Shown here: in pieces, positions 1-64,000 of the stretch | Position numbering within the stretch: the first letter of the stretch is position 1 | How the letters are laid out: each line of letters starts with the position of its first letter | Source: an uncultured bacterium | Lineage (GTDB): Bacteria; Patescibacteriota; Minisyncoccia; Phycocordibacterales; GWA1-40-21 | Assembly: GCA_963798465.1 (NCBI GenBank) | Contig: CAWCTC010000001.1 | Coordinates: 528,465 to 592,464, forward strand | Length of the DNA: 64,000 bases | Reading direction: 5' to 3' | The notes under the pieces: model-generated | Told to the model about the DNA's origin: nothing | What the model saw: the letters and a program-made list of their open reading frames with translations, nothing else | The model's database searches: none | Program-made: the position numbers and the translations under genes

Positions 1-1188
1 ATCGTCACTTGCTCCACATCTTTGAACATCTTTTTGAAAATTCAAAATATTTGAAAGCTCAGCTCCTTGAAATTTATAAACAGCTTGATCATCGTCTCCA
101 ACGACCATGATATTCGGCTTGCCTTCGTTCACCGGAGCATCGGTGATAAGCTGTAACAGTTCCATTTGCGCGCCATTCGTATCCTGAAATTCATCCACGA
201 GAATATATTGATATTGTTCTTGAATCTCATATCTGAGCGATGGATTCTGTTTCAAAGCCACTTTGCAATCGAGAATCATATCGTCAAAATCATAATATCC
301 TTTTTCAAACATCGTTTTTCTATAATCGGCATAAATGTCGGCAAAAGCTAAAAGTTTTTCCACATAAAGCGTATCTTTCAAAACAGAATTATTTTCGTCA
401 TCTTTTTTCAATTTATTTTCTTTCCAAGCGGAAAGCGGAATTGTCTTGCCGAGTTCATCGGCTTCTTCTGTAGATTTTTTTAATGTTTCATATATGGATG
501 AAGCCAGATCCTTGAAAAAAATATTCGGAAAATCTTTTGCAGATTTCTCGGCGATTTTTTTCAGCTTTTCCAATCCAGCGTAGGATTTTGATATCGATTC
601 TTTGCTGAGTCTGTCGGAAAAAATACTTTGGATAATTTCATTTATTTCGGAAATGAATTTTTTATTATGATTCAATATTTTTATAAAATCATCAGGAAGA
701 ATGCCAGCTTTTTTCAGATTGCCGATAAGATATAAAGAATCTTTCAGATAAACGAAACCCTGCTCTGGATGAACTGCACTGAGCGGATTTTTATGCGGAA
801 GCTTTTCAAAAATTTCTTCAAGCATCTGCACCTGAGTCAATTCGTCAGCTGGAGAAAAATATGCTCCGCTATAAAAATATTCCGGATATTTCTGGATTAT
901 TTCCACGCAAAAATTATGGAAAGTGTGAATTGCTACGCGATAACCTTCTTGGCCGATAAGCTTAGTCAGGCGATTTCTCATGTTTGCTGAAGCAGCTTCC
1001 GTGAAAGTCAGGCAAAGAATATTTGAAGCAAGAATCTGCGATTCTTGCAAAATCTTTCCAACTCTCAAACTCAAGATTTCCGTTTTTCCGGAACCAGGAC
1101 CAGCAATAACAAGAAGCGGACCGTCTATTGTGTCTACAGCTTTCTTTTGTTGTTTGTTTAGTTCTTTGTAGCGTTCGGTAAAACTCAT
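1..1188 (-). CDS. UvrD/PcrA-family ATP-dependent DNA helicase, N-terminal ~396 codons (gene continues past the left edge)
   Basis: Own minus-strand translation from ATG 1188..1186 gives MSFTERYKELNKQQKKAVDTIDGPLLVIAGPGSGKTEILSLRVGKIL (Walker A), then LCLTFTEAASANMRNRL, and later ILVDEFQDTNGAQMELLQL (DEFQD codons at 181-195). The frame is the same at both ends. It is missing from the ORF track only because no stop lies inside the window. Confidence 0.9.
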   Translation of the reverse strand, partial: MSFTERYKELNKQQKKAVDTIDGPLLVIAGPGSGKTEILSLRVGKILQESQILASNILCLTFTEAASANMRNRLTKLIGQEGYRVAIHTFHNFCVEIIQKYPEYFYSGAYFSPADELTQVQMLEEIFEKLPHKNPLSAVHPEQGFVYLKDSLYLIGNLKKAGILPDDFIKILNHNKKFISEINEIIQSIFSDRLSKESISKSYAGLEKLKKIAEKSAKDFPNIFFKDLASSIYETLKKSTEEADELGKTIPLSAWKENKLKKDDENNSVLKDTLYVEKLLAFADIYADYRKTMFEKGYYDFDDMILDCKVALKQNPSLRYEIQEQYQYILVDEFQDTNGAQMELLQLITDAPVNEGKPNIMVVGDDDQAVYKFQGAELSNILNFQKDVQRCGASDD

Positions 1189-1234
1189 ATAAGTATTTTA
1201 ACATAAAATACCACTAAGTATTAAACAAAAAAAA

Positions 1235-2345
1235 TTAGAATTTAACTGTCAGCGGACTTCCAAGCCCAGTTATATAATCATAATGTTTTCTGGCTGTGCA
1301 GAAAAATGTGCATGAGCCATTTGTGCCGGAAGTAATATCGCGGAAATAGTCAGCATAATTTGTCTGTTCTTTATCTGAATATAATTTTGTATTTGAAACT
1401 GAAAGCCCGAGAGATTGAATCGCCGCCCATTGCGGAGCTCCAGCGGATGTGCCACCGACAACATACCAAGTGCCTTTAGTCGCCGAGCTTGACCAATAAA
1501 CAGAAAATCCTGAAGCTGGATCTGCGTCATAAGAAACATCAGGAATTGCTCTCATGCCGTTTGATTTTGAAATTGAATAATTGGATTGATAGCTCGGCGA
1601 TTTTTCATACGCGCTGACTCCTCCACCGCTTCCGTTCCAAGCAGTTTCTTTTTTAAAAGTTCCGCTGGCAGAAAATGCAACTGTTGTTCCGCCGACACCG
1701 ATTACATTCGGCGATGATGCCGGCCAAGATGCTCCCGCGCCATCATCTCCGCTTGATGCAAAAAATATTGCGCCAGACTTACTTACAAAATGATTATCCA
1801 TTGAAATTTCTTCGGGGAATTCCGCTCCGCCCCAGCTCATCGAAACTGCAACAACATCTTTTCTTCAGGCGGCATAATCAACGGCATTTATCAAATTTGT
1901 TCCGCTCGGAGTCGTAGCTTCGACGAGAAGAATTTTTGCATTCGGCGCAATCGCATGAATCCATTCGATATCAAGCGAAGTTTCTCCGCGCCAGCCAGAG
2001 TTTGTTTTTATCGTCGAAGACATTTTGTGAATTTCGAGACAGCCGTTTTTGACTGTGCAATCCGGCAGATTGAATTGTTTTGAAAAAGTTCCCAAATCTT
2101 TTTCGATATATTGATCGTCATAAGCATCAATGACTGCGACTGTTCCGTTTCCACCGGTTTTTGGCAGATTATAAATTGCTTTTATCTCGTCAGGAGTCAG
2201 ACCCTGCGGGAATTTTTGAGGAGTTTGCAGAAATATGAATTGGCGGTTTGCCTTTAAAATTTGCAAAATGATAAGAAGCCTCTGTTTTTGGAGTTGCAAT
2301 TAAAAAATAAAAAATCAGGGCAAAAATTGCAAAATATTTTTTCAT
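1235..2345 (-). pseudogene. Sedolisin-type (S53) secreted peptidase, reading frame interrupted (one 1-nt shift plus one in-frame TGA)
   Basis: Three pieces fit one protein. The signal-peptide ORF starts at ATG 2345 (MKKYFAIFALIFYFLIATPKTEA..). ORF 1865..2299 carries VAVIDAYDD and GETSLDIEWIHAIAP. ORF 1235..1840 carries SSGDDGAG and GGTSAGAPQWAA. The 2345 frame and the 2299 frame differ by 1 nt near 2225. The last two ORFs share one frame and are separated by TGA at 1865-1867 (..DYAA*RKDVVAVSMSWGG..). Confidence 0.8.
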
Positions 2346-2446
2346 CTGCAAGCATTTTACATGCGAAAATTTTTAATTGCAAATTTTTTCCGCAAAATTT
2401 TGTTGATAACTTTTAAAAAAGATTACTGAAAGTAATCTTTTTTATT

Positions 2447-3325
2447 TTATTTATTTAAAGCTAAATTATATTGAGGAAGCTCCTCGGCATAGATTTTTTG
2501 AATATCAGTAGCAGTTAAAGCTTCCGTATATATCCTAAAGTTATTCATCATTCCATTCATAGTAAATCCACTAGTATTACAAGCGGCTCCAATTTGGGAA
2601 TAACCTAAAGTAGTGAAATTAAAAGGTACAGAAATTGTCTGTGCAGTATCTAAATTACCATTAACATAAAGACTTACATAATTGGTAGAACGAGAATATG
2701 TTGCCACAACATACATCCATCTGCCTTGTGGTAATTTTTTACCATCTGTAACACTAGCTCCATAATTATATAAAGATAATAAATTATTATTAACACCGAA
2801 TAAAACACTGAGACCACCGCTATTGTTCTGACGTTCACAAAACATTGTCTCTTCTATATTTCCATTAAATAGCACATTATTTGAATAATTTATCCAAGCA
2901 CCAATAGTAAAATCTGTATTGCCCAGCATGGGTGATGTTGGTAATGGCAAATAAATTATAGCTGATGGAAGAATAAAATTATATGCTCCTTTACCATTAT
3001 ATCCTCCGTTTGGAACAAAACTGACATTAGAAATAGTTCCATTAATATTATGACCTGAAGTATCAGTTGCAATTCCTGAACTGCCAGGATTACTATTCAT
3101 CAACCATTCCCCGGCTAATTGATCTCCTGTATCATGAAGTATCGTAGCTTCAAATTGTTCTCCGGCAGCAATATTTGCACTATCTCTTGCTCCATTCAAA
3201 CCTGCCATAACTACGCTTGAAAGCAGAGCGATGATAGAAATAACGACAAGCAATTCTATAAGAGTGAACCCTGTAGTAGAGTTTTGTCTCAGATTATTAT
3301 TTAGTTTTTTAAAATTTTTATACAT
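2447..3325 (-). CDS. Type IV pilin/pseudopilin-like protein with LamG (concanavalin-like) domain
   Basis: N-terminal prepilin signature ..TTGFTLIELLVVISIIALL. The C-terminal part has LamG-like strands (RWMYVVATYSRSTNYVSLYVNGNL, NNFRIYTEALTATDIQKIY). Confidence 0.8.
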   Translation of the reverse strand: MYKNFKKLNNNLRQNSTTGFTLIELLVVISIIALLSSVVMAGLNGARDSANIAAGEQFEATILHDTGDQLAGEWLMNSNPGSSGIATDTSGHNINGTISNVSFVPNGGYNGKGAYNFILPSAIIYLPLPTSPMLGNTDFTIGAWINYSNNVLFNGNIEETMFCERQNNSGGLSVLFGVNNNLLSLYNYGASVTDGKKLPQGRWMYVVATYSRSTNYVSLYVNGNLDTAQTISVPFNFTTLGYSQIGAACNTSGFTMNGMMNNFRIYTEALTATDIQKIYAEELPQYNLALNK

Positions 3326-3412
3326 TTACTACAGTTTTTTTATTTTATAGATTCAGATAAACTCACTACAGGGCAAGACTTTTTTTCAATTTTGAATTTT
3401 TTATCATCTTGA

Positions 3413-3652
3413 TTACGAATGCAAGCTATTCATGCCGGCTTTAAAAAGATTCCAAAGAATATTCCAGACATAAGTCACAGGACCGGACAGATAATTATTC
3501 CATATCATCACGCAAAAATTCCAAGCAGCATTCAGATTTGCCTGAACAGTCGGGCTGTTAAAAATATCTTTTATATTAAAACCAAAATAACCCAAAATGA
3601 TGAGAGCAATTATTATCACTATGATAGTTCCTATCAATCCTTTTTTATACAT
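3413..3652 (-). CDS. Small membrane protein, unknown function
   Basis: 79-aa ORF with one clear TM helix (LIGTIIVIIIALIILGYFGF). It lies between the pilin and M23 genes on the same strand. Confidence 0.5.
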   Translation of the reverse strand: MYKKGLIGTIIVIIIALIILGYFGFNIKDIFNSPTVQANLNAAWNFCVMIWNNYLSGPVTYVWNILWNLFKAGMNSLHS

Positions 3653-3772
3653 AAGATTATTTATTAAAATTAACTAAATTACTTCCCCATTATTTTAACA
3701 TATTTATAGAATAACAGAAAAGCTCCGATATGAACTTTTTTGGCCAGCAAAAAACTGCCCGAATTATAAAAA

Positions 3773-5101
3773 TCAATCCAGCGATGGCAAGTAAAGCATC
3801 GGGTCAAGATAGGCGCTCAAATCCGCAACCGGCATGGTGTAAGTTCCATCGCAAACTTTGCTTTTATAGCTGGTTATTTCCGAACCTTGCGTAACATACA
3901 GGCCAAAATGCAAATGAGGTCCGGTCGTGAAGCCGGTAAGACCTGTGTATCCTATTATATCGCCAGTAGAAACATGATCGCCGGGTTTTACTTTTATTAT
4001 GGATAAGTGCGCATATATTGTTGAAAGTCCATTCGGATATTGCAAAAATACCCATTTTCCAAAAGATGCGCCAGGACAAACTGTGTCCGTATCTCCCGTT
4101 CCTTCAACTACTCCGGAAAGTGCGGCATAAGCCGGCGTCCCGATCGGCGCGGCAAAATCCACTCCGTTGTGTCCGTTGCCATTATAAGCAGTAGTTGTTT
4201 TTGAAAAATCGGTTATACCAAAAGGCTGAGTAACTCTTATTGAATTCAAAGGCCAATCTAAAATTCCATGGCTTGGCGAAGGATAGCTGTTCGTATTAAC
4301 AGTAAGATTAAGTTGTGATTGAAATTGTGCAAACTCTTTATCAAACGCATCGGCTTTAGCTTTTTCGTCCGCCAGCATTTTTTCATAATTCGTTTCGGAA
4401 TTTTTGGTAGTGGACAATAATGTATTTTTTTCATCTTTCGAAATTTCAAGAACTTGTTCTTGATCCGTCAGACTTGATTCTAATTTAAGCAGACTTTCTT
4501 TTTTCTGTTCAGCCTGAGTTTTATTATTTTGCAAAGTATTTGTCGTATCTTTTGTTTCAGAAACTTTTTCTTTTATATTATTCTGAATTGAATAAGTATT
4601 CTGCATATCGTTCCATAATTCAGACAAATCATTGTATGTCAGAAGGTTCTCTATCAAAGAATTGCTGTCATTATAATTTACTTCCTTGATAAGATTCGAC
4701 AGCACTTTTGTATCCGCATTTATAGTATCGATATTTTTGCCAATGTCTTTAGTCAGCTGAGTAATTTGAAGGCCTGTAGAATCTATGTCATTCTGAGTGA
4801 CTTTTATATCTAAAGAATTCTTATTTATATTTGCATTCAATGTTTTTATCGCATTGCTCAAAGATGAAGACTGAGTGCTTAAATTCTTCAATTGTTCTTC
4901 ATCAGCAGCTATCTGTTTTTCCAATTGAGTTTTTGTATCGGTTATCTGCTGTATTTGATTTGTTACCGAATCTGTCGTACTGGCAAAGGAAGTGGTTTGA
5001 GCATGAACAAAATCGCATTTTAAAAATACAAAAAATAAAATTAAAAAAACCGCAATAAATAATTTTTTGGCAAAGCAAATTGTATTATTTTTATGGTTCA
5101 T
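3773..5101 (-). CDS. M23 (LytM-type) metallopeptidase with long N-terminal coiled coil
   Basis: 442 aa with a signal/TM segment, a Q/N/K/L-rich coiled-coil region, and M23 motifs HNGVDFAAPIGTPAYA and GPHLHFGLY. Confidence 0.9.
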   Translation of the reverse strand: MNHKNNTICFAKKLFIAVFLILFFVFLKCDFVHAQTTSFASTTDSVTNQIQQITDTKTQLEKQIAADEEQLKNLSTQSSSLSNAIKTLNANINKNSLDIKVTQNDIDSTGLQITQLTKDIGKNIDTINADTKVLSNLIKEVNYNDSNSLIENLLTYNDLSELWNDMQNTYSIQNNIKEKVSETKDTTNTLQNNKTQAEQKKESLLKLESSLTDQEQVLEISKDEKNTLLSTTKNSETNYEKMLADEKAKADAFDKEFAQFQSQLNLTVNTNSYPSPSHGILDWPLNSIRVTQPFGITDFSKTTTAYNGNGHNGVDFAAPIGTPAYAALSGVVEGTGDTDTVCPGASFGKWVFLQYPNGLSTIYAHLSIIKVKPGDHVSTGDIIGYTGLTGFTTGPHLHFGLYVTQGSEITSYKSKVCDGTYTMPVADLSAYLDPMLYLPSLD

Positions 5102-5129
5102 TTTATTAAAATCAAATCAAACCAAAAAA

Positions 5130-6581
5130 TTATATGAAATTTATTGCGTTTTTGATTCTTTTTATCGATTCATTCTTGCCCAAAAGAAATAGCAATGTGA
5201 AAGGGTCCGGGGATTTTTCTTTTCCGGATAATGCGACACGAAGTGGCCAAAGAACATTGCCTTTTCCTTTTTCTTCAGCAAATTTCATCAAATTTTCCTT
5301 TATTATTTCCAGAGTGAAATCCTTATCTGAAATTTTGTTCAAAATATCTGTAACTAGCGACAGGTTTTCCTTGGCTTGTTCCAATGTTCCGCCTTTTTTC
5401 CAAACAATCATTTCTTTTGACAATTTTGGCTCTTCAAAAAAATATTGGATATCACCGTCGAGAACCATCTTGTCTATATCTGAAAAAACATTTATTCTTT
5501 CTGCAATTGTATCAGAAATTTTTCCAATTATTTTTTCATCTTGGCAATTTTCCGGAAATCTTTTCTTTATTTCTTCGACAATTTTTTCTTTAGGTAATTT
5601 TTTGATGTATTCTTTATTAAACCACAATAATTTTTCCTCATTAAATTTACCGCCAGCAGACTGGATTTTATTTATATCAAAAGCTTCTATAATTTCTTTA
5701 ATGCTCATAATTTCTCTTTCATCTCCCGGATTCCATCCTATAAAAGCTAAAAAATTTATTATAGCTTCCGGAAGATAACCTTCGCTTTTATAATCTAGAA
5801 TATCTTTTGCTCCATCTCTCTTTCCAAGCTTTTTTTTGCCATCTGGCCCCATAATTGGAGGTAGCGTGGCAAATTCCGGTCTTGTTATACCAAGCGCTTC
5901 ATATAATGCTAAAAATTTTGGAGTTGATGATATAAATTCATCGGCACGAAATATATGAGTTACTCCCATATATAAATCATCAATAATATGCGCAAAATTG
6001 TAAGTCGGATATCCATCGCTTTTCATTAAAATAAAATCATCAAGAGCTTCCGGTCCAGCAGAAAGTTCGCCTCGAACTAAATCGTTCCATACATATCTTT
6101 TAATATCTATTATTTTTAGTCTGAGAGGTTTAGTTCCATCCCATTTTGGCGGATTTTCAGGTCTATGATCCCTGTAAAGAAAGGCCTTTTTGTCTTCATC
6201 GGATTTTTTTCTAAATGTTTCAAGTTCTTCTTCTGTGTATGGATCTGCATAAGCTAATCCCTTTTCATATAATTCTTGTGCATATTTTTTATAGGTTTCC
6301 AATCTTTGAGATTGAATATATGGTCCATTTGGTCCACCGATATCTGGGCCCTCATCCCAATTCAAACCAAGCCATTTTAAAGATTTAATTATATGTTCAA
6401 TAGATCCCTCAACTTCTCTTTTTTTATCGGTATCCTCAATTCTTAATATAAAAATGCCTTTATTTTTTTTAGCAAAAAGCCAAGAAAATAAAGCTGTTCT
6501 GACACCTCCAACATGCATAAATCCCGTCGGGCTCGGCGCAAATCTTGTAATTATTTTATTATTATTTTTCATTTTTGACAT
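5130..6581 (-). CDS. gltX: Glutamyl-tRNA synthetase
   Basis: 483 aa with class I motifs PSPTGFMHVGG (HIGH-type) and KLGKRDG (KMSKS-type). Confidence 0.95.
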   Translation of the reverse strand: MSKMKNNNKIITRFAPSPTGFMHVGGVRTALFSWLFAKKNKGIFILRIEDTDKKREVEGSIEHIIKSLKWLGLNWDEGPDIGGPNGPYIQSQRLETYKKYAQELYEKGLAYADPYTEEELETFRKKSDEDKKAFLYRDHRPENPPKWDGTKPLRLKIIDIKRYVWNDLVRGELSAGPEALDDFILMKSDGYPTYNFAHIIDDLYMGVTHIFRADEFISSTPKFLALYEALGITRPEFATLPPIMGPDGKKKLGKRDGAKDILDYKSEGYLPEAIINFLAFIGWNPGDEREIMSIKEIIEAFDINKIQSAGGKFNEEKLLWFNKEYIKKLPKEKIVEEIKKRFPENCQDEKIIGKISDTIAERINVFSDIDKMVLDGDIQYFFEEPKLSKEMIVWKKGGTLEQAKENLSLVTDILNKISDKDFTLEIIKENLMKFAEEKGKGNVLWPLRVALSGKEKSPDPFTLLFLLGKNESIKRIKNAINFI

Positions 6582-6583
6582 AA

Positions 6584-7714
6584 TTAATTTTCATGCTGCA
6601 GGCCGATTTTTATTATTTCATGAGCTATCAGATCAGCTGCATCGCCTTTTATAAAACTCTTTGCACCTTCGCTCATTTTTTTCTGCAGATTGTTATCATC
6701 CATAATTCTAGTAATTTCAGAAAGCAATATATTCGGCGAAAGGTTAATTTCTTCTATGACGATTGCTCCGCCTGATCTCGCATAGTTGTAAGCATTCTGC
6801 CTTTGATGATCTCCATTCGTATCTGCAATCGGAATAATTATGCTAGGAATTCCCCAGTATGCAATTTCAAAAATTGCCGAACCGGCTCTTGAAACAATCA
6901 AGCTTGAAGCGCCTGCAGACATACTCATATTCAAATCGTCAAGATAATCAAACGGTCTGTATCTGTTTTTCAGTTTATTATCTGTCAAAACTACGCCGGA
7001 AGTTCCCAAAACTTCTTCAATATTTGCCTTTCCAACTTGATGAATAACATAATATTTTTCGACAAGAGCCGGTAATATACTCATAATCTGATCATTTATA
7101 ATTTTTGCGCCAAGCGATCCGCCCAAAATAAGTATCGTTGGAATATCTTCCATCAAATTTAAAAATTTTCTTGCATCATCTCTAGCAGGAAGCATTTGGA
7201 TGCTTTTTCTTACAGGATTTCCGGTAACCGCAACTTTTTTGGAATCAAAATATTTTGCGGCTTCGGGATAAGAAACGGCAACCCTTTGTGCAAATTTTGC
7301 CGCCCAGGCATTTGTCCTTCCTGGCGCGCTGTCTGATTCATGTACTACCACAGGTATCCTCAATATTTTTGCGGCAAACAGAACAGGAAAACTTGAATAA
7401 GCTCCTTTGCTAAAAATAACGTCGGGATAAAGATTGAAAACTTTTATTGTCGCGTCTATCACTCCGAAAAATGTTTTGAAAAAATCAAAAAAATTAAGTA
7501 TGGAAAAATATCTTCTGGATTTGCCAGCAGAAATTTTTATATATTCGATATTATTTTCTAAAAGCATATCGGCATCATGCGGAGAATCCGACATATAAAA
7601 AAGCTGTATCGGAAGAAGTTTTTCATCCTTTACGATTTTATTTATCGATTCGGCAACCGCTATGAGAGGATAAAAATGTCCGCCTGTGCCTCCTCCTGTT
7701 AAAAGAATTTTCAT
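6584..7714 (-). CDS. murG: Lipid II-forming UDP-GlcNAc transferase MurG
   Basis: N-terminus MKILLTGGGTGGHFYPLIAV, 376 aa, and it follows ftsW in a dcw-type cluster. Confidence 0.93.
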   Translation of the reverse strand: MKILLTGGGTGGHFYPLIAVAESINKIVKDEKLLPIQLFYMSDSPHDADMLLENNIEYIKISAGKSRRYFSILNFFDFFKTFFGVIDATIKVFNLYPDVIFSKGAYSSFPVLFAAKILRIPVVVHESDSAPGRTNAWAAKFAQRVAVSYPEAAKYFDSKKVAVTGNPVRKSIQMLPARDDARKFLNLMEDIPTILILGGSLGAKIINDQIMSILPALVEKYYVIHQVGKANIEEVLGTSGVVLTDNKLKNRYRPFDYLDDLNMSMSAGASSLIVSRAGSAIFEIAYWGIPSIIIPIADTNGDHQRQNAYNYARSGGAIVIEEINLSPNILLSEITRIMDDNNLQKKMSEGAKSFIKGDAADLIAHEIIKIGLQHEN

Positions 7715-7717
7715 TTA

Positions 7718-7852
7718 CCCGAGAAAATTTTTGCCGATAAAAATCACTGTTTCGACAAAACAGCGATATATGTTATTCTTTTTGATTAATTTTGTCATCA
7801 TTGCGGGTTGTAAATAATAATTTTTAGAAACGTCGACAAAAACTTTAACAGG
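7718..7852 (+). repeat. MITE-like element, family C, copy 1 (imperfect terminal inverted repeats)
   Basis: Termini are CCCGAGAAAATTTTTGCCGA and TCGACAAAAACTTTAACAGG; the reverse complement of the right end aligns with the left end. It is nearly identical to copy 2 at 8982-9117. It fills the ftsW-murG spacer and stops 3 nt from the murG start codon. Confidence 0.85.
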
Positions 7853-7868
7853 TGAATTATTTTTTAAA

Positions 7869-8978
7869 TCAAGCTTTTTTATTAAATCTGGACACGCTTA
7901 AAATTATTCCTATTTGAACCAAAAGTATGAACATTGCGGTTCCTCCTTGGCTGAAAAAAGCCAAAGGCAATCCTGAAAAAGGAACGATGCCCAATACTGA
8001 AGCTATATTTATAAAAGACTGCAGTATCGTAAGTATAACAATTCCGAACACCAAAAGTCCACCGAAAGGATCAACAGATTTTATAGCTATTCTAAAACCG
8101 AAAAATACGAAAAATAAAAATAAGATTATTATAGAAACACATCCGACAAAGCCCAGCTCCTCGCCAAGCACGGCAAAAATCGTGTCGCTTATCGACTCCG
8201 GAAGAAATTGATATTTTTGAATGCTCTGTCCCAAACCTTTTCCAAAAATCTCTCCGGAACCGACGGCGATCAAGGATTGCTGAACTTGATATCCGGCATT
8301 TTGAGAATCGGCTGACGGATGTATAAAAGTTTGTATTCTCGACATGACATACGGTCTGGTAAAAGCCAAAATCGCTATGCAGATTATTCCAAGTGCGCCC
8401 AAAATAAAAACATATTTGATTTTTCCACCGGCAATTATGAACATTGAGATTAGTGCAATACAAATAATTACAAAGGAATCCGTATCAGGCTGAGCCAAAA
8501 GAAGAGCACCGACAATACCCATGATGACAAGCAGAGGCACAAAACCGAATTTGAAAGTTGAAACTTTTTCTTTTATCGATGAAAGCCATGCAGCCCAATA
8601 GACAATTACGCCTATATTCAATATTTCAACAGGTTGGAAAGAAAAACCGAAGATGGAAATCCATCTTTTTGCGAAAGTATTGAGATTTGTCCCGATATGA
8701 GGAACAAAAACCAAAGCAGTAAAAATCAATGAACCTATTAAGATAGGAAAAGAATATTTTTTAAGAATTTTATAATCTATTTTTATAAAAATAAAACATG
8801 CCAGTCCGCCGAGGATTATCCCGAAAAATATCTGCTTGAAAACCACGGATGCAAATTGAGTGCTGTTTTTTGCAAGTATTCCCATGGAAGCCGAAACAAA
8901 AATAGTAAAGCCGATAACCATGAGAATGATTACTATTCCAAGAAAAACTTTATCGATTCCTTTGCTGTTTGATGACAT
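7869..8978 (-). CDS. ftsW: SEDS-family peptidoglycan polymerase FtsW/RodA
   Basis: 369 aa, about 10 TM helices, located between mraY and murG. Confidence 0.9.
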   Translation of the reverse strand: MSSNSKGIDKVFLGIVIILMVIGFTIFVSASMGILAKNSTQFASVVFKQIFFGIILGGLACFIFIKIDYKILKKYSFPILIGSLIFTALVFVPHIGTNLNTFAKRWISIFGFSFQPVEILNIGVIVYWAAWLSSIKEKVSTFKFGFVPLLVIMGIVGALLLAQPDTDSFVIICIALISMFIIAGGKIKYVFILGALGIICIAILAFTRPYVMSRIQTFIHPSADSQNAGYQVQQSLIAVGSGEIFGKGLGQSIQKYQFLPESISDTIFAVLGEELGFVGCVSIIILFLFFVFFGFRIAIKSVDPFGGLLVFGIVILTILQSFINIASVLGIVPFSGLPLAFFSQGGTAMFILLVQIGIILSVSRFNKKA

Positions 8979-8981
8979 TTA

Positions 8982-9117
8982 CCCGAGAAAATTTTTGCCG
9001 ATAAAAATTACTGTTTCGGCAAAACAGCAATATACGTTATTCTTTTTGATTAATTTTGTCATCATTGCGGATTTTTAAATAATAATTTTTAGAAACGTCG
9101 ACAAAAACTTTAGCGGG
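8982..9117 (+). repeat. MITE-like element, family C, copy 2
   Basis: Termini are CCCGAGAAAATTTTTGCCGA and CGACAAAAACTTTAGCGGG. It fills the mraY-ftsW spacer and begins 3 nt from the ftsW start codon (..GACATTTA|CCCGAG). Confidence 0.85.
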
Positions 9118-9118
9118 T

Positions 9119-10195
9119 TTATATTTTTATCAAAGCCAAAATTACGCCGAATATCGCACAGACGATTCCAACGACCCAATATCTCATTGTGACTTTGGAC
9201 GCTGGCCAGCCTTTCGCTTCAAAATGGTGATGGACCGGAGCAACCAGAAAAACCTTTTTACCATGCCTGAATTTTTTTGAACAGACTTGTATTATCACCG
9301 ATAGAGAAGTTACAACTAAAGGAAATGCTATAATCGGCAAAACTGCGATTCCTCTTCCATCGCCCATTGAGTCCGTCATGAAAGCGACTATCGCTAAAGT
9401 GATTGTAAGCGCCATGCTTCCCGTCTCTGACATATAAAATCTTGCCGGCGGAATATTAAACCAGAGAAATGCCAGAATTGCACCGACGAGAACTGCGCAG
9501 AAAGCTGCAAGATTTATCTGATTTTGAAAAAATGCAATACCGGCGTATGCGGCAAAGATAGAAGCAAAAACTCCTCCGGCAAGCCCGTCTATTCCATCAA
9601 TAACTCCGCCTGAATAAATAAATAAAGTTATGAGAACGAAAACAGGAATAAACCATAGGCCCAAGATTGTTTTGCCCATAAAAGGAATGCTTATGCTATT
9701 TACATCCAATTTAAAATAAAACCAAAGAGAAATTAAAAATGAAATTATTCCGACAAAAAACAATCTCTTTTTTAAAGAAAGTCCGCCGGCATAATTTCCG
9801 CCACCGCCTTTTATTTCCAAAACATCATCTACAAGACCTACAATAGCTCCGAGAAAAAGTACAGAAAGAGGAATCCATGTTTGATCTCTGCTTAAAAAAT
9901 CCAGTTTGGAAAAAATACTTCCTGGAAATAAATGGCTGAACAGCCAGAAAACTAAAGTTGTAACAATTGCCGACATCCAAATCAATATTCCACCCATTCT
10001 CGGTGTGCTTACTTCCCTTTCTGCGTGCAAACTGCTGAAAATCGGCGTGCCTCCACCATCTATTGAAACGCTTTTGACTTTCTTCTTCCACATTTTATTC
10101 CTGTATAAAAATTCTGTAAGCAAAGGAGCGGAAAACATTCCGATAATGAAAGCTATTATTGATGGCAGGATTACTTTTACTAAATCGATTTGCAT
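9119..10195 (-). CDS. mraY: Phospho-N-acetylmuramoyl-pentapeptide transferase MraY
   Basis: 358-aa polytopic protein with motifs GLVDDVLEIKGG, VIDGIDGLAGG and APVHHHFE. Confidence 0.95.
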   Translation of the reverse strand: MQIDLVKVILPSIIAFIIGMFSAPLLTEFLYRNKMWKKKVKSVSIDGGGTPIFSSLHAEREVSTPRMGGILIWMSAIVTTLVFWLFSHLFPGSIFSKLDFLSRDQTWIPLSVLFLGAIVGLVDDVLEIKGGGGNYAGGLSLKKRLFFVGIISFLISLWFYFKLDVNSISIPFMGKTILGLWFIPVFVLITLFIYSGGVIDGIDGLAGGVFASIFAAYAGIAFFQNQINLAAFCAVLVGAILAFLWFNIPPARFYMSETGSMALTITLAIVAFMTDSMGDGRGIAVLPIIAFPLVVTSLSVIIQVCSKKFRHGKKVFLVAPVHHHFEAKGWPASKVTMRYWVVGIVCAIFGVILALIKI

Positions 10196-10238
10196 ATAAT
10201 TGTATTATAAAATTTTTTGTTAAAAAAAACCAGGAAAA

Positions 10239-11177
10239 CTATTCCGAAATTTTTTGTAGAGCTAATTGTGTCAGCTTCACAACATCGCTAAATCTTCCAT
10301 CGACAGTCGAACCCAAAACAACAACAGCAACCGGATGCATGATTCCAGCATCAAAAACTACAGCCAGATTTCCTCCAGCCAAATCCGTATATCCTGTTTT
10401 TGAAGCTATCAATCCTGGAATTTCATTCATAACGGCATCCGTATTTGAAGCCACATGTTTTATATTGCTTTCAGAAACAAAATCCTCAGTATTTTCACTC
10501 GTGCTTTCAATCAAAGACGGATTATTTTTTATAATATTTTTCAAAAGCATGGACACATCATATGCCGAACTGTATGCTCCACTCATGTCCTTATCAACAT
10601 CCAAGCCAGTTTCATTTATAAAAAATGTGTCCTTCAAACCAAGTGAGACGGCTTTATTATTCATCATCTCTATAATGTCTGTATTATTCGGCGCTTCATA
10701 ATTATTGAACACCGAAGCAATCGCATGTATTCCGCCATTTGAAGACATTATCAAGCTGAAATCTAAAAGATCTTTGAGATTCCATTTTTCCCCAGGTAAA
10801 AAACTGTCCGACAATCCGTTATCGGCATCAAGCGCAATATCGCTTTCATTTATCGTGACTGTAGTATCGGACGGCAGTACATCCATAAAAACTAATCCGG
10901 ACATCAGCTTAGTTATTGAAGCCAAAGGCAATTTTTCGTGTTCATCTTTTGAAAAAATCGCCTTATTTTCCGTAATATCATAAACATAATAAGATTTTGC
11001 TTGAATCGTATTCAATACAGATTGATAATCAAAACCCGATTTTTCAATCGTCGAGCCACCGGCAGGAGTGTCCGCCTTTTGAATTTTTAATATTAAAAAT
11101 ATGCACAAAAAAATCACAACCAATCCTGACACAATTATCAAAAATCTATTTTTTTTAAAAAATTTTTTAAAATGCAT
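10239..11177 (-). CDS. D-alanyl-D-alanine carboxypeptidase (S11, PBP5/6-like)
   Basis: N-terminal membrane anchor and SxxK active-site motif (LASITKLMSG); 312 aa. Confidence 0.8.
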   Translation of the reverse strand: MHFKKFFKKNRFLIIVSGLVVIFLCIFLILKIQKADTPAGGSTIEKSGFDYQSVLNTIQAKSYYVYDITENKAIFSKDEHEKLPLASITKLMSGLVFMDVLPSDTTVTINESDIALDADNGLSDSFLPGEKWNLKDLLDFSLIMSSNGGIHAIASVFNNYEAPNNTDIIEMMNNKAVSLGLKDTFFINETGLDVDKDMSGAYSSAYDVSMLLKNIIKNNPSLIESTSENTEDFVSESNIKHVASNTDAVMNEIPGLIASKTGYTDLAGGNLAVVFDAGIMHPVAVVVLGSTVDGRFSDVVKLTQLALQKISE

Positions 11178-11191
11178 TTTACTTGTCCTTA

Positions 11192-11828
11192 TTATTCCTG
11201 ATCAGGAATAGTTTCCTCTGATGTTTCCATTTCAGCCTCCAAATCTTTCACTGCTTCAGCTTCTTCAGGCTTTTCTTCCTCATCTTTATGCTGGCTATTT
11301 TTATAATTTTCTATTTCAGCTTTAGCTTCTGAATAGCTCGGCATGTCTTCTATTTTTGTAAGACCCATAAATGAAAGCATTTCAAAAGTCGGCTTGTACA
11401 AAAAGCTTCTCTGATCTTTTGGATTTGGGACTTTTTCCATCAAGCCTCTTATCATTAGATTTCTCACAATAAAGTTTGATTGAACTCCGCGAATATAATC
11501 TATTTCTGCGCGAGAAAGCGGACCCTGATAAATAATTATCGAAAGGGTTTCAAGTCCGGCTTTTCCAAGATCTCGGACAAGTTCTTCTTTTGTAAGTTTT
11601 TCTATAAGTAGAGATACATCTTTTGATGTGCCGAGAGCAACTTCATCTTCCTTGAAAATCAAAACTATTCCTCTACCGCCAAGCTTGTTTCAAGATTTTT
11701 CAGAGCAGTAGAAATTTCTTCTTCTGATTTTCCAAAAATTTGTGAAAGTTTTTTTATCGAAACAGGCTCGCCTTTCCAAAAAAGAATGCTTCTATTTTTT
11801 TTTCTAATTCTAAATTATTTTCTTGCAT
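11192..11828 (-). pseudogene. scpB: Segregation/condensation protein ScpB, frame interrupted twice near the N-terminus
   Basis: ORF 11192..11662 holds the ScpB core. The first ~55 codons can be read only by changing frame twice: ATG 11828 MQENNLELEKKIEA / ILFWKGEPVSIKKLSQIFGKSEEEISTALKNLETSL / GGRGIVLIFKEDEVALG. Confidence 0.8.
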
Positions 11829-11877
11829 TGTATTATATTTTTTAATTTACTTTTGACTTTACGGACTTTACGGACTT

Positions 11878-12616
11878 TTAACTAATACATCGGTACTCCG
11901 ATGATTTTGTTTCCATCTGAATATCATCAAACTTTTCTCGCTGATTTACTTCTATTATACCTTGTTTTACGAGCTCAAGCATAGCCAAAAAACTGACAAT
12001 AACATTAATTTTATCCGCTTTTCCTATTCCAGAAAAATCTTTAAAACTCATTTTCAAGCGATGATTGAACTCTCTCCGTAAGATTTGTAATCATTTCTTC
12101 AAGACTGATGACTTTTGTCACTTTGAATTTCGGTTTCACTTCAAATTTCGGCAGATTTTTTATGACTTCAAATATCGCTTTGGCAATATTTTCTTTTGTC
12201 ATTTCTGTGTCAGGAGAAAAAACTGGCTCAATTTTCTTGTCATTCGGAAAGAATAATAATATGTTTGCCGAAAGTATTTTTTATATGAGCGCTCAATTCT
12301 TTGATTTTCTTGTAAATTTTGAGTTTCAATTCCAAATCATGAATATCGGTTTTTTCTTCTTCGGAAAGATCAAGATATCGGCAGATAGTGATTTTGATTT
12401 AATGAGCAAGAAGTGTGGAAGCGATCACCAAGAAATTCAGAAGTATCCTTGATGGAATAAATTTCCCTATTTTGCAAATACGAAATAAAATCATCCGTAA
12501 CTTTTGAAAGCGAAACCTCATTTATCATAAGCTTCCTTTTTTCAATAAGAGAAAGCAGAAGGTCCAGTCGGCCCCTCAAAAACTTCTGTTTTGATTTTGA
12601 ATGATTCTTCTGACAT
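11878..12616 (-). pseudogene. scpA: Segregation/condensation protein ScpA (kleisin), at least 4 frame changes
   Basis: Own translation, with | marking frame changes: MSEESFKIKTEVFEGP|LDLLLSLIEKRKLMINEVSLSKVTDDFISYLQ..SEFL|VIASTLLA|..EEKTDIHDLELKLKIYKKIKELSAHIKNTFGKH|..VISLEEMITNLTERV..INVIVSFLAMLELVKQGIIEVNQREKFDDIQ. The ATG overlaps the upstream stop (TAATG, 12614-12618). Confidence 0.75.
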
Positions 12617-13125
12617 TATTTTATTTTTGAAAACAGATTTTCATCAATCATCTTACGATTTTTTAAAACATTATTTCTAAGTATTCCCTCAAGTTTAAAA
12701 CCATTCTTAATTAAAACTCTTGACGAAGCTTTATTTTGTGGGTATGTGTAAGCATAAATTCTTCTTAATTTTAATTTTTTAAAATAATAATTTGTTGCTA
12801 ATTTTATTACTTCAGTCATAATACCCTTTCCCCAATTTTCTTTTGAAAGCCAGTAACCAAAATCGGCCTTAAATGAGTGATCTTTATCTGCACCAATATT
12901 TATCATTCCAGAAGCTAAACCATTAATATCAATTATAAAAAGATTATCACAGCTACTTTTTATATTTTTTTTCATCTCTTTTGGTGTAAATTTTTTATAT
13001 TTTGAGCGCAAAAGATTTTGAACATTCTTATTATTTATAATTTCTGATAATGAAAATTCATCTCCCTTTCTGTAAGGTCTTAAAATAAATCCTTTTCCTT
13101 TTAATATAATTTCTTTATTTTTCAT
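12616..13125 (-). CDS. GNAT-family N-acetyltransferase (RimJ/RimL-like), paralog 2
   Basis: 169 aa with a GNAT core (GYWLSKENWGKGIMTE.., ..NKASSRVLIKNGFKLEGIL). It shares the N-terminal block ILKGKGFILRPYRKGD with the upstream gene. Confidence 0.85.
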   Translation of the reverse strand: MKNKEIILKGKGFILRPYRKGDEFSLSEIINNKNVQNLLRSKYKKFTPKEMKKNIKSSCDNLFIIDINGLASGMINIGADKDHSFKADFGYWLSKENWGKGIMTEVIKLATNYYFKKLKLRRIYAYTYPQNKASSRVLIKNGFKLEGILRNNVLKNRKMIDENLFSKIK

Positions 13126-13687
13126 TTCTTAATTTGCTAAACATATATTCATCTATTAGTTTACCACGATATTTACGATTTTTTCTCAAAATTCCCTCCA
13201 GTTTAAAACCATTTTTTAATAAAACTTTTTTAGAAGCGTCATTCCAAGTAAAAACTACTGCTTCTACCCTTTGTAAACCCTTAATTGTCTTAAAAAGATA
13301 ATTCTTATAAATTTTTATAGATTCAGATATTATTCCTTTATTCCAGTATTTTTCCCCGAGCCAATAACCAAATGTAAATATAAGAGGCTCATTATTTTTC
13401 TTGAAATATCCCCCGATAACCCCGACAGCAAGTCCACCAACATCAATTACAAAATCATTTTGGCTGTGTTTATTTGCTTTTTCTACAATTGATGCATTAA
13501 TAAAATTTTTAGATTCTTTCATAATATTTAAACTTATAGAATTTGTTATGAAATTTCTAAAAATAGTTTTATTGCCAGCATTTTTTACCAAAGAAATAAA
13601 ATCCTCTTTCTTATAGGGTCTTAAAATAAATCCTTTTCCTTTTAATGTAATTTCTTTATTTTTCACTTTTTTTCTGCTTAATCTCAA
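13115..13687 (-). CDS. GNAT-family N-acetyltransferase (RimJ/RimL-like), paralog 1
   Basis: 190 aa (GYWLGEKYWNKGIISE.., ..NDASKKVLLKNGFKLEGIL). It overlaps the aspS 3' end by 32 nt and the next GNAT by 11 nt. Confidence 0.85.
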   Translation of the reverse strand: MRLSRKKVKNKEITLKGKGFILRPYKKEDFISLVKNAGNKTIFRNFITNSISLNIMKESKNFINASIVEKANKHSQNDFVIDVGGLAVGVIGGYFKKNNEPLIFTFGYWLGEKYWNKGIISESIKIYKNYLFKTIKGLQRVEAVVFTWNDASKKVLLKNGFKLEGILRKNRKYRGKLIDEYMFSKLRNEK

Positions 13688-15062
13688 TTCTCAAATCTCT
13701 TAGTTGTTCTGCAGATACAGGTCCTGGAGCATTTATCATTAAATCTTTTCCTTCACCATTTTTTGCAAAAGCAATAACTTCGCGAATATTTGGTTCATTT
13801 TCAAGGATCATAATAAGTCTATCAAGCCCCCAAGCGATTCCTCCATGTGGTGGAACTCCTGTCTCAAACGCTCTAAGCATATGACCATATTCTCTTTCAA
13901 TTTTCTCATCGCTGAAGTCCATTATTTCAAGAACTTTTCTCAAAGCTTCAGGTCTATGATTTCTAATACTTCCTCCACCAGCTTCATTTCCGTTTAAAGC
14001 AAGATCATACTGTGCAGCCATAATATTTTCAATGTTTGTTTTCGCCATCAAATCTTTCATTGATTCTGGTTTTGTTGTTGAAAAAGGATTGTGAGTAAAA
14101 GTCCATTTTCCTTTATCATCTTTTTCAAACATTGGAAAATCTACAACCCAAGCAAAAGCTAATAAATCTTTATCTTCCTTGTCTTTTCTCAAATCTGGCT
14201 TATCTGTTCCATATTTTTCCATAGATTCTTTATAAGTAATCTTTGGAAAAGGAATTTGCTGAATTTTCTTTTGGGGATAAAGTTTTTGAATAACTTCAAT
14301 AATAACTCTTTCATTTACACCCATTACATCTTCCTCCGTCGGGAAGCTCATTTCTAAGTCCATCTGAGTGAACTCCGGCTGTCTATCTCCTCTTGTATCT
14401 TCATCGCGGAAACATCTAGCAAATTGGAAATATTTTTCAAATCCGGAAGCCATCAGAAGCTGTTTGTATTGCTGTGGAGATTGTGGAAGAGCGTAAAAAC
14501 TTCCAGTTTCAATTCTTGAAGGCACTATAAAATCCCTTGAACCTTCTGCCGTAGCATTTGTAAGAATTGGAGTTTCAATTTCACAAAAACCTTCTTTTTC
14601 AAGAAGAGTTCTTACAAGTGTCATGACTTTGCTTCTGTTGCGAATATTTTTTTGTAGTCTTGGTCTTCTAAGATCCAAATATCTATTTTTCAAACGAGAT
14701 TCTTCTCCAATTTCCATTCCGTCACTTCTGACATCTATAGCTGGAGTAATTGCTTCATTCAAAACAGCAAGTGAAAGCATTTCTATTTCAACTGCACCAT
14801 TTGCTTCATCTTTGTTCACCATTTTTTCAGGGCGAGCATTTACTTTTCCAGTTACTTCAACAACCCATTCTGGTCTGACAGTGTTTGCTGCTGTGTGTGC
14901 TTCTGCATGATTTGGCAAAGCTACCATCTGAACTTTTCCGGACATATCACGAAGATCTATGAAAATAAGTTTTCCGTGGTCGCGTCTAACATCCACCCAT
15001 CCGCAGATTTTTACTTCTTCTCCAACTTTTTTATTTAATTCTCCAATGTATGTTCTTTGCAT
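13656..15062 (-). CDS. aspS: Aspartyl-tRNA synthetase, short form lacking the bacterial insertion domain
   Basis: Class II motifs FRDEDTRGDRQPEFTQMDLEMSF, GGGSIR and GLDRL. DKPDLRKDKEDKDLLAFAWVVDFPMFE joins directly where E. coli AspRS carries its ~130-aa insertion; 468 aa. Confidence 0.93.
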   Translation of the reverse strand: MQRTYIGELNKKVGEEVKICGWVDVRRDHGKLIFIDLRDMSGKVQMVALPNHAEAHTAANTVRPEWVVEVTGKVNARPEKMVNKDEANGAVEIEMLSLAVLNEAITPAIDVRSDGMEIGEESRLKNRYLDLRRPRLQKNIRNRSKVMTLVRTLLEKEGFCEIETPILTNATAEGSRDFIVPSRIETGSFYALPQSPQQYKQLLMASGFEKYFQFARCFRDEDTRGDRQPEFTQMDLEMSFPTEEDVMGVNERVIIEVIQKLYPQKKIQQIPFPKITYKESMEKYGTDKPDLRKDKEDKDLLAFAWVVDFPMFEKDDKGKWTFTHNPFSTTKPESMKDLMAKTNIENIMAAQYDLALNGNEAGGGSIRNHRPEALRKVLEIMDFSDEKIEREYGHMLRAFETGVPPHGGIAWGLDRLIMILENEPNIREVIAFAKNGEGKDLMINAPGPVSAEQLRDLRIEIKQKKSEK

Positions 15063-15084
15063 TTTTTTATAATAAATTAATAAC

Positions 15085-15290
15085 CAAAATAAATCGCCCT
15101 CGCAAGAACCGAAATATTATTTCGATTTTTGCGAGGGCGAACGAGTTCGCGGTGCCACCTCACTTCTCGCCCGAAGAAAATTTTTAATAAAATTTTAACG
15201 GGTTTCTCATTAGGAGTTCTACTCACCCGAAGGCTTTCTTCTCCAAACTCCGCCGTGTTTTCGGCTTCAACGTTTATGTCTATATATTAC
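15085..15290 (-). promoter_or_regulatory. T-box leader (tRNA-sensing transcription attenuator) upstream of aspS
   Basis: In minus sense the T-box core is GTGAGGTGGCACCGCGAAC (complement of 15148-15161). It is followed by a terminator, TCGCCCTCGCAA..TTGCGAGGGCGA (15094-15140), then TTTATTTT. An upstream stem I-like helix reads GGAGTT..GGGTGAGTAGAACTCC. Confidence 0.8.
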
Positions 15291-15346
15291 AACTTATGTT
15301 GAAATAAACAAGGGATTTTACCTCTTGTTTATTTTTTGAAGAATCT

Positions 15347-17182
15347 TTATTTATAACCCTCAGCCTGCAAATTAAATAATCTTGCATATTCGCCATTCAA
15401 TTTCATAAGTTCTTCGTGGGTGCCGTCTTCACGAACTCTGCCTTCATCTATCACAATAATCCTGTCCGCAGTTCTAACGGTAGAAAATCTGTGCGAAATT
15501 AATATGACCGTTTTTTCTTTTGGAAGTTTTGCAAGAGATTCAAATATTTTTGACTCCGCATCAGCATCAATAGAAGAAGTCGGCTCGTCGAGAATCCAAA
15601 TCTTCGGGTCACGATAAAACAATCTGGCAATTCCCAATTTCTGCCATTGTCCTCCGGAAGGCTCAACTCCATCTTTGAAAATTTTCCCGAGCTGTTGGTC
15701 ATATTTATGATCCCATTTTTCTATGAAAACTGCATCGGCGCTTCTTGCGGAAGAAATCATTTTATTTTCATCATAAGGTTTTTTGACATCGCCGAAACTT
15801 ATGAGCTCGCTAACTTTTGTAAAATCAAATTTTGCAAAATCCTGGAAAAGAATGCCAATATTTTCGTACCATAAATCTCTTTTTAAAGTTTTTATATTTT
15901 TTCCATCAACTAAAATTTTCCCTTTATCCGGATCGTAAAAACGGCAAATCAATTTTACAAGAGTTGTTTTTCCAGCGCCGTTCAATCCCACGATTGCAAG
16001 CTTTTCGCCTGGAGGAATTTTCAAAGATAAATTTTCGTAAACATTTTTCTTGCCTCCGGGATAAGAAAAAGAAACTCCTTCAAAAACAATTTCCGGAGCT
16101 TTGCCGGTATCTTCCAATTTATCGTTGCCGTCAATTATCTTGTCTTTTATCTTCAGAAAAGTCGAGAGATCATGAATATAAAGTCTGTCTTCCTGCTGAC
16201 TGCCAATACTAGAAAACAGTGCATTGATGGAATTCTGAAAACCGACCATGCCTCCAAAAATAAATATAACCGTACCTGCCTGCATACTTCCCACAAGCGC
16301 CATTTTCGTAAAATAAATTATTGAGAACAAAAGCATTCCTTGGCTTAGAATTGTTGCAAACATCTGTTCAAGCAGATATTTATTTTCATTTTTCAACTGC
16401 TTATTTTCCACGCCAGTGATAAAATCATTTATTTTGCCGACAAATTTTTTGCCAAGACCAAATAATTTTATTTCCGTCAATGATGACAATGATTGTATAA
16501 AATTTTTCACAGACCAAAATTTTTCTCTCTCGTCATTATCAATATCGTCTCCCCAAATATACCATCCGCGTTTTCCATAATTTGTGCTTATAATCAATTG
16601 AGGTATTGAGGCCAAAAAAATCAAAACAAATATTAACAGAGATTGTTTTGCTATGATTACCGATGCAAAAATCACAGTAATAACGCTCTGATAATCGTAA
16701 AAAATATTAGTCAATATATTGCTTATTACATGAGTTCCTTTCTGATTAATTCTGTTTACAAAATTATTGAATTCGGTATTTTCATACTGTTGTACATACA
16801 CTTCTATTCTTTTTTGCGCCATCAAAAGGTCGAAATGCTTTGACAGGAAAAAATAGACGACTTTCGTGAAAAAGTTCTGAAAAATATATAAGAATGCCGG
16901 AATAATAAGCGAAGCGCCGAGAAGAGACAGAGAAAATATAACAGCTTTTTTATTTACAGTGTGACCTATAGAATTGACAATGGTATTCACCAGAACTCCA
17001 TTTGCATATGCCTGAAATAGCGAAGCTAGCGCAATGCAAGTCGAAACAAAAAACAATGACGTCAAAATCACATAGTGTTTTTTCCATACTATTTTGAACA
17101 GCCAAGCAATATCTTTAAAAAAATCTTTCCAATGGCTCAGCACTTTTATATTCTTTTTTTCAATTTTTTCTTCTTCAAGCAT
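15347..17182 (-). CDS. ABC exporter, fused permease/ATPase (MsbA-type half transporter)
   Basis: 611 aa with an N-terminal 6-TM domain, Walker A GLNGAGKTT, signature SGGQWQKL and Walker B ILDEPTSSID. Confidence 0.9.
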   Translation of the reverse strand: MLEEEKIEKKNIKVLSHWKDFFKDIAWLFKIVWKKHYVILTSLFFVSTCIALASLFQAYANGVLVNTIVNSIGHTVNKKAVIFSLSLLGASLIIPAFLYIFQNFFTKVVYFFLSKHFDLLMAQKRIEVYVQQYENTEFNNFVNRINQKGTHVISNILTNIFYDYQSVITVIFASVIIAKQSLLIFVLIFLASIPQLIISTNYGKRGWYIWGDDIDNDEREKFWSVKNFIQSLSSLTEIKLFGLGKKFVGKINDFITGVENKQLKNENKYLLEQMFATILSQGMLLFSIIYFTKMALVGSMQAGTVIFIFGGMVGFQNSINALFSSIGSQQEDRLYIHDLSTFLKIKDKIIDGNDKLEDTGKAPEIVFEGVSFSYPGGKKNVYENLSLKIPPGEKLAIVGLNGAGKTTLVKLICRFYDPDKGKILVDGKNIKTLKRDLWYENIGILFQDFAKFDFTKVSELISFGDVKKPYDENKMISSARSADAVFIEKWDHKYDQQLGKIFKDGVEPSGGQWQKLGIARLFYRDPKIWILDEPTSSIDADAESKIFESLAKLPKEKTVILISHRFSTVRTADRIIVIDEGRVREDGTHEELMKLNGEYARLFNLQAEGYK

Positions 17183-17241
17183 AAATAAAAAAGCTTCTTC
17201 AGCTCAGGACAGTATTAAAGCACACTTTATAAATTAGTAAA

Positions 17242-18228
17242 TTAATAAATTTCCACACCGACTTTTTCGCGGATTTCTTTCATTTTCTTTTCAGCGTTCA
17301 TTGAAGCTCTTTTTCCGCCCTCTTTCAGAATATCGAGGACTGAATCCATATCTTTGGCGAGCATTTCCCTTTTTTCTCTCATAGGCTTTATGAAAGAAAT
17401 CAAATCTTTAATGAGTAATTCTTTTGCCTCCTTGTAACCCATTCCGCCTTTCTCGTATCTTTCTTTTAACGGTTTTGTATTCTCTGCGCTCAAAAATAAT
17501 TTATGGATTGCAAACAAAATCGATTCATCTGGATTTTTCGATTCATCTATACCTTTTGAATCTGTTGGAATTTTCATAACAGCTTTTTTTATTTCTTCGT
17601 CAGTAGCAAAAAGCGGAATTACATTGTCATAACTCTTACTCATTTTTCTGCCGTCTATTCCAGGAACCGTTTCAACGTGTGTGAGAATAAGTGGTTTGGG
17701 AAGTTTAAAAGTCTCGCCATAAGCATTGTTAAACTTCTGTGCTATATCACGTGCGTATTCTATGTGTTGTTTTTGATCCTGACCTACGGGAACGATATCT
17801 GCATCTTGTATCAAAATATCAGAAGCCATAAGAATTGGATAATCAAAAAGTCCAACGTTCACATCTTTACCTTTTACTTGTGCATCTTTATAAGCATGTG
17901 CTCTTTCTAAATAAGGAACGGTTGTAAGACAATTAAATATCCAGGTAAGCTCTGCTACTTCTTGAACATCGGATTGTTTAAATAAAATAACTTTTTTTGG
18001 ATCAAGACCAACAGCCAAATAATCTAAGGCTACATCAATAATCCCTTTTGAAAGTTCTTCTTTATTTTGAACTGTAGTCATTGCATGATAGTCAGCAATA
18101 AAAATATAACAATCAAATTCATCTTGTAAATCAACAAATTGTTTCATCGCTCCAAAATAGTTTCCTATATGAACTCTTCCTGTTGGTTTGACTCCAGATA
18201 AAAGTATTTTTTTTGATTCTTTTGACAT
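17242..18228 (-). CDS. trpS: Tryptophanyl-tRNA synthetase
   Basis: 328 aa with a HIGH-type motif (GRVHIGNY) and KMSKS (GRKMSKSY). Confidence 0.95.
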   Translation of the reverse strand: MSKESKKILLSGVKPTGRVHIGNYFGAMKQFVDLQDEFDCYIFIADYHAMTTVQNKEELSKGIIDVALDYLAVGLDPKKVILFKQSDVQEVAELTWIFNCLTTVPYLERAHAYKDAQVKGKDVNVGLFDYPILMASDILIQDADIVPVGQDQKQHIEYARDIAQKFNNAYGETFKLPKPLILTHVETVPGIDGRKMSKSYDNVIPLFATDEEIKKAVMKIPTDSKGIDESKNPDESILFAIHKLFLSAENTKPLKERYEKGGMGYKEAKELLIKDLISFIKPMREKREMLAKDMDSVLDILKEGGKRASMNAEKKMKEIREKVGVEIY

Positions 18229-18313
18229 AAGAATAATATATCAGAAAAAGCATATATTTAAAAGAAATAAAATGTTATAAATCAATGGTTTAAATGATAT
18301 TATAGTCAAAACT

Positions 18314-19390
18314 ATGAACATAACCATAAATAATGTTTTTCTTTCAAATCTGATTATCATGTCGATTCTTGCAATCGCGATATTACTTTCTATTAAAAAG
18401 AAGGATAATTTTGACATGCTTTCAATCTCGGTAACCCAAGAATTAAAAGGGTTGGCCATTTTAGGCGTCATTTTTTGCCACATTGGCTATTTCCTATCTA
18501 CAAATCATAATTTTTTATTTCCGTTGTCTATTATATCCGGAATAAGTGTTGATCTTTTTTTATTTTTATCCGGCTTTGGCTTGACAATGAGTGCGCTTAA
18601 GAAAGATATATCTATACCAAAATTCTATAAAAAAAATCTACCAAAACTTTATGTTCCATTTTGGATTACTTTGATTATTTTATTTTTAATGAGTTTTTTC
18701 ATTGCACACATCGGTTATTCTTTTTCATACATAATAAAATCATTTGCCGGAATTTTTACTACAGCCGATATTTTTAAAGACCTCAATTCCCCGCTCTGGT
18801 TTTTCACTCTTATAGTTTTTTATTATTTATTATTTCCGCTACTTTTTTCAAAAAAGAAACCTTGGATTTCTGCGACAATAATTTTTCTTATTACTTTCAT
18901 ACTAACCAAGTTCAATTTAATAAACGGAGTAAACGAATTATACTGTGCACATATTGTCGCTTTTCCGCTTGGAATAATAATTGCCTCAATATTATCAAAT
19001 GAAAAAATCACTGGAAATATAAAAAATATAATTTCAAAAATGAACTGGCTTTTTTATTTTCTAACTTTACTAATATCAATGTCTGTTTTTTCTTTGCTAG
19101 CATATTTCTCCGGTTCTGGGCAAGGAGTATTTGTAAAAGACTCTATAAGCATAATCGCAATGCTTTCCATCATAATTTTCTTTATTATCAAAAAATTTGA
19201 TATCAAAATATTTTATATTCTCGGATTATATTCTTATGAAATATATTTGCTTCACTGGCCAATTATGTATCACTATGATTTTATTTATAAATTTGTTCCG
19301 GCATGGCTTGCAACAACTTTATATATAATAATTTTCCTTGGACTTGGCTTCTTACTTAAAAAAGTTTCAGACAACATAACTAAAAAATAA
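18314..19390 (+). CDS. Membrane acyltransferase (Acyltransferase_3 / OatA-like family)
   Basis: 358 aa with about 10 TM helices and blocks GLAILGVIFCHIGYF and YSYEIYLLHWP. It is one of the few plus-strand genes. Confidence 0.7.
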   Translation: MNITINNVFLSNLIIMSILAIAILLSIKKKDNFDMLSISVTQELKGLAILGVIFCHIGYFLSTNHNFLFPLSIISGISVDLFLFLSGFGLTMSALKKDISIPKFYKKNLPKLYVPFWITLIILFLMSFFIAHIGYSFSYIIKSFAGIFTTADIFKDLNSPLWFFTLIVFYYLLFPLLFSKKKPWISATIIFLITFILTKFNLINGVNELYCAHIVAFPLGIIIASILSNEKITGNIKNIISKMNWLFYFLTLLISMSVFSLLAYFSGSGQGVFVKDSISIIAMLSIIIFFIIKKFDIKIFYILGLYSYEIYLLHWPIMYHYDFIYKFVPAWLATTLYIIIFLGLGFLLKKVSDNITKK

Positions 19391-19400
19391 TTAAATAAAT

Positions 19401-19437
19401 AAAAATAGGCGGCACGCTTCGCGTGCCGCCTATTTTT
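19401..19437. terminator. Bidirectional rho-independent terminator
   Basis: AAAAATAGGCGGCACGC-TTC-GCGTGCCGCCTATTTTT lies between the convergent acyltransferase and dnaJ genes. Confidence 0.85.
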
Positions 19438-19438
19438 A

Positions 19439-20527
19439 TTATATTCCCTCTTCTTTTAATTTTTCAAAATCTTTTTTCGCTTTTCCAGAAAGTCGGCTTG
19501 GAATTTTGATATTCAATTTGACTAGCAAATCCCCTCTTTTATCAGCCGACGTAGGCACTCCTTTGCCTCTAATACGCAATATTTGCCCGAATTCAGCCCC
19601 TTCAGGAACCTTGAGTTCTATCTCTCCGTCGAGCGTTTTAAGGCTATATTTGGCCCCCAAAATAGCATCGGTAAGTTTGATGTTCAATTCCGTCACAAGA
19701 TTTTTCCCTTCTTTTTTAAACAGCGAATCTTTTCTGACATGAATTTTTATGTACAAATCTCCAGAGCTTCCGCCTTTCAAAGATTCTCCCGCGCCAGAAA
19801 GTCTAACAGTTTCTCCGTCATTTATATCTGCTGGAATTTTCACGGAAAATGATTCTTCTTTTTTTTCAATTCCCGATCCAGAACAGTTCGAACATTTTTC
19901 TTTTGGAATTTTTCCAGTTCCTTCGCAAACTTCGCAAACTCTTTCCGTCACTATCGGACCGAGAAAAGATCTTTTTGTTTCGCGGACTCTTCCTTGTCCT
20001 CCGCATTCATGGCACATCTGCATCTGCGTTCCGCTTTTTGCACCGGTTCCGTTGCAGACTTTGCATTTTGAATTTTTAGTCAGGCGAATTGTTTTTTCAA
20101 CTCCAAAAACAGATTCAGAAAAAGTGAGCTCCAAGTCAACATGAATATCTCTTCCTTTTTTCGGCCTGCTTCTTTGCGACGAACCTCCGCCAAAAAAATC
20201 TCCAAAAATATCGCCGAGATCAAAATCTACATTTTGTCCGCCTTGGAAACCGGAAAAATCAAATCCTTCAAAACCATTACCACCTTGGTATTGCTGTCCT
20301 CCAAATCCGCCAGCACCAGGTCCAGCACTTCCGTATGAATCATATTGTGCCCTTTTGTTGTCATCAGAAAGCACACTGTAAGCTTCACTTACTTCTTTAA
20401 ATTTTTCGGCATTTCCGCCTTTGTCCGGATGATGTTCCATTGCAAGTTTTCTGAAAGCTTTTTTAACATCTTCCTTACTTGCACTTTTATCAATACCGAG
20501 TGTTTTGTAATAATCTTTGTTGGCCAT
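19439..20527 (-). CDS. dnaJ: Chaperone DnaJ
   Basis: J-domain HPD ([10 protein letters not shown]), a G/F-rich linker, and four CxxCxGxG zinc motifs. Confidence 0.97.
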
Positions 20528-20541
20528 GATGTTTTTTGTAT

Positions 20542-20570
20542 GTCTTTGCGAGCGTAGCGAAGCAATCTAG
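20542..20570 (+). repeat. GTCAT-hairpin-CCAG module (A type), forward orientation; left arm flanking the GIY-YIG gene
   Basis: GTCTTTGCGAGCGTAGCGAAGCAATCTAG. Its end overlaps the GIY-YIG stop codon. Confidence 0.85.
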
Positions 20571-20857
20571 ATTTGATCAGTTAAATCATTCCATTCAGGA
20601 TTATTTTTTTCAATTAAATCTAGCTTTTTTCTTCTTGAACCCGCTTTTATTTGTTTTTCTCTTTCTATCGCACCTAACATTATCTCGCATGCTTCGTAAT
20701 ATACTAATGTATGAATGTTATATTTTTTTGTAAAACCATCGTTTTTATTTTCTTTATGCTCTTTTACTCTTCTCTTTAAATCAGAGGTTACTCCTGTATA
20801 TAATGTTCCATTTCTTTGACTTGCCATTATATAGATACATGGAATTTTGTCTTTCAT
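20567..20857 (-). CDS. Small stand-alone GIY-YIG nuclease (UPF0213/YhbQ-like)
   Basis: 96 aa with PCIYIMASQRNGTLYTGVTSDLKRRVKEHK (GIY..YIG-type block) and a conserved E in LGAIEREKQIK. It is inserted between dnaK and dnaJ. Confidence 0.85.
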   Translation of the reverse strand: MKDKIPCIYIMASQRNGTLYTGVTSDLKRRVKEHKENKNDGFTKKYNIHTLVYYEACEIMLGAIEREKQIKAGSRRKKLDLIEKNNPEWNDLTDQI

Positions 20858-20873
20858 AATTTTTCTATTTTCC

Positions 20874-20936
20874 CTGGATCACCACGCTTCGCTCGTGATG
20901 ACAAGCCTGGTTTGCTTCGCTTTCGCTCGCAATGAC
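20874..20936 (-). repeat. Two tandem GTCAT-hairpin-CCAG modules in reverse orientation (right arms flanking the GIY-YIG gene)
   Basis: CTGGATCACCACGCTTCGCTCGTGATGAC (20874-20902) and CTGGTTTGCTTCGCTTTCGCTCGCAATGAC (20907-20936). The second ends exactly at the dnaK stop codon. Confidence 0.85.
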
Positions 20937-22850
20937 TTACTTCTGACCTTCCTCTCCTTTCTCTTTGTATTCTGCGTCTTTGATATTGTCTCCAGATTTA
21001 TCCCCTGCCTTTTCTTCAGTTCCCGCTGTTTGTCCAGGAGCTTCTTTCTGAGCTTTTGCCATTGCTTCACCGATTTTTTGCATCTCTGTTGAAAGCGCTT
21101 CTGTTTTTGTTTTAATTGCGCTAGCATCTGTGCCATCTTTTACAGCTTTCAAATCGGAAATTTTATCTTCGACTCCTTTTACAACATCGGCTGGAATTTT
21201 TCCGCCATTATCTTTGATAGCTTTTTCTGCAGTGTAAATCATCTGTTCGGCAATATTTTTTGCTTCAACAGATTCTTTTTTCTTTGCATCTTCCGCCGCA
21301 TTCATTTCAGCTTCTTTTTTCATTCTTTCAATATCTTCTTTTTTCAAACCGGAGCTTGCTTCAATTCTGATTGATTGTTCTTTTCCAGAAGTTTTATCTT
21401 TTGCTTTAACATTCAAGATTCCGTTTGCATCAATGTCAAAAGTAACTTCAACTTGTGGCATTCCTCTAGGTGCTGGTGGTATTCCATCAAGAATAAATTT
21501 ACCAAGGCTCTTGTTATCAGACGCCATTGGTCTTTCTCCTTGAACGATGTGAATTTCTACAGAAGTTTGATTATCTGCAGCGGTTGAAAATACTTGGCTT
21601 CTTGAAGTTGGAATTGTTGTATTTTTTTCTACAAGGTGCGTTGCAACTCCGCCCATGGTTTCAATTCCAAGCGCAAGCGGAATAACATCAAGCAAAAGAA
21701 CATCTTTTACATCACCTCTCAAAATTCCTCCTTGAACCGCGGCGCCAAGCGCGACAACTTCATCAGGATTTACTGAAAGGTTTGGCTCTCTTCCGAATAA
21801 TTCTTTTACAGCAGCGACGATAGCCGGCATTCTTGTCTGACCTCCAACCATTATTACTTCGTTCAAATCTGCAATTTTAAAAGGCGAAGCGTCAATCGCT
21901 CTTTTTGCAATCATGATTGATCTGTCGATGAATTCTTTCGTTAGATTTTCTAAAGTCGCTCTTGAAAGTTTTATCAGCAAATGTTTTGGACCTGAAGCGT
22001 CTGATGTGACAAATGGAATATTTATTTCTGTTTCAAGTGCCGTTGAAAGTTCAATCTTTGCTTTTTCAGCAGCTTCATCAAGTCTTTGAAGTGAAAGCGG
22101 ATCTTTTCTCAAATCGATTCCATTTTCTTTCATGAATTGATCAGCCATAAAGTCTACGATTTTTCTGTCGATGTCACGGCCTCCCAAGTGCGAGTCTCCG
22201 TCAGTTGAGCGAACTTCAATTACAGAATCTCCGATTTCAAGAATTGAAATATCGAAAGTTCCTCCGCCGAAATCGTAAACTGCGATTTTTTCATTTGTTT
22301 TTTTGTTGAGTCCGTAAGCGAGAGCTGCGGCCGTTGGCTCGTTTATAATTCTCAAAACATTTAATCCGGCAATCTGTCCAGCATCTTTTGTCGCTTGTCT
22401 TTGCGAGTCATTGAAATAAGCCGGCACTGTGATAACAGCGTCAGTTATTTTTTCTCCGAGTCTTGCTTCCGCATCAGCTTTTAATTTTCCCAAAATCATC
22501 GCGGAAATTTCTTCCGGTCTGTATTTTTTATCAGCCATTGTTATTTCAACTCCGCCATTTGCAGCTTTTGAAATATCAAATGAGACTGAAGTCTTGTCTT
22601 TCTGAACTCCTGGATCATCGTATTGATGTCCCATGAATCTTTTTACCTGAAAAACTGTATTCTTTGGATTCGTGACAGCTTGGCGTCTTGCCAAAAGTCC
22701 GACAAGTTTTTCGCCTGTCTTTGTCGTAGCGACAATTGACGGAGTCGTTCTTGCACCTTCCGCATTTTCAATTATCTTCGGAGCATTTCCTTCCATCACA
22801 GCCATCGCTGAGAATGTCGTTCCTAAGTCTATTCCTAATATTTTTGACAT
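20937..22850 (-). CDS. dnaK: Chaperone DnaK (Hsp70)
   Basis: 637 aa with [19 protein letters not shown] and VGGQTRMP motifs. Confidence 0.98.
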
Positions 22851-22893
22851 AATTTTATTTTAATTAATTTTATATTTTATAAAAAATCACTTT

Positions 22894-23052
22894 GTCATTC
22901 CCGCGGATGCGGGAATCCAGGTTAAATTGTATGTCTTTGCGAGGAGTATAGTGACGAAGCAATCCAGAATTAGTAGCGTCGCACTTATAGGACGGTTGTG
23001 CGACGTGACTTCGCTAAGTCAACCTGGGTTGCCACGCTTCGCTCGCAATGAC
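22894..23052. repeat. Composite cluster of three hairpin modules plus an extra hairpin
   Basis: The parts are: 22894-22920 GTCATTCCCGCGGATGCGGGAATCCAG (B type, forward); 22933-22967 GTCTTTGCGAGG..GACGAAGCAATCCAG (A type, long loop, forward); hairpin GTCGCAC..GTGCGAC at 22978-23004; and 23024-23052 CTGGGTTGCCACGCTTCGCTCGCAATGAC (reverse). Confidence 0.8.
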
Positions 23053-23063
23053 AATACAAAAAA

Positions 23064-23363
23064 TTATAAATTAGGAGCTCTTGTTGGTTGTGCGACAACA
23101 AATGATAAATCTTTTACCAAACTTAATATATCTGCAAAAAACGGACTGACAATCGGCTTAAAAGTTTCCGTTTCAAAATAAACTGGCAGTGCGAGAACTT
23201 CTTCTTGAGTTATGACATTTTCTTCAATAAGTTTTCCACAAACTGCTTTGGCAGTTATTTTTCCATTTATTTCAGTCAATTCAAAAACAACCAAAGCCAA
23301 AGAACCATTTGGCAATGTTATGGTTTTCTTTATGAATTTAGATTGTTTTTGTAAAGCTAACAT
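23064..23363 (-). CDS. Hypothetical protein (99 aa)
   Basis: An ORF only, with no motif I recognise. It is co-oriented between dnaK and the 611-aa gene and is bounded by repeat modules. Confidence 0.45.
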   Translation of the reverse strand: MLALQKQSKFIKKTITLPNGSLALVVFELTEINGKITAKAVCGKLIEENVITQEEVLALPVYFETETFKPIVSPFFADILSLVKDLSFVVAQPTRAPNL

Positions 23364-23387
23364 ATATTTATTATAACAATATTATTT

Positions 23388-23445
23388 ATCTTTGCGAGCG
23401 AAGCGAAGCAATCCAGAACCTAGTTTGCTTCGCTTTGCTCGTAAG
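23388..23445. repeat. Head-to-head pair of A-type modules (right arm degenerate)
   Basis: ATCTTTGCGAGCGAAGCGAAGCAATCCAG-AAC-CTAGTTTGCTTCGCTTTGCTCGTAAG. Confidence 0.8.
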
Positions 23446-23560
23446 AAATTTTGGTCGCTCACATATTCACCTACTACCAAAATTAGTATATCAAAAAAAA
23501 TTTTAAGAACAAAGTTCTAAGTATCTAAGTACTAGATCTAAGTTACAAAAGAGATAAGTG

Positions 23561-25396
23561 CTAAGACTTGCGAGGCACACGGAACACAAACTCGTAGTTG
23601 TCAACCCACCTATCGTCAGGCTTAGCGTAGAAGCTGTCCAGCCCCAGCTTGCCATCGTCGTTGCGGTACACATCGAACACGCCCGGGTAGCCACCGGAGC
23701 CGGAAATTTGTTTCATGCCTACTCTAAAATAATCTCCATTTGGTTGGTCGAGATATTGTAAACGAAGTTGAGGTCCGACTTCTGCTGGACATAATTCTAA
23801 GCCGAGCTTTTTTGCTTTTTCATATATTTCATCTGTCGTGGCTCCATTTGGAAAACCTAAATCTTTTACTGAGATTCTAACTAGATTGAGATGCTCTTGT
23901 TTTTTTGAAGTAGTAAAATCACGATTATCCATCATTGATTTGGCATAATCAGAAATCCAAACTTTATTTTCTTCCATTTCCTTGATTAATTCTTTTTTAT
24001 TTTTTCCACCTATTTCAGCTTCCATTTTCTTTATGGAACTTTCAGGAAATGACGTGTAAATATTTTCTATATCTGTTTTAAAAATATCTTTAAAGAGTGG
24101 GCCGATATAAGCTTTGGTATCTTTTGATATTTCTTTTTCACTATGAGCGATTTGCTCTGGTTTACAGTCTAGAACAATAGGCGCATCTTCTTGCGGATTC
24201 CTTTCTGATATGATTTCTTCAATTCTCGGGTCTCTTTGATAACCAAAGCCTTCTATTTTATTATTAATTTCATAAATAAATATAAGCTCATCTTTGTTTA
24301 GTTGTTCACCTTTTTTAGTTTTATTTTCTATTTTTGTGAGAAGCTTCATGTCTGCTTCTTTTTTTTCATATTGTTTTCCATCGGGGAATTTGGCAAGTTT
24401 TTCTTTTACAACATCACCAATATATGGGTCCATGTTTTGGTCATGAGCTATACCTCTTACTTCTCCAATATTATCTCCTTGCATACGAATAGCAACTCTA
24501 GGAATAGTTGGCTTTCCTTCTTTATCATTTGAATAATATACATAGAAGTCTCCGCCTTTTAGCTGAGCTTCTGCTGTTGATTCTCCTGCTGTACACCAAC
24601 CAGTTCCGTAACCTTGAAGTGAATTTACAAGTGGCATGTGATCTGAGTTTTGGTCGTATTTAATCCATTCACCTTCTGTTGTTTCAAGTTCGTTCTTTTC
24701 TGTTGGAGTTACTTTTTCTATGGCATAAGCGTAAAGTTTACCGAAGCTCGCACCATCTAGAAGTTGTTTTAATTCTGGATTATTATCTGTGGCTTCTATC
24801 TTTTCATTATTTGCTTTTTTGATAATTGCATCTACAACGTACGCTAAAGCTTCTCTGTTTATATCAGGAAATGGTGCAACTGTGCCTTTGTCTCTTTTTG
24901 CAAAAGTGTGTTTTTCTTTATCAAACGTAGAAAGCTTGAGCATGCTTGTGAATGCCCAATACTTTGCCCACATAGGGTATGCGTCTGCGTCTGGAGAAGT
25001 GAAATAATTAGTCCAGTTGTCTAAGGTGGTTTCTTGGTCTTTTACAACAACTTCACTGAGTTGCTTTCGCATTTCTTCTGTAATATCAATGTCGCCGTGA
25101 CCTTGTTCACGAGCTAATCGCTTTTGGTTTTCATAATAACCTTCTGGGATTTCATTTGGGTCAATGACATATTCTTTATGATAATATTCTTTGATTCTTT
25201 CTAATACACGAGGATCATCTCTGTGTCCTGTGTGAGTTTGTTTTATGACTTCAAGCCAGTCAGATATCTTTTCTGCTGGTTTTTGTGAGGTTTCTTCATC
25301 ACGGGCTTCGAGTCTTTCTTTTTCATGTTCAACAGCTTCACTTGTGTGAAGTTTTGGGTCTCTCTTGTGTAAAAATTGTTCGCCGAAGTTTTCCAT
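23561..25396 (-). CDS. Hypothetical protein (611 aa) with compositionally foreign 3' end
   Basis: A long clean ORF with no signal peptide and a charged, helical N-terminus. It has a central block GYGTGWCTAGESTAEAQLKGGDFYVYYS and no family I can name. Confidence 0.6.
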   Translation of the reverse strand: MENFGEQFLHKRDPKLHTSEAVEHEKERLEARDEETSQKPAEKISDWLEVIKQTHTGHRDDPRVLERIKEYYHKEYVIDPNEIPEGYYENQKRLAREQGHGDIDITEEMRKQLSEVVVKDQETTLDNWTNYFTSPDADAYPMWAKYWAFTSMLKLSTFDKEKHTFAKRDKGTVAPFPDINREALAYVVDAIIKKANNEKIEATDNNPELKQLLDGASFGKLYAYAIEKVTPTEKNELETTEGEWIKYDQNSDHMPLVNSLQGYGTGWCTAGESTAEAQLKGGDFYVYYSNDKEGKPTIPRVAIRMQGDNIGEVRGIAHDQNMDPYIGDVVKEKLAKFPDGKQYEKKEADMKLLTKIENKTKKGEQLNKDELIFIYEINNKIEGFGYQRDPRIEEIISERNPQEDAPIVLDCKPEQIAHSEKEISKDTKAYIGPLFKDIFKTDIENIYTSFPESSIKKMEAEIGGKNKKELIKEMEENKVWISDYAKSMMDNRDFTTSKKQEHLNLVRISVKDLGFPNGATTDEIYEKAKKLGLELCPAEVGPQLRLQYLDQPNGDYFRVGMKQISGSGGYPGVFDVYRNDDGKLGLDSFYAKPDDRWVDNYEFVFRVPRKS

Positions 25397-25435
25397 ATGT
25401 TTATTATATCAAATTATTAATATATTTTATTTCTT

Positions 25436-25496
25436 GTCTTTGCGAGCGAAGCGAAGCAATCCAGAACCTAGTTTGCTTCGCTTCGCTCGCAATGAC
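25436..25496. repeat. Perfect head-to-head pair of A-type modules (60-nt palindrome)
   Basis: GTCTTTGCGAGCGAAGCGAAGCAATCCAG-AAC-CTAGTTTGCTTCGCTTCGCTCGCAATGAC. The 20-nt arms TTGCGAGCGAAGCGAAGCAA and TTGCTTCGCTTCGCTCGCAA are exact complements. It ends exactly at the grpE stop. Confidence 0.9.
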
Positions 25497-26120
25497 CTAT
25501 TTCTTAAACTCTGCCACAACCACCTGAGCAGCTTTCATTACTCTGTCATTTAAAATATAACCTTTCTTTTTTACTTCCGTTATTATTCCGTCTTTTTTTT
25601 CATCTTCTGTTGCAACATGCTCGACTGCAACATGGAATTTCGGATCAAATTTTTCTCCGATTGGATTCATTACTTTGAAATTATTCTCATCGAGAATCTT
25701 CAAAAGCTGAGTGTGAATATATTCCACACCTATTCTCCAATTCTTATCTACTTTTTCCCAAGCTTCCTTGTTTGAAAAAGCCATTTCAAAACTGTCGAGA
25801 ACCTGCGTGATTTCTTCAAGCAAACTTTCATTTGCATATTTTATAACTTCAACTTTTTCATTTTCAATTCTCTTTTTGTAATTAATGAAATCGGCTCTTT
25901 CTCTTTGCCAGCCATCAAGATTTTCCTGTTTTTCTTTTTCAAGAATTTTTATCTTTTCTTTCAGCTTTTTAACAAGCGCTTCTGGAGCTTCATTTTCTTC
26001 GTCCACGACAACATCATCAACCTGCTTTTTAGAGGTCTTTTTGCTTGCCACGAGGTCATCAGACTTTTCGTGGCCTTCTTCTTCGTATATTATATCGTCA
26101 TTAATATCGTTTTTATTCAT
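25497..26120 (-). CDS. grpE: Nucleotide exchange factor GrpE
   Basis: 207 aa with an acidic N-terminus, a coiled coil, and a C-terminal GrpE block (FDPKFHVAVEHV..GYILNDRVMKAAQVVV). Confidence 0.93.
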   Translation of the reverse strand: MNKNDINDDIIYEEEGHEKSDDLVASKKTSKKQVDDVVVDEENEAPEALVKKLKEKIKILEKEKQENLDGWQRERADFINYKKRIENEKVEVIKYANESLLEEITQVLDSFEMAFSNKEAWEKVDKNWRIGVEYIHTQLLKILDENNFKVMNPIGEKFDPKFHVAVEHVATEDEKKDGIITEVKKKGYILNDRVMKAAQVVVAEFKK

Positions 26121-26277
26121 CCTATTTAGAAATTATAACAACTATACTTATATTAAAATCTGTCCTATTTTCAATAAAAATCAACTTTTCCTTGTGTCTT
26201 TCTACCCTGTGAATTTCTAACAGGACAAGTATTTATAGGTATTTTATCATATTTTTTATAATAATCAAATTTGGTGC

Positions 26278-26305
26278 TTGACGAAATAAATTAATATGTT
26301 ATGAT
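26278..26305 (+). promoter_or_regulatory. Near-consensus sigma70-type promoter with extended -10
   Basis: TTGACG (26278-83), a 16-nt spacer ending in TGT, then TATGAT (26300-05). No plus-strand ORF lies downstream. Confidence 0.65.
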
Positions 26306-26311
26306 ACTTTC

Positions 26312-26563
26312 GTAGCGTTTCCCGGCTTTCAACATGACAGGGATAGGATGGTATTTGAGACCAATCCAAAAAATACTCATTACAAGCAGTTGAACTTAGT
26401 TATACTGCTTACAGTTTGGCTCAAACAAACTGATTGAATACTAAGGTGCCTAAGACGTCTACGGTCTTAGAATCACTTGAACAGAGATGAGGATTGACTT
26501 GTGAGAGATCAATCCGATAATCCAAACTCACCCCCAGGCGTAAAAACCTGGGGTTATTTTTTT
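26312..26563 (+). ncRNA. Orphan structured RNA (~250 nt), class unknown
   Basis: It sits between the promoter above and an intrinsic terminator, CCCCAGG-CGTAAAAA-CCTGGGG + T7 (26532-26563). Several local hairpins are visible (AAGCAGT..ACTGCTT, CTAAGAC..GTCTTAG, GGATTGA..TCAATCC). GC is higher than the surroundings by eye, and there is no ORF. Confidence 0.55.
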
Positions 26564-26721
26564 GCAAAAATTTTAAAACAAAAAAAACCGCCGAAAAGCG
26601 GTTTATTTAATTTTATATTTTCTATCTCTTACGTCACAACTTGAACTTTCGTCGCCACTCAAGTTCAGTCGCGACCCTGCCTCAGTATTGCTCGTTGCTA
26701 CTCACAATATACTTGCGGCCG

Positions 26722-26752
26722 TCAAAACGAAAAACTCCCTTTCGGGAGTTTT
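26722..26752 (-). terminator. Rho-independent terminator after rpsI
   Basis: In minus sense, directly after TAA: AAAACTCCC-GAAA-GGGAGTTTTTCGTTTT. Confidence 0.85.
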
Positions 26753-27163
26753 TTAACGTTTTGACCACTGTGGAGCTTTTCTTGCTTTTTTCAAACCGAA
26801 TTTTCTTCTTTCTTTTGCTCTTGGATCTCTCTTCAGGAATCCTTCTTTCTTCAAATCTTTTCTGAGTTCAGGATTCATTTCGATCAAAATTCTTGCGATT
26901 CCGTGTCTGATAGCTTCAGCCTGAGAATTGATTCCTCCGCCAGAAACCATAACTGTGATAGCTAAATGCCCTGGAAGTTTTGCCGTAGCCAAAGATTCTC
27001 CGACAATTATTCTCTGAGCTTCAGTCTTGAAATAATCATCAATGCTTTTTCCGTCATTTATTGAAAAAGAATTTTTAGCGGCTGCTGTAGCTCTGACTCT
27101 GGCGATTGAAGTTTTTCTTCTTCCGACAGCTTCTATGTATTTGTGTTTTATTGTTTCCGGCAT
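26753..27163 (-). CDS. rpsI: 30S ribosomal protein S9
   Basis: GRRKTSIARVR, then GGG..QAEAIRHGIARIL, with a C-terminal KAPQWSKR. Confidence 0.97.
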   Translation of the reverse strand: MPETIKHKYIEAVGRRKTSIARVRATAAAKNSFSINDGKSIDDYFKTEAQRIIVGESLATAKLPGHLAITVMVSGGGINSQAEAIRHGIARILIEMNPELRKDLKKEGFLKRDPRAKERRKFGLKKARKAPQWSKR

Positions 27164-27167
27164 TTTA

Positions 27168-27519
27168 TTATTCCTTAATAATTAAATTTCTGATAATTCT
27201 TGATTTCAATTTATTTCTTGGAATCATTCCTGAAATAGCAAGTTTCAATAAGCCAGCTTTTCCTTTTTTGTCTATCATCTGCTCCATGCTTTTTTCATAA
27301 AGTCCTCCTGGAAAACCGGAATACTTTTTGTAAACTGTTTTTAATTTTCCTTCGAAAATATCGAGCTTTGCCGGCATTTTCAATTTTAACCTCTACATTA
27401 AAAACAACATTTCTCGCATAATCAACGCGATTTTTTCCGATAAGCAAAGCTGTAGCTTCCGTGGCTATTCTTCCAAGTTTTTTACCGTCTGCATTTATTG
27501 TGTAAATTTTCTTTTCCAT
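27168..27519 (-). pseudogene. rplM: 50S ribosomal protein L13, frame broken by a single extra base
   Basis: ORFs 27295..27519 (MEKKIYTINADGKKLGRIATEATALLIGKNR..VEVKIENAGK) and 27168..27383 (..LDIFEGKLKTVYKKYSGFPGG..) join if one G is removed (GGC AAA [G] CTC GAT). The span length is 1 mod 3. Confidence 0.85.
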
Positions 27520-27638
27520 CCAGTTGTAAAATTTTAATGTTTATAATGTTTGTAAATAAATTGTTTGCTGATTATATTTTTGCGTTTTCTATACTACATG
27601 TTTTCGCTGAATTTACAACGGGACACGTGTTATTTATA

Positions 27639-27986
27639 TTATACAAATTCTATCTGAGCCATTTTTGCCGAGTCTGATAATCTTGTCTGAATCTTGGTAA
27701 TTCTTAAATATCCACCTGCTCTTGTTTTATATTTTGGTGCGAGTACTTTAATTATTTTTACGGCTGAAGTGCTTCCGATCTTTCCAGCGATAACTCTCAG
27801 AGAATTTAAACTTCCATCTTTTCCTTTCGTAATTAATTTTTCAACAAAAGGTTTCAAAACTTTAGCTTTGATTTCTGTCGTAGTAATTTTCTCATATCTT
27901 ATTAAAGATACGGCAAGAGTCTTGATCAATGCATTTCTTTGATTCATTCCTCTGCTTAATTGTTTTTTCTTATTTCCGTGTAACAT
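27639..27986 (-). CDS. rplQ: 50S ribosomal protein L17
   Basis: 115 aa (..NQRNALIKTLAVSLIRYEKITTTEIKAKVLKPFVEKLITKGK..); it follows rpoA. Confidence 0.95.
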   Translation of the reverse strand: MLHGNKKKQLSRGMNQRNALIKTLAVSLIRYEKITTTEIKAKVLKPFVEKLITKGKDGSLNSLRVIAGKIGSTSAVKIIKVLAPKYKTRAGGYLRITKIQTRLSDSAKMAQIEFV

Positions 27987-28010
27987 TGTTTTTATTTTGA
28001 AATTTTTAAT

Positions 28011-28039
28011 CTGGTTTGCTTCGCTTTCGCTCGCAATGA
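28011..28039 (-). repeat. Solo A-type module (reverse orientation) in the rpoA-rplQ spacer
   Basis: CTGGTTTGCTTCGCTTTCGCTCGCAATGAA, ending 2 nt from the rpoA stop codon. Confidence 0.8.
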
Positions 28040-28041
28040 AA

Positions 28042-29002
28042 TTATTTTAAAGTTATTCCGTAATTTGAAAGGGCTTTTTTGATTTCCTGAATTCCTTTTG
28101 AGCCCAAACCTTCTATGTCCGTCAAATCTTTTTCTTTCTTTTTTGCAAGACCGCCGACTGTTCTGATATTTGCATTTGAAAGCGCATTCGCCGTTCTAAC
28201 AGACAAATCCAAAGTTTCAATTCTTGTTTTCAAAAATTCTGAATCGTCCTCTTTTTCTTCATCTTCGCCTTTTTCAGCTTTTTTGACTTCTTTTATTTCA
28301 ACCGGTTCTTCAAAACCTACAATAGCTTTAAGTTGTTCAAGCATTATGAAAATTGATTTTTCAAGAGTTTCTTTCGGTGCAATCGAACCGTCGGTTGCAA
28401 TCGTGAAAGTGAGTTTGTTGAAATCTGTTCTGTCTCCGACTCTCATATTTTCAACTTCATAGTTTACTCTTCTTACTGGAGTGAAAATTGCATCGGTAGC
28501 TATGATTCCTATTTCAACTTTATCTTTTTGTATTTCTTCTTTTGGAACAAAACCTAAACCTCTCTGTATTTTCATTTCTATGGAAAGTTCTGTCGCCTTG
28601 TCCGTGATTGATGCGATATGCTGATCCGGATTCAAAACCTCAACCTGTCCTGGAACTGTTATATCTGCAGCGGTAACATCTTTTATTCCTTTTACATTCA
28701 AAGTAACTGTCTGTTCTTCATCGTTTACAACCTTAAATCTGATTTTTTTCAAATTCAAAATTATATTTATGATATCTTCCTTCACGCCTTTCATAGTTGA
28801 AAATTCATGATCAACTCCGTCTATTTTTACAGTCGTTATTGCAACTCCAGGAATAGAAGAAAGAATAATCCTTCTTAAAGAATTACCCAAGTGTATGCCC
28901 ATAGCCCGGATAGAGTCCGTCTATTTCATAAACTCCGGAATTTCCATCTTCTGAAACCATTCTTGGTTTTCCCGGCAATAATATTTTATATTGTTCAGAC
29001 AT
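28042..29002 (-). pseudogene. rpoA: RNA polymerase alpha subunit, frame broken by a single extra base near codon 40
   Basis: ATG 29002 gives MSEQYKILLPGKPRMVSEDGNSGVYEIDGLYPGYGHTLG*. ORF 28042..28902 continues with ..GNSLRRIILSSIPG. Removing one T (CTT GGG [T]AA TTC) restores the universal GYGxTLGNxLRR motif. The span is 961 nt. Confidence 0.88.
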
Positions 29003-29080
29003 ATTTTTTGTGCCTCTTTGATTTTTAGAATCTCAGTAGGCCGATTAAATTAATAATTTATTTAATAATTTTAAAATTGA

Positions 29081-29694
29081 TTATCTGCTGTAATATTGAA
29101 ATATCTGGGAAACATCAAACGACAATTCATTTTCTGGAATTTTCGGAAGCCCTTGCACTTTAGCTTCTTTCTTTTCGGCATTTAAAGCGAGCCATGAAGG
29201 GATTTTTTGTTCTTTCAATTTTTCATTCAACATTTGCAAACAAAGCTTTCTTTTTGCTGTTCTCTCTTATTGTAATGATATCTCCGACTTTCAAAGAATA
29301 TGATGGAATGGTATTTCTCTTTCCGTTCACATTTATATGTCCGTGATTTACCATTTGTCTTGCAGCTTGTCTGGTTGGTGCAAAACCCAATCTGTAAATC
29401 GCATTGTCCAATCTTATTTCAAGCGCTTGAACCAAAGCTTCATTTATATTTATATCTGCACCTTTTTTTGCCAAAACTTTTTCAACTAAATTTTTAAATT
29501 GTCTTTCTCCAATGACCGTAAGTGAATCTGGCTCTTTGTTTTTCAATAAGCTGCAAGCCAAAATCTGATCCGGCTCTTTTTGTCCTTTTTACATCCTTTG
29601 AGCCTGCTCTCATGGCATATTTTTGAGATTGCGTTTTATCATAAACGCTTGTTCCCAATCTTCTTGCTATTTTGTATCTTGGTCCTGTTATCAT
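29081..29694 (-). pseudogene. rpsD: 30S ribosomal protein S4, two single-base frame breaks
   Basis: There are three pieces: 29494..29694 (MITGPRYKIARRLG..RARFTYG), 29223..29561 (..IGERQFKNLVEKV..) and a C-terminal piece read by me (LNEKLKEQKIPSWLALNAEKKEAKVQGLPKIPENELSFDVSQIFQYYSR*, stop at 29081-83). The span is 614 nt, which is 612 plus 2. Confidence 0.88.
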
Positions 29695-29713
29695 AATTTA
29701 TTTAAATTTTATT

Positions 29714-30103
29714 TTATACTCTTCTTGGTTTCTTAGGCTTAGGTCCGTTGTGAGGCACGGGCGTTTCATCTTTTATATTCGTAATATTTATTCCTTTTGA
29801 AATAAAACCTCTGATTGCCGATTCTCTTCCAGATCCGACTCCTTTTACGACAACATCGATTTCTTTTACTCCGAGGTTTGCCGCTTTTTCACCGAGTGTT
29901 TCTCCAACTTTTGCCGCTGCAAACGGCGTTCCTTTTTTTGCACCTTTGAATCCAAGCGCGCCTGCAGAAGATGCCATGAGTGCATTTCCTTTTTTATCGG
30001 TCAAAAGCACCATCGTATTATTGTATGTTGATTGGACATACAAAATGCCAGAATCAACTCTTTTCTTTGAGCTGACTTTTACTTCAGCTTCCGGATTTAG
30101 CAC
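29714..30103 (-). CDS. rpsK: 30S ribosomal protein S11 (GTG start as drawn; an upstream ATG at 30149 in another frame suggests a possible extra base)
   Basis: ..SGILYVQSTYNNTMVLLTD..TPFAAAKVGE..NITNIKDETPVPHNGPKPKKPRRV. The upstream out-of-frame ORF MGKKRIATTENKKAEGAKSGS* looks like a genuine S11 N-terminus. Confidence 0.9.
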   Translation of the reverse strand: MLNPEAEVKVSSKKRVDSGILYVQSTYNNTMVLLTDKKGNALMASSAGALGFKGAKKGTPFAAAKVGETLGEKAANLGVKEIDVVVKGVGSGRESAIRGFISKGINITNIKDETPVPHNGPKPKKPRRV

Positions 30104-30177
30104 CCTCGGCTTTTTTATTTTCTGTTGTTGCTATTCGTTTCTTACCCATTGTTCGTTATGTATATTATTGTATTAAA

Positions 30178-30558
30178 TTATTTTTTGTCAGGAGCTTTTC
30201 TTCCGGTTCCCATCGTCTTCCTGGTATTTCCTCTCAAAGTTCTGGAGTTGGTTTTTGTTCTCTGGCCTCTTGACGGAAGTTTTCTCGCGTGCCTGTTTCC
30301 TCTGTAACTTTTTATATCTTTCAATCTTTTTATATTTGCGCCGACTTCTCTTTTTAAATCTCCTTCGATTTTTCTGCTTTCGACAATTTGTCTGACTTTT
30401 GATTCTTCTTCCGGAGTTATATCCGTCGGCTTTTTGTTTTCATCAACTTTTGCTTCCAAAAGAATTTTTCTAGCCAAAGAACGTCCAACGCCGTAAAGCA
30501 CTGTGAGTCCGACTTTCAATCTTTTATTGTCTGGAATTGTAATACCTGCTATACGCAT
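30178..30558 (-). CDS. rpsM: 30S ribosomal protein S13
   Basis: MRIAGITIPDNKRLKVGLTVLYGVGRSLARKIL..; 126 aa. Confidence 0.97.
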   Translation of the reverse strand: MRIAGITIPDNKRLKVGLTVLYGVGRSLARKILLEAKVDENKKPTDITPEEESKVRQIVESRKIEGDLKREVGANIKRLKDIKSYRGNRHARKLPSRGQRTKTNSRTLRGNTRKTMGTGRKAPDKK

Positions 30559-30614
30559 AAAATTATTATAAGAAATACTAGATTAGCATTTCTATCATTA
30601 AAAATCAACTGTTT

Positions 30615-30731
30615 TTAACCTTGTCTTTGCTTGTGCCTAGGGTTTGATGTACATGTAACATAAACTCGACCCTTTCTTCTGACGGTTCTGCATTTTGCAC
30701 AAATTTTTTTGACTGAAGCTTTTACTTTCAT
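30615..30731 (-). CDS. rpmJ: 50S ribosomal protein L36
   Basis: Own translation gives [38 protein letters not shown] (38 aa, below the ORF-track cutoff). It lies between infA and rpsM. Confidence 0.93.
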
Positions 30732-30736
30732 ATTAT

Positions 30737-30958
30737 TTATATTCTTCTTATTATTCTTCCTTTTCCACCATATTCATCCAGCAAGACTTCCACTTTATCT
30801 CCTATCAGAATTTTTATTCTGTGGAGTCTCATTTTTCCGGCCAAATAACATAGGAGTTCTCCTTTTTCGCCGTCAAGTTGAACCTTGAATAGCGTATTTG
30901 GAAAAGCTTCTAACACTATTCCCGTAGCCGTTTGCTTAATTTTCTGTGGTGTTTGCAT
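30737..30958 (-). CDS. infA: Translation initiation factor IF-1
   Basis: 73 aa with an S1-like fold (..[46 protein letters not shown]..). Confidence 0.95.
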
Positions 30959-31048
30959 TTTTAAATATACAATGTTTGATATGGTATCAAAAAATCCATA
31001 ATAGTCAAGGATGTCCGGTAATTTTATAGTTATTCAGCTGGACAAAAG

Positions 31049-32431
31049 CTAATTTGCATTACCTCTGATAGTATCGATAATTTTTATTTTGTTTGCGTCA
31101 TCAGGAAAAGTGCTTCTCCACATGGGCCTTATCGTCGCCTGTATCTGAGACAAAGTGCTCGTGCTATTTTCCATGACTGAATCAATCACGGATTTGTCCT
31201 GGCCGACTATTGCATTCAATATTGAGCTCGGATCAAATTGCCAAACGACTTCAGCAGGACCGAAAAACTTGGCGCTGAGAGAATTTTCTGTCCAAGGCTC
31301 GGCGGTAGAACCTGATATTGTTACGATATCGCTGTCGTCCCATAGCACATCAACTTTTGAATTGTCGAAACCCGTTATTTTATTTTGAGCTATGAATTCT
31401 GACAATTCATTTTTATCGAACATGATTGCATATATGGAACATTCTTCGGTAATTTTATAATCACTTGCAGAAATATCATCCGGCAAATCGCTGCACTCCG
31501 TATAATAATCGTCTTTGAATAATATATATTCATCGGTCTGAGTCGCATACGCTTCCTTCACGAGTTCATCCTTCAAAGTATTCTGCAAATCTGTTCTTCC
31601 GGATTGCAAAACATCACTTGCAACTGTTTTGACATTTCCGGTCAAACCGCCTTCGATGTCGGAACTGAACTTCGCATAAAATGCTACATATTTATCGCTT
31701 CCGGAAAATCCTGGAATTGTCAAAGTCCCGCTTGCGTCAGAAAGTTTCGTATTATAAGTATCTCCTGCCTGGTCCGCGATTATGTCAACTTCGATTGATC
31801 CCGGAGTTTTTACTCCATTGACGGTCGTATCACCTGGAACATCGACTGAATTTCTTATCCTGTAAATCAAACCGCTTTTCGTTTCTAATCTTGTATTTAT
31901 AATGAGCCTTTGAACAGCAGAACTGTATGAATTGTATATTATGGCTTTTCCAGTGGCTTTTTCCGCAGAATATTGCTGTCCGTTCGTATCAAGGCTTTTT
32001 GATAAATCCTGAGTAGTGCTCGCTACTTCATAATGCAGTCCGCTCACAGTTTTGTCCGGAGAAATATTGTATGAATCGTTCAAAGAAATCGTCTGATTTT
32101 TTGGAGTGACGTCAAGTGTCGCTGTGGCAAACGCAGATGACAGGAAAAAAAGAAGAGTTGCGATGGCAGCTATGCATATTATCCAGAGCAGAATCAGAGA
32201 ATCCTTCGTGACATGCTTTTTTTCTTCAAGATATTCCAAACCATTGTCATAATTTTCTTCAATATTTTTTGGTGCGACCTTATTTATATTTATCGTATCA
32301 TCCGTTTTTTTTATTTTATCTACAGGTTTTTTATTTTCAGCATAAAAACCATCTCTGACGTCGCTTCTCTTGACCATCCTGATGCTTTTTTTGACTACAT
32401 ATATGTCTTGGATCATTTTTTTCGGAGGCAT
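31049..32431 (-). CDS. Membrane-anchored protein of unknown function (460 aa)
   Basis: A basic cytoplasmic N-terminus, one TM helix (LILLWIICIAAIATLLFFLSSAF), and a large extracytoplasmic domain. I recognise no motif. Confidence 0.55.
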   Translation of the reverse strand: MPPKKMIQDIYVVKKSIRMVKRSDVRDGFYAENKKPVDKIKKTDDTININKVAPKNIEENYDNGLEYLEEKKHVTKDSLILLWIICIAAIATLLFFLSSAFATATLDVTPKNQTISLNDSYNISPDKTVSGLHYEVASTTQDLSKSLDTNGQQYSAEKATGKAIIYNSYSSAVQRLIINTRLETKSGLIYRIRNSVDVPGDTTVNGVKTPGSIEVDIIADQAGDTYNTKLSDASGTLTIPGFSGSDKYVAFYAKFSSDIEGGLTGNVKTVASDVLQSGRTDLQNTLKDELVKEAYATQTDEYILFKDDYYTECSDLPDDISASDYKITEECSIYAIMFDKNELSEFIAQNKITGFDNSKVDVLWDDSDIVTISGSTAEPWTENSLSAKFFGPAEVVWQFDPSSILNAIVGQDKSVIDSVMENSTSTLSQIQATIRPMWRSTFPDDANKIKIIDTIRGNAN

Positions 32432-32467
32432 GTTTTTTTGAATGAATTAGATTATTTTATTGACTGC

Positions 32468-33655
32468 TTATAATTTTAACATTTTATCTAAAAATATAAC
32501 ATCCATCTTTATATGCGGTTCGTTCGGAAAAACTTTGCCATTTAAAATTAAGCTGTCGAATACTCCTTCAACAATCGACGTTATTTCTATTTTTGATTCA
32601 AGCAGCTCAAATTGCTTTCCATCTTCTTTATTCGACAAAACTTTTACAAGTATTTCTGATACGACACTGTTCGGAACGATAAATAAATTATTTGGAATAT
32701 TCATTTCAGTGCAGATTTTTGGCAACACGTCTTTAAACTTGTTCATCCAAGCTTCAAAGCCGAATTTTAACATGTCTTCGCCATTGTTATGTGATGTCAG
32801 ATCGAAATTTTTGTCATTGCCAATACTCAGATGAGACATAAAAATATCTTTTGAAAGATTTGTTTTTGACAAAGAAGTTCGTATAATATTTCCCTCGCCA
32901 AACGGAAACGAAGCTACACCAAATATAATATCGTCACGCACAACATAAATGTCTGTGATAAATTTTCCTATATCGACATAAATAAAATTATTCTTGTCCG
33001 AATATAAATCCCTGAAAAAATTATATGATGACAATATGCAAGAATTATTCTGCATTTTTATATGTCTGCCGATTTTTTCATCCACATATGACGATAACTT
33101 AGATTTAATTTCATAAGGTATAAAGGAGATAAAAAGTTCAATGGCCAAATCCATGGTTTTTTTGCCAAAAATATTACTTACTTTGTAACCATTTATTTTT
33201 GATTGAATAATCTTTTCTTCCAAAACTTTCCAATCCGGCTGGTCCGTTTCTTCTTGGAGACTTTTTTCCACTGAAAATTCTTCGCCGACGATTATTTTGC
33301 TGAGCAAAGCATTGTTTATTTCAAACGGCCTGTCTTTGATAATTTTTATGGTTTTGCTTTGAGAAACAGTCCAAGGCGAACCGATGAAAAAACGATAATC
33401 TTTTATTTTTTCCTTATTTCCGATTTTTATCAGGCTTTTTTTCAGAGAAGAAACAGAATCGTCCAAAGTTTTGATCATCAATGAAGAATATTTGCTGTAA
33501 TCTTGAGAATCCTGATATTGGATTTCAAAATTCTGGCATAATATAATTTCAGGCTTTTTATCATTTTCAAATTTTACCGCTGAAACTGATATAGAAGAAT
33601 CCCTTATATCAAATACGAATGACAAGAAGGGTTTATTTTTGAAGAAAAAACTCAT
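32468..33655 (-). CDS. Hypothetical protein, possibly a divergent actin-like ATPase (PilM/FtsA-like)
   Basis: 395 aa. The N-terminal strand pattern FLSFVFDIRDSSISVSAVKF resembles phosphate-1 of PilM/FtsA. The assignment is weak. Confidence 0.4.
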   Translation of the reverse strand: MSFFFKNKPFLSFVFDIRDSSISVSAVKFENDKKPEIILCQNFEIQYQDSQDYSKYSSLMIKTLDDSVSSLKKSLIKIGNKEKIKDYRFFIGSPWTVSQSKTIKIIKDRPFEINNALLSKIIVGEEFSVEKSLQEETDQPDWKVLEEKIIQSKINGYKVSNIFGKKTMDLAIELFISFIPYEIKSKLSSYVDEKIGRHIKMQNNSCILSSYNFFRDLYSDKNNFIYVDIGKFITDIYVVRDDIIFGVASFPFGEGNIIRTSLSKTNLSKDIFMSHLSIGNDKNFDLTSHNNGEDMLKFGFEAWMNKFKDVLPKICTEMNIPNNLFIVPNSVVSEILVKVLSNKEDGKQFELLESKIEITSIVEGVFDSLILNGKVFPNEPHIKMDVIFLDKMLKL

Positions 33656-33695
33656 ATGAGCAGTATTATAATATGTAGCGCCTGTAAGTGCAATG

Positions 33696-33738
33696 ATAAA
33701 GAGCGGATTTTTTGCTTCGAAAAAAATCTGCTCTTTAT
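33696..33738 (-). terminator. Rho-independent terminator after alaS
   Basis: In minus sense: ATAAAGAGCAGATTTTT-TTCGAAGC-AAAAATCCGCTCTTTAT. Confidence 0.7.
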
Positions 33739-33748
33739 CAAAAATTAA

Positions 33749-35647
33749 TTATTCCAAAATCGCTTTTATTCTTCTAACACCAGCGCTTGAGGCTTCTTCC
33801 TTCACAATTTTAAAATGTCCAAGCTCGCTTGTATTTTTCACATGAGGACCTCCGCAAAATTCCACATCAAAATTCCCCACTTTGTAGACTTTTACAATAT
33901 CGCCATATTTTGACAGATCAAATGAAAGAACGGTACAGATTTTCTTTGCTTCTTCTTTTGGAAGTTCAAACATTTCAACCGGAATTTTCTCGGCAATTTT
34001 TTCATTGACCAAATCTTCAACTTTTTTAAGTTGTTCAGGCGTAAGTTTTTCCGGCCAATTAAAATCAAAACGCATTCTTTCCGCCGTAATATTGCTTCCC
34101 TTTTGCACAATTTCTGCATTCAAAACTTTTCTCAAAGCGCCGAGAAGCAAGTGCGTTGCCGTGTGGTATTTTGTTTCCTGTTCGCCAGTGCTTGCAAGTC
34201 CGCCTTTGAATTTTTGTTCAGAACCTGCTTTAGAAATTTCTTGGTGCTTTTTAAATTCTCTATCAAAACCATCTATGTCGACAATCATTCCTTTTTCCTT
34301 AGCAATTTCTATCGTTAATTCAATAGGAAAACCAAAAGTTGTAAATAATCTAAAAGCTATTACTCCAGGAATTTTTTTAGGCATATTTTCAAGTTGTTTA
34401 CCTAATTGTTGGTTTATTTCTTCATTAGAAATTTCCGCATCATATATTCCACTAGTTGGACCAATGATAAATTTTTCAAACTCCTTCAAACCGTTCGTCA
34501 AAGTTTTTCTGAATTTTTCTTCCTCCATCTCGATTTCTTTGAAAATATTTTCCGACTGAGTTGCGAGATTCGGATATGCCGACATATTTTGTTCGACAAA
34601 CATTTGAGAAATATAAACAAGATCGCTTTGATCGGTTTTGTTTTCTTGAACCAAGCCGATTTGGTCCACACATCTGACTGCTCTCCTCAAAAGTCTTCGC
34701 AAGACATAACCTTGCTCGGTATTTGAAGGAGTGACGCCATCGGAAATTATAAAAGTTGCTGCGCGGACATGGTCGGCAATTATTCTTGCAGATTTTTCAT
34801 TATAATTTTTTGCGAGTTTTTTAATTTCGGCGATTACGGGTTCAAAAATATCAGTTTCAAAAACATTATCTTTTCCTTGCATGACTACGGAAGTTCTTTC
34901 AAGACCCATTCCGGTATCGACATTCTGCTTTGCGAGTTTTTCATATTTTCCATCGGCGGTTTTATTGAACTCCATGAAAACATTGTTCCAGATTTCAATA
35001 ATTCTTCCGGACTTTACAAGCTCTTGAAAATTTCCTTCAACTTTTCCTTTTCCGACGACATCATAAAACATTTCAGTGTCTCCTCCGCATGGGCCAGTTT
35101 GTCCTGCAATCCAAAAATTATCCGCTTTTCCAAGAGGAATAATTCTGACATCATCTTTTATTTTTTCATCAGCTTCGGCGACATCGGCACTGATTCCGAA
35201 TTTTGAAAAATTTTCTTTCCAAACAGCGATTGATTCTTCGTCGCGAGGTATTCCATCTTCGCCGCGGAATACCGTGACATAAAGCCTTTTTGGATCAAGT
35301 CCGAGACCTTCTTCTTTGCTTGTCAAAAATTCCAAGCTCCAGGCGATTGCAGCTTTTTTAAAATAATCTCCGAGCGACCAATTGCCCATCATTTCAAAGA
35401 AAGTAAGGTGGCGATTGTCACCAACATCTTCAATATCGCCAGTTCTGACGCATTTCTGGACATCAACGAGGCGCATTCCGGCTGGATGCTTTTGTCCCAA
35501 AAGATAAGGAACGAGTGGCTGCATTCCGGCAGTTATAAAAAGAGACGATGGATCATTTTCTGGAACAAGCGGAGCAGAAGGAATTATTGTGTGTCCTCTT
35601 TTCTCGAAAAATTTTAAATACCTTTGGCGGATTTCGTTTGATAACAT
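33749..35647 (-). CDS. alaS: Alanyl-tRNA synthetase, short form (about 632 aa from ATG 35647; the ORF track starts at TTG 35665)
   Basis: MLSNEIRQRYLKFFEKRGHTIIPSAPL.., an editing-domain HxxxH (TKYHTATHLL), and CGGPHV. The usual C-terminal C-Ala domain is absent. Confidence 0.93.
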   Translation of the reverse strand: MLSNEIRQRYLKFFEKRGHTIIPSAPLVPENDPSSLFITAGMQPLVPYLLGQKHPAGMRLVDVQKCVRTGDIEDVGDNRHLTFFEMMGNWSLGDYFKKAAIAWSLEFLTSKEEGLGLDPKRLYVTVFRGEDGIPRDEESIAVWKENFSKFGISADVAEADEKIKDDVRIIPLGKADNFWIAGQTGPCGGDTEMFYDVVGKGKVEGNFQELVKSGRIIEIWNNVFMEFNKTADGKYEKLAKQNVDTGMGLERTSVVMQGKDNVFETDIFEPVIAEIKKLAKNYNEKSARIIADHVRAATFIISDGVTPSNTEQGYVLRRLLRRAVRCVDQIGLVQENKTDQSDLVYISQMFVEQNMSAYPNLATQSENIFKEIEMEEEKFRKTLTNGLKEFEKFIIGPTSGIYDAEISNEEINQQLGKQLENMPKKIPGVIAFRLFTTFGFPIELTIEIAKEKGMIVDIDGFDREFKKHQEISKAGSEQKFKGGLASTGEQETKYHTATHLLLGALRKVLNAEIVQKGSNITAERMRFDFNWPEKLTPEQLKKVEDLVNEKIAEKIPVEMFELPKEEAKKICTVLSFDLSKYGDIVKVYKVGNFDVEFCGGPHVKNTSELGHFKIVKEEASSAGVRRIKAILE

Positions 35648-35676
35648 AAGAAAAATATAACACAATTTTTTACATT

Positions 35677-35714
35677 AAAAAAGGCGGGTTTCGCGAAGCG
35701 AAACCCGCCTTTTT
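35677..35714. terminator. Bidirectional rho-independent terminator
   Basis: AAAAAAGGCGGGTTTCGC-GAA-GCGAAACCCGCCTTTTT. Confidence 0.85.
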
Positions 35715-35717
35715 AAT

Positions 35718-36299
35718 TTATTTTTCAAATCTTTTTTCCACTTCCTTCCAATTTATATTTTCCACAAATACATTTATATAGGCAGCTCTTTTAATTCCAT
35801 AGTCCGTCATGTAAGCATGTTCAAAAACATCCATCACAAGGAGCGGCACAGCTCCTGCAAAATGACCGACGTCGTGCTCGTTGATCCAGACATTGAACAA
35901 TCTTCCGGTTTCGGCATCATGATACAAAACTACCCAGCCGATTCCTCGCATCGCTGCCATTGATCTGAAATCTTTTTCCCAAAATTCAATCGAGCCAAAT
36001 TCTTTTATAATACTTTTGGACAATTCGGAATCTTTTTCCATCGGAACAAAATTTTCCGTCATGTTTCCAAAATAAAGTTCATGCAATCTCATGCCGTTCC
36101 ATTCCCAGCCAAGTCGGCGATTTAATTCCGCATATTCTGGCGTGCCAAATTTGTCGTCTTTTTCCATAGCAACTAAAATATCATTTAACTTATTGAAATT
36201 GGTAACGTAACCAGCATAAAGCGTAAAATGATTTGAAAGCATTGTATCGCTCAAACCTTTTATTCCAAGCAAACTATTAAAATCTTTTTGTAAGTACAT
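35718..36299 (-). CDS. Fe/Mn-type superoxide dismutase family protein
   Basis: 193 aa. The four metal-ligand positions can be aligned by eye (NHF.., LHELYF, DVFEHAYM). Confidence 0.8.
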   Translation of the reverse strand: MYLQKDFNSLLGIKGLSDTMLSNHFTLYAGYVTNFNKLNDILVAMEKDDKFGTPEYAELNRRLGWEWNGMRLHELYFGNMTENFVPMEKDSELSKSIIKEFGSIEFWEKDFRSMAAMRGIGWVVLYHDAETGRLFNVWINEHDVGHFAGAVPLLVMDVFEHAYMTDYGIKRAAYINVFVENINWKEVEKRFEK

Positions 36300-36307
36300 A
36301 TTTTTGT

Positions 36308-36380
36308 GTCATTCCCGCGGAGGTGGGAATCTATTCTTAAAAATTAATCAATGCTGGATTCCCACCTCCGCGGGAATGAC
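36308..36380. repeat. Head-to-head pair of B-type modules with 22-nt spacer
   Basis: GTCATTCCCGCGGAGGTGGGAATC ... CTGGATTCCCACCTCCGCGGGAATGAC. The 24-nt arms are exact complements, and each arm contains ATTCCC-N8-GGGAAT. Confidence 0.9.
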
Positions 36381-36394
36381 AATACAAAACGCAA

Positions 36395-36985
36395 CTAAAC
36401 TTTTTTCAAAATCTCAAAATCTTTTTTCAATAAATCTTTTTGATTCGGATTATAAACTGCAACACATGGATGATACAAACAAACTATTTTTATCGGACCA
36501 TATGAAGCTTGTGCATCAAATGACTTTCCGTGCATTTTGCTTATCGGCTCAATTTTATCACTAAGTCCGAACTTCTGCATTATGTATCCCATCGAATATC
36601 TACCGAGCGCGCAAATCACTTTTGGTTTGAGTATTTCTATCTGTCTGTCTAAAAATGGTCCGTAAATTTTAATTTCTTCGGGAAGCGGATCGCGATTTTG
36701 CTGAGGCCTGTCTTTAACAATATTCGTGATATAAACATCCTCGCGTTTTATTCCGGCATGAGCGAGCAATTCATCCAAAATTTTTCCTGCGGTTCCGCAA
36801 AAAGGCCCGCCGGTCTTCGCTTCATTTCTTCCAGGAGCTTCGCCGACAAACATAATTTTTGCATCATGACTTCCCTCTCCGATAACAGGAAAATATTTGT
36901 TCTCGATTCGATAAGAATATAGCGGAGATTCTTTCAAATTTAAAACCTCATCTTTTATTTTTCTTAGTTCGTCGGTTTTCGTCAT
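36395..36985 (-). CDS. Uracil-DNA glycosylase, family 4
   Basis: GEGSHDAKIMFVGEAPGRNEAKTGGPFCGTAGKILDELL and a C-terminal LYHPCVAVYNP block. Confidence 0.88.
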   Translation of the reverse strand: MTKTDELRKIKDEVLNLKESPLYSYRIENKYFPVIGEGSHDAKIMFVGEAPGRNEAKTGGPFCGTAGKILDELLAHAGIKREDVYITNIVKDRPQQNRDPLPEEIKIYGPFLDRQIEILKPKVICALGRYSMGYIMQKFGLSDKIEPISKMHGKSFDAQASYGPIKIVCLYHPCVAVYNPNQKDLLKKDFEILKKV

Positions 36986-36997
36986 TTTGGCAAATAA

Positions 36998-37864
36998 TTA
37001 TTTCTTTCCGAATTTTTCCCTGCAATGCTCGCAAAGTCCGTTCACTTCATCCTGGATAGATTTTATTTTTCTGTCATCAAAGTTGACGCTCTTCAATAAT
37101 TCGGTATTCAAAAGATTTTTGGACAATATTATTCCTTTTGAAAGAAACAGATTCTTATCAGATGTTGTCAGCGTCGTCAGAGCTGTCAGAGGAATAAGCT
37201 CGTATTTTTCTATCATGTCATGAAGATTATTGTCATAAGGATAATTCCATCCGACAAATTTTAAGGCAGGCTGGCATTGGCCATACTGAATAGCTGTCGC
37301 ACTGAATTTTGTATTTGTAATCACCCAGCCTTCGGTCAATTTTCTTTTTTCTCCGCCATAGAAATATTCCTGTCCAAAGATATCGTCGTATCTGGCTTTG
37401 ACATAAAGAACAATTTTCAAATCCGATTTCAGATTGAAATCTGTGTGGAATTTCGCTTCAACCATTATAAGCTCGCCCGGTTTCCAAGCAACTATGTCAA
37501 CTTCATGCGGAACGCATTTTCCCTGGACTATCTGATCCGTCAAAGTTTCATAGCCTTCAGCTTTAAAAATCTCTGCAACAAATTTTTCAAAAGGAAAACC
37601 TGTCGGACCAAGCTGGGCTATGGCTTTTTTTAAAGAATATCTGACGGCGATAGGCCTCTGGTTTTTTTTCAAAATTGAAAAAGCCTGCCTGTAAATATCT
37701 TGAGTTGAAACAACCAGTTTTGTTTTTGCTTCCAAACTTATTTCAGATACGACGCGAGAAATAAGATCATCCGTCGCACCGGCTTTCTTTAGAGACATTT
37801 CAAGCTTTTTGTAATCAAAAAGCTCTTTTTCTCCATTATTTTTTATAACGTAAAATTCATTCAT
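36998..37864 (-). CDS. ATP-cone domain fused to a PD-(D/E)xK (Mrr-like restriction endonuclease) domain
   Basis: N-terminal VIKNNGEKELFDYKKLEMSLKKAG (ATP-cone-like). The central FEKFVAEIFKAEGYE..HEVDIVAWKPGELIMVEAKFH gives a D..E-x-K arrangement. There is a C-terminal CxxC. Confidence 0.65.
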   Translation of the reverse strand: MNEFYVIKNNGEKELFDYKKLEMSLKKAGATDDLISRVVSEISLEAKTKLVVSTQDIYRQAFSILKKNQRPIAVRYSLKKAIAQLGPTGFPFEKFVAEIFKAEGYETLTDQIVQGKCVPHEVDIVAWKPGELIMVEAKFHTDFNLKSDLKIVLYVKARYDDIFGQEYFYGGEKRKLTEGWVITNTKFSATAIQYGQCQPALKFVGWNYPYDNNLHDMIEKYELIPLTALTTLTTSDKNLFLSKGIILSKNLLNTELLKSVNFDDRKIKSIQDEVNGLCEHCREKFGKK

Positions 37865-37873
37865 GAGATTTAT

Positions 37874-38001
37874 CCGAGAAAATTTTTGTTGATGAAAATG
37901 TGTTGATGTTATATGACTTATACTTTTATGCAGATTTATCTTTTAAAAATGGTTCCTCTATCAGTTAATCATTTTCAACACGTCAACAAAAACTTTAACG
38001 G
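37874..38001 (+). repeat. MITE-like element, family C, copy 3 (divergent interior, longer inverted termini)
   Basis: CCGAGAAAATTTTTGTTGATGAAAATG ... CATTTTCAACACGTCAACAAAAACTTTAACGG. It begins 9 nt from the start codon of the ATP-cone/Mrr gene. Confidence 0.8.
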
Positions 38002-38031
38002 ACTAATAATAACAAAGATTGCTGCCGTCTG

Positions 38032-39157
38032 CTAGCAGATTATTCCTCCGCCGAGGCAAATTTCCCCGTCATATATGACAGCGGATTGTCCGGAAGCAAT
38101 TGCCTTTTGCGGTTTTGTAAAATAGAGTTCAAATTCCGTATTTTCTTTTGACTTTATGGACTTTTGACTTTTGACTAATATGCATTCTTCAAGCGGCTGG
38201 CGATATCTGATTCTTGCGACATATTTTTTCGATAAATCCGGCATTTCTCCCAAAGTCCAATTCACTTTTTCCAGCTTTGCGATTTTTGATTCGCTTTCAG
38301 GTACTTTAGAAAAATTCTGCGAAACTGTAATCGTATTTTCTTTTATATTTTTTCCGATTATATAATATGGCGAATCGTTCGGTGTTTTTTCCGTGATTTT
38401 AAAACCATGCCTTTGCCCGACGGTCAAATAAAAAGCTCCGTCGTGTTCGCCGATTATTTCGCCTTTTTCATTCAAAACATTTCCTTTTTTTTCTTCAATA
38501 TAATTTTTGAGGAAATCTTTAATATCTATTTTCCCGATGAAGCAAAGTCCTTGGCTGTCTTTTTTTACAGCCGTGCTCAAACCATATTTTTTTGCCAAGC
38601 TTTCTGACTTCCGGCTTTTCAATTTCTCCAATCGGAAAAAGAATTTTTGAAAGCTGTTTCTGCGTTAGTGTCCAGAGAAAATATGTTTGATCTTTATTTT
38701 TGTCTTCACCGGCAAGCAATTTATACTTACTTAGAGGCCTTGCCTCTAAGTTACGAGCATAATGTCCCGTCGCAACAAAGTCAGCTCCTTGTTTCATCGC
38801 CCAATCAAAAAATCCTCCAAACTTTACATATTTATTGCACATAACGTCTGGATTCGGCGTCTTGCCTTTTTTATATTCTTCAATCATATAATCCACGACT
38901 TCTTTTTTATATTCAGCTTCAAGGTTTAAAGTTATGAAAGGAATATTTAATTTTGCGCAAACTCGCATCGCATCAAGTCTGTCGGCTCGCCAAGTGCACT
39001 CAAAGAATTCCGGTTGCCATACTTTTATAAAAACTCCAGTGACATCATAACCTTGTTCTTTAAGCAACGCAGCAGAAACAGAGCTATCAACTCCGCCAGA
39101 CATTCCGACATATGCTCTTGTCCTGCGTGAATTTTCACTTGGTTTTAAATTTAACAT
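38032..39157 (-). pseudogene. mnmA: tRNA 2-thiouridine synthase MnmA, frame broken by one extra base
   Basis: ORFs 38519..39157 (PP-loop VGMSGGVDSSVSA, ..DQTYFLW..) and 38032..38631 (..DSQGLCFIG.., ..ASGQSAVIYDGEICLGGGII) join if one G is removed (AAG CTT [G]GCA AAA). The span is 1126 nt. Confidence 0.88.
38730..38750. repeat. 21-nt GC-rich perfect palindrome inside the mnmA coding sequence
   Basis: CTTAGAGGC-CTT-GCCTCTAAG, read in frame as ..NLEARPLS... The same 21-mer occurs in ychF. Confidence 0.85.
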
Positions 39158-39230
39158 AAGCTTTGATTTTTATTAGACATATTCACATTAAAATACAATA
39201 TCAATTCTGTAAAAATTCTTTGCATGGTTT

Positions 39231-39776
39231 TTATTTATTTTCTTTATCATGTTTCAAAACCATTTCCATTTCAGGAATAATTGCACCACTTATTGGCATC
39301 CTCGTTGATTCATCACTAAATCTTTTTCCAGTATCAACAAAACCTAATTTTTTGTAAAAATTTTCAGCTTGTTTATTATATGTTGCAAGCTGAACTATTG
39401 TATCTTTATTTTTATCCAAAAAAACTTTTGCTCTACTCCAAAACATTGTGCCGATGCCTTTTCCTTGATATTCCGGCAATATGTATATGGCTTGAAGCTG
39501 ATTAAATTTTTCTTTTTTTATAAATCTAATCATTCCAATAACTAAATCACCATCTTTTGCAATTAAATATAATTCATTCTCTGGAATATTTGCATACCTT
39601 TCAGCTCTCTTTTTCATATTCTCTTCAGAATTTCTGTCTTTGTAGCGATCCTCGATATCTTCTATTGTTATACCAGCTTCCTTATTCGGATATGTTGCAA
39701 ACCATGTTTTGTAAAAAACTTCCTGGAGTCCTTGAACATCTTCTTTTGTCGGTTTTTGTATAGTAATCATTTCCAT
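39231..39776 (-). CDS. GNAT-family N-acetyltransferase
   Basis: 181 aa (..QLQAIYILPEYQGKGIGTMFWSRA.., ..NKQAENFYKKLGF..). Confidence 0.85.
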   Translation of the reverse strand: MEMITIQKPTKEDVQGLQEVFYKTWFATYPNKEAGITIEDIEDRYKDRNSEENMKKRAERYANIPENELYLIAKDGDLVIGMIRFIKKEKFNQLQAIYILPEYQGKGIGTMFWSRAKVFLDKNKDTIVQLATYNKQAENFYKKLGFVDTGKRFSDESTRMPISGAIIPEMEMVLKHDKENK

Positions 39777-39853
39777 AAATTATCACACAAAATTCGTTAA
39801 AACAACAATAAAAAAATCCCCGGACTCCGCATCCGAGGATTTAATAAAAAAAA

Positions 39854-40117
39854 TTATTTTCTTTTTATTTTTTTACCGAAAAGTTTTTCTTGTAGGCGAT
39901 CGACGACTACATCTCCATAAAGCCGCCTCATACGCATTATGGAAAATTTTTCGGCATTTATTTTTGAAAAGCCGAAAGACATTACAAACTTTGAAACAGT
40001 TGGAAATTATTTTTCTGGTGCCAAATCTTTCAATCCACGTCCTTTTTCCCCCATAGCTTTCACAAAAAATTTGATAGCCATCTTTTCCAAAACCTTTGTT
40101 TCCAGTTTTTCTTCCAT
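39854..40117 (-). CDS. Two short same-frame ORFs (36 aa and 42 aa) separated by TAA; possibly one ~87-codon gene with a nonsense codon
   Basis: AAAGGAGGTTTAAA-ATG at 40117 opens MEEKLETKVLEKMAIKFFVKAMGEKGRGLKDLAPEK*. The frame continues as ..MSFGFSKINAEKFSIMRMRRLYGDVVVDRLQEKLFGKKIKRK*. A terminator follows at 39810-39843. Confidence 0.35.
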
Positions 40118-40183
40118 TTTAAACCTCCTTTGTAATTTTCAATCCGTATTAAGAATGGCAGATTAGCCTGAGTCTGTCAATAA

Positions 40184-40981
40184 TTATTTTACTGCTTCAA
40201 GACTTATATCAAGACTTTTTGGAGAATGCGTCAGTGCGCCGACAGAAATATAAGTCGCACCAGCTTTTGCAAACTTTTTTATATTTTTCAAATTTACTCC
40301 GCCGGAAATTTCTGTTTCAATTCCTTTTGCGATTGTAACAGCTTTTTTTATTTCTTTAACATTCATATTATCAAGTAAAATTGAATCAGCACCCGCTTCC
40401 AAAGCTTCTTTCAATTCTTTCAGATTTTCTACTTCAACTTCAACTTCTTTGTTAAGTTTTTTTGTTCGCTTTACAGCTTCAGCAACACTGCCGGCAAAAG
40501 CAATATGATTATCTTTTATTAAAATACCATCATCAAGCCTCATTCTGTGATTTGTACCACCACCAATTTTTACCGCATATTTTTCAAGCACTCTCAAACC
40601 CGGAGTTGTTTTTCTTGTGTCTTTAATTTTTGTTTTTCCAGAAAGATTTACAAATTTTCTCGTGAGAGTCGCGATTCCACTAAGTCTTTGTAAAAAATTA
40701 AGAGCTACACGTTCTCCTGTCATAATAGCTCTCGCATTACCATCTATCTTTGCAATAATTTTACCTTTCTTCACAAAATCTCCGTCAGAAACTTCTTTAA
40801 TAAAATTAATATTCTTATCTAGATTTTCTAAAACTTCTTTCGCAATATCGAGTCCGGCGATCACTCCGTCTTCTTTGACAAGCAAAACAGCTTTCAATTT
40901 CTCATTTTTAGAAACAATAGAATTAGTCGTTATGTCCCCTTTTCCGATATCTTCCTTCAGTGCTTCATCTATTATTTTCAT
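40184..40981 (-). CDS. nadC: Nicotinate-nucleotide (quinolinate) pyrophosphorylase
   Basis: 265 aa (..TRKTTPGLRVLEKYAVKIGGGTNHRMRLDDGILIKDNH..). Confidence 0.92.
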   Translation of the reverse strand: MKIIDEALKEDIGKGDITTNSIVSKNEKLKAVLLVKEDGVIAGLDIAKEVLENLDKNINFIKEVSDGDFVKKGKIIAKIDGNARAIMTGERVALNFLQRLSGIATLTRKFVNLSGKTKIKDTRKTTPGLRVLEKYAVKIGGGTNHRMRLDDGILIKDNHIAFAGSVAEAVKRTKKLNKEVEVEVENLKELKEALEAGADSILLDNMNVKEIKKAVTIAKGIETEISGGVNLKNIKKFAKAGATYISVGALTHSPKSLDISLEAVK

Positions 40982-41023
40982 TTTGTTGTTGGAATAATAT
41001 TACTATAAATAACATGTCAATAA

Positions 41024-42172
41024 CTAGATTTTAAACTCGATTACATCTCCATCTTTAACAACGTATTCCTTTCCTTCTGTTCGGACCAAACCTTTTTCGC
41101 GAGCTGAGCCATAAGAGCCTGAAGCTAAAAGCTTGTCCCATTCAATCACTTCTGCACGAACAAATTTGGCTTCGAAGTCACCGTGAATTGCGGTTCCTGC
41201 TTTTGGTGCGGTCCAACCTTTTTTAATTGTCCATGCCCGAGTTTCATCTTCTCCGGTTGTAAAATATGTAATGAGTCCGAGTAAATTGTATCCAGCTTTT
41301 ATCAAGTCGTTTATTCCATCCTCACTTAGAGGCCTTGCCTCTAAGTTTTGAGAGGCAAGGCCTCTAAGTAAATCTTCTCCGACAAGTGCTTGTCTCATCT
41401 CATCTTTTTCTTTACCTTCAAAATCTTTAAGTTCTTGTTCAATACCGGCATCAACAACAACGTATTGCGATTTTGATTCTTTGAAAAAGTTCATTAACTT
41501 TTCCCATCTAGCATCTTTGAGTTCATCGAGATTTTTTCCGCCGGCTTTTTTATTTAAAATATAAAGAATAGGCTTCATCGTGATCAGACAAAGCTTGTTT
41601 ATTTCAACGATTTCTTTTTCATCAAGCGAAACTGTGCTTGAAAGCTGTCCGGCTTCGAGAGCAACTTTTATTTTTTCTGCAGCAGCATTTTCTATTATTG
41701 CAGTCTTGGTTCCCTTTTTAATTTCACTTCCCAAACTTGATAATCTTTTTGTGACAGTCTGAAGATCAGCAAGAATCAATTCAAGATTTATTGTTTCAAT
41801 ATCTGAAAGCGGTTCAACTTTATTTGAAACGTGAATTATATTTTCATCATCAAAAATTCTTACGACTTCGGCAATCGCATCTGTTTCTCTGATATTCGTA
41901 AGAAATTTATTTCCCAAACCTTCGCCTGTAGACGCACCTTTTACAAGCCCGGCAATATCTACAAACTCAACTGCCGCTGGAATCGTTTTCGCAGACTTTG
42001 AAAATTCTGCGAGCTTGAAAATTCTTTCATCAGGAACAGCAACAACGCCGACAGAAGGATCAATCGTCGCGAAAGGATAATTAGCCACGAGAACACTTTT
42101 TCTCGTGAGTGCATTGAATAAGGTTGATTTGCCTACGTTCGGCAATCCGACAATTCCGATTGATAAACTCAT
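41024..42172 (-). CDS. ychF: Ribosome-binding ATPase YchF/OLA1 with a ~16-aa palindrome-encoded insertion
   Basis: MSLSIGIVGLPNVGKSTLFNALT.., a C-terminal TGS-like block, and the extra segment LLRGLASQNLEARPLS. Confidence 0.93.
   Translation of the reverse strand: MSLSIGIVGLPNVGKSTLFNALTRKSVLVANYPFATIDPSVGVVAVPDERIFKLAEFSKSAKTIPAAVEFVDIAGLVKGASTGEGLGNKFLTNIRETDAIAEVVRIFDDENIIHVSNKVEPLSDIETINLELILADLQTVTKRLSSLGSEIKKGTKTAIIENAAAEKIKVALEAGQLSSTVSLDEKEIVEINKLCLITMKPILYILNKKAGGKNLDELKDARWEKLMNFFKESKSQYVVVDAGIEQELKDFEGKEKDEMRQALVGEDLLRGLASQNLEARPLSEDGINDLIKAGYNLLGLITYFTTGEDETRAWTIKKGWTAPKAGTAIHGDFEAKFVRAEVIEWDKLLASGSYGSAREKGLVRTEGKEYVVKDGDVIEFKI
41325..41368. repeat. Double copy of the GC-rich palindrome inside the ychF coding sequence
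   Basis: CTTAGAGGCCTTGCCTCT-AAGTTTTG-AGAGGCAAGGCCTCTAAG. The first 21 nt are identical to 38730-38750. Confidence 0.85.
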
Positions 42173-42219
42173 GAGTGAACTTTAGCAGAAAATATCTTAA
42201 AGATAAAGCTTTTAAAAAA

Positions 42220-44049
42220 TTACATGAATCCGCTGACCTGGAGATTCCACAAATTTTTATAAAGTCCGCTGTCTTTGTTGGAAAGTTCATCATGAGTTCC
42301 GTCTTCGACAATTTTTCCGCCTTCCATGGAGATTATGCGATCCATTTTTCTAACAGTTGAAAGTCTGTGAGCGATAACAATAGTGGTGCAATTTTTCATG
42401 AGATTTTCCAACGCATCCTGGATCAAAGATTCTGAATATGAATCCAAACTTGAAGTCGCTTCATCAAAAATAAGTATTGGAGCTTTTTTTAATATTGCTC
42501 TGGCTATCGCAACTCGCTGTCGTTCTCCGCCGGAAAGTTTGATTCCCCTTTCGCCGACAAAAGTCTCATATTTCAAAGGTAGATTTTCTATAAACTCATC
42601 ACAGTGTGCCAAATGTGCAGCCTCTTTTACTTCTTCATCTGTAACATCACGACAACCATAGCGAATATTTTCCATCAAAGTTCGATGAAAAAGAACCGGA
42701 TCTTGCGGAACAAAACTTATATTTTCACGCAAACTATCTTGATTCACAGTGCTTATATCCTGGCCATCAATACTTATGGAACCGCCAGCTAAATTATAAA
42801 GTCTCATTATCAATCGGACCAAAGTAGTTTTTCCAGCTCCAGAATGTCCAACCACAGCGACTTTTTCTCCCGGCTTGATTGTGAGATTCAGATTGTCCAG
42901 CACTTTGTTATTATTGAAACCGAAAGAAACATTTTTAAAAACTATTTCTCCTTTTGTAACGACAAGATTTTTTGCGTTCGAAATATCTTCAACTTCATGT
43001 TTTGTCAAAAGTATTTCAACCATTTCTTTCGAGTCGGCAAGACTTTGATAAAAATTCCTGATAATCCTATTCAAGCCCCAAAGTTGTTGAGCTAAACCGA
43101 CAACATAAACCTGACATAAAACAAAAGTTCCGATGCTTATAGCACCGACTTTCCAATATTTGATTGCAAAATAAAATACAAAAAATTCTACAAGAGATAT
43201 CAAAAACATTTGTATTATGTCGATGATATTTCCCAGACGCCAAGAAAATAAAGTTTTCTTTGCTTGCTCATTGGAAACATTTTTAAAACCTTTCGATTCA
43301 AATTCATGTCCGGTGAAAAAAGATATAGCGTTGTTATTCGTTATTGAATCGGATAAATAACCTGTTGTTATTGAATCTGCTGCCGATGCGGCTTTATCAT
43401 ATTTTAATTTCCAGGTGGAAAAAATAATGCTGAATATTGTAAATACAGCAACCCAAACAGCGATAATTATTGAAAATGACGGAACAATGAACCATGTAAC
43501 CCATATTGAACCTATGACAGCAACAAGTAAAGGCATCATGTTGTAAATTACACTGTCGGTCAAAACTTCAAAAGCACGGCTAAAGCGTCCGATTTTCTGT
43601 ACAAGACTTCCGCTGAAATTATTCGCAAAAAAAGAATGCGAATTTTTGATTACATAATCAAAAGAACTCTGTTTTAGCCAAGCCATCACAGTCGCTTGCA
43701 TTATATTATACATATACGTGGCGGATTGCCATAATATCTGGTTTAGAAAATGCAGGAGAAGAATATAAACAATTATGCTGACCAACATAGGAGCTGCGGT
43801 ATTAGGACTTATAGGCTTTCCGAGTATATCAAAAAAATTCTTGTAAAACAGCGGAACTATGACGCTGATTATTTGAGAAAGAAAAAACAAAAAGAAGGAA
43901 GAGAGAAACTGACCTTTCATCGGCCCGACTCCCTTCCAAAATTGTGCCAATATCTGGCCAACTGATACATCATTATTTGCAACTTTATTTTTCACAATTT
44001 TAGAAGTATACAACAAAAATCGAATAAAATAAATAATTGATTTAAACAA
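42220..44049 (-). CDS. ABC exporter, fused permease/ATPase
   Basis: 609 aa with a 6-TM domain, Walker A GHSGAGKTT, signature [14 protein letters not shown] and Walker B LIFDEATSSLD. Confidence 0.9.
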   Translation of the reverse strand: MFKSIIYFIRFLLYTSKIVKNKVANNDVSVGQILAQFWKGVGPMKGQFLSSFFLFFLSQIISVIVPLFYKNFFDILGKPISPNTAAPMLVSIIVYILLLHFLNQILWQSATYMYNIMQATVMAWLKQSSFDYVIKNSHSFFANNFSGSLVQKIGRFSRAFEVLTDSVIYNMMPLLVAVIGSIWVTWFIVPSFSIIIAVWVAVFTIFSIIFSTWKLKYDKAASAADSITTGYLSDSITNNNAISFFTGHEFESKGFKNVSNEQAKKTLFSWRLGNIIDIIQMFLISLVEFFVFYFAIKYWKVGAISIGTFVLCQVYVVGLAQQLWGLNRIIRNFYQSLADSKEMVEILLTKHEVEDISNAKNLVVTKGEIVFKNVSFGFNNNKVLDNLNLTIKPGEKVAVVGHSGAGKTTLVRLIMRLYNLAGGSISIDGQDISTVNQDSLRENISFVPQDPVLFHRTLMENIRYGCRDVTDEEVKEAAHLAHCDEFIENLPLKYETFVGERGIKLSGGERQRVAIARAILKKAPILIFDEATSSLDSYSESLIQDALENLMKNCTTIVIAHRLSTVRKMDRIISMEGGKIVEDGTHDELSNKDSGLYKNLWNLQVSGFM

Positions 44050-44104
44050 TTAATCTTTAATTTTTTACTAATATAATAACTGGATTTTCAATTAGTAATA
44101 CAAC

Positions 44105-44136
44105 AAAAAGGCGGGCCGTAAACGGCCCGCCTTTTT
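44105..44136. terminator. Rho-independent terminator after the giant surface-protein gene
   Basis: AAAAAGGCGGGCCG-TAAA-CGGCCCGCCTTTTT. Confidence 0.85.
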
Positions 44137-44172
44137 GCATTTCCCTGCTTAAGAAACTTTAAACTCTCAAAA

Positions 44173-47100
44173 TTATTTTGACATATTTCCTGTTGGAAGA
44201 TTTGTCGGAGCGCTTGGCGTTTTCGGACCACTCATCGGCGCTTTTGGAATATTTGGAGTCTTATTATTTTTTCTGTAGAAGAATATCAAACCTATCATAG
44301 CTATTAAGACAATTACTATCAAAGCTACCATCGGCTTGTTTGGAATATTTGAGAAACCTTCTGCAACGGCTGCGAACAATCCTGCATTATTAGTTGAAGT
44401 TGCAACTGATGATGTAGAATTTGTCGATGTCGCCAATGAAACTTGTTCATTGTTGCTTGTTGTAGCAGAAGAATTGAATTCTCCTACTCCTGCTGGAATC
44501 GTTATTCCTGTGTCTGGAGTTCCGGAAATTGCTTCAGATGTTCCTGTTGTATTTGCAATAGTTGTGGTTGATGCAACTGGTGCTGTTGAAACTATCGGAG
44601 TAACTGCATTTACGATAACTGTTCTTGTCGCAGATGAAGTGTTTCCGGCTTTATCAGATACTGAGTAAACTACTGAATATGTTCCTGGAACATTCATATT
44701 GATTGAACTTACAGCATTTATATTAGATGTAATATTTCCATCAACATTATCATTTGCTGTCGCTCCCGCATCTACATATGAATCGCCGACATTTATATTC
44801 GCTGGATTTGCTCCGAGAATTGTAATAACTGGCGCAACAATATCTTCTGAAGATGGTGTTGTATTTGTAAATGTAGGTGTTGGAATAACTCCTGATGCTG
44901 TTGAACCTCCGTTGACGGGATTAACTACTGGTGCTGCGACAACATTTACTGTTCTTATAGCTGTTGCAACATTTTCTGCTGCATCGCTTGAAGTGTAAGT
45001 TATTGTATACGTAGCAACTACGGTTGTATCAACCGTTCCTGAAGTTGTTACTGTTGTTGAGGTTGCATCAAACGCATCATAAGCTGTTGCGCCTGCATCT
45101 GTGTATAGATTTCCAACTGTAACATTTACTGGGTTTGAACCAAGAATCGTGATTACCGGTGGAACTGTATCTTCTGTAACAACATTATTTACTGTAACTG
45201 CATAATTTGCTGTGAATGATCCAACTGTTACCGTCAAAACTTCATTTGGATTTGCAACTGAAGAATCAAATCCTGAAATGTTTGAATCACTGATATCATT
45301 AATTGTTGAAGTTGAATTATCTGAATATGTTCCTGTAACTATCATTCCTGTGATATCAACCGCTGAATCACCAACTGTGTAAACTGTTTTGGTTGGCAGA
45401 GTTGTGATTGCGATTGATTTTAATGTTGGAGCTGGAATTGAACCTGAACTTACAGAAATCGTGTAGGTTGCTGTTTTTCCACTAACATTAATTGTAAGAG
45501 TTTCGCTTGAAGTTGCAGCCGAAGAATCAAATCCTGAAATGTTTGAATCACTGATATCATTAATTGTTGAAGTTGAATTATCTGAATATGTTCCTGTAAC
45601 TATCATTCCTGTGATATCAACCGCTGAATCACCAACTGTGTAAACTGTTTTGGTTGGCAGAGTTGTGATTGCGATGCTTGATAGTGTTGGAGCTGGAATT
45701 GGGTTTGAATTAACTGTAACTGTTACTGTAGCTGATATTGTTGTTGATCCAGCTGTTCCTGTAATAACAGTTGTTCCTGTTGCAGAAGCTGTAAACAAAC
45801 CGCTTGCATCTATATTACCAACTGAAGTATCTGAGCTAGACCAAGTTACTGAAGCATTTATTGGATTACCAAATTGATCAGAAGTTGAAGCTGTGAATTG
45901 TGTAGTTGAACCAACTGACAATGTTAATGGTGAAGCTGAAATAGTAATTGATGATACGACTGGAGTTGGATCTGAAAAATCTGAAACTGTAACCGTTACT
46001 GTAGCTGATATTGTTGTTGATCCAGCTGTTCCTGTAATAACAGTTGTTCCTGTTGCAGAAGCTGTAAACAAACCAGTTGAATCTATATTACCAACTGAAG
46101 TATCTGAACTAGACCAAGTTACTGCTGCAGAAATTGGATTATTATTTTGATCCAAAGTTATTGCTGTGAATTGTGTTGTTGAACCGACTGACAATGTTAA
46201 TGGTGAAGCTGAAATACTAATTGATGATACGACTGGAGTTGGAACACTTCCATTAATCACAACCGTATAAGTTGCTGTTTTTCCGCTGACTGTAATTGTC
46301 AAAACTTCATTTGGGTTTGCAACTGAAGAATTAAATCCAGAAATGTTTGAATCACTGATATCATTAATTGTTGAAGTTGAATTATCTGAATATGTTCCTG
46401 TAACTATCATTCCTGTGATATCAACCGCTGAATCACCAACTGTGTAAACTGTTTTGGTTGGCAGAGTTGTGATTGCGATTGATTTTAATGTTGGAGCTGG
46501 AATTGAACCTGAACTTACAGAAATCGTGTAGGTTGCTGTTTTTCCACTAACATTAATTGTAAGAGTTTCGCTTGAAGTTGCAGCCGAAGAATCAAATCCT
46601 GAAATGTTTGAATCACTGATATCATTAATTGTTGAAGTTGAATTATCTGAATATGTTCCTGTAACTACCAATCCTGTTATATCAAGTGAATCACCAACTG
46701 TGTAAACTGTTTTTGTTGCTGGTGAGGTGATTGCGATTGATTGCAATGTTGGTGCTGGAGGAATGGCTGCAAAATTTGCAGTGACTGTAATATCTCCGGC
46801 TACTGCTAGATCAGTTCTTGTTGCTGTAAGAACTCCGTCGCTCCAATTTGAGAATTGGAATCCAAAATTTGGAAATGCTGTTACTGATGTTCCATTTGCA
46901 CCAGAGGCAACAACTTGAGTTGAAGATCCTGTTATAGAACCGTTACCATCAGTTGTGTAAGTAAGTGTAAATGAAGCTGGAGTTCCAATTGAACTTATTT
47001 CTGTTGGAACTGTAATCGTTGTAGTTGTTCCATTTATTGTAATAGTACCGCTATCAATCATGCCGTTCAAAATTACTGCATTAGTTGTTGTTGCATTTAC

Positions 47101-50100
47101 AAGAACTGTTCCTGTAATTGTTGAACCTGAATCAACTACGTTTGTAAGTGTTGAACTTGCAACTGTTGAGCCCGTAAGATTTGAATTCGTTGAAGTTGAA
47201 TCTGATATGACAACATTATTTAATACTGAATTTACAAGATCACTGTTTGTTGAAGTTGAATTTGTAAGTTGTGAATTATCAAGTGTTGAGAGAGTTACAG
47301 AACTTGATGCAACATTTGAACCATTGCTAATAGTTGAAGTTGCGATAGTGCTCAATGTTATTGTTGAAGCATCTATCGTTGAACCAGAGACAGTTGAAGT
47401 CGCAACATAAGAATGATTTGAAACTGTTGTGTAGTAAATATTTGATGCATAAATTTGTGAGTTTGTACTTGTTGAATGAATAAACTTATACAAAGTTAAT
47501 GGATCAATTGTTGAATATGCAATATAACAATCTGTTGCAAAATAATTTTCTACATCAGAATTTAATATAGTACATCTTGCAATGTCATCATTTGATAAAG
47601 TTGAGTTTGTAGAAACAACTTGATCAAGGTTTGTATCATCAACGGTTGTGTTTGTAACTGTTGAATTATTTACATTCCAGAATGTTGAAAGTGTTGAGTT
47701 TGTGATTGTTGTTGTTCCTGTTGTTGTTGCAATTGGAGCAAGCAAAGATTCTGCAAGTGATGGTGAATACAAGCTGTAGAAGATTCCTCCCATAGTTGAA
47801 TTCGTTATCATAACTTGTGAATCAGAAACTATGAATGGTCCATAACTTGTAGTTGTTGAAATATTTCCAGCATTATCTATTGCTGCAACATGGAACCAAA
47901 GGGTGCCAAAACCAGAATCAGTAGTTGTTGTGGCAGTTGTTGTTGAAACTCCAACTGTTCCTGTAACTATTTGAGTTGCGTTTGAATTATCCCAAAGGTA
48001 TTCATATCCGGCCAATCCAGATTCTGAATCTATTGAATTCGTCCATGAAATATTTGCTGAAGCGATTATCGTACCTGTTGCACTTGCATTTGTAATGACA
48101 GGTGTTGTTGGTGCGGTCGTATCAGGAATTACTACATTTGAAACAATAACTGTTCTTGTCGCTGTTGCAACATTTCCTGCTGCATCGCTTGAAGTGTAAG
48201 TAATTGTATATGAACCGATAGTATTTACATTAACTGTTCCAGTTGCTGTAACTGCTGTCGATGTTCCATCGTATGCATCGAACGCTGTTGCGCCTGCATC
48301 AATGTAAAAATCACCGACAAATATATTAGTTGGATTTGCTCCAAGAATTGTTATTACTGGCGCAATCGTATCAGGAATAATTACATTTGAAACTGTAACA
48401 GTTGTTGAAGCTGAAAATGCTCCAGCTGTTCCAGTTATTGTAGTTGTTCCGGCAGAAAGTCCGATGAACAATCCGCTTGCATCTATCATACCGACAGATG
48501 AGTTTGAACTAATCCAAGTTGTTGTAGCTGGGAATGGATTTCCAAATTGATCTTTTGTTGTTGAAGTAAATGTTGTTGTTGCTCCAACTAATATATTTGG
48601 ATTTAATGGTGCAATGCTGATTGAAGCAAGTGCTGGTGGAATAACTGCATTGTTTACACTTATCGTATAAGTTGCAGTTGATGTTCCAACTGTGATTGTC
48701 AAAACTTCATTTGGGTTTGCAACTAAAGAATTGAATCCTGAAATGTTTGAAACATTTATTGGTTCTGTTGAAGTTGAACCGTCAGAATATGTTCCTGTGA
48801 CAACAAGTCCAGTGATATCAAGTGCGTCGCCGACTGTGTAAACTGTTTTGTTTGCTGGAGTCGTGATTGCAATTGATTGCAATGTTGGAGTTGAAGTTGC
48901 AGCAGATACTGTTACAAGAGTTGTAATCGGCATGAGTGAACCTGCTGATGCAGTTATCTCAGTTGTTCCAATTGAACTTGCTGTAAATATTCCGTTCGCA
49001 TCAATTGTTCCGACAGCATTATTTGTGTTTGACCAAGTTGTGGTCGTTGCAAATGGCTGACCAAATTGATCCAAAGTTGTTGAGACAAAAGTTATTTGTT
49101 CTCCAACTGTAACTGATGGATTTAGCGGTGAAATACTCATTGATGTAAGTACTGCTGGAACAGCGCTGACTACAACTTCTCTTGAAATTGTAGAAACATT
49201 TCCGGATAAATCTGAAGAAATGTAATTTACCGTATATATACCGACATTATTGGTATTAACAGTTCCAAATATGGTAACTGGTCTTACTCCGTCAACCAAG
49301 TCGGTTGAAGAAGCTCCCTGTTCTACATATGTATTTCCTACGGATAGATCAAGGACAGCTGGTCCTATCAAGGACATTGCTGGTCCTGTTGTGTCCTTTA
49401 TAACAACCAGAGACGTAGCGGTTGCAACATTTCCTGAAAGATCTGTTGCTGTCCAAATAACTGTTGAAGTTCCAAGTCCGAATCCTGCTGGATTATAGGT
49501 AATAATTGGGCTTGTACTTGAGTTATCTGTTGCTGTAGCCTGTACTAATACTGGCGTTGTTGTTGTTCCTGTTGCTTCAAATACTTGAGTAGCTGGAACT
49601 GAAATGACAGGAGCTATTGTATCTACAACATTTACTATTCTTGTAGCTGTTGCAACATTTCCTGCTAGATCTACTGAAGTATAATCTACTGCATATGTTC
49701 CCAAAACTGAAGTATTTACTGAACTTGATGCTGTAAATGTAAGTGGAACTCCTGAATTATCAGTAACACTGACACCTGCATCTGTATAAAGCGTATTTAT
49801 TTGAACATTGGCGGGATTTGATCCAAGTATTGTTATAACTGGAGCAATCTTATCAATATTTGAAATTGTAATTGTCCTTGATGAGAAGTTTCCTGCTACA
49901 TCCGTTGCTGTGAACGTAACTGTTCCGTTGTTTGAGAAATCAGCTGTTGATGTTGCACCTGAATTTATTATTGAAGCTATTGTAGAAGTTCCTACAATAT
50001 TTCCTTCATTTGTAGTTGCAGTAACTATGACATCTTGATTTGTTGATGAAGTTGCATATGGAAGCACTGTAATTATTGGTGCGACTTTATCAATGTTTGA

Positions 50101-51270
50101 AATTGTAATTGTCCTTGATGAGAAGTTTCCTGCTGCATCTGTAGCTGTGAACGTAACTGTTCCGTTGTTTGAGAAATCAGCTGTTGATGTTGCACCATTG
50201 TTTGCAATTGAAGCAATAGTAGAAACACCTACAATATTTCCTTCATTTGTAGTTGCAGTAACTATGACATCTTGATTTGTTGATGAAGTTGCATATGGAA
50301 GTACTGTAATTATTGGCGCAACTTTATCAATATTTGAAATTGTAATTGTTTTTGAAGAAACATTTCCTGCTGCATCTGTAGCTGTAAATGTGACTGTGCC
50401 ATTATCTGAAAATGTAGCTGATGATGTTGCTCCTGAAGTTACTATGCTAGCTGATGATGAAGATGCAATTATTGTTCCTTCATTTGTAACTGCTGTAACT
50501 GTAACATTTTGATTTGTTGATGAAGTTGCATATGGAAGAATTGTAATGACTGGGGCTGTAAGATCTGCTCCGAAAGAAACAATTATAATACCATTTCCTC
50601 CGATTGCTCCGGCATCACCCAAATTTCCATTTGAGTTCAACCATCCGCTTCCTGCTCCACCACCGGCACCTCTTACTCCAGCTGTTGGAGCTGTGTACGA
50701 AGTAGCACTTCCTGTGCTTCCCTGACCTGAGATTCCAATGGCAGTTGTTCCACCATTTCCTCCGTAGGTTCTTGATCCGAGATTGCTTGCACCATTGGTT
50801 CCGTTTGTTCCACCGATACCACCGGCAAAACCACCGACACCGTTTCCAATGCCAGCTGTTGCACCTTGTCCGCCGAATCCTCCGTTAGCAACAACAGAAG
50901 ATCCGAAAGATGTTGATCCTCCGTTTCCTCCGTTTCCTGCTGCAACAGTTAAAGATCCAGCTGTACCTGCAGTACCTGCTGTTCCAATTGTGTAAGGAAT
51001 TATTTGTCCTGGAGTAACAGGAATAGTTGCTATCTTAACAGCTCCTGCTCCTCCTCCGCCACCACCGTATGTGTAGGCTCCGCCCGCTCCGCCTCCTCCG
51101 GCACCGATTGTTTCTACCGTAACGCTAGTTACACCAGCTGGTACGGTAAAATTTCCGCTTTTCAAAAGAGTTGTCGTAGCTGAATAATCAGCAAACGCAA
51201 CTGATCCGAAAGACAGAACGCCAAGGAAGACGACGATGAGGGCGCTTATTGTTCTAGTAATATTTTTCAT
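44173..51270 (-). CDS. Giant (2365 aa) cell-surface protein: signal peptide, glycine-rich N-terminal domain, many Ig-like repeats, C-terminal TM anchor
   Basis: Signal peptide MKNITRTISALIVVFLGVLSFGSVAFA. Residues ~50-230 are rich in GGxGG runs. Repeated modules include APVITILG.NP..V..G..Y.DAGA (HYR/DUF5011-like), ..SSDTSVGNID.TGLFTA.ATGTT.ITGT (Big_2-like) and LQSIAIT..KTVYTVGD.LDITG..VTGTYSD. The C-terminus has a TM helix, ALIVIVLIAMIGLIFFY, and a short basic tail. Confidence 0.9.
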   Translation of the reverse strand: MKNITRTISALIVVFLGVLSFGSVAFADYSATTTLLKSGNFTVPAGVTSVTVETIGAGGGGAGGAYTYGGGGGGAGAVKIATIPVTPGQIIPYTIGTAGTAGTAGSLTVAAGNGGNGGSTSFGSSVVANGGFGGQGATAGIGNGVGGFAGGIGGTNGTNGASNLGSRTYGGNGGTTAIGISGQGSTGSATSYTAPTAGVRGAGGGAGSGWLNSNGNLGDAGAIGGNGIIIVSFGADLTAPVITILPYATSSTNQNVTVTAVTNEGTIIASSSSASIVTSGATSSATFSDNGTVTFTATDAAGNVSSKTITISNIDKVAPIITVLPYATSSTNQDVIVTATTNEGNIVGVSTIASIANNGATSTADFSNNGTVTFTATDAAGNFSSRTITISNIDKVAPIITVLPYATSSTNQDVIVTATTNEGNIVGTSTIASIINSGATSTADFSNNGTVTFTATDVAGNFSSRTITISNIDKIAPVITILGSNPANVQINTLYTDAGVSVTDNSGVPLTFTASSSVNTSVLGTYAVDYTSVDLAGNVATATRIVNVVDTIAPVISVPATQVFEATGTTTTPVLVQATATDNSSTSPIITYNPAGFGLGTSTVIWTATDLSGNVATATSLVVIKDTTGPAMSLIGPAVLDLSVGNTYVEQGASSTDLVDGVRPVTIFGTVNTNNVGIYTVNYISSDLSGNVSTISREVVVSAVPAVLTSMSISPLNPSVTVGEQITFVSTTLDQFGQPFATTTTWSNTNNAVGTIDANGIFTASSIGTTEITASAGSLMPITTLVTVSAATSTPTLQSIAITTPANKTVYTVGDALDITGLVVTGTYSDGSTSTEPINVSNISGFNSLVANPNEVLTITVGTSTATYTISVNNAVIPPALASISIAPLNPNILVGATTTFTSTTKDQFGNPFPATTTWISSNSSVGMIDASGLFIGLSAGTTTITGTAGAFSASTTVTVSNVIIPDTIAPVITILGANPTNIFVGDFYIDAGATAFDAYDGTSTAVTATGTVNVNTIGSYTITYTSSDAAGNVATATRTVIVSNVVIPDTTAPTTPVITNASATGTIIASANISWTNSIDSESGLAGYEYLWDNSNATQIVTGTVGVSTTTATTTTDSGFGTLWFHVAAIDNAGNISTTTSYGPFIVSDSQVMITNSTMGGIFYSLYSPSLAESLLAPIATTTGTTTITNSTLSTFWNVNNSTVTNTTVDDTNLDQVVSTNSTLSNDDIARCTILNSDVENYFATDCYIAYSTIDPLTLYKFIHSTSTNSQIYASNIYYTTVSNHSYVATSTVSGSTIDASTITLSTIATSTISNGSNVASSSVTLSTLDNSQLTNSTSTNSDLVNSVLNNVVISDSTSTNSNLTGSTVASSTLTNVVDSGSTITGTVLVNATTTNAVILNGMIDSGTITINGTTTTITVPTEISSIGTPASFTLTYTTDGNGSITGSSTQVVASGANGTSVTAFPNFGFQFSNWSDGVLTATRTDLAVAGDITVTANFAAIPPAPTLQSIAITSPATKTVYTVGDSLDITGLVVTGTYSDNSTSTINDISDSNISGFDSSAATSSETLTINVSGKTATYTISVSSGSIPAPTLKSIAITTLPTKTVYTVGDSAVDITGMIVTGTYSDNSTSTINDISDSNISGFNSSVANPNEVLTITVSGKTATYTVVINGSVPTPVVSSISISASPLTLSVGSTTQFTAITLDQNNNPISAAVTWSSSDTSVGNIDSTGLFTASATGTTVITGTAGSTTISATVTVTVSDFSDPTPVVSSITISASPLTLSVGSTTQFTASTSDQFGNPINASVTWSSSDTSVGNIDASGLFTASATGTTVITGTAGSTTISATVTVTVNSNPIPAPTLSSIAITTLPTKTVYTVGDSAVDITGMIVTGTYSDNSTSTINDISDSNISGFDSSAATSSETLTINVSGKTATYTISVSSGSIPAPTLKSIAITTLPTKTVYTVGDSAVDITGMIVTGTYSDNSTSTINDISDSNISGFDSSVANPNEVLTVTVGSFTANYAVTVNNVVTEDTVPPVITILGSNPVNVTVGNLYTDAGATAYDAFDATSTTVTTSGTVDTTVVATYTITYTSSDAAENVATAIRTVNVVAAPVVNPVNGGSTASGVIPTPTFTNTTPSSEDIVAPVITILGANPANINVGDSYVDAGATANDNVDGNITSNINAVSSINMNVPGTYSVVYSVSDKAGNTSSATRTVIVNAVTPIVSTAPVASTTTIANTTGTSEAISGTPDTGITIPAGVGEFNSSATTSNNEQVSLATSTNSTSSVATSTNNAGLFAAVAEGFSNIPNKPMVALIVIVLIAMIGLIFFYRKNNKTPNIPKAPMSGPKTPSAPTNLPTGNMSK
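45266..46710 (-). repeat. Near-identical intragenic DNA repeats (four ~260-bp units plus a ~250-bp pair) within the giant gene
   Basis: The string ..AATCCTGAAATGTTTGAATCACTGATATCATTAATTGTTGAAGTTGAATTATCTGAATATGTTCCTGTAAC.. recurs starting near 45266, 45527, 46333 and 46590. The blocks 45700-45890 and 45960-46140 are also near-identical. Confidence 0.85.
49850..50560 (-). repeat. Three tandem 237-bp (79-codon) repeats within the giant gene
   Basis: Unit starts TTATCAAT(A/G)TTTGAAATTGTAATTGT lie at 49850, 50087 and 50324. They encode DKVAPIITVLPYATSSTNQDVIVTATTNEGNIVG..TFTATDAAGN.SS.TITISNI. Confidence 0.9.
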
Positions 51271-51799
51271 AATAATTAAGATTTAAATTAAAAACTTTTT
51301 ATAAGCAAACTAAAACCGATTAATAATTGAATTAAACTAAACAAAATTTAAGATTTTAAATGACTTAGCCGTGATGATAACGGACACTTGTCATAAACTG
51401 AAAAACTAACCTGTATTTATCTTTGATTTTCAATCAAACTATTTCACAAAAACCGAATAATTTTTCGCACAAACTTATCGCACATTTAGAACTGTCGCAC
51501 AAAGAGATTTTCACACAAAACTAACTGAATTTTTAACAAAAGAGCGTTTATATTTTTCGCGGGTATTCCGCAAAAAAGAACTGTTTACAAACGAGAGCTT
51601 ATCACACACAACATTTATTGTCAATAGTCAAATGCAAGATTTTTTCATTATGTATAAAAACGATTTTTTATAATCAGCTTGATTATAAAGGACATTATTG
51701 ATTTTGTCCTTTACAAAATCAATGTCCTTTACAAAAAGCCCTGCTTATAGCGGTATCCGATGAAAAATATTAAACATTGAATTGTAACGTTTAAACAGC

Positions 51800-51827
51800 T
51801 TGACAATCCATTCCTTTATGCTACAAT
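51800..51827 (+). promoter_or_regulatory. Candidate sigma70-type promoter for the plus-strand island
   Basis: TTGACA (51800-05), a 16-nt spacer, then TACAAT (51822-27). It is followed within ~20 nt by the hairpin AATCCC..GGGATT + T7. Confidence 0.55.
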
Positions 51828-52025
51828 TTCCGCAGAGTTTAATCCCCTTCCAACGAGGGATTATTTTTTTGAAAACTATTTCTTCCTAAAGAAAGATAAA
51901 ACAATTATTGAAAATAATTTCTTCTTAAAAAGAAGAATGCAACAATATAAAGAGATTTTGTTTTATTTTAAAAAGAAAGAAAAAAGAAACTAAAAATTAA
52001 ATCCACGTGAGTGGAAGGAGGAAAC

Positions 52026-52919
52026 ATGAAAAATTTTTTGAAGTTGTTTGTAATGCTTTTAACGGTTGTTTTTTTTGCGGCAATCGTTTATGCCGTAAAC
52101 ACAGCACCGACTGCTCCCATTGCGGTCACAACATCAGCTGATGTTGTGAAGATCGACACTCACAAAAAAGTGAACGGGTCGATCGTCGGCGACGACGGTT
52201 CAATGGTCGGCAAGATCGAATTGAACTTGCCCCAGACGAAGTTTTACAAAATCGAGGTGCCGGCGCCAATAATAAACGTCACCATACCAAATGATGACGC
52301 GACTCCGGCTCCATCTGCACCAACAGTTTCGACAACATCAACACAGGTTGTTGAAACTGAAACGTCGGTAAATTCTGCAAGAAAAAAACTAATCCAAATA
52401 TGTGCAGGATTAGTAAGTTCTACAGAAGTGCTTGCGACAGGAAATGGATTCAATATTTCAGAGAACTCCGAGGGTGACTGGGCGGAAGTTTCACTGCAGG
52501 GAAATATCAATGAATACTGCGGTGTAAGAATCACCGAGAATCTCGGTGACAAAACAAGAACGGCGTCTTACATGGGTTCATCTTTCGGAACAGAACATGT
52601 TCAAAGAACTCCGAAGTTGGAGTTCTTGTTCTATCCGATGCCTGAACTTAACTGGCAACCGTTCGTCGGCATCGGAGTGGAATGGGTTAGCATAACCAAT
52701 CCACTATCAGCCGGAGGAGTCGTACTGGAAGATAATTTTTCCGGTATAGCTCCTGGAATAACGGTCGGGGCAGAGCTTCCCATCTTAGATGATGAGCTCT
52801 ACGGAAAAATTGAAGGGTCATACTACCCTTCAAAAATTACCACCGATATTCCAGGTGGTGTTTCCGGCTCAACCGAGAGCAACGCAACTGTTTCGTTCGG
52901 GATCGGATGGAGAATATAA
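52026..52919 (+). CDS. Secreted protein with C-terminal beta-barrel-OMP-like strands (ATG 52026; the ORF track starts at GTG 52011)
   Basis: RBS GGAAGGAGG, signal peptide MKNFLKLFVMLLTVVFFAAIVYA, and alternating-hydrophobic C-terminal strands (WQPFVGIGVEWVSI, GIAPGITVGAELPI, ATVSFGIGWRI-stop). GC is visibly higher than in the neighbours. Confidence 0.6.
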   Translation: MKNFLKLFVMLLTVVFFAAIVYAVNTAPTAPIAVTTSADVVKIDTHKKVNGSIVGDDGSMVGKIELNLPQTKFYKIEVPAPIINVTIPNDDATPAPSAPTVSTTSTQVVETETSVNSARKKLIQICAGLVSSTEVLATGNGFNISENSEGDWAEVSLQGNINEYCGVRITENLGDKTRTASYMGSSFGTEHVQRTPKLEFLFYPMPELNWQPFVGIGVEWVSITNPLSAGGVVLEDNFSGIAPGITVGAELPILDDELYGKIEGSYYPSKITTDIPGGVSGSTESNATVSFGIGWRI

Positions 52920-52936
52920 AAACCATCCGATGTAAT

Positions 52937-52974
52937 AAAAAGGCCAGCACACTTAAAAAAGTGTCCGGCCTTTT
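52937..52974 (+). terminator. Rho-independent terminator
   Basis: AAAAAGGCCAGCACACTT-AAAAA-AGTGTCCGGCCTTTT. Confidence 0.75.
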
Positions 52975-53048
52975 CTCTTGCTTGACTTATATCTAAAATA
53001 TGGTTTAATTATAAGCAAGAAATTAATACCACTTCACGGGAGGTAAGT

Positions 53049-53243
53049 ATGAAAAAATTTATTTTGTTCTTTGTTTTAATTTTTATCTTATTTTCGAGCA
53101 CAATTTCTGCTTCTGCAAAAACGTTATACAACGAGATGTTACCACCCGATGTAGCTGACGAGGCAATAATATCGTCAGTAACATTTACTGTCATCGATAT
53201 ACCACATACAATTTCAATTACAGGAACGCCAACCTGCAATTGA
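53049..53243 (+). CDS. Small secreted protein/peptide (64 aa)
   Basis: RBS GGGAGGTAAGT-ATG and signal peptide MKKFILFFVLIFILFSSTISASA. The mature ~41 aa end in ..ITGTPTCN. It has its own terminator. Confidence 0.55.
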   Translation: MKKFILFFVLIFILFSSTISASAKTLYNEMLPPDVADEAIISSVTFTVIDIPHTISITGTPTCN

Positions 53244-53252
53244 AATAAAAAC

Positions 53253-53287
53253 AAAATGGCCACATGCATAGCATGCGGCCATTTTTT
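53253..53287. terminator. Bidirectional terminator between convergent genes
   Basis: AAAATGGCCACATGC-ATA-GCATGCGGCCATTTTTT. Confidence 0.8.
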
Positions 53288-53298
53288 ATTGTTCAATT

Positions 53299-53526
53299 TT
53301 ACTTCATCAATTTCTGCAATTCTCCTTGATGTTTTCTCATCACTTCCATCGAAGCCGCTGTCTTGCTCTTCCCTTCCTTAACTTTCTGTTCGATTTCTTT
53401 CGCTATATTTTCAAAAAATTGCGGATCCTTTTCCACCGCACGCATCATCATTTCCTGCTGTTCTTTTGGAACATTCTTCATTTGCGATTTTATCGCCTGC
53501 TTCATCAAAAAACTTTTTAATCCCAT
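53299..53526 (-). CDS. Small helical lysine/glutamate-rich protein (75 aa), unknown function
   Basis: An ORF directly downstream of the MacB-type permease on the same strand, with no TM segment. Confidence 0.45.
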   Translation of the reverse strand: MGLKSFLMKQAIKSQMKNVPKEQQEMMMRAVEKDPQFFENIAKEIEQKVKEGKSKTAASMEVMRKHQGELQKLMK

Positions 53527-53599
53527 TTGTTTATTTTATTATTTTAATAACTTTATATTTATATCACAGAGTTGAATTTTTTGAAATTCACTGATAATT

Positions 53600-54833
53600 T
53601 TATTCATACCTAAGTGCTTCCATCGGACTTTTCTTTGCAGCTTGATTTGCAGGATAAATACCAAAAACCAAACCAACAAGGCTTGCAACCAAAATACCGA
53701 GTAGTGCCGCTTCGTATGGAAAAACAAATTGCCAATTCAAAGCGAGGACTTTTGTCAGAATAATTGAAATAAGATAAGAGAGAGATCCTCCTAAAATAAC
53801 TCCGATGATTCCCCCGGTTCCCGTAAGCATTACAGCTTCAAGTAAAAACTGAACCAAAATATCATGATTGGTCGCCCCGATAGCTTTTCTCAAACCGATT
53901 TCCTTTGTTCTCTCCGTAACAGAAACAAGCATAATATTCATAATTCCGATTCCACCGACAATAAGTGAAATCGCTGCAACTGCCGCAAGAAAAGCTGTAA
54001 GCGCAGTTGTTATTGTACCTAGAGTTGCAGCAACATCAGCAGTAGTCTCAACTGAAAAATCGTCATTTGCCGGATCAGTAATATTATGAGAATTTCTCAG
54101 TGTAATTTTTATGTCATCAACAGTTGATGCGAGATTTGCCTGTGAATCCGCTTCAACAACAATTCTATTGAAATATTTTGTCCCTGTAATATATTGCTGT
54201 GCTGTTGTGTACGGCATAAATACAGCATCATCAAACTCAGAAGAAGAACCTTTTTCCGGCAAAACTCCAATTACTTTAAATGTATTATTTTTAATTCTTA
54301 TTTTTTGACCAATAGCATTATTTCCATCAAATAAGATTCTTCTGCACATTATATCCGATAACAACAACTAAAGACTGGCTTATCACATCATCATTGGTAA
54401 AAAAATAGCCTTGATTTGGATTTATATCAAAAATTTCAGGAATCTGTTCACCGGAACCGAAAACTGCAACTTGGTAAACTAAATTTCCATTAACAGCTGC
54501 ACCCGCGCCAATTACCATCGGCATAATATATTTTGCGTCTGGTACATTTGCCTTCAATTCTAGAGCAGTCAAATCTTTTTCTTTTAGAGAATCATTTAAT
54601 GTCTGTGCTGCTGCAGAAGGACTGAATGAAATTTTTCCTGGGATAACGGTTATGGTGGTAGCACCAAGTCCATTAACTTGACTCAAAATTAGATTTTGTG
54701 CGCCTTGTCCAAGCGACATGACTAATATAATAGAAGTTATTCCAATAACAATTCCAATGATAGTCAAAGCCGAACGTGATTTGTGCGTCATAAGTCCAGT
54801 CACTGCTGTTTGTATGCTGTATTTTAATTTCAT
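53600..54833 (-). pseudogene. MacB/FtsX-type ABC permease, frame broken by one extra base
   Basis: ORFs 54327..54833 (N-terminal TM plus periplasmic MacB_PCD-like domain) and 53600..54367 (FtsX C-terminal 3-TM domain) join as ..VVVIGYNVQKNL|FDGNNAIGQKIRIK.. if one A is removed (CTT[A]TTTGAT). The span is 1234 nt. Confidence 0.85.
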
Positions 54834-54941
54834 CCTGTAAAGAAATTTTAATGTTTTAATAATTTCGACTATTTTGATTAATTGATTCTATATTTATTAC
54901 TTTAAATTTTAGACTACGCTGAATTTCACACGAGACAAGTT

Positions 54942-55662
54942 TTATTTTACAAATTTATCAGCACTAGTTTTTCTTTCCTTAACTTTCTCATCACTTTCTA
55001 TTTGTCCATCAAGCAACCTAATTATTCTTTGGGCATATTCGGCGGTATATGTCTCATGAGTTACAAGAATAATTGTATGTCCCATTTCAGTATTTAGTTT
55101 TTGAATTATTTCGATAACCGCTTGTCCAGATTTTGAATCAAGATTTCCTGTCGGCTCATCCGCAAAAATAACTTCAGGATCATTTACAAGAGCTCGCGCA
55201 ATGGCGACTCTTTGCTTTTCTCCTCCGGAAAGCTGAACCGCCTGATGATGCATGCGACTGGCAAGCCCGACGGAAACAACCGCATCCTCTGCTTTTTTAT
55301 TCCATTCGGATTCTGGAACGCTTGAATAAATAAGCGGAAGTTTTACATTTTCAAGAACCGTTTCGTGTGGCAAAAGATTGAATGATTGAAAAATAAAACC
55401 AATTTTTTCATTTCGCAGTTTTGCAATTTCGATAGGATTAAAAGAACCAATATCTTTTCCCAAAAAATAATAAGTTCCTTCTGTGTGATTATCCAGAAGT
55501 CCAAGAATTTGGAGTAAAGTTGATTTTCCAGAACCGGAAGGACCCATGATTGCCAAAAATTCGCCTTTTTTTATTTCAAGAGATACGCCGCGTAATGCTT
55601 CAGTTTTTGTTCCTTCATTTTCATAAACTTTCCAAAGATTTTTTGTTTCTATCGAGATTCAC
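54942..55662 (-). pseudogene. MacB/LolD-type ABC ATPase, frame broken by one extra base at codon 4
   Basis: GTG 55662 gives MNL, then after removing one G (CTC[G]ATA) IETKNLWKVYENEGTKTEALRGVSLEIKKGEFLAIMGPSGSGKST.., [14 protein letters not shown] and [11 protein letters not shown]. The span is 721 nt. Confidence 0.85.
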
Positions 55663-55666
55663 GTTT

Positions 55667-57244
55667 TTAAATATTTGGTGAAGCAACTATTTGATCGCCC
55701 TCTTTTAATCCGGAGATTATTTGAATATAGCCATCTATTCCGCGCATTCCTGTTTCAACTTGCGTTTGAGTGCTTTTTAGCGGGTTGCTTGGATCTATCA
55801 ATTTTACATATTTATTTATATCTATTGAATAAACTGATCTCGAAGGCACCGCCAAAACACCGTTCGCCTGACCGGTAAGAATATCCAAGTTTGCAGTCAT
55901 GCCGGATTTTATTCTGTTGTCAGATGAAGAGGCAAAATTTAAAGTAACTTTATACGTCGGCACATCTTCTATAATTGTTTCTCCTGGATCAATCTTCACA
56001 ACAGAAGTTGGGAAAAAAGTATCCGAACCATATGCGTCCAATGTCGTTGTTGCAACATCGCCGATTTTAACTTTTGAGATGTCGGCTTCTGGCACATAAG
56101 ACTCGACATCATATTGTCCGTAAGAAATAACTGATATAGCCGGAATACCAGATTGCATCGTTTCGCCAACCTTTGCATTTACATTAGTAATAACTCCGCT
56201 TATTGGAGAAATAATTATTGATTTATCAAAATTCGCCTGTGCTGCGTCAACATTTGCCTGTGCTTGTGCAACCGCTGCTTGTGAAGCTTGAAGTTGATCC
56301 GATGTCGCTCCAGTTTTTATGAGAGTAAGTTGACTATTTGCAACATCAAGTGAAGAAATTGCTGATTGATATTGACTAGATGCCGCGGAAAGATTGCTAA
56401 TTGCAAGATCAACTTCAGCTCTGGCCGTCGAAACAGCAGTTTTCCAAATCGTCAATGTGCTCTGACTTATTGTCACTGGTGTTAAATTATTTATCGCCAA
56501 TGCAAGATTCTTCAAAAAAGTTTGAATGTAAGTCAAATTATCATTTGCTGTTTCAACGGCAGAATTAAGATCGGAATCAGTAGTTAAACTTTCGGAAGAA
56601 GTGCTCCAGGAATTAAGCATAGTTTCAATATCGGTTCTTTCCGCGACAATGTCATTGTTTAATTGGGGATCGGCTTGAAACTGCAAAGTAGGATTTTGAG
56701 TTCTTGGATTTGTAAACATAACATCTGTATAATTCCTGACTGCATCATCGGATTTATTATAGGAATCCTGTATTGAATTTACCAAACTATTCTCAGCATC
56801 AGAAATATCGCTTTCCGCTTTTTCCACTTGTGATTGATTTACAGCGATTTGTTGCGGAGTTGATCCATTTTGAAGAGATGATAAATTGGCCTCGGCTATT
56901 TGAAGACCTGCTTTTGCCTGCTCAACTGCAGCTGACAAATCCGCATTTGAAAGCGATGACAATTCCTCGCCTGCCGATACTTTGTCTCCAACTGCAACGT
57001 AAACATGAGCGACTTCTCCGCTCGATTCAAAAGAAAGATCTAAGTTTGAAAGGGGCACAACATTTCCCGTCTCACTGACTTCTTCTACAATGTCGTGTTT
57101 TTGAACCGTGACAAAATCGGTCGGAGAGTTTTGCTTTCTGCCAAGAATAACAAACAAAACTATTATAATAACAATAGCTATTAATATAGACCAGATTTTA
57201 TGTTTCTGGACAAAATTTTTCAACTTGGAAAATATATTTTTCAT
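55667..57244 (-). CDS. HlyD/MacA-type periplasmic adaptor (membrane fusion) protein
   Basis: 525 aa with an N-terminal TM helix, a biotinyl-lipoyl-like hairpin (VSAGEELSSL), a long alanine/glutamine-rich coiled coil, and beta-barrel C-terminal domains. It is the first gene of the adaptor-ATPase-permease operon. Confidence 0.85.
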   Translation of the reverse strand: MKNIFSKLKNFVQKHKIWSILIAIVIIIVLFVILGRKQNSPTDFVTVQKHDIVEEVSETGNVVPLSNLDLSFESSGEVAHVYVAVGDKVSAGEELSSLSNADLSAAVEQAKAGLQIAEANLSSLQNGSTPQQIAVNQSQVEKAESDISDAENSLVNSIQDSYNKSDDAVRNYTDVMFTNPRTQNPTLQFQADPQLNNDIVAERTDIETMLNSWSTSSESLTTDSDLNSAVETANDNLTYIQTFLKNLALAINNLTPVTISQSTLTIWKTAVSTARAEVDLAISNLSAASSQYQSAISSLDVANSQLTLIKTGATSDQLQASQAAVAQAQANVDAAQANFDKSIIISPISGVITNVNAKVGETMQSGIPAISVISYGQYDVESYVPEADISKVKIGDVATTTLDAYGSDTFFPTSVVKIDPGETIIEDVPTYKVTLNFASSSDNRIKSGMTANLDILTGQANGVLAVPSRSVYSIDINKYVKLIDPSNPLKSTQTQVETGMRGIDGYIQIISGLKEGDQIVASPNI

Positions 57245-57295
57245 AACTGACAGATATTATATCAGACTTTAATTATTTTAAAATGATAATTTAAC

Positions 57296-57453
57296 TTGTC
57301 GGAGCGCCGGGATTTGAAACTTACAGTTTCAGTACCCTGATTGGCTCGCTTGTTCGTGATTACACTCCAAGCTCGGCTCAATCAGGCTTCAAATCCCTTT
57401 TGAAGCAATCCCATTGCTTCAAACACTCACAACAAAATTACTTCGTAATTTTG
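57296..57453 (-). repeat. tRNA-3'-end-associated structured element (family D) downstream of tRNA-Pro, ending in a 23-nt copy of the tRNA-Pro 3' end
   Basis: TTGTCGGAGCGCCGGGATTTGAA occurs at 57296-57318 and at 57451-57473. Internal hairpins are CAAAATTAC-GAA-GTAATTTTG, TTTGAAGCAAT-GGG-ATTGCTTCAAA and CCTGATTG..CAATCAGG. The last 71 nt form a tRNA-length 'ghost' starting TGGAGTGTA (the real tRNA starts CGGAGCGTA). Confidence 0.7.
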
Positions 57454-57525
57454 TCGGAGCGCCGGGATTTGAACCCGGAGTCACATGAACCCGAATCATG
57501 CATGTTACCGTTACACTACGCTCCG
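57454..57525 (-). tRNA. tRNA-Pro (anticodon CGG)
   Basis: Hand-folded cloverleaf: CGGAGCG/CGCTCCG acceptor, GTGT/ACAT D stem, CATGA-TTCGGGT-TCATG anticodon arm, CCGGG-TTCAAAT-CCCGG T arm. CCA is not encoded. Confidence 0.9.
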
Positions 57526-57675
57526 ATATTTTTCTTGTGGTCACAAATAAAATTACTGACGTAATTTTTTCGCGACCTCGGCTCACCATTTTTGCCTTTG
57601 CTTCGCTAAACAAAAATATGGCTGCGCCTTCCACAAGATCATAAAATCTAAAGCAGTTTAGATTTTATGATCTTG
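57526..57675 (-). repeat. Family D element downstream of tRNA-Ala(CGC)
   Basis: A 50-nt hairpin (57630-57679) starts inside the tRNA 3' end (TCCACAAGATCATAAAATCTAAA-loop-TTTAGATTTTATGATCTTGTGGA). Conserved stems follow, then GGTCGCG..GTCA-loop hairpin..TGTGACC, and it ends in CCACAAG, a 7-nt copy of the tRNA 3' end. Confidence 0.7.
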
Positions 57676-57746
57676 TGGACCTAGGCAGAATCGGACTGCC
57701 GTCTCGTCAATGCGAATGACGCGTTCTACCACTGTACTATAGGCCC
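57676..57746 (-). tRNA. tRNA-Ala (anticodon CGC)
   Basis: GGGCCTA/TAGGTCC acceptor with G3:U70, anticodon arm CGTCA-TTCGCAT-TGACG, T arm GGCAG-TCCGATT-CTGCC; 71 nt. Confidence 0.88.
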
Positions 57747-57898
57747 AATTTTATTGTGGTCCCGAATAAATTTCCTGACGGAAATTTTTCTTGACCATGA
57801 CTTGCGGTTTTTGCCTTTCGCTTTGCTCAAACAAAAACATCGCTCCGTCTTCCACATAGTAGATAAAATCTGCAGTAGTGCAGATTTTATCTACTATG
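57747..57898 (-). repeat. Family D element downstream of tRNA-Ala(GGC)
   Basis: A 52-nt perfect hairpin (57851-57902) includes the tRNA 3' end. It is collinear with the 57526-57675 element, and the substitutions are compensatory in two stems (GCG..CGC vs CCA..TGG; TTTCC-GTCA-GGAAA vs ATTAC-GTCA-GTAAT). Confidence 0.7.
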
Positions 57899-57971
57899 TG
57901 GACCACACCGGGATCGAACCGGTCGCCTCTTCCATGCCATGGAAACGCTCTACCAAATGAGCTAGCGGCCC
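57899..57971 (-). tRNA. tRNA-Ala (anticodon GGC)
   Basis: GGGCCGC/GTGGTCC acceptor with G3:U70, anticodon arm TTTCC-ATGGCAT-GGAAG, T arm ACCGG-TTCGATC-CCGGT; 73 nt. Confidence 0.9.
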
Positions 57972-58097
57972 TTTGCGCCAAGTGAGTATATTATAAAAAA
58001 TCATAAAAATCAAAAATAGAATAATAAAAAAAATTATGTTATAAAGTAATCGTGCACGGGCGATTAGCTCAGTTGGTTAGAGCATACGATTCATTCA

Positions 58098-58214
58098 CCC
58101 GAGAAAATTTTTGGACATTTAGCTCAGTTGGTTAGAGCATGCGATTCACATTCGCAAGGTCACAGGTTCGAATCCTGTAATGTCCACACATCATCGTCCA
58201 AAAACTTTAACGGG
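58098..58214 (+). repeat. MITE-like element, family C, copy 4: the same inverted termini, but the interior is tRNA-Val
   Basis: CCCGAGAAAATTTTTGGAC ... GTCCAAAAACTTTAACGGG. The termini can pair over 19 positions with 3 mismatches. Confidence 0.75.
58113..58186 (+). tRNA. tRNA-Val (anticodon CAC), nested inside the interrupted tRNA
   Basis: GGACATT/AATGTCC acceptor, GCTC/GAGC D stem, TGCGA-TTCACAT-TCGCA anticodon arm, ACAGG-TTCGAAT-CCTGT T arm; 74 nt. Confidence 0.9.
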
Positions 58215-58254
58215 CAAGTTCGTAAGGTCACAAGTTCGATTCTTGTATCGCCCA

Positions 58255-58486
58255 CAGACAAAAAACAAGATGAATATGAATACTTGCAATATTCAGCTGT
58301 TTTTGGCTGGGTGATACAAGAATCGAAAGATCGGAAGTAATTTTTTCAGCAGAAAAAATTACTGAGTCGTGGTCGCGAAAAATTTCGAGCAACCTAATTT
58401 TCTTGAGCGAAGCGATTAGAAAATGGGAGTACTCTTGTGGTAGACGGCGAGAAAATTATTTGTGACCGATTCTTGTATCGCCCACA
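58255..58486 (+). repeat. Family D element downstream of the interrupted tRNA, with inverted and direct copies of its 3' end
   Basis: The direct repeat CGATTCTTGTATCGCCCACA occurs at 58237-58256 and 58467-58486. An inverted copy, TGGGTGATACAAGAATCGAA, lies at 58308-58327. GGTCGCG (58368) and TGTGACC (58461) are shared with the 57526 element. The last 75 nt form a tRNA-length 'ghost' starting AAGCGATTAG (the real tRNA starts GGGCGATTAG). Confidence 0.7.
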
Positions 58487-58570
58487 AAAATATAAAAAGT
58501 CCAGTGATTCAAATATGGGCATTAAAAAGGCTTGGAAAAATATATTCTTTATGCTAATCTTTTATCCACT

Positions 58571-58643
58571 GGGCCTGTAGCTCATCTGGTAGAGCACCTC
58601 ATTTGCAATGAGGGGGTAAGCGGTTCGAGTCCGCTCAGGTCCA
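58571..58643 (+). tRNA. tRNA-Ala (anticodon UGC)
   Basis: GGGCCTG/CAGGTCC acceptor with G3:U70, anticodon arm CCTCA-TTTGCAA-TGAGG, T arm AGCGG-TTCGAGT-CCGCT; 73 nt. Confidence 0.92.
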
Positions 58644-58664
58644 CACAATGATACATCCACATTT

Positions 58665-59630
58665 TTATTGCTCCAAGGCAAGAGTGATCACGTGATCTAA
58701 AAAGTTTGACAGAGAACATCCGGCTGCTTCTAAAGATTTTGGAAGCAGTGATTCTTTCGTAAGCCCCGGCAAAGTATTGACTTCAAGAATATAAACTCCC
58801 CTTTTCGGACTGACAATAAAATCCGATCTTGAATAATGACGAAGACCGAGAATTCTGTGCACCTCGACTGCCATATCTTGAATTGTCTTTTTTTCTTTTT
58901 CGGAAAAATTGCCTGGACATACTTCGCTCGACTTGCCAGAATATTTTGCATCATAACCGAAAAATTCGAAATCTTTCGGCTTGATTATTTCAACTGGAAA
59001 AAGAGGGTAAATCATTTGACCTCTGAAATTTTCAACAACTCCGCAAGTCGCTTCTTTCCCTTTTATGAATTCTTCCACGATTATCACATCAGAATATTTC
59101 AGGGCTTTTTCAATCGCTGGCATTATATCTTTCAGATTTTTAACCAAAGAAACGCCGATGGATGAACCGCTTCCTCCTGGCTTTACGATTGCAGGCATCG
59201 GAAATGTTTTGAAAATAGTTTTATCGATATCTTTGAGATTTTCTCCTTTTTTAATAACTTTATAAACCGGAGTTTTCAAGTCATCTTTTGCAAAAATATT
59301 TTTTGCCATGACTTTATTCATGCCGAGCGCCGACGCCAAAGCTTTTGATCCGGTATATTTCACGCCGAATTGATCCATAAGCTGTTGCACTTTTCCGTCT
59401 TCGCCATACTCGCCGTGCATTGCATTAAAAACGACATCAATATTTTTGAATAATTTTTCAGGAGATATTTTGACGCCATCCAAAAACCAAGATTTGTTTT
59501 TGTCCACAAAAACATCAAGCGGAATATATTTTTCCGGCAGATTTTCCAAGACATTTTTTCCCGACTTCATGGAGACTTCGCTTTCCGCTCCAGGACCGCC
59601 TCTTAAGACTGCAACTTTTATTCTTTGCAT
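58665..59630 (-). CDS. ddl: D-alanine--D-alanine ligase
   Basis: 321 aa, ATP-grasp fold (MQRIKVAVLRGGPGAESEVS.., ..EVNTLPGLT..). Confidence 0.93.
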   Translation of the reverse strand: MQRIKVAVLRGGPGAESEVSMKSGKNVLENLPEKYIPLDVFVDKNKSWFLDGVKISPEKLFKNIDVVFNAMHGEYGEDGKVQQLMDQFGVKYTGSKALASALGMNKVMAKNIFAKDDLKTPVYKVIKKGENLKDIDKTIFKTFPMPAIVKPGGSGSSIGVSLVKNLKDIMPAIEKALKYSDVIIVEEFIKGKEATCGVVENFRGQMIYPLFPVEIIKPKDFEFFGYDAKYSGKSSEVCPGNFSEKEKKTIQDMAVEVHRILGLRHYSRSDFIVSPKRGVYILEVNTLPGLTKESLLPKSLEAAGCSLSNFLDHVITLALEQ

Positions 59631-59661
59631 ACTAAGGAGAATTATATCACTTCAATAGAAA

Positions 59662-60882
59662 TTACAAAACAAAATTTTTGTTTCTTCTTTCTCTGTGATA
59701 CTTGATAGCAAACCTGTGAGCTTCGCTATTCGCCAACAAGATTTCGCTTTCATATTTATGAATCAAATCTTCTCTGCCAGTAATCATTTTTGGCCTGTGT
59801 CTTTCGTCTTTTGTAACAGCTACAACAATAATATCTGGAACGCCGTATTGTTTAAGTGTTTTTTCAGCTATATTTTTTTGAGCAGTCGAACCGTCTACTA
59901 CTATTATGTCAGGAAATTTCCATTCTTCATGATTCAATCTTCTTCGGAGCATTTCGCCGAGTCCAGCAACGTCATTTTGCACGCTTTCATTTATTTTAAA
60001 TTTTCTGTATTCAGCTTTGTTCACCATTCCATTTTCAACAACAGTCATTACGCCGACAGTGTTTGTTCCGCTAATATGTGCAACATCATAAGCTTCAATC
60101 CTGAAAGCCTTTCCGGTTTTTTCCTCGATATTTTCTTCTTTAATAAGTGCGACATCTTGAATATGATTTAAAGCAAAAATAGTTTTCTTTATTTTGTCTG
60201 CCTTTTCAAATTCTTGATAATCAGCGTACGTTTCCATTTCTTTCTCGAGTTTTTCCATCAAATCAGTTTTTTTGCCTTCAAAAAATAATATTATATTTCT
60301 GATTACTTTTGCATAATCTTTTTTTGCTTCAACACCCGTAGTTTCCGGCGCCAAGCCGATTTCTTTGTAAAATTTATAGCCAGTTTTTTCATTTGAATAA
60401 TTATCTAGAAATGGAAAAATCTTGCGAACGATTTTCAAAGCTTCTTTAAGCTGACTTCCATTTGTAAAAGGTCCAAATTTTTCTTTGATTGAATATTTTT
60501 CTTTGCCAATTTGATCAAGAACTCTTCCACGTTCTATCAAAACTTTTGGAAAATCTTCTTTCGTAATAATCACATAGTTGTAGCTTCTATCATCTTTTTC
60601 TTTCGTATTATATTTAGGCTGATGTTTTTTAATCAAATTTGATTCAAGTATCAAAGCCTCAAGAACTGAATCTGTTTTTATAAAATCAATATTGTCTGCC
60701 TGAAAAACCATATCAACAATAAGCGGACCGCGAGTCGCAATTAAATCATTTGAAAAATAACTTCTGACTCTATCTTTGAGCGAAGTCGCTTTTCCGATAT
60801 ATAAAATATCCTTATTTTTTTTAAATAAGTAAACGCCAGGTTCGGTTGGAAGATTATTTTTTTTGAGTTGTTGACTATCCAT
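59662..60882 (-). CDS. uvrC: Excinuclease subunit UvrC, short form (ATG 60882; the ORF track begins at 60918)
   Basis: GIY-YIG N-terminus (EPGVYLFKKNKDILYIGKATSLKDRVRSYF), a UVR domain (YQEFEKADKIKKTIFALNHI), and an RNase H-like endonuclease domain. No C-terminal (HhH)2 is visible. Confidence 0.88.
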   Translation of the reverse strand: MDSQQLKKNNLPTEPGVYLFKKNKDILYIGKATSLKDRVRSYFSNDLIATRGPLIVDMVFQADNIDFIKTDSVLEALILESNLIKKHQPKYNTKEKDDRSYNYVIITKEDFPKVLIERGRVLDQIGKEKYSIKEKFGPFTNGSQLKEALKIVRKIFPFLDNYSNEKTGYKFYKEIGLAPETTGVEAKKDYAKVIRNIILFFEGKKTDLMEKLEKEMETYADYQEFEKADKIKKTIFALNHIQDVALIKEENIEEKTGKAFRIEAYDVAHISGTNTVGVMTVVENGMVNKAEYRKFKINESVQNDVAGLGEMLRRRLNHEEWKFPDIIVVDGSTAQKNIAEKTLKQYGVPDIIVVAVTKDERHRPKMITGREDLIHKYESEILLANSEAHRFAIKYHRERRNKNFVL

Positions 60883-60947
60883 ATTCAGTGTTATACCATG
60901 ACAAACGGACGAACTCAAATAAAAAAAATAATAAGGAGGTGTTAAAA

Positions 60948-61250
60948 ATGAATAAATGTAAATGTGGCGGAGAAATAAACAAAGAAGTATCCTTTTCGGG
61001 ACAAATTTTTAACGATGCAGAAACATTCTCAAAACGCAAAGAAGCTTATGAGTGTGCAAAGTGTGGCAAATTGCACTGGGATGATGGAAGACCGATTATT
61101 ATAAATGATCCGGTCTTTAAGGACCATGTAAAAGCATATTTATTTTCAATAGGCTGCGTGGACAAAACAAATCCGTGCGGTAATAATATTCTTGTCGTTT
61201 CAGTTAAAAAATTTCTTGGATTATTTCCTTATTACAAGAGAATAATCTAG
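60948..61250 (+). CDS. Small zinc-ribbon protein (100 aa from ATG 60948)
   Basis: RBS AAGGAGGTGTTAAAA-ATG, with CKCGG..(35 aa)..CAKCGK. Confidence 0.5.
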   Translation: MNKCKCGGEINKEVSFSGQIFNDAETFSKRKEAYECAKCGKLHWDDGRPIIINDPVFKDHVKAYLFSIGCVDKTNPCGNNILVVSVKKFLGLFPYYKRII

Positions 61251-61284
61251 ATTTTTTACAAACTAAATCAAGGAGATGTTTTCT

Positions 61285-61443
61285 ATGAGTAGATCATGGA
61301 TATGCCCGAATAAAAAGTGTCAGGGAAAAATAAAAAGAAGGAAAATGATATGGTCATATTCTACAAGAAACATTTACAGATGCAATAAATGCAAAAAAAC
61401 GTATACATATGATCCAAAAAATAAAAAATGGATTATGTATTAA
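61285..61443 (+). CDS. Small zinc-ribbon protein (52 aa, below the ORF-track cutoff)
   Basis: RBS AAGGAGATGTTTTCT-ATG. Own translation gives MSRSWICPNKKCQGKIKRRKMIWSYSTRNIYRCNKCKKTYTYDPKNKKWIMY*, with CxxxxC..CxxC. Confidence 0.45.
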   Translation: MSRSWICPNKKCQGKIKRRKMIWSYSTRNIYRCNKCKKTYTYDPKNKKWIMY

Positions 61444-61450
61444 TAATTTC

Positions 61451-61477
61451 AAAAACCCGAGCCATACTCGGGTTTTT
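61451..61477. terminator. Bidirectional rho-independent terminator
   Basis: AAAAACCCGAG-CCATA-CTCGGGTTTTT, overlapping the uvrA stop codon. Confidence 0.85.
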
Positions 61478-64000
61478 ATTTGCTCTTTTTCAAAACCCTC
61501 TTCAAATATTTTCCAGTGTAACTTTTTTCATTCATCGCGACATCTTCCGGAGTTCCTTTTGCAATTATTTCCCCGCCTTTGTCTCCGCCTTCAGGACCGA
61601 TATCGATAATATAATCTGAACTTTTTATCAAATCCATATTATGCTCAATGACAACGACAGTATTTCCTGCATCAACAAGCTTCTGCAAAATTTCTATAAG
61701 TTTTTTCACATCTTCATAGTGAAGTCCGATTGTCGGCTCATCCAAGAAATAAATTGTTTTGTGAAGTCCTGGCCTGTAAAGTTCCGAAGCGATTTTTACT
61801 CTTTGAGCTTCTCCGCCAGAAAGTGTTGTTGCAGATTGCCCAAGCTTCAGATAATCAAGTCCGACTTCGTTAAGACATTTTATCCTGTCGTAAACTGCCG
61901 GCAAATCCACAAAGAAATTCATAGCTTCCTCGACTGTCATATCCAGTATTTCATGAATATTTTTTCCTTTATATTTCACTTCCAAAGTTTCTTTCGTAAA
62001 TCTTTTTCCGTGGCAGACATCGCAAGGCACATAAACAGTCGGCAAGAAATGCATCTCGCACTTCAATCGTTCCGTTTCCTTCGCAGTTTTCGCATCTTCC
62101 GCCTTTTACATTGAAAGAAAATCTGTTTGCTCCCCAGCCTCTTTCTTTTGCCATCGTCGTCATTGAAAACATATCGCGTATGAATGTCCAAGCTCCGGTA
62201 TAAGTCGCCGGATTTGAGCGCGGAGTTCTTCCTATCGGCGACTGGTCAATCATGATTGTCCTCGCCAACATATTCCGAACCGGAAAAACTTTCGCAATTA
62301 TAGTGTTTGCATTCGGCGGAATTTTCTTTCAAGTCTTGCCTGCAGATTTTTATACAAAATTTCATAAACAAAAGAAGATTTTCCGGAACCGGAAACTCCG
62401 GTGATCGTCACAAATTTGCCAAGCGGAACTTCCACATTCATATTTTTAATATTGAAAATTTTTCCGCCTCGTATTTTCAGTTTTCCTTTATCTTGATCTC
62501 GTCTCTTTTTCGGCAAATCAATTTTCTTGTCTCCGCGCAAATAATCCAGAGTCAGAGAACCGGATTCATTTTTCTTTGCAGTCAAAAGCTCGTCCAGATA
62601 TCCTGAGACAACAACATTTCCTCCATGAACTCCGGCGCCCGGACCGATATCTACAATATAGTCCGAAGCGAACATCGTATCTTCATCGTGTTCAACAACA
62701 AGAATAGTATTTCCCAAATCTCGCAGATTCATAAAGTGTTTTTATGAGCTTGTCATTGTCTCTTTGATGCAGACCAATTGTCGGCTCATCAAGCACATAA
62801 AGTGCGCCGACAAGTCCAGATCCGAGCTGTGAAGCCAGACGAATTCTTTGCGCTTCTCCGCCAGAAAGAGTATTTGCTCTTCTATCAAGCGAAAGATATT
62901 CGATACCGACATTTGTCATGAATTGCAAGCCGGGAATCAATTTCTTTCAAAATTACTCTTGAAATTTCCTGTTCGCTTTCAGTAAATTTCATTTCTTCAA
63001 AAAATTTTTTGGAATCGGTGATAGATTTTGCGGTATATTCAACAATATTTATTCCTCCGATAAGCACATGAAGCGCTTCGTCGCGAGTCTTGCGCCGTGG
63101 CAGGTTTCGCATGGTTCATCCGTCAAAAAATCTTTCGTTCCGAGTCCATGGCAAGCTCGCAAGCTCCGTAAGGCGAATTGAAAGAAAAAAGCCGCGGCTC
63201 GATTTCAGGATAAGAATATCCGTCGTAAGGGCACATGAATTTCACGGAAATCATTTTTGTTTCCTCCGGAGTTTCAACTTTCAAAAGTCCTTTTGATTCC
63301 TCAATGGCTTTTTCAACCGCATCAGAAAGTGAACGTACACTATATAGCTTTCGTGTTTATCATTCCTTTGCTTGTCATTCCCGTGCAGACGCAATCCAGG
63401 TTCTTTTATCCGGTGCTTCGGTGGACGACTCTTTCGTCTTTTGAATTCGCTTATATAAAATTCATCGACAAGCACATCAATATCATGCTTTTTATTTTTT
63501 GAGAGAATTATTTGGTTCCTGAGTTTTTTCAGCTCTCCGTCGACTTTCACCTCCTCATATCCTTTTTCAAGTAAATCATAAAGAAGCTGATAATATTCTC
63601 CTTTTCTTCCGACAACAACCGGAGAAAATATTTTTATCTTGTCCGCATTCACTTCCACGCCCAGAATTTCTTTCGGATTTTTCGCCGGTTTCAAATGCGT
63701 GACAGTATGAATAATCGTTTCCAAAATTTCTTCTTTTGAAAGTTTTTTGATTTCTCTTCCGCAGACAAGACAATGCGGTTTGCCAATTCTTGCATAAAGA
63801 ATTCTCAAATAATCATAAATTTCCGTGATGGTCGCCACGGTTGAACGCGGATTGTTTGAACGGGATTTTTGGTCAATCGCGATAGCTGGAGAAAGTCCGA
63901 CAATCTCATCCACATCCGGCTTCTGCATTTGGTGAAAAAATTGTCTTGCATATGAAGAAAGCGATTCCACATATCTTCTCTGACCTTCGGCAAAAATCGT
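61476..64000 (-). pseudogene. uvrA: Excinuclease subunit UvrA, at least 6 frame changes plus a repeat-module insertion; the N-terminus lies beyond the right edge
   Basis: UvrA blocks are spread over ORFs 63281..63970, 62885..63112, 62692..62940, 62298..62732, 61969..62271 and 61476..62066, plus pieces I translated ([57 protein letters not shown]; [24 protein letters not shown]). The ABC signatures [12 protein letters not shown] and [12 protein letters not shown] are present. Confidence 0.85.
63374..63399 (+). repeat. Degenerate B-type hairpin module inside the uvrA reading frame
   Basis: GTCATTCCCGTGCAGACGCAATCCAG; compare GTCATTCCCGCGGATGCGGGAATCCAG at 22894. Confidence 0.7.

What the first reader, a model, noticed from the sequence alone, without database searches (positions are those of the whole stretch)
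38145..38750. Two different ~20-nt repeat units sit in frame inside mnmA
**First unit.** 38730-38750, CTTAGAGGC-CTT-GCCTCTAAG, is a perfect GC-rich palindrome in an AT-rich gene. It is read as ..ATGHYAR-NLEARPLS-KYKLL.., in the loop that varies in length between the E. coli and Bacillus MnmA sequences as I recall them.

**Second unit.** 38145-38164, CTTTTGACTTTATGGACTTT, matches the scpA-scpB spacer (11850-11869, CTTTTGACTTTACGGACTTT) at 19 of 20 positions. It encodes part of KSQKSIKSKENTE, a segment about 7 aa longer than the E. coli counterpart.

**Interpretation.** The palindrome is 21 nt long, and the segment around the second unit is about 7 codons longer than in E. coli, so neither shifts the reading frame. 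In-frame colonisation of housekeeping genes by short palindromes is known from Rickettsia palindromic elements. Seeing an analogous pattern here is inference.
Basis: partly seen in the sequence, partly recalled or inferred. Interest (0 to 1): 0.55.

Follow-up and report, generated by a model that had tools for sequence, protein, structure and literature searches.

The report
Mobile repeat hairpins translated inside housekeeping genes
Two short repeated DNA elements sit in frame inside the tRNA-modification gene mnmA of a tiny-genome (Patescibacteria) bacterium, one of them also inside ychF, and the first belongs to a family of 21-base hairpins that flank an IS200-like transposase gene in related genomes.

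Summary
Both units are at the stated coordinates and in the stated reading frames. However, mnmA is split by a 1-nt frameshift at 38599 in this window. An independent assembly of the same strain lacks that extra base.

**Unit 1 (CTTAGAGGC-CTT-GCCTCTAAG).**
- It recurs twice inside ychF as an inverted doublet. That doublet is a clean 51-nt, 17-aa insertion relative to the closest orthologs.
- The same 9-3-9 hairpin occurs in 36 stretches of reference-genome DNA, about 31 of them from Patescibacteria.
- 63% of copies lie in long open frames, read as LRGxASK or LEAxPLS.
- In 10 of those stretches a gene for an IS200-like Y1 transposase resembling REP-associated tyrosine transposases (RAYTs) lies within the stretch. 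In at least eight it is directly flanked by the hairpin, and in several the hairpin also lies inside it.
- I read unit 1 as a Patescibacterial REP/REPIN-type element.

**Unit 2.**
- It is one arm of a widespread AT-rich repeat made of AAAGTC 8–9-mers, found in at least 120 metagenome contigs.
- Complete copies are inverted pairs. About 12% of the contigs carry a 23S-rRNA-IVS-protein gene, in most cases flanked by the arrays.
- It adds 7 aa to a β-hairpin loop of MnmA.

**Context.** Both mnmA sites are hot spots: more than half of 112 orthologs carry some repeat-derived insert at site 1. Intragenic REPs are already known elsewhere. No transposase gene lies in the window.

The parts
38729..38751 (.). 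Unit 1: a 21-nt perfect palindrome CTTAGAGGC-CTT-GCCTCTAAG (38730-38750). Flanking A/T extends the stem to 10 bp. In mnmA (minus strand) it is read as N-LEARPLS.
   Evidence: Folds at -9.4 kcal/mol, z -5.4. The flanking A..T pair is present in 47/51 family members.
41321..41371 (-). A 51-nt insertion in ychF carrying two unit-1 copies in inverted orientation (41325-41345 exact; 41348-41368 with 2 mismatches). This is a REPIN-like doublet, read as L-LRGLASQ-N-LEARPLS-E.
   Evidence: Clean 51-nt gap against L037/L038. 17 aa longer than the 90%-identical orthologs and than PDB 1jal. Folds as one 19-bp hairpin at -22.5 kcal/mol, z -8.6.
38145..38178 (-). Unit 2: a single arm of an AAAGTC-period repeat array (minus strand GTCAAAAGTCAAAAGTCCATAAAGTCAAAAG). 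Read as VKSQKSIKSK in the C-terminal β-barrel of MnmA.
   Evidence: No hairpin forms on its own. +7 aa against 9hlv/2hma. Empty orthologs exist.
11850..11886 (-). Second window copy of the unit-2 array (AAAAGTCCGTAAAGTCCGTAAAGTCAAAAG). It lies between scpA and scpB and overlaps the scpA stop codon.
38032..39157 (-). mnmA (tRNA 2-thiouridine synthase). In this window it is split into ORFs 38519..39157 and 38032..38631 by one extra base at 38599.
   Evidence: An intact 374-aa protein, P0121, is encoded on Logan contig L041. The only 3 differences between L041 and the window over 6.1 kb all lie in mnmA.
41024..42172 (-). ychF (ribosome-binding ATPase), intact at 382 aa. It hosts the unit-1 doublet.

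Best explanation
**Overall.** Both units are copies of dispersed, non-autonomous repeat elements. They landed in permissive surface loops of housekeeping proteins and are now translated as part of them.

**Unit 1: what it is.**
- It is a REP/REPIN-type element of Patescibacteria: a 21-nt hairpin with a 9-bp stem and a 3-nt loop, usually extended by an A·T pair.
- In related genomes the same hairpin directly flanks a single IS200-like Y1 (HUH) transposase gene of the RAYT kind, and in several it also lies inside that gene.

**Unit 1: how it probably spreads.**
- The likely mechanism is the one known for REPs. The Y1 enzyme recognises the folded single-stranded hairpin, cleaves next to it, and moves singlets or inverted doublets in trans.
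- The unit is 7 codons long and is open in two of three frames on either strand (LRGxASK or LEAxPLS; the third frame contains TAG and TAA). Copies that land in loops of essential genes can therefore survive.
- In compact genomes with little intergenic DNA, that is where most copies end up.

**Unit 2: what it is.**
- It is one arm of an AT-rich element built from 8–9-nt AAAGTC units.
- Complete copies are inverted pairs, and some enclose a 23S-rRNA-IVS-protein gene.
- How it moves is unknown.

**Shown versus inferred.**
- Shown: repeat membership, insertion status, reading frames, and the association with the transposase in other genomes.
- Inferred: mobilisation by that transposase, tolerance at the protein level, and activity in this particular genome.
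For: **Unit 1 in the window.**
- Three copies are present where none is expected by chance.
- The ychF doublet is a clean 51-nt insertion against the closest orthologs and against PDB 1jal.

**Unit 1 in other genomes.**
- A scan of reference genomes found 36 stretches carrying CTTAGAGGC-NNN-GCCTCTAAG, about 31 of them from Patescibacteria.
- The loop triplet is specific to each genome, for example GAC/GTC in all Kaiserbacteria MFKT01 loci and CTT/AAG in all DATDYB01 loci. This pattern indicates amplification within genomes.
- The same DNA is read in two different frames and also occurs between genes. The identity is therefore at the DNA level, not the protein level.

**Link to the transposase.**
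- 10 of the 36 stretches carry a gene of about 215 aa, and a further contig, L166, shows the same arrangement.
- The L001 and L009 genes hit Pfam Y1_Tnp above the curated cutoff (E 4e-8).
- In at least eight stretches the hairpin lies 31-112 nt upstream of the start; in several it is also at the 3' end and inside the ORF.
- A homologous transposase gene in L139 uses a different 9-3-9 hairpin, TGTGGGGAT-AGC-ATCCCCACA, in a similar arrangement.
- The family has 5971 members at E<=1e-5. Most of the source names that identify an organism say Patescibacteria, and some are annotated RayT.

**mnmA site 1 in orthologs.**
- Other genomes carry their own REP variant at the same junction. L162 has a CTTGGAAGC doublet and L163 has a decayed copy.

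**Unit 2.**
- Exact 20-mers are found on at least 120 metagenome contigs.
- 36% have an inverted partner within 140 nt.
- The closest mnmA ortholog has a complete 75-nt hairpin of this type at site 1.
- 14 of 120 contigs have a PF05635 gene (two checked against Pfam, E about 1e-33), in most cases flanked by the arrays.

**Hot-spot census.**
- Only 47 of 112 MnmA orthologs are 'empty' at site 1, and 64 of 94 are empty at site 2.
Against: - No Y1/RAYT gene and no IVS-protein gene is present in the 64-kb window. None of the top 120 RAYT hits lies on this genome's 733-kb contig.
- Only three unit-1 copies occur in 64 kb. This is far below classical REP densities.
- The hairpin lacks the GTAG/CGTC tag of described REP superfamilies.
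- The transposase matches the NCBIfam RAYT model only below its cutoff and has no detectable PDB sequence relative.
- At mnmA site 1 the net length gain is only 1-2 aa, so simple insertion is not demonstrated there.
- The ychF insertion is shared with L163 (YchF 92% identical). It is absent from the closer L037 (94% identical). This requires loss, recombination or recurrent insertion.
- For unit 2 no transposase association was found. Only 2 of 120 contigs have a RAYT gene, and it is not adjacent.
- Structure models were too poor to prove surface exposure (pLDDT 59 and 52).
Confidence: 0.72

Rival explanations
1. The segments are selected protein features, such as lineage-specific functional loops of MnmA and YchF. 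The DNA palindromy would then be a by-product of the peptide sequence.
For: The inserts are kept in frame. The site-2 peptide SQKSIKSK is conserved in several MnmA orthologs. The ychF insert persists in two diverged genomes.
Against: The same 21-mer is translated in two different frames (LRGLAS and LEARPLS) within one ychF insert. It is read in both frames, and occurs between genes, across genomes. Unit 2 is mostly intergenic. The same loop holds at least five unrelated repeat families in different orthologs, and 42% of orthologs have none. The copy in L163 is decaying.
Confidence: 0.07
2. The hairpins act at the RNA or DNA level inside the genes, and that function maintains them. Possible roles are translational pausing, mRNA stability, RNase processing, or binding of a nucleoid or regulatory protein. 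They would not simply be tolerated transposition products.
For: The stems are perfect and very stable (z -5 to -8.6). At mnmA site 1, two genomes carry different stem variants with changes on both arms at the same junction. Transposase genes carry two internal cognate hairpins at fixed positions.
Against: No T-run follows either hairpin, so they are not intrinsic terminators. Most orthologs lack any hairpin at these sites. The L163 copies have lost their pairing without loss of the gene. Replacement by the genome's own REP variant also explains the paired changes.
Confidence: 0.12
3. The repeats are chance or slippage-generated low-complexity sequence, or assembly artefacts.
For: Unit 2 is A/T-rich and internally periodic. 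A single 19/20 match in 64 kb is not by itself extraordinary. The window has at least one indel difference from another assembly, and the scpA/scpB ORFs are fragmented.
Against: An independent short-read contig carries identical unit-1 copies at both sites and matches the window everywhere outside three mnmA positions, so unit 2 is identical there too. No unit-1 matches occur in 100 shuffles. Exact family members are found on 36 genome stretches and at least 120 metagenome contigs.
Confidence: 0.02

Closest known systems
REP / REPIN elements mobilised by RAYT (REP-associated tyrosine transposases; Bertels & Rainey 2011, PMC3116915; Di Nocera et al. 2013, PMC3733652)
   Same: - It is a short perfect palindrome occurring as singlets and as inverted doublets.
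- An IS200-like Y1 transposase gene is flanked by the same palindrome.
- The sequence variant is specific to each genome.
- Intragenic, in-frame REPs that encode 7-30 aa are already documented in Opitutus, Thauera and Rickettsia (PMC3733652).
   Different: - There is no GTAG or CGTC tag.
- The unit is exactly 21 nt (9-3-9).
- Most copies (63%) lie inside open reading frames rather than between genes.
- Density is low in this window.
- The transposase is only weakly similar to the curated RAYT model, and it carries two internal cognate hairpins.
- The host is Patescibacteria, for which I found no published description.
Rickettsia palindromic elements (RPE)
   Same: Palindromic repeats are inserted in frame into housekeeping genes and translated as extra loop residues. 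The copies are lineage-specific and decay over time.
   Different: RPE-1 is 100-150 bp and is a Rickettsia sequence family. There is no sequence relationship here, and the elements here are 21-51 nt. According to Di Nocera et al., RPE-4 and RPE-6 are CGTC-type REPs. The unit here has neither tag.
23S rRNA intervening sequences (IVS) that encode a four-helix-bundle protein (Pfam PF05635)
   Same: For unit 2: in 14 of 120 contigs a PF05635 gene is present, in most cases between an AAAGTC array and its inverted copy. This is an ORF inside a long stem, as in classical IVSs.
   Different: These elements lie between or inside protein-coding genes, not in 23S rRNA. The stems are built from 8-9-nt periodic units. 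The window copies are solo arms without the gene. RNase III excision would be incompatible with translation of mnmA.
MITEs found in coding regions (review PMC10969869)
   Same: These are non-autonomous inverted-repeat elements that lack a transposase and are occasionally inserted in frame.
   Different: No terminal inverted repeats plus target-site duplication could be defined for either unit. Unit 1 is far shorter than typical MITEs.

Membership tests
REP/REPIN-RAYT system | Short (about 20-40 nt) palindromic repeat able to fold as a hairpin | tested here: met
   A 9-bp perfect stem with a 3-nt loop, -9.4 kcal/mol, z -5.4. The doublet folds at -22.5 kcal/mol, z -8.6.
REP/REPIN-RAYT system | A Y1 (HUH) transposase gene flanked by the cognate palindromes | tested here: inconclusive
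   Met in other genomes. 10 of 36 hairpin stretches, plus L166, carry a homologous ~215-aa gene; the two checked (L001, L009) hit Pfam Y1_Tnp. At least eight are directly flanked by the hairpin. Not met in the window, which has no such gene. The rest of the source genome could not be read.
REP/REPIN-RAYT system | Many dispersed copies within one genome, with a family sequence specific to that genome | tested here: inconclusive
   The window holds 3 copies at 2 loci in 64 kb, all with CTT/AAG loops. Other genomes show 4-8 perfect copies with genome-specific loops among the stretches retrieved. Whole-genome counts were not obtainable.
REP/REPIN-RAYT system | Conserved GTAG or CGTC tetranucleotide at one end (Di Nocera superfamilies) | tested here: not met
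   The flanks show only an A..T extension and no GTAG/CGTC. The conserved end is (A)CTTAG.
REP/REPIN-RAYT system | Predominantly extragenic location | tested here: not met
   All 3 window copies are in genes. 32 of 51 family members lie in open frames of at least 450 nt, against 85% of random positions.
REP/REPIN-RAYT system | Inverted doublets (REPINs) as a recurrent unit | tested here: met
   The ychF doublet. The L162 mnmA doublet. P0150 and P0152 peptides of the form LGSxASK...LEAxLPS.
REP/REPIN-RAYT system | The transposase matches the curated RAYT model (NCBIfam NF047646) | tested here: not met
   18.6 and 31.4 bits against a cutoff of 80. Only the general Pfam Y1_Tnp model passes. No PDB sequence match.
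REP/REPIN-RAYT system | The transposase binds and cleaves the hairpin and mobilises it | not testable with these tools
   Needs biochemistry or observed transposition.
Rickettsia palindromic elements | Sequence membership in RPE-1 to RPE-8, in Rickettsia | tested here: not met
   The host is Patescibacteria. The units are 21-51 nt. No RPE family is involved; the resemblance is functional only.
23S rRNA IVS-type element (for unit 2) | A PF05635 gene enclosed by a long inverted repeat | tested here: inconclusive
   True for most of the 14 of 120 contigs that carry a PF05635 homolog. The window copies are solo arms with no PF05635 gene anywhere in the window.
23S rRNA IVS-type element (for unit 2) | Located in 23S rRNA helices and excised by RNase III | tested here: not met
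   The copies lie in mnmA and between scpA and scpB. There is no rRNA in the window.

The most novel reading that the evidence does not exclude
Patescibacteria may carry a distinct REP-RAYT variant that has adapted to genomes with almost no intergenic DNA.
- Its hairpin is exactly seven codons long and is open in two frames on either strand, so it proliferates mainly inside genes.
- The transposase gene itself carries two in-frame copies of its own cognate hairpin at fixed positions.
- These internal copies co-vary with the dispersed copies from lineage to lineage. They could be the master template or an autoregulatory site.
- Together with IVS-like AAAGTC cassettes and several other hairpin families, this would make loop hot spots of essential proteins such as MnmA and YchF a general sink for mobile DNA, and a source of protein length variation across the phylum.
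Probability: 0.35. Interest if true: 0.75.

Novelty: new variant of a known kind. Interest (0 to 1): 0.55.

Why it matters
- It gives a mechanistic label (REP/RAYT-type and IVS-like repeats) to the short, odd peptide inserts found in conserved proteins of Patescibacteria. Such inserts can mislead alignment, phylogeny and structure prediction for this large uncultured group.
- It extends the REP-RAYT system to a phylum for which I found no published description. It also shows a mostly intragenic lifestyle, which bears on how selfish DNA persists in extremely compact genomes.
- The hot-spot loops and the genome-specific hairpin variants could serve as strain and lineage markers.
- The internal hairpins in the transposase genes give a directly testable hypothesis about how the enzyme is regulated.

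Tried and rejected
**Searches that found nothing.**
- tblastn of the Y1 transposase and of the IVS protein against the window gave no hits.
- The Y1 protein and its 8-sequence profile gave no meaningful match in PDB sequences.
- The last large protein search did not return a RAYT from the source genome's 733-kb contig. P0271, the RAYT with an LRGLASK segment, turned out to be from another organism (GC 47%).
- Rfam gathering on the window returned only five tRNAs. Nothing was found at the repeats or in the 160-nt intergenic repeat.
- Literature searches for RAYT or REP in Patescibacteria/CPR, and for the repeat sequences themselves, returned nothing relevant.

**Analyses that were not informative.**
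- AlphaFold2 models of MnmA and YchF, built from 25-30 close homologs, were too poor to prove loop exposure (mean pLDDT 59 and 52). I used alignments to solved structures instead.
- A conserved TTAGT terminus for unit 2 was considered and dropped, because only 19 of 122 arrays have it.
- An attempt to obtain an independent assembly of the scpA-scpB spacer failed. The Logan contig ends about 260 nt short of it.

**Ideas considered and rejected.**
- Unit 2 mobilised by a RAYT: only 2 of 120 contigs have one, and it is not adjacent.
- The mnmA frameshift as a homopolymer error in the A7 run: the extra base is not in that run but a few bases upstream of it in mnmA, at 38599.
- DNA-uptake sequence, CRISPR repeat, intrinsic terminator and sequencing adapter as identities for unit 1. 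These were rejected on density, spacing, the absence of a T-run, and presence in independent assemblies.
Full report
**1. The observation**

- The 21-mer CTTAGAGGC-CTT-GCCTCTAAG occupies 38730-38750. It lies in a minus-strand ORF whose translation reads ...ATGHYARNLEARPLSKYKLLAGEDKNKDQ..., typical of MnmA.
- The 20-mer CTTTTGACTTTATGGACTTT occupies 38145-38164, with a 19/20 copy at 11850-11869. It encodes part of ILVKSQKSIKSKENTE.
- The window is AT-rich, at about 29-41% G+C in 2-kb windows.

Two points needed correction.
- mnmA is not a single open frame here. It is listed as two overlapping ORFs, 38519..39157 and 38032..38631.
  - An intact 374-aa MnmA (P0121), identical to my frame-corrected translation, exists on a Logan contig from run ERR11594402.
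  - That contig is 99.95% identical to the window over 6.1 kb.
  - The only three differences all lie in mnmA: one extra base at 38599, which causes the frameshift, and two synonymous changes at 38687 and 38960.
  - Whether the extra base is a strain variant or an assembly error cannot be decided here.
- The copy at 11850 overlaps the last codons and the stop codon of the scpA C-terminal ORF.

**2. Unit 1 is a repeat, and in ychF it is a clean insertion**

- Allowing up to three mismatches, the 21-mer occurs three times in the window: at 38730, at 41325 (exact) and at 41348 (two mismatches, opposite orientation). No matches occurred in 100 shuffles.
- The last two copies lie 2 nt apart inside ychF (41024..42172, minus strand). 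They are read as ...EDLLRGLASQNLEARPLSEDG....
  - The same DNA is therefore translated in two different frames within one insert.
- The window's YchF is 382 aa. Its closest relatives, at 90% identity, are 365 aa.
  - In the protein alignment the difference is one block.
  - In the DNA alignment it is a clean 51-nt gap.
  - PDB 1jal lacks the same 17 residues.
- The 51-mer folds into a single 19-bp hairpin at -22.5 kcal/mol, z -8.6. This is the shape of a REP doublet (REPIN).

**3. What unit 1 belongs to**

A scan of one genome per GTDB species for CTTAGAGGC-NNN-GCCTCTAAG returned 36 stretches. About 31 are from Patescibacteria: Paceibacteria, Yanofsky-, Kaiser- and Vogelbacteria, and Saccharibacteria.

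Features of the 51 copies:
- The loop triplet is specific to each genome and appears in both orientations (for example GAC/GTC, TCA/TGA, CTT/AAG).
- The stem is usually extended by an A·T pair (47/51).
- There is no GTAG or CGTC tag.
- 32 of 51 copies lie in open frames of at least 450 nt, compared with 85% of random positions.
- They are read as LRGxASK or LEAxPLS. The third frame contains TAG and TAA.

Link to a transposase gene:
- The stretches with several copies all contain a gene of about 215 aa with YHIYNRG, an HxH motif and a YINLN motif.
- The L001 and L009 genes hit Pfam Y1_Tnp (IS200-like) above the curated cutoff. They hit the NCBIfam RAYT model only weakly.
- tblastn finds this gene in 10 of the 36 stretches. 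In at least eight the hairpin lies 31-112 nt upstream of the start; in several it is also at the 3' end and inside the ORF.
- A further example, L166, shows the same arrangement.
- A homologous transposase gene in L139 uses a different 9-3-9 hairpin (TGTGGGGAT-AGC-ATCCCCACA) in a similar arrangement.
- The family has 5971 members at E<=1e-5. Most of the source names that identify an organism say Patescibacteria, and some are annotated 'REP element-mobilizing transposase RayT'.

From this I conclude that unit 1 is a REP-type element of a RAYT-like system. Mobilisation by the enzyme is inferred from the known REP/RAYT mechanism and was not shown here. The window itself encodes no such gene.

**4. 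mnmA site 1**

- Against 'empty' orthologs (ARVKNVAEKTQ-MLAG) the window's ARNLEARPLSKYK-LLAG is only 2 aa longer. Against 9hlv/2hma it is 1 aa longer.
- The hairpin has therefore replaced the loop rather than merely lengthened it.
- The site is a hot spot. Among 112 orthologs only 47 have the modal 11-aa segment. The others carry 1 to 48 extra residues from at least five repeat families.
- Three other orthologs hold REP-type inserts at this site.
  - L162 has a doublet of a different stem variant (CTTGGAAGC-GAA/TTC-GCTTCCAAG). Its 3' junction is nearly the same as in the window.
  - L163 has a decayed ATTTAGAGGCAAGGCCTCTAAAT.
- The closest ortholog (L037, P0122) has something different here: a 75-nt AT-rich hairpin of the unit-2 type.

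**5. Unit 2**

- The two window copies align over about 42 nt with 38 matches and one 2-nt gap.
- Neither folds on its own. Each is a single arm.
- The copies are arrays of 8-9-nt AAAGTC units, from 20 to more than 600 nt long, and mostly lie in short-ORF (intergenic) context.
- 36% have an inverted GACTTT array within 140 nt.
- In about ten cases they lie in long open frames, read as KSIKSK or KVYKVKS.
- In 14 of 120 contigs a Pfam PF05635 '23S rRNA intervening sequence protein' gene is present (two checked, E about 1e-33), in most cases flanked by a forward array and often an inverted one. This is an IVS-like cassette located outside rRNA.
- Only 2 of 120 contigs have a RAYT gene, and it is not adjacent.
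- At mnmA site 2 the insert adds 7 aa relative to solved structures.
- Twelve orthologs have the 21-aa length at site 2 that the unit-2 insert produces, while 64 of 94 have the modal 13-14 aa.
- The poor AF2 model places the insert between two β-strands (E323-329 and E342-350), with low confidence at residues 333-338. This is weak support for a loop location.

**6. Complications**

- The ychF insert has the same junctions in the window and in L163, where it is decaying.
- However, YchF of L037, which lacks the insert, is closer to the window (94.2%) than YchF of L163 is (91.9%).
- Loss, recombination or recurrent insertion must therefore be invoked.
- The window and L163 also share the gene order ychF–nadC–small ORF–mnmA, whereas L037 has ychF directly next to mnmA.

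**7. Comparison with what is known**

- REPs inside genes, encoding 7-30 aa, have been described for Opitutus, Thauera and Rickettsia (RPE-4 and RPE-6) (PMC3733652).
- REPINs and RAYTs are well established (PMC3116915, PMC5581495).
- I found nothing on such elements in Patescibacteria.
- The features that differ from the described kinds are:
  - the exact 21-nt unit without a GTAG/CGTC tag;
  - the mainly intragenic location;
  - the distant Y1 clade;
  - the two cognate hairpins inside each transposase gene.

**8. Verdict**

- The finding is real.
- It is a new variant of a known kind and is moderately interesting.
- The most novel aspects lie in related loci rather than in the window: the internal hairpins of the transposase genes and the IVS-protein cassettes.

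Noticed in passing
window 38599 (also 38687, 38960): mnmA carries one extra base at 38599 that splits the gene. An independent contig (L041, 99.95% identical over 6.1 kb) lacks it. The only two other differences between the contigs are synonymous changes, also within mnmA.
   Followed up: yes
window 11192-12579: scpB and scpA appear as several short ORFs in different frames (for example 11878..12057, 12041..12202, 12370..12579; the scpB start near 11828 is out of frame with 11192..11662). This suggests further frameshifts or pseudogenes in this assembly.
   Followed up: partly
window 20532-20571, 20871-20902, 23021-23052, 23378-23448, 25426-25496: A second, GC-rich palindromic repeat family (GTCATTGCGAGCGAAGCGAAGCAATCCAG type). 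All copies lie between ORFs. They flank a small GIY-YIG nuclease gene (20567..20857, Pfam E 2.6e-15) and a 99-aa ORF (23064..23363).
   Followed up: partly
window 36307-36381 and 22892-22920: A third palindromic family (TGTCATTCCCGCGGAGGTGGGAATC). It includes a perfect 25-nt inverted pair separated by 25 nt.
   Followed up: no
window 7705-7868, 8969-9133, 37860-38018 (partial copy at 58085-58124): An intergenic repeat of about 160 nt (TTTACCCGAGAAAATTTTTG...ACGTCGACAAAAACTTTAAC). One copy lies immediately downstream of mnmA. There is no Rfam match.
   Followed up: no
window 44700-51000: Extensive 230-300-nt tandem and dispersed repeats within a very large gene. The syntenic gene in relatives has Big_2 / Ig-like surface domains.
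   Followed up: no
window 57399-58643: A cluster of five tRNA genes interleaved with perfect hairpins (for example a 24-nt inverted pair at 57851-57902, and 9-bp stems at 57399, 57432, 57642 and 57864).
   Followed up: no
L001 1481-2134, L009 1053-1715, L013 2739-3386, L139 2401-3120, and proteins P0241-P0360: Patescibacterial RAYT-like genes carry two in-frame 7-aa segments (L[GR]xxx[SA]K) at the same two positions. In many members the two segments match each other, but they differ between proteins. In the loci examined they are internal copies of the lineage's own 21-nt hairpin.
   Followed up: partly
L042 3807-4349, L045 1150-1710, L087 1359-1870: PF05635 (23S rRNA IVS protein) genes lie between an AAAGTC array and its inverted copy. 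This is an IVS-like cassette outside rRNA. A PF05635 homolog is present in 14 of 120 contigs, in most cases flanked by the arrays.
   Followed up: partly
alignments A1 and A2 (YchF and MnmA orthologs): Orthologs carry other recurrent repeat-derived peptides at the same loops and elsewhere. Examples are RGLDADLRRKN, ISNIEYGISNKKSTFDIRHS, HSDILKNVGMLYE, PARPDFMGG, PVGTNGSLEPTSNRAS and SAQGGSASGG. This points to several more hairpin families that insert in frame.
   Followed up: partly
window 39231-40981 compared with L037 7070-7098: nadC and a GNAT acetyltransferase gene lie between ychF and mnmA in the window, in L041 and in L163. In the closer relative L037 the two genes abut and overlap. The ychF insert follows the synteny pattern rather than overall protein identity.
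   Followed up: partly

Follow-up and report, generated by a model that had tools for sequence, protein, structure and literature searches.

REP-like hairpins translated in frame within ychF and mnmA of a Patescibacteria genome: probable members of a RAYT-associated repeat family

A GC-rich hairpin is shared by the ychF and mnmA genes of the 64-kb stretch of DNA analysed here (the window). We interpret it, with a probability of about three in four, as a REP-like repeat of a RAYT-associated family of Patescibacteria, probably mobile and tolerated in loops of the encoded proteins. On the best reading of the data, the mnmA copy is a REP singlet and the ychF copy a REPIN-like doublet, both lying in permissive loops that, in relatives, take up palindromic inserts of other kinds as well. 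The repeat is of a known kind, found in an undescribed lineage and form; it is unusual in its host lineage, in having a CTTRG foot, in its few copies and the high proportion of them that are intragenic, and in the in-frame copies within the transposase gene. For the window itself the outcome is mainly an explanation, and no new mechanism is proposed.

RESULTS

Hairpin units in ychF and mnmA

The genes concerned and their hairpin units are listed in Table 1. A 21-mer at 41325-41345 (CTTAGAGGCCTTGCCTCTAAG) occurs identically at 38730-38750 in mnmA, as had been noticed in a preliminary description of this DNA, and the identity extends to 24 nt (38729-38752 and 41324-41347; ACTTAGAGGCCTTGCCTCTAAGTT). 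Within ychF, 41348-41368 is an inverted copy of 41325-41345 with two mismatches at the inner end, where unit B is degenerate (TTGAG; CTTAG expected). The 18-nt arms of the doublet are exact complements, which can be read directly in the sequence as described, and the flanking A/T extends them to a perfect stem of 19 bp. The further statement that each arm is itself palindromic holds loosely: a unit consists of a 9-10-bp stem closed by a 3-nt loop (CTT or AAG) and is not a perfect palindrome. The minus (coding) strand of ychF was correctly translated in that description (...EDLLRGLASQNLEARPLSEDG...); on it, unit A gives N-LEARPLS and unit B gives LRGLAS(Q); LRGLAS and LEARPL are readings of the hairpin sequence in two different frames.

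Table 1. Coordinates of the genes, the insert and the hairpin units in the window
Feature	Position	Strand	Remarks
mnmA CDS	38032..39157	-	split in the window by a frameshift, A7 run 38587-38593
Single REP-like unit in mnmA	38729..38752		24-nt identity to 41324-41347; coding strand NLEARPLS
ychF CDS	41024..42172	-	382 aa; MMR_HSR1 and YchF-GTPase_C domains
In-frame ychF insert	41321..41371	-	51 nt / 17 codons, encodes LLRGLASQNLEARPLSE; relative to the closest orthologues and to YchF entries of the PDB
REP-like unit A in ychF	41324..41346		A-CTTAGAGGC-CTT-GCCTCTAAG-T; 10-bp stem, 3-nt loop
REP-like unit B in ychF	41347..41369		inverted relative to unit A; plus-strand loop AAG
REPIN-like inverted doublet in ychF	41324..41369		perfect 19-bp stem, 8-nt loop

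The 64 kb contain three units at two loci, all of them intragenic. A 15-mer was matched three times in the window; 100 shuffles averaged 0.04 matches and never reached three, and the 21-mer pattern was not matched in any shuffle of the window. Folded as single-stranded DNA, the ychF doublet reaches -22.5 kcal/mol (z = -8.5) and a single unit -9.4 kcal/mol (z = -6.0). A scan of the whole window against Rfam assigned no family to the hairpins and found only five tRNAs.

Several other candidates were rejected on simple grounds. The terminator scan made no call and the coding strand has no T-run after the hairpins; the spacing is too irregular for a CRISPR array; the insert is much too short for an intein or intron and is translated through; neither the terminal inverted repeats (TIR) nor the target-site duplication (TSD) of a MITE are present; and a conserved protein motif is excluded by the nearest orthologues, which lack the insert.

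The insert in YchF

The closest relatives of the window's YchF are 365 aa long, are 87-90% identical to it and lack exactly the 17 inserted residues. The extra segment recognised in the preliminary description is therefore real, although its size, put there at ~16 residues, is 17 aa (51 nt) when measured against the closest orthologues and the YchF structures in the PDB. Alignment of the DNA with that of three of these relatives opens a clean gap of 51 nt, with ...AAAGAT on one side and GACGG... on the other, and HMMER alignment to PDB entries 1jal and 8kie leaves a 17-residue gap between ...LQDL and GIEEPGLNRVIRAGY. The boundaries of the insert are ambiguous by a few nucleotides, with GAT standing on each side. 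Placed in the YchF fold by sequence alignment to the PDB proteins, the insert separates the final two helices of the G domain and lies immediately ahead of the C-terminal domain. In the AF2 model, residues 265-283 have pLDDT values below 50 and lie between two helices; the model is mediocre (mean pLDDT 63, with a poorly modelled G domain) and supports only the low confidence of this segment and its placement between helices.

Distribution and structure of the repeat family

A pattern derived from the hairpin (CTTAGAGGCNNNGCCTCTAAG) was scanned against 185,579 genomes, one per GTDB species, amounting to 596 Gb. It was found at 51 sites in 36 loci, and ~46 of the sites are in MAGs of Patescibacteria, namely Paceibacteria, Yanofsky-, Kaiser-, Vogel- and 'Saccharibacteria'. 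Outside Patescibacteria genomes the motif CTTAGAGGC-NNN-GCCTCTAAG is nearly absent, with about five single matches. By our own estimate, about nine matches would be expected by chance in 596 Gb, a number that fits the scattered matches outside the Candidate Phyla Radiation (CPR) and not those within it.

In its general form, A-CTTRG-N4-N3-N4'-CYAAG-T, the repeat family is widespread in Patescibacteria. The loop triplet is constant inside one genome, in either orientation, and varies among genomes. Among 22 units, 96% of stem cells are paired and six of the ten stem pairs show compensatory double changes, figures that are biased towards pairing by the origin of part of the set in a scan that requires a hairpin. 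The conserved ends CTTRG and CYAAG are base-paired with each other, and neither GTAG nor CGTC is found at the 5' foot. It is established that the copies in the window genome are uniform and are members of one repeat family.

Two of the three reading frames of the hairpin are free of stops in either orientation: CTT-AGA... (LRGxASK) and C-TTA-GAG... (xLEAxPLS). The third reads TAG. Two frames are open because CTTAG stands at both ends, and their openness is the same on both strands because the stem is self-complementary. About one-third of the copies in other genomes lie inside ORFs of at least 280 codons. In-frame copies confirmed by Pfam were found in other genomes in GuaA, a T2SS-E ATPase, a class II aaRS, PheT, UvrD, MnmA, ArgS, UvrC, UvrB and PurH. 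A position shared by two PheT copies (loci L004 and L018) had been considered as a case of very deep conservation, which was dropped; the two PheT proteins look very similar by eye.

Association with a Y1/HUH transposase

Amid clusters of four hairpins there is an ORF of ~215 aa that passes the Pfam model Y1_Tnp (PF01797) with 33-34 bits against a cut-off of 23. Its sole match in NCBIfam is REP_Tyr_transpos (the RayT equivalog NF047646), whose cut-off of 80 bits is far above the 19-31 bits obtained; the protein therefore belongs to the superfamily but stands outside the curated equivalog. The aligned proteins have an invariant NHxH and Y-x-N-L-N. A Y1_Tnp homologue lies inside the fetched locus in 10 of the 36 genome loci and in 3 of the 12 metagenome loci that have the exact 21-mer. 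At E <= 1e-10, 3,854 proteins belong to the family; among the best 120 of these, named members are mostly Patescibacteria, and several are called 'REP element-mobilizing transposase RayT' by JGI.

Hairpins upstream of the gene, at its 3' end and at two internal positions were found in L001, L009, L011, L013, L032, L044, L050, L056, L057 and L058. The last three are RAYT loci picked by protein homology alone. In each of them a first hairpin stands ~40 nt upstream of the gene, a second and a third are read in frame within it and a fourth lies at its 3' end, and each locus has a stem sequence of its own (CTTGGAAAT, CTTGGCGGC and CTTAGGTGC). Hairpins flanking a Y1 transposase are the defining pattern of a REPtron, i.e. 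of a REP/RAYT system. The in-frame internal hairpins occupy two conserved sites of the transposase gene, and the two sites co-vary: 5.06 of 7 positions are identical within a protein versus 3.32 of 7 between proteins, a value reached in 0 of 2000 permutations. The map-ruvX neighbourhood of the RAYT gene is conserved in L056 and L057. No dispersed hairpin copies were found in the 20-kb RAYT loci L056-L058. The 64-kb window yielded no RAYT (tblastn with two RAYT proteins, best E = 0.23), and the window genome's own RAYT is not among the best 120 of the 3,854 RAYT protein matches. Features that speak against the REP assignment are the low copy number, the CTTRG tag, the NF047646 score far below its cut-off and the lack of a RAYT in the window.

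The REP-RAYT pair might also be understood as inherited vertically and active within coding sequences, and not as an ordinary selfish repeat: its sites, in essential genes and in the transposase gene, would be fixed, hairpins at these existing sites would be replaced through cutting and rejoining by the transposase and so stay complementary and uniform in a genome, and the host would draw a benefit, for example at replication forks or in the pacing of translation. We regard this as unlikely. The co-varying internal RAYT sites, the map-ruvX synteny and the compensated stems in ychF and mnmA of L055 (described below) are compatible with a vertically inherited REP-RAYT system.

Recurrent insertion sites and the role of recombination

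The ychF site is occupied repeatedly. In L055, whose YchF is 81% identical to that of the window, a doublet of a variant hairpin (CTTGGAAGC-TCA/TAA-GCTTCCAAG) is found at the same position. L054 has a collinear, AT-decayed relic in which the codons TTA...CTT...TCN CAA AAY TTA...GAT are kept, and in further relatives the site holds inserts of 5-18 aa that are unrelated. Comparison of the empty ychF site of L037 with the filled one showed no clear target-site duplication, the flanking GATs being compatible with chance.

The mnmA site behaves similarly. The unit there directly follows the GHYAR motif, and the GHY...KDQ segment measures 21 aa in the window against the canonical 19 aa seen in 53 of 120 relatives, so that the hairpin replaces the tip of the loop and is not a clean addition. 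Among 119 scored relatives of MnmA, 66 deviate from the canonical 19 aa in this segment. Many of the 66 have recognisable inserts belonging to several palindromic families, REP variants included (palindromic-family inserts are found in P0245, P0251, P0260, P0270, P0272, P0300 and P0316). In L055 the same position of mnmA again holds another doublet (CTTGGAGGT-TCA/TGA-ACCTCCAAG); stem changes are compensated in the doublets of both its genes.

A tract of ~350 nt centred on the ychF insert has only 62-83% nucleotide identity to the nearest relative, compared with 90-98% outside it. Transfer by homologous recombination is therefore just as likely here as de novo insertion, and the segment that contains the insert was probably exchanged in this way or else evolved faster locally. 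The shared GC-rich sequence had originally been attributed to recent insertion or gene conversion. Its nature as repeat DNA stands, whereas 'recent insertion' is too simple and is not established, since both sites are recurrent insertion sites and a divergent tract surrounds the ychF insert.

It can be asked whether recombination or gene conversion, among copies and among lineages, is the only process by which the hairpins spread and stay uniform, with no action of a transposase, whose gene would then simply be a favoured harbour. The divergent tract would be expected on this account, and two segment alleles, DLEGKDKxEMREGLG and DFEGxEKxEMRxAL, the latter accompanied by the insert, are patchily distributed among otherwise near-identical YchF proteins (for example P0034 and P0075). 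The same loop of mnmA holds a copy of the gene's own 3'-region segment in L037, the copy number is low, and repeated use of the site lets conversion explain the ychF copy without recent transposition. However, at 21-24 nt the units offer recombination a short substrate, and the same hairpin is present in at least ten unrelated genes. Moreover, the four-hairpin layout around the Y1 transposase is conserved while its stems are genome-specific, as in a REPtron. An exclusive role of recombination thus appears rather improbable to us.

Selection by the host for a functional motif, either a site to which a host protein binds or a fold in the mRNA by which translation is slowed at a domain boundary, could account for the compensatory changes that keep the stems complementary, for the occupation of the same sites in relatives and for the position of the ychF insert just ahead of the C-terminal domain. 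We nevertheless find it very unlikely: the closest relatives are entirely without the hairpin, other relatives have decayed or unrelated inserts at the same sites, the host genes have no common theme, and the hairpins have neither an Rfam match nor the signature of a terminator.

Support from an independent assembly

An identical 382-aa YchF is encoded on a 6,162-nt contig that Logan assembled from run ERR11594402, and the DNA across the insert is identical as well. A 374-aa MnmA from the same Logan collection (P0241), likewise on a 6,162-nt contig, is 100% identical to the frameshift-corrected reconstruction of the window's MnmA, including NLEARPLS. Both inserts are therefore supported by an independent assembly, which largely answers the concern about an assembly or chimera artefact raised in the preliminary description. 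The A7 run that splits mnmA most likely reflects a polymorphism or a mistake in the assembly; an exact-sequence look-up of the truncated MnmA ORF returned no record. In spite of this one probable assembly error, the idea that the inserts are an artefact of assembly, or else a convergent conserved protein motif, can practically be discounted, as the Logan proteins are intact, the reading frame is kept, the family is present in dozens of independent MAGs and the 24 nt of identical DNA are translated in two frames. The 24-nt identity includes synonymous positions and the nearest YchF orthologues are without the insert; the shared sequence is for the former reason repeat DNA and not the product of convergence, just as had been proposed.

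DISCUSSION

A possible route to translated repeats

Both IS608 TnpA and E. coli TnpA-REP recognise a single-stranded hairpin and cut and join DNA at its foot. By analogy with these enzymes, the transposase associated with the present REP-like family would bind the single-stranded hairpin and cut and rejoin at the foot, and its action would scatter single units as well as inverted pairs of them (REPINs). Where the genome is compact, many insertions would hit genes. Those that survive would be expected to keep the frame, to be read in one of the two stop-free frames and to lie in a surface loop. The loops of YchF and MnmA may be such permissive or preferred sites, and their reuse could stem from a target preference of the enzyme, from the permissiveness of the loops, or from both. 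The ychF allele itself was possibly acquired by homologous recombination of the ~350-nt tract and not by fresh transposition in this lineage.

Comparison with known systems

REPs, REPINs, RAYTs and intragenic REPs have been described (Bertels & Rainey 2011, PMC3116915; PMC3337134; PMC3733652; PMC6006769), and intragenic REPs in uvr and tRNA-synthetase genes have already been reported (Di Nocera 2013, PMC3733652). In the literature searched, we found no paper that links a RAYT or a REPIN with Patescibacteria. The hairpins resemble REPs and REPINs in being short GC-rich imperfect palindromes that occur as singlets and as inverted doublets able to fold into a longer hairpin. As in REPINs, the inverted pair forms one long hairpin, with loops CTT/AAG in the window's ychF and TCA/TGA in mnmA of L055. 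Copies flank a Y1/HUH transposase gene in related genomes, which is the REPtron arrangement, and their sequences are genome-specific; the transposase lies in a conserved neighbourhood (map-ruvX), as expected of a vertically inherited RAYT. Unlike the known systems, the present one belongs to Patescibacteria, has a low copy number where that of REPs is high and mainly extragenic, and has a 5' tag, CTTRG, that is part of the stem, in place of the classical GTAG or CGTC. A large share of its copies is in frame within genes, two in-frame copies lie inside the transposase gene, and the proteins do not reach the cut-off of the NCBIfam RayT equivalog. The doublet spacer of 2-8 nt is also far shorter than that of Pseudomonas REPINs. 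Classical REPs number hundreds of copies. REP and RAYT systems are reportedly also the subject of studies by Nunvar (2010) and Ton-Hoang (2012).

Rickettsia palindromic elements (RPEs) are another case of palindromic repeats in frame within genes (Ogata et al. 2000, as cited in PMC3733652). The genes that contain RPEs still code for functional proteins, and the peptides added are typically surface segments. An RPE-type in-frame insertion is apparent here too at the level of sequence, as the 51-nt insert keeps the ychF frame and MnmA appears intact in Logan. RPE-1 is ~100-150 bp long. The present units measure 21-24 nt and the doublet 46 nt, and RPEs presumably belong to unrelated sequence families. 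RPEs differ further in having an alphaproteobacterial endosymbiont as host and in being without a demonstrated transposase.

IS200/IS605 elements and PATEs share with our repeats the Y1 HUH superfamily and, as presumed by analogy, the recognition of subterminal hairpins in single-stranded DNA. Target-site duplication is neither expected nor seen. Their distinct left and right ends surround a cargo, whereas the present elements are a bare hairpin of ~23 nt or a doublet of it; and the transposase gene is not multicopy in the loci examined here, unlike that of IS200/IS605. MITEs such as Correia/NEMIS, RUP, ERIC and Nezha are likewise small, non-autonomous, capable of forming hairpins and occasionally found in genes. 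MITEs have a length of 70-300 bp, terminal inverted repeats, target-site duplications and DDE transposases. All of these features are missing here.

Implications for CPR genomes and proteins

The assignment to a REP-like family would bring the Candidate Phyla Radiation into the biology of REP/REPIN-RAYT systems, which has so far been studied mainly in Proteobacteria. The genomes of the CPR are very small and densely packed with genes, leaving little room between them, and the present repeats end up translated. A transposase gene with its own co-varying, in-frame putative substrate hairpins would be a natural system in which to follow the co-evolution of a Y1 transposase and its hairpin. The assignment also accounts for a class of peculiar GC-rich inserts that housekeeping proteins of the CPR contain as peptides such as LRGxASK, LEAxPLS and LGSSTPK, and such inserts can mislead alignment, annotation and structure prediction. 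For the insert in YchF, the predicted tryptic peptides are GLASQNLEAR and PLSEDGINDLIK.

Hairpins in RAYT-like genes and possible turnover of RAYT/REP pairs

In each of five loci from related genomes, the gene encoding the RAYT-like (REP-type tyrosine) transposase is accompanied by four copies of the hairpin of its own genome: one lies upstream, two are in frame within the gene at conserved positions (~aa 60 and ~155) and one is located at the 3' end (see table). The second internal site has SAY(V/I)NLN, a conserved stretch, on one side and the SSW motif on the other, and across 120 homologues the peptides encoded by the two internal hairpins co-vary.

In L056 the RAYT gene occupies the map-ruvX position. 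The syntenic position in L057 (5554-5994) holds only small ORFs, plus three hairpins that follow the L056-type variant (CTTGGAAAT/C). This arrangement resembles a RAYT that has decayed. L057 also has a second RAYT, intact and associated with a different hairpin, 4 kb from this apparent remnant. Taken together, the apparently decayed copy and its intact neighbour suggest turnover of RAYT/REP pairs.

Loop inserts and possible recombination in ychF and mnmA

When window positions 41024-42172 were compared with the nearest relative (L037 6001-7098), nucleotide identity was found to drop from 90-98% to 62-83% across ~350 nt centred on the ychF insert. There are also two alternative 'alleles' of a segment, with a patchy distribution among YchF proteins that are nearly identical elsewhere (P0034, P0075). 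The divergent tract and this patchy distribution suggest recombination inside ychF. Further short inserts, often rich in Gly, Ser, Ala or Pro, occur at three or four other loop positions in related YchFs (P0018, P0034, P0091, P0100, P0106, P0110, P0111, P0115 and P0116; YchF alignment A3, columns 183-306); examples are PARPDFMGG, SAQGGSASGG and PVGTNGSLEPTSNRASEL. Other families of palindromic repeats are their probable source.

In the mnmA loop of the nearest relative, GHYSR is followed by a 22-aa insert. The DNA of this insert (CAAAAGTCTATAAAGTCAAAAG, L037 7475-7496), which itself belongs to an AT-rich inverted repeat, is a near-copy of a segment of the 3' part of mnmA (SQKSIKSK), with one mismatch to the window copy at 38145-38166. 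This resemblance points to duplication or conversion within the gene, with the same permissive loop as the target.

In the window, a frameshift in an A7 run (38587-38593, minus strand) divides mnmA into two ORFs. An intact 374-aa MnmA, identical to the corrected reading of the window gene, is encoded in the independent Logan assembly; the split is therefore probably due to a homopolymer error in the window assembly, or to a polymorphic population.

Other repeats and hairpins in the window

Two other palindromic repeat families were observed: one GC-rich (...TTGCGAGCGAAGCGAAGCAATCCAG / CTAGTTTGCTTCGCTTCGCTCGCAATGAC...), with every window copy located between ORFs, and another of the form TTGTCATTCCCGCGGA(T/G)G(C/T)GGGAATCCAG, which at 36307-36381 forms an inverted pair, perfect over 25 nt.

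Coordinates of RAYT-like genes and palindromic repeat copies
Feature	Location	Remark
RAYT-like gene	L001 1481-2257	four hairpins
RAYT-like gene	L009 921-1724	four hairpins
RAYT-like gene	L056 9965-10675	four hairpins
RAYT-like gene	L057 9965-10471	four hairpins
RAYT-like gene	L058 7431-8133	four hairpins
Second palindromic family	window 20532-20571, 20871-20902, 23021-23069, 23371-23448, 25424-25496	
Third palindromic family	window 22892-22920, 36307-36382	intergenic

Five tRNA genes are clustered at 57454-58643, and perfect 23-24-nt inverted repeats (TCCACA...TGTGGA) separate minus-strand tRNAs at 57630-57679 and 57851-57902. A long coding region at 44600-50600 is internally repetitive, with 237-300 nt per repeat unit, and its syntenic counterpart in relatives (L038) codes for a large surface protein bearing Big_2/Ig-like repeats. 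Strong GC-rich hairpins bordered by runs of A and T lie at gene ends (35678-35714 and 44104-44137; AAAAAGGCGGG...CCCGCCTTTTT) and are of the ordinary, bidirectional intrinsic-terminator-like type.

Follow-up and report, generated by a model that had tools for sequence, protein, structure and literature searches.

An OmpW-like β-barrel protein, possibly a membrane-anchored surface protein, is predicted at a conserved locus of a CPR bacterium

ORF1, a plus-strand gene in a 64-kb stretch of DNA from a CPR bacterium (the window, meaning the whole stretch analysed), encodes a protein whose C-terminal ~175 aa are predicted, by modelling and profile comparison, to form an 8-stranded β-barrel remotely homologous to OmpW/OMP_b-brl proteins. 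We consider it very probable that ORF1 combines an OmpW-like fold and homology with vertical inheritance as opposed to arrival on an island. The reading that best explains the observations as a whole, and to which we would give an even chance, is that ORF1 encodes a surface protein of modular build, exported through Sec and anchored in a membrane by its OmpW-like barrel.

In the curated list of 54 ORFs in the window, 50 lie on the minus strand and four on the plus. ORF1 and its small companion ORF2 occupy exactly the positions listed in Table 1, amid minus-strand genes, as an earlier note on this DNA had described. The note had also credited each gene with a strong GGAGG-type ribosome-binding site and a terminator of its own, and this is borne out by motifs that can be read directly and by the folding energies. 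Relatives carry AGGAGG at the position of ORF2’s GGGAGG. The hairpin behind ORF1 (−17.5 kcal/mol, z = −4.87; 0 of 200 shuffles equally stable) is kept in relatives, and the one shared by ORF2 and the convergent 75-aa gene, which has U-runs on both strands (−19.7 kcal/mol, z = −4.66), is invariant in them. Of the 12 consensus positions, the predicted ORF1 promoter has 11; its two hexamers recur unchanged in the related loci L001, L007 and L011, with one substitution in the spacer. Further upstream, three of the seven TCGCACA copies in the whole 64 kb are packed into 37 bp, in a region conserved among close relatives, and this cluster may be a candidate regulator binding site. A promoter-proximal hairpin (51840-51863) was rejected as an attenuator, since its stability does not exceed that of shuffled sequences (z = −0.94) and L001 lacks it. 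An Rfam search of the locus returned sub-threshold noise only.

Table 1. Positions of the features discussed, numbered within the window; both Shine-Dalgarno motifs, the signal peptide and the spacer were read from the sequence
Feature	Position	Strand	Details
Giant surface protein gene	44173-51270	−	2365 aa; signal peptide and C-terminal TM helix anchor
TCGCACA cluster	51465-51501	+	three copies; regulatory region shared by the giant protein gene and ORF1
Predicted sigma-70-type ORF1 promoter	51800-51827	+	TTGACA, 16 nt, TACAAT; extended −10 TG
ORF1 Shine-Dalgarno	52013-52021	+	GGAAGGAGG; ends 4 nt 5′ of the ATG at 52026
ORF1	52026-52919	+	297 aa, ATG start
Predicted signal peptide (residues 1-23)	52026-52094	+	MKNFLKLFVMLLTVVFFAAIVYA; SPase-I type, without lipobox Cys
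Variable N-terminal module (residues 24-90)	52095-52295	+	two short strands, low model confidence
Pro/Thr/Ser-rich spacer (residues 91-117)	52296-52376	+	DATPAPSAPTVSTTSTQVVETETSVNS; pLDDT <50
Predicted OmpW/OMP_b-brl-like barrel domain (residues ~118-297 and stop)	52377-52919	+	ends ..ATVSFGIGWRI
ORF1 intrinsic terminator	52938-52982	+	hairpin 52938-52974, then U-run UUUUCUCUU
ORF2 Shine-Dalgarno	53038-53043	+	GGGAGG; ends 5 nt 5′ of the ATG
ORF2	53049-53243	+	64 aa
Bidirectional terminator	53253-53285	both	serves ORF2 (+) and the 75-aa gene (−); 15-bp stem
75-aa protein gene	53299-53526	−	helical by composition, without signal peptide
MacB-type ABC efflux operon	53600-57244	−	MacB permease, ABC ATPase, 525-aa HlyD-like adaptor (Pfam)

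An exhaustive search for relatives of ORF1 yielded six distant orthologs (P0004-P0009) and nine family members in all, a very small family that collapses to 7 clusters at 50% identity in a set of 1.84 billion representatives. A scan of GTDB genomes with ORF1 found no relative, and the collection apparently lacks close ones. The parts of the protein differ in how well they are kept across the family. The structural model has a helix at residues 2-24, the signal-peptide segment is an allelic variant in P0003, and the mature protein would have ~270 residues. At the position of the variable N-terminal module, P0004, P0005 and P0009 carry a PF16403 Ig-like module; a degenerate Ig-like domain in ORF1 itself was considered and rejected, the hhalign probability against that module being 0.1%. 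Spacers rich in Pro, Ser and Thr recur in P0004, P0005, P0006 and P0009, with long charged or polar linkers in their place in P0007 and P0008.

ORF1 itself has no match in Pfam or NCBIfam at E ≤ 10, and therefore all OMP assignments are transitive or structural. PF13505 (OMP_b-brl) is matched by four of the nine family members (best 2.5e-8) but not by ORF1, which leaves the link between the two transitive only, and PF03922 (OmpW) is matched weakly by one of the nine (P0007, 6.2e-6). The HMM search proposed in the earlier note thus failed for the protein itself and succeeded for some of its orthologs. The alignment behind the OMP assignments comprises only 8-9 sequences. A profile of the barrel domain retrieved OmpW (2.6e-5), OprG (1.5e-4) and OmpA (8.5e-3) from the PDB by hmmsearch, and it also matches an Ideonella OmpW/AlkL protein. 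In hhalign, OmpW/AlkL aligns over 116 columns, the PYVGxG strand among them, with 92% probability (E 6e-7). Designed WD40 repeats (‘WRAP-T’), the top PDB sequence matches, were set aside as artefacts because their scores add up from repeat matches of ~4 bits each, no stretch being significant.

Structural modelling points the same way. The AF2 model of the barrel domain (pLDDT 79.6, pTM 0.74) retrieved OprG (2x27) at 3e-9 and OmpW (2f1t, 2f1v) at TM 0.69-0.70 in Foldseek, and the best 50 PDB matches are outer-membrane barrels without exception; lipocalin, avidin and FABP folds are absent from this set. Every predicted strand is amphipathic: one face is hydrophobic (family mean KD +1.4 to +2.7), the other rich in Gly, Ser, Thr and Glu. 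The earlier note had recognized the barrel pattern in the C-terminal ~110 aa; the barrel-like character holds up in the ortholog Pfam matches, the hhalign result and the fold comparison (TM 0.69), but the domain spans ~175-180 residues (~118-297). The C-terminus is Phe in five of the nine members, Ile in ORF1, Lys in P0002 and P0003, and Pro in P0009. SFGIGWRI fits the polar-x-G-x-x-aromatic-x-hydrophobic pattern but closes with Ile, where a β-signal has an aromatic residue, usually Phe, and the Ile, Lys and Pro termini of ORF1, its closest alleles and one ortholog mean that the canonical β-signal is not strictly kept.

The likeness to OmpW/AlkL/OprG (PF03922) lies in a domain of ~175-190 residues with a barrel predicted to be 8-stranded, in the ‘PYVGxGxxW/Y’ strand motif and in homology at the profile level. 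Typical members of that family are antiparallel barrels of ~180-200 residues that reside in the outer membrane of diderms and have a hydrophobic channel with a lateral opening. ORF1 nevertheless falls below the family HMM threshold without registering and is only ~14-17% identical to OmpW structures; it adds an N-terminal module and spacer, together ~95 residues, that OmpW lacks, its family can end in Ile or Lys where OmpW has Phe, and it belongs to a CPR bacterium, regarded as having no outer membrane. OMP_b-brl proteins (PF13505; OmpA/OmpX/Opa-like, MBB clan) share the alternation of hydrophobic and small or polar strand faces, and structure searches with the ORF1 domain also retrieve the OmpA, OmpX, NspA and Ail barrels. 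ORF1 differs in the absence of a direct match and in its taxonomic setting. We know of no described combination of an N-terminal PF16403 Ig-like module with a C-terminal PF13505 barrel, as found in P0004 and P0005.

The position of the gene is better conserved than its sequence. The slot has a fixed order, namely a giant Ig-like surface protein, the barrel, a small gene, the 75-aa gene and the MacB-ABC-MFP genes, and orthologs only 23-29% identical to ORF1 fill it. Upstream of the barrel gene, a large protein is encoded on the minus strand in the window, in L001-L008, L011, L013, L176, L177 and L179, and on the contigs of P0006 and P0009; the 75-aa gene, whose product has no Pfam match, is the constant downstream neighbour in every family member with context. 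Across same-slot genomes the neighbouring genes are 51-90% identical while the barrel is 23-25%; in L176, for example, identity to the window is 90% for the 75-aa protein, 54% for MacB and 23% for the barrel. A search of MacB-anchored loci (80 from GTDB and 80 from metagenomes) with the barrel-domain HMM revealed no barrel next to the MacB genes of more distant CPR bacteria.

Among close relatives, ORF1 has a dS of 0.36-0.40 compared with 0.06-0.12 in its neighbours, and a dN/dS of 0.17-0.18. Difference-free blocks of 90 codons adjoin blocks with 19 synonymous differences, and directly after the ORF1 promoter there is an allelic switch, with the downstream sequence replaced in L001. ORF1 is a recombining mosaic under purifying selection. 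We suggest that the locus may swap segments between divergent alleles, much as classical surface-antigen genes do.

How such a protein might work can be outlined from its architecture. After Sec export the barrel would enter a lipid bilayer and serve there as membrane anchor, and we regard its being embedded in a membrane as somewhat probable; we infer that insertion would take place without BAM. The bilayer would most likely be the cell’s own membrane, with the barrel taking the place of the C-terminal TM-helix type of anchor of the giant neighbour, although anchoring in that particular membrane is a tentative proposal that we put slightly below even. The spacer would then cross the wall, and the variable N-terminal module could be displayed at the symbiont-host interface. 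The giant neighbour offers an analogy. Its Pfam domains are five Bact_surface_Ig-like (PF16403), four Big_2, two Big_3 and Gly_rich_2; its translation also has an S/T-rich region and, after the C-terminal hydrophobic helix, a basic tail. Its gene is divergent from ORF1 and the pairing with the barrel gene is conserved. The order of N-terminal module, P/T/S spacer and C-terminal anchor in ORF1 parallels this neighbour and would be consistent with a monoderm-style architecture.

Gram-positive-style surface proteins likewise combine an N-terminal functional domain, a wall-spanning Pro/Thr/Ser spacer and a C-terminal anchor, but the proposed anchor of ORF1 is a β-barrel and not an α-helix or an LPXTG sortase signal; we know of no described precedent for a β-barrel in that role. 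The order of signal peptide, passenger-like variable or Ig-like module, linker and C-terminal β-barrel also recalls type Va autotransporters. Their barrels have 12 strands and ~250-300 residues, with an α-helical linker through the pore, whereas the ORF1 domain has ~175 aa, its best fold matches are 8-stranded and no helix precedes it in the model. The NalP, Hbp and AIDA autotransporter barrels compare with the ORF1 domain at TM 0.24-0.44.

It is unlikely, in our view, that ORF1 is instead a soluble, secreted barrel with no anchoring role, OmpW-shaped with a hydrophobic interior, that transports host-derived lipids or similar hydrophobic molecules. Strand amphipathicity alone cannot separate a hydrophobic exterior from a hydrophobic interior, and ORF1 has no terminal aromatic residue. 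It is established that OmpW, AlkL and OprG conduct small hydrophobic molecules, and CPR bacteria in general depend on their hosts for lipids, both of which would suit a carrier. Against a carrier stand the structural neighbours, which are membrane barrels throughout the best 50, with none of the soluble lipocalin, avidin or FABP folds, together with the profile homology to membrane OMP families and a hydrophobic register that matches OmpW. The polar face, rich in Gly, Ser and Thr and poor in Lys, Asp and Arg, is also a better fit to a narrow lumen than to a solvent-exposed surface.

The case for a barrel anchor in the cell’s own membrane depends on the kind of envelope the host has. To our knowledge, OmpA/OmpW-class barrels are confined to the outer membranes of diderms and organelles and depend on Omp85-type insertases, and OMP-type barrels are not known from cytoplasmic membranes. 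The earlier note had called an OMP-like barrel unexpected on condition of a CPR-type host, and sequence comparison identifies the host as a CPR (Minisyncoccota/Patescibacteria) bacterium. Proteins named ‘Ca. Paceibacterota bacterium’, which corresponds to the phylum Minisyncoccota, share 85-90% identity with the DnaK of the window, and ‘Minisyncoccia bacterium’ shares 80%; MacB is nearest to Saccharibacteria, Patescibacteria and Parcubacteria MAGs, and the source contig, at 732,962 bp, is in keeping with the small genomes of CPR bacteria. The group is treated as monoderm in the literature (10.1101/2021.05.31.446380; PMC12102498; PMC6146748), within a monoderm clade that lost the systems for outer-membrane tethering (10.1101/2021.05.31.446380; PMC12102498), so that an OMP-like barrel is indeed unexpected there, as the note had argued. 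We found no literature report of OMP-type barrels in CPR bacteria. Neither the window nor ~70 kb of related loci yielded BamA/Omp85 or periplasmic chaperones.

A genuine OmpW-class barrel of a monoderm CPR episymbiont could also fold, without BAM, into the membrane of the host organism and not into its own, which we likewise judge to be unlikely. In that case the symbiont would supply its own anchor in the form of the barrel, whose variable N-terminal module would remain in the cleft, gripped by the co-regulated giant Ig-like adhesin; the barrel might instead conduct lipids or further hydrophobic nutrients out of the host. If this were true, ORF1 would be the first OMP-type barrel to work outside a diderm or organelle outer membrane, and the barrel might be left over from a diderm past, as has been proposed for the CPR/Chloroflexota clade. 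More generally, ORF1 is a concrete candidate for surface-protein anchoring or host contact in CPR bacteria. A barrel that is positionally conserved, under purifying selection and joined to variable surface modules would bear on how these bacteria build their surface and attach to hosts, on the possibility of BAM-free function in small barrels and on the diderm-to-monoderm transition in Terrabacteria.

An unrecognized outer membrane in this CPR clade, with a BamA/Omp85-type insertase and with ORF1 as an ordinary, N-terminally extended OMP, is improbable. The C-terminal Phe typical of BAM substrates, kept in five of the nine members, would fit such an envelope, as would the outer-membrane-associated protein homologs that occur sporadically in CPR MAGs, where the envelope was left ‘to be determined’ (PMC6146748). 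Pfam searches of 51 window ORFs and the Pfam annotations of related loci, however, contained no Omp85, POTRA, LptD, OEP/TolC or secretin, that is, no outer-membrane biogenesis family; the 2365-aa adhesin-like neighbour is anchored in monoderm style by a C-terminal TM helix, and the literature places CPR bacteria in a monoderm clade without outer-membrane tethering (10.1101/2021.05.31.446380; PMC12102498).

The earlier note had offered horizontal acquisition as an alternative, and it had observed correctly that ORF1 is richer in G+C than its neighbours. Its GC is 0.452, more than in any other ORF of the window, where the remaining 53 average 0.357 ± 0.039 (z = 2.4). A value as high occurs in only 0.55% of segments of ORF1’s size, and GC3 (0.44 against 0.29, z = 2.3) is near-highest in the window. 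High-expression codon bias is not supported as the source of the GC3 excess, the DnaK, RpoA and ribosomal-protein genes having low GC3 (~0.27-0.32). The composition and the minority strand, together with the fact that the nearest recognizable families of ORF1 are typical of diderms, might suggest that ORF1 and ORF2 were recently imported from a diderm donor, but we regard this as very unlikely. The excess in GC and GC3 recurs in every ortholog, in genomes of 35%, 38%, 43% and 47% GC; it is therefore no scar of recent transfer. The slot is filled in every related genome with context: between conserved flanks, and against at least five divergent genome backgrounds, it is taken by orthologs that are 23-88% identical. 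The borders of the locus carry neither an integrase or transposase gene nor a tRNA, and there is no close homolog outside the clade among the 1.84 billion representatives. Recent acquisition of ORF1 as an island is contradicted by these results, and the best explanation is that this envelope-protein gene is specific to the lineage and has been passed down vertically; the ancestor of the clade may possibly have received it by an ancient transfer.

The neighbouring pump could invite a functional link, and MacB-type pumps export peptides. That ORF1 is a TolC-like outer channel or accessory of the MacB-ABC-HlyD pump, or ORF2 its peptide substrate, is nonetheless highly improbable, even with the barrel beside the MacB/ABC/MFP operon in most genomes: L174 retains the barrel in its slot with the pump operon absent, MacB and the ATPase are frameshifted in this assembly while ORF1 is intact, the operons converge with strong terminators between them, a domain of ~175 aa with 8-stranded best matches is far too small for a TolC-like duct, ORF2 is absent from L179 and L174, and the phyletic patterns are independent. 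The frameshifts are single-base insertions at ~54335 and ~55653 of the assembled sequence relative to L001, L007 and L011, which split MacB and remove the N-terminus of the ABC ATPase. A split MnmA and UvrA fragments occur as well, and such breaks would reflect either assembly indels or real pseudogenes. The MacB operon is a syntenic neighbour and not a demonstrated partner of ORF1.

ORF2, missing from two of the related loci as noted above, is an optional gene and not a conserved partner of ORF1. Its apparent homology to a 76-aa gene of L176 was discounted, the resemblance being limited to the signal peptides, and searches of Pfam and NCBIfam at E ≤ 10 gave noise only and no family. An antisense ORF of 95 aa (53009-53296) overlaps it and is disfavoured as a real gene by the codon-position pattern: substitutions relative to L001 fall 11/2/13 over the three codon positions in the plus frame and 2/11/13 in the antisense ORF. 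Indels relative to L001 are multiples of 3. Both observations favour the plus-strand gene of the earlier note, and ORF2 is best read as a small, probably Sec-exported plus-strand peptide; cleavage is predicted to follow ISASA and would leave an acidic mature form of ~41 aa ending in ITGTPTCN.

The C-terminal domain of ORF1, the barrel gene, is very probably OmpW-like in both fold and homology. Scanned alone, the ORF1 protein matched no Pfam or NCBIfam model, and only three close relatives were found among 5.8 billion clustered proteins. Exhaustive searching with phmmer, covering 1.84 billion representatives, added six distant relatives that are 27-31% identical across the C-terminal ~180 residues. 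The same layout recurs in all nine family proteins: behind the signal peptide come a variable N-terminal part, a linker that is Pro/Thr/Ser-rich in most (ORF1 included) and a conserved C-terminal domain. When each was scanned singly, four of the nine matched Pfam OMP_b-brl (best 2.5e-8), one matched OmpW, and three carried an N-terminal Bact_surface_Ig-like domain. A profile of the C-terminal domain retrieved OmpW (2.6e-5), OprG (1.5e-4) and OmpA (8.5e-3) from the PDB, and also an Ideonella OmpW/AlkL protein; 'WRAP-T' entries ranked above OmpW in the PDB search were rejected as repeat artefacts without a significant stretch. The family alignments are shallow (8-9 sequences) and the OMP link of ORF1 itself is transitive; hhalign against an OmpW/AlkL alignment gave 92% probability (E 6e-7) over 116 columns that include the PYVGxG strand. 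The OMP-like barrel proposed in the earlier note is thus upheld by profiles and modelling, but not by a direct family match for ORF1.

The AlphaFold2 model built from the domain alignment is all-beta (mean pLDDT 79.6, pTM 0.74). Foldseek placed it close to OprG (3e-9) and OmpW (TM 0.69-0.70), and all 50 of the PDB matches listed were outer-membrane barrels; the full-length model agrees, and a viral structure library yielded phage OmpW and other OMP barrels too. Both in ORF1 and family-wide, each predicted strand alternates between a hydrophobic face and one rich in Gly/Ser/Thr/Glu. The barrel-type terminal signature that had been read from the sequence is borne out in part: SFGIGWRI fits the beta-signal pattern, but its last residue is Ile. 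Elsewhere in the family this residue is Phe (five orthologs), Lys (the closest alleles, P0002 and P0003) or Pro (the distant ortholog P0009).

The barrel is rather likely to be embedded in a bilayer, because its homologs are membrane barrels that share its hydrophobic register, because its Gly-rich polar face is typical of a narrow lumen, and because its structural neighbours are all membrane barrels among the matches listed. It would then act as the membrane anchor of the ORF1 protein, with the variable N-module displayed and tethered to it through a wall-spanning P/T/S spacer. This would mirror the arrangement of the adjacent giant surface protein, which combines a Gly-rich N-terminal domain with numerous Ig-like repeats (PF16403, Big_2, Big_3) and long near-identical internal repeats, but whose anchor is a C-terminal TM helix. 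Three barrel orthologs likewise carry a domain of the PF16403 family N-terminally. The N-terminal module of ORF1 (residues 24-90) is unrelated to the Ig-like module of the orthologs P0004, P0005 and P0009 (hhalign 0.1%), which indicates that the N-terminal part is interchangeable. Anchoring in the cell's own membrane is a tentative reading, and insertion into a host's membrane an unlikely one. It is equally unlikely that this domain, with membrane barrels as its structural neighbours, is a soluble barrel for a hydrophobic ligand.

The organism is of CPR type, as had been supposed. The window DnaK is 85-90% identical to 'Candidatus Paceibacterota bacterium' proteins (NCBI names) and 80% to one 'Minisyncoccia bacterium' protein; NCBI taxonomy assigns 'Candidatus Paceibacterota' to phylum Minisyncoccota, i.e. 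CPR/Patescibacteria. A sister strain has an intact MacB, whose nearest matches among GTDB species representatives are MAGs of Saccharibacteria, Patescibacteria and Parcubacteria. The window comes from a contig of 732,962 bp. Peptidoglycan genes in the window comprise MurG, FtsW, MraY, a D-Ala-D-Ala carboxypeptidase and Ddl, and a pilin-like protein is also encoded. A cryptic outer membrane with BAM in this CPR clade is improbable: no outer-membrane biogenesis family was represented among the window genes scanned or in the annotations of related loci, and CPR are regarded as monoderm in passages of two sources (10.1101/2021.05.31.446380; PMC12102498). A third source reports that CPR MAGs contain OM-associated homologs, OmpA for example, and leaves the envelope question open there (PMC6146748).

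The two plus-strand genes lie exactly where the earlier note put them, in a window where the minus strand holds 50 of the 54 ORFs of the curated set, and each has the strong RBS and the terminator ascribed to it. The hairpins with U-runs 3' of ORF1 (-17.5 kcal/mol, z = -4.9) and ORF2 (-19.7 kcal/mol, z = -4.7) far exceed shuffled sequences in stability, the latter being bidirectional and common to ORF2 and the convergent 75-aa gene. Both predicted promoter hexamers of ORF1 are identical in close relatives, the spacer having one substitution, and the ORF1 protein is identical in an independent assembly (L011).

Features of the barrel locus and of the wider window
Feature	Position	Strand	Details
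ORF1	52026-52919	+	297 aa; an upstream GTG start would give 5 extra codons
ORF2	53049-53243	+	64 aa
ORF1 RBS		+	GGAAGGAGG, 4 nt upstream of ATG
ORF2 RBS		+	GGGAGG, 5 nt upstream of ATG
Predicted ORF1 promoter	51800-51827		TTGACA, 16 nt, TG-n-TACAAT; near-consensus, 11/12 matches
Giant surface-protein gene/ORF1 intergenic region	51271-52025		755 bp, unusually long; L001 7293-8000
TCGCACA repeats in this region	51465-51501		three, clustered
Giant surface protein	44173-51270	-	2365 aa
75-aa gene	53299-53526	-	Lys/Glu/Gln-rich, no signal peptide
MacB (split)	53600-54367, 54327-54833		two ORFs
MnmA (fragmented)	38032-39157
UvrA (fragmented)	61476-63970
tRNA genes	57454-58643	three -, two +	five, clustered between efflux operon and ddl
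Large ORFs	23561-25396, 31049-32431, 32468-33655	-	611, 460 and 395 aa; no Pfam match at E ≤ 0.01

ORF1 is indeed richer in G+C than its neighbours (0.452 vs 0.357 ± 0.039, z = 2.4, the highest among all window ORFs; GC3 0.44 vs 0.29), and a horizontally acquired island had been raised as an alternative. Recent HGT is nevertheless very improbable, since every family member with context occupies the same slot and the GC excess recurs in all five loci compared. With the orthologs at L179 10001-11011, L176 3756-4751, L174 637-1668 and L001 8001-8891, the barrel gene tops its locus in GC every time, overall locus GC ranging from 0.35 to 0.47, and its GC3 is the highest in L179 (GC 0.503 and GC3 0.617 vs about 0.43 and 0.42) and among the highest in the rest. 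The deviating composition thus belongs to the gene itself and does not betray recent import. Ordinary expression-linked bias was rejected as the source of the GC3 excess, the DnaK, RpoA and ribosomal-protein genes being low in GC3; a recombination hotspot with GC-biased gene conversion would be one candidate explanation.

The slot typically has the giant surface protein (-) followed by the barrel (+), a small secreted-peptide gene that is optional (+), the conserved gene of 75-76 aa (-) and the genes for MacB, the ABC ATPase and the HlyD-like adaptor (-); Ddl, UvrC or YchF lie farther out. Despite this proximity, a role for ORF1/ORF2 as a MacAB accessory is scarcely credible, as the barrel keeps its place in L174, which has no pump operon, beside a 60-aa homolog of the 75-aa gene, Ddl and UvrC. 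Barrel identity is 23-25% vs 51-90% for the neighbours in L176, L179 and L174, and 88% vs 98-100% in the close strains L001 and L007. The 75-aa gene always adjoins the locus; its product had no Pfam match, is strikingly conserved (90% identity in L176, where MacB has 54%) and carries from one source the doubtful name 'Tfp pilus assembly protein PilF'. Its GC3 is also high (0.47), with dS 0.22 and dN 0 against L001.

Between close strains (window 52026-52919 vs L001 8001-8891 and L007 3498-4397), ORF1 has a dN/dS of 0.17-0.18, indicating a genuine, constrained coding sequence, and a dS of 0.36-0.40, 3-6 times that of its neighbours (0.06-0.12 in adaptor and ATPase). It is a mosaic in which difference-free blocks of up to 90 codons adjoin 17-19 synonymous differences per 30 codons: against L001, codons 154-243 show zero differences and codons 124-153 show 19 synonymous ones, and against L007 another divergent block spans codons 211-270. 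Upstream, the first ~570 nt of the regulatory region are about 95% conserved, and in L001 the leader and signal-peptide sequences are unrelated, the switch falling directly behind the predicted promoter. The blocky divergence and this leader switch point to recombination among divergent alleles, as in surface-antigen loci.

Some gene callers place an antisense ORF at the ORF2 site. The plus frame has the RBS, a canonical signal peptide and 11/2/13 substitutions at codon positions 1/2/3 against L001 (2/11/13 in the antisense frame), which favours the secreted 64-aa peptide described earlier. Indels inside ORF2 are multiples of three, save for a C-terminal frameshift in L009 (1161-1376), where the homolog, with a 10-nt deletion, has 71 aa and an unrelated C-terminal sequence that extends into the terminator, in keeping with a weakly constrained peptide. 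No relatives of the mature peptide (~41 aa, acidic) were detected. The small gene at this position in L176 resembles ORF2 only in the signal peptide, and L179 and L174 have none there, which makes ORF2 a passenger of the locus that is optional and changes fast.

At 53600-55660 of the window, MacB is split and the first ~35 codons of the ABC ATPase are missing, each defect arising from one single-base insertion (about 54335 and 55653) relative to L001, L007 and L011, which have both genes intact (410 and 239 aa). Either the efflux-pump genes are real pseudogenes here or the assembly contains indels. MnmA (tRNA 2-thiouridylase) forms two overlapping ORFs and UvrA three pieces (one UvrA_inter and two ABC_tran fragments). 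Together, the four breaks suggest a systematic assembly indel problem or ongoing gene decay; as single-base indels break all four genes, the assembly may hold errors. The three large ORFs in the table are candidate lineage-specific proteins.
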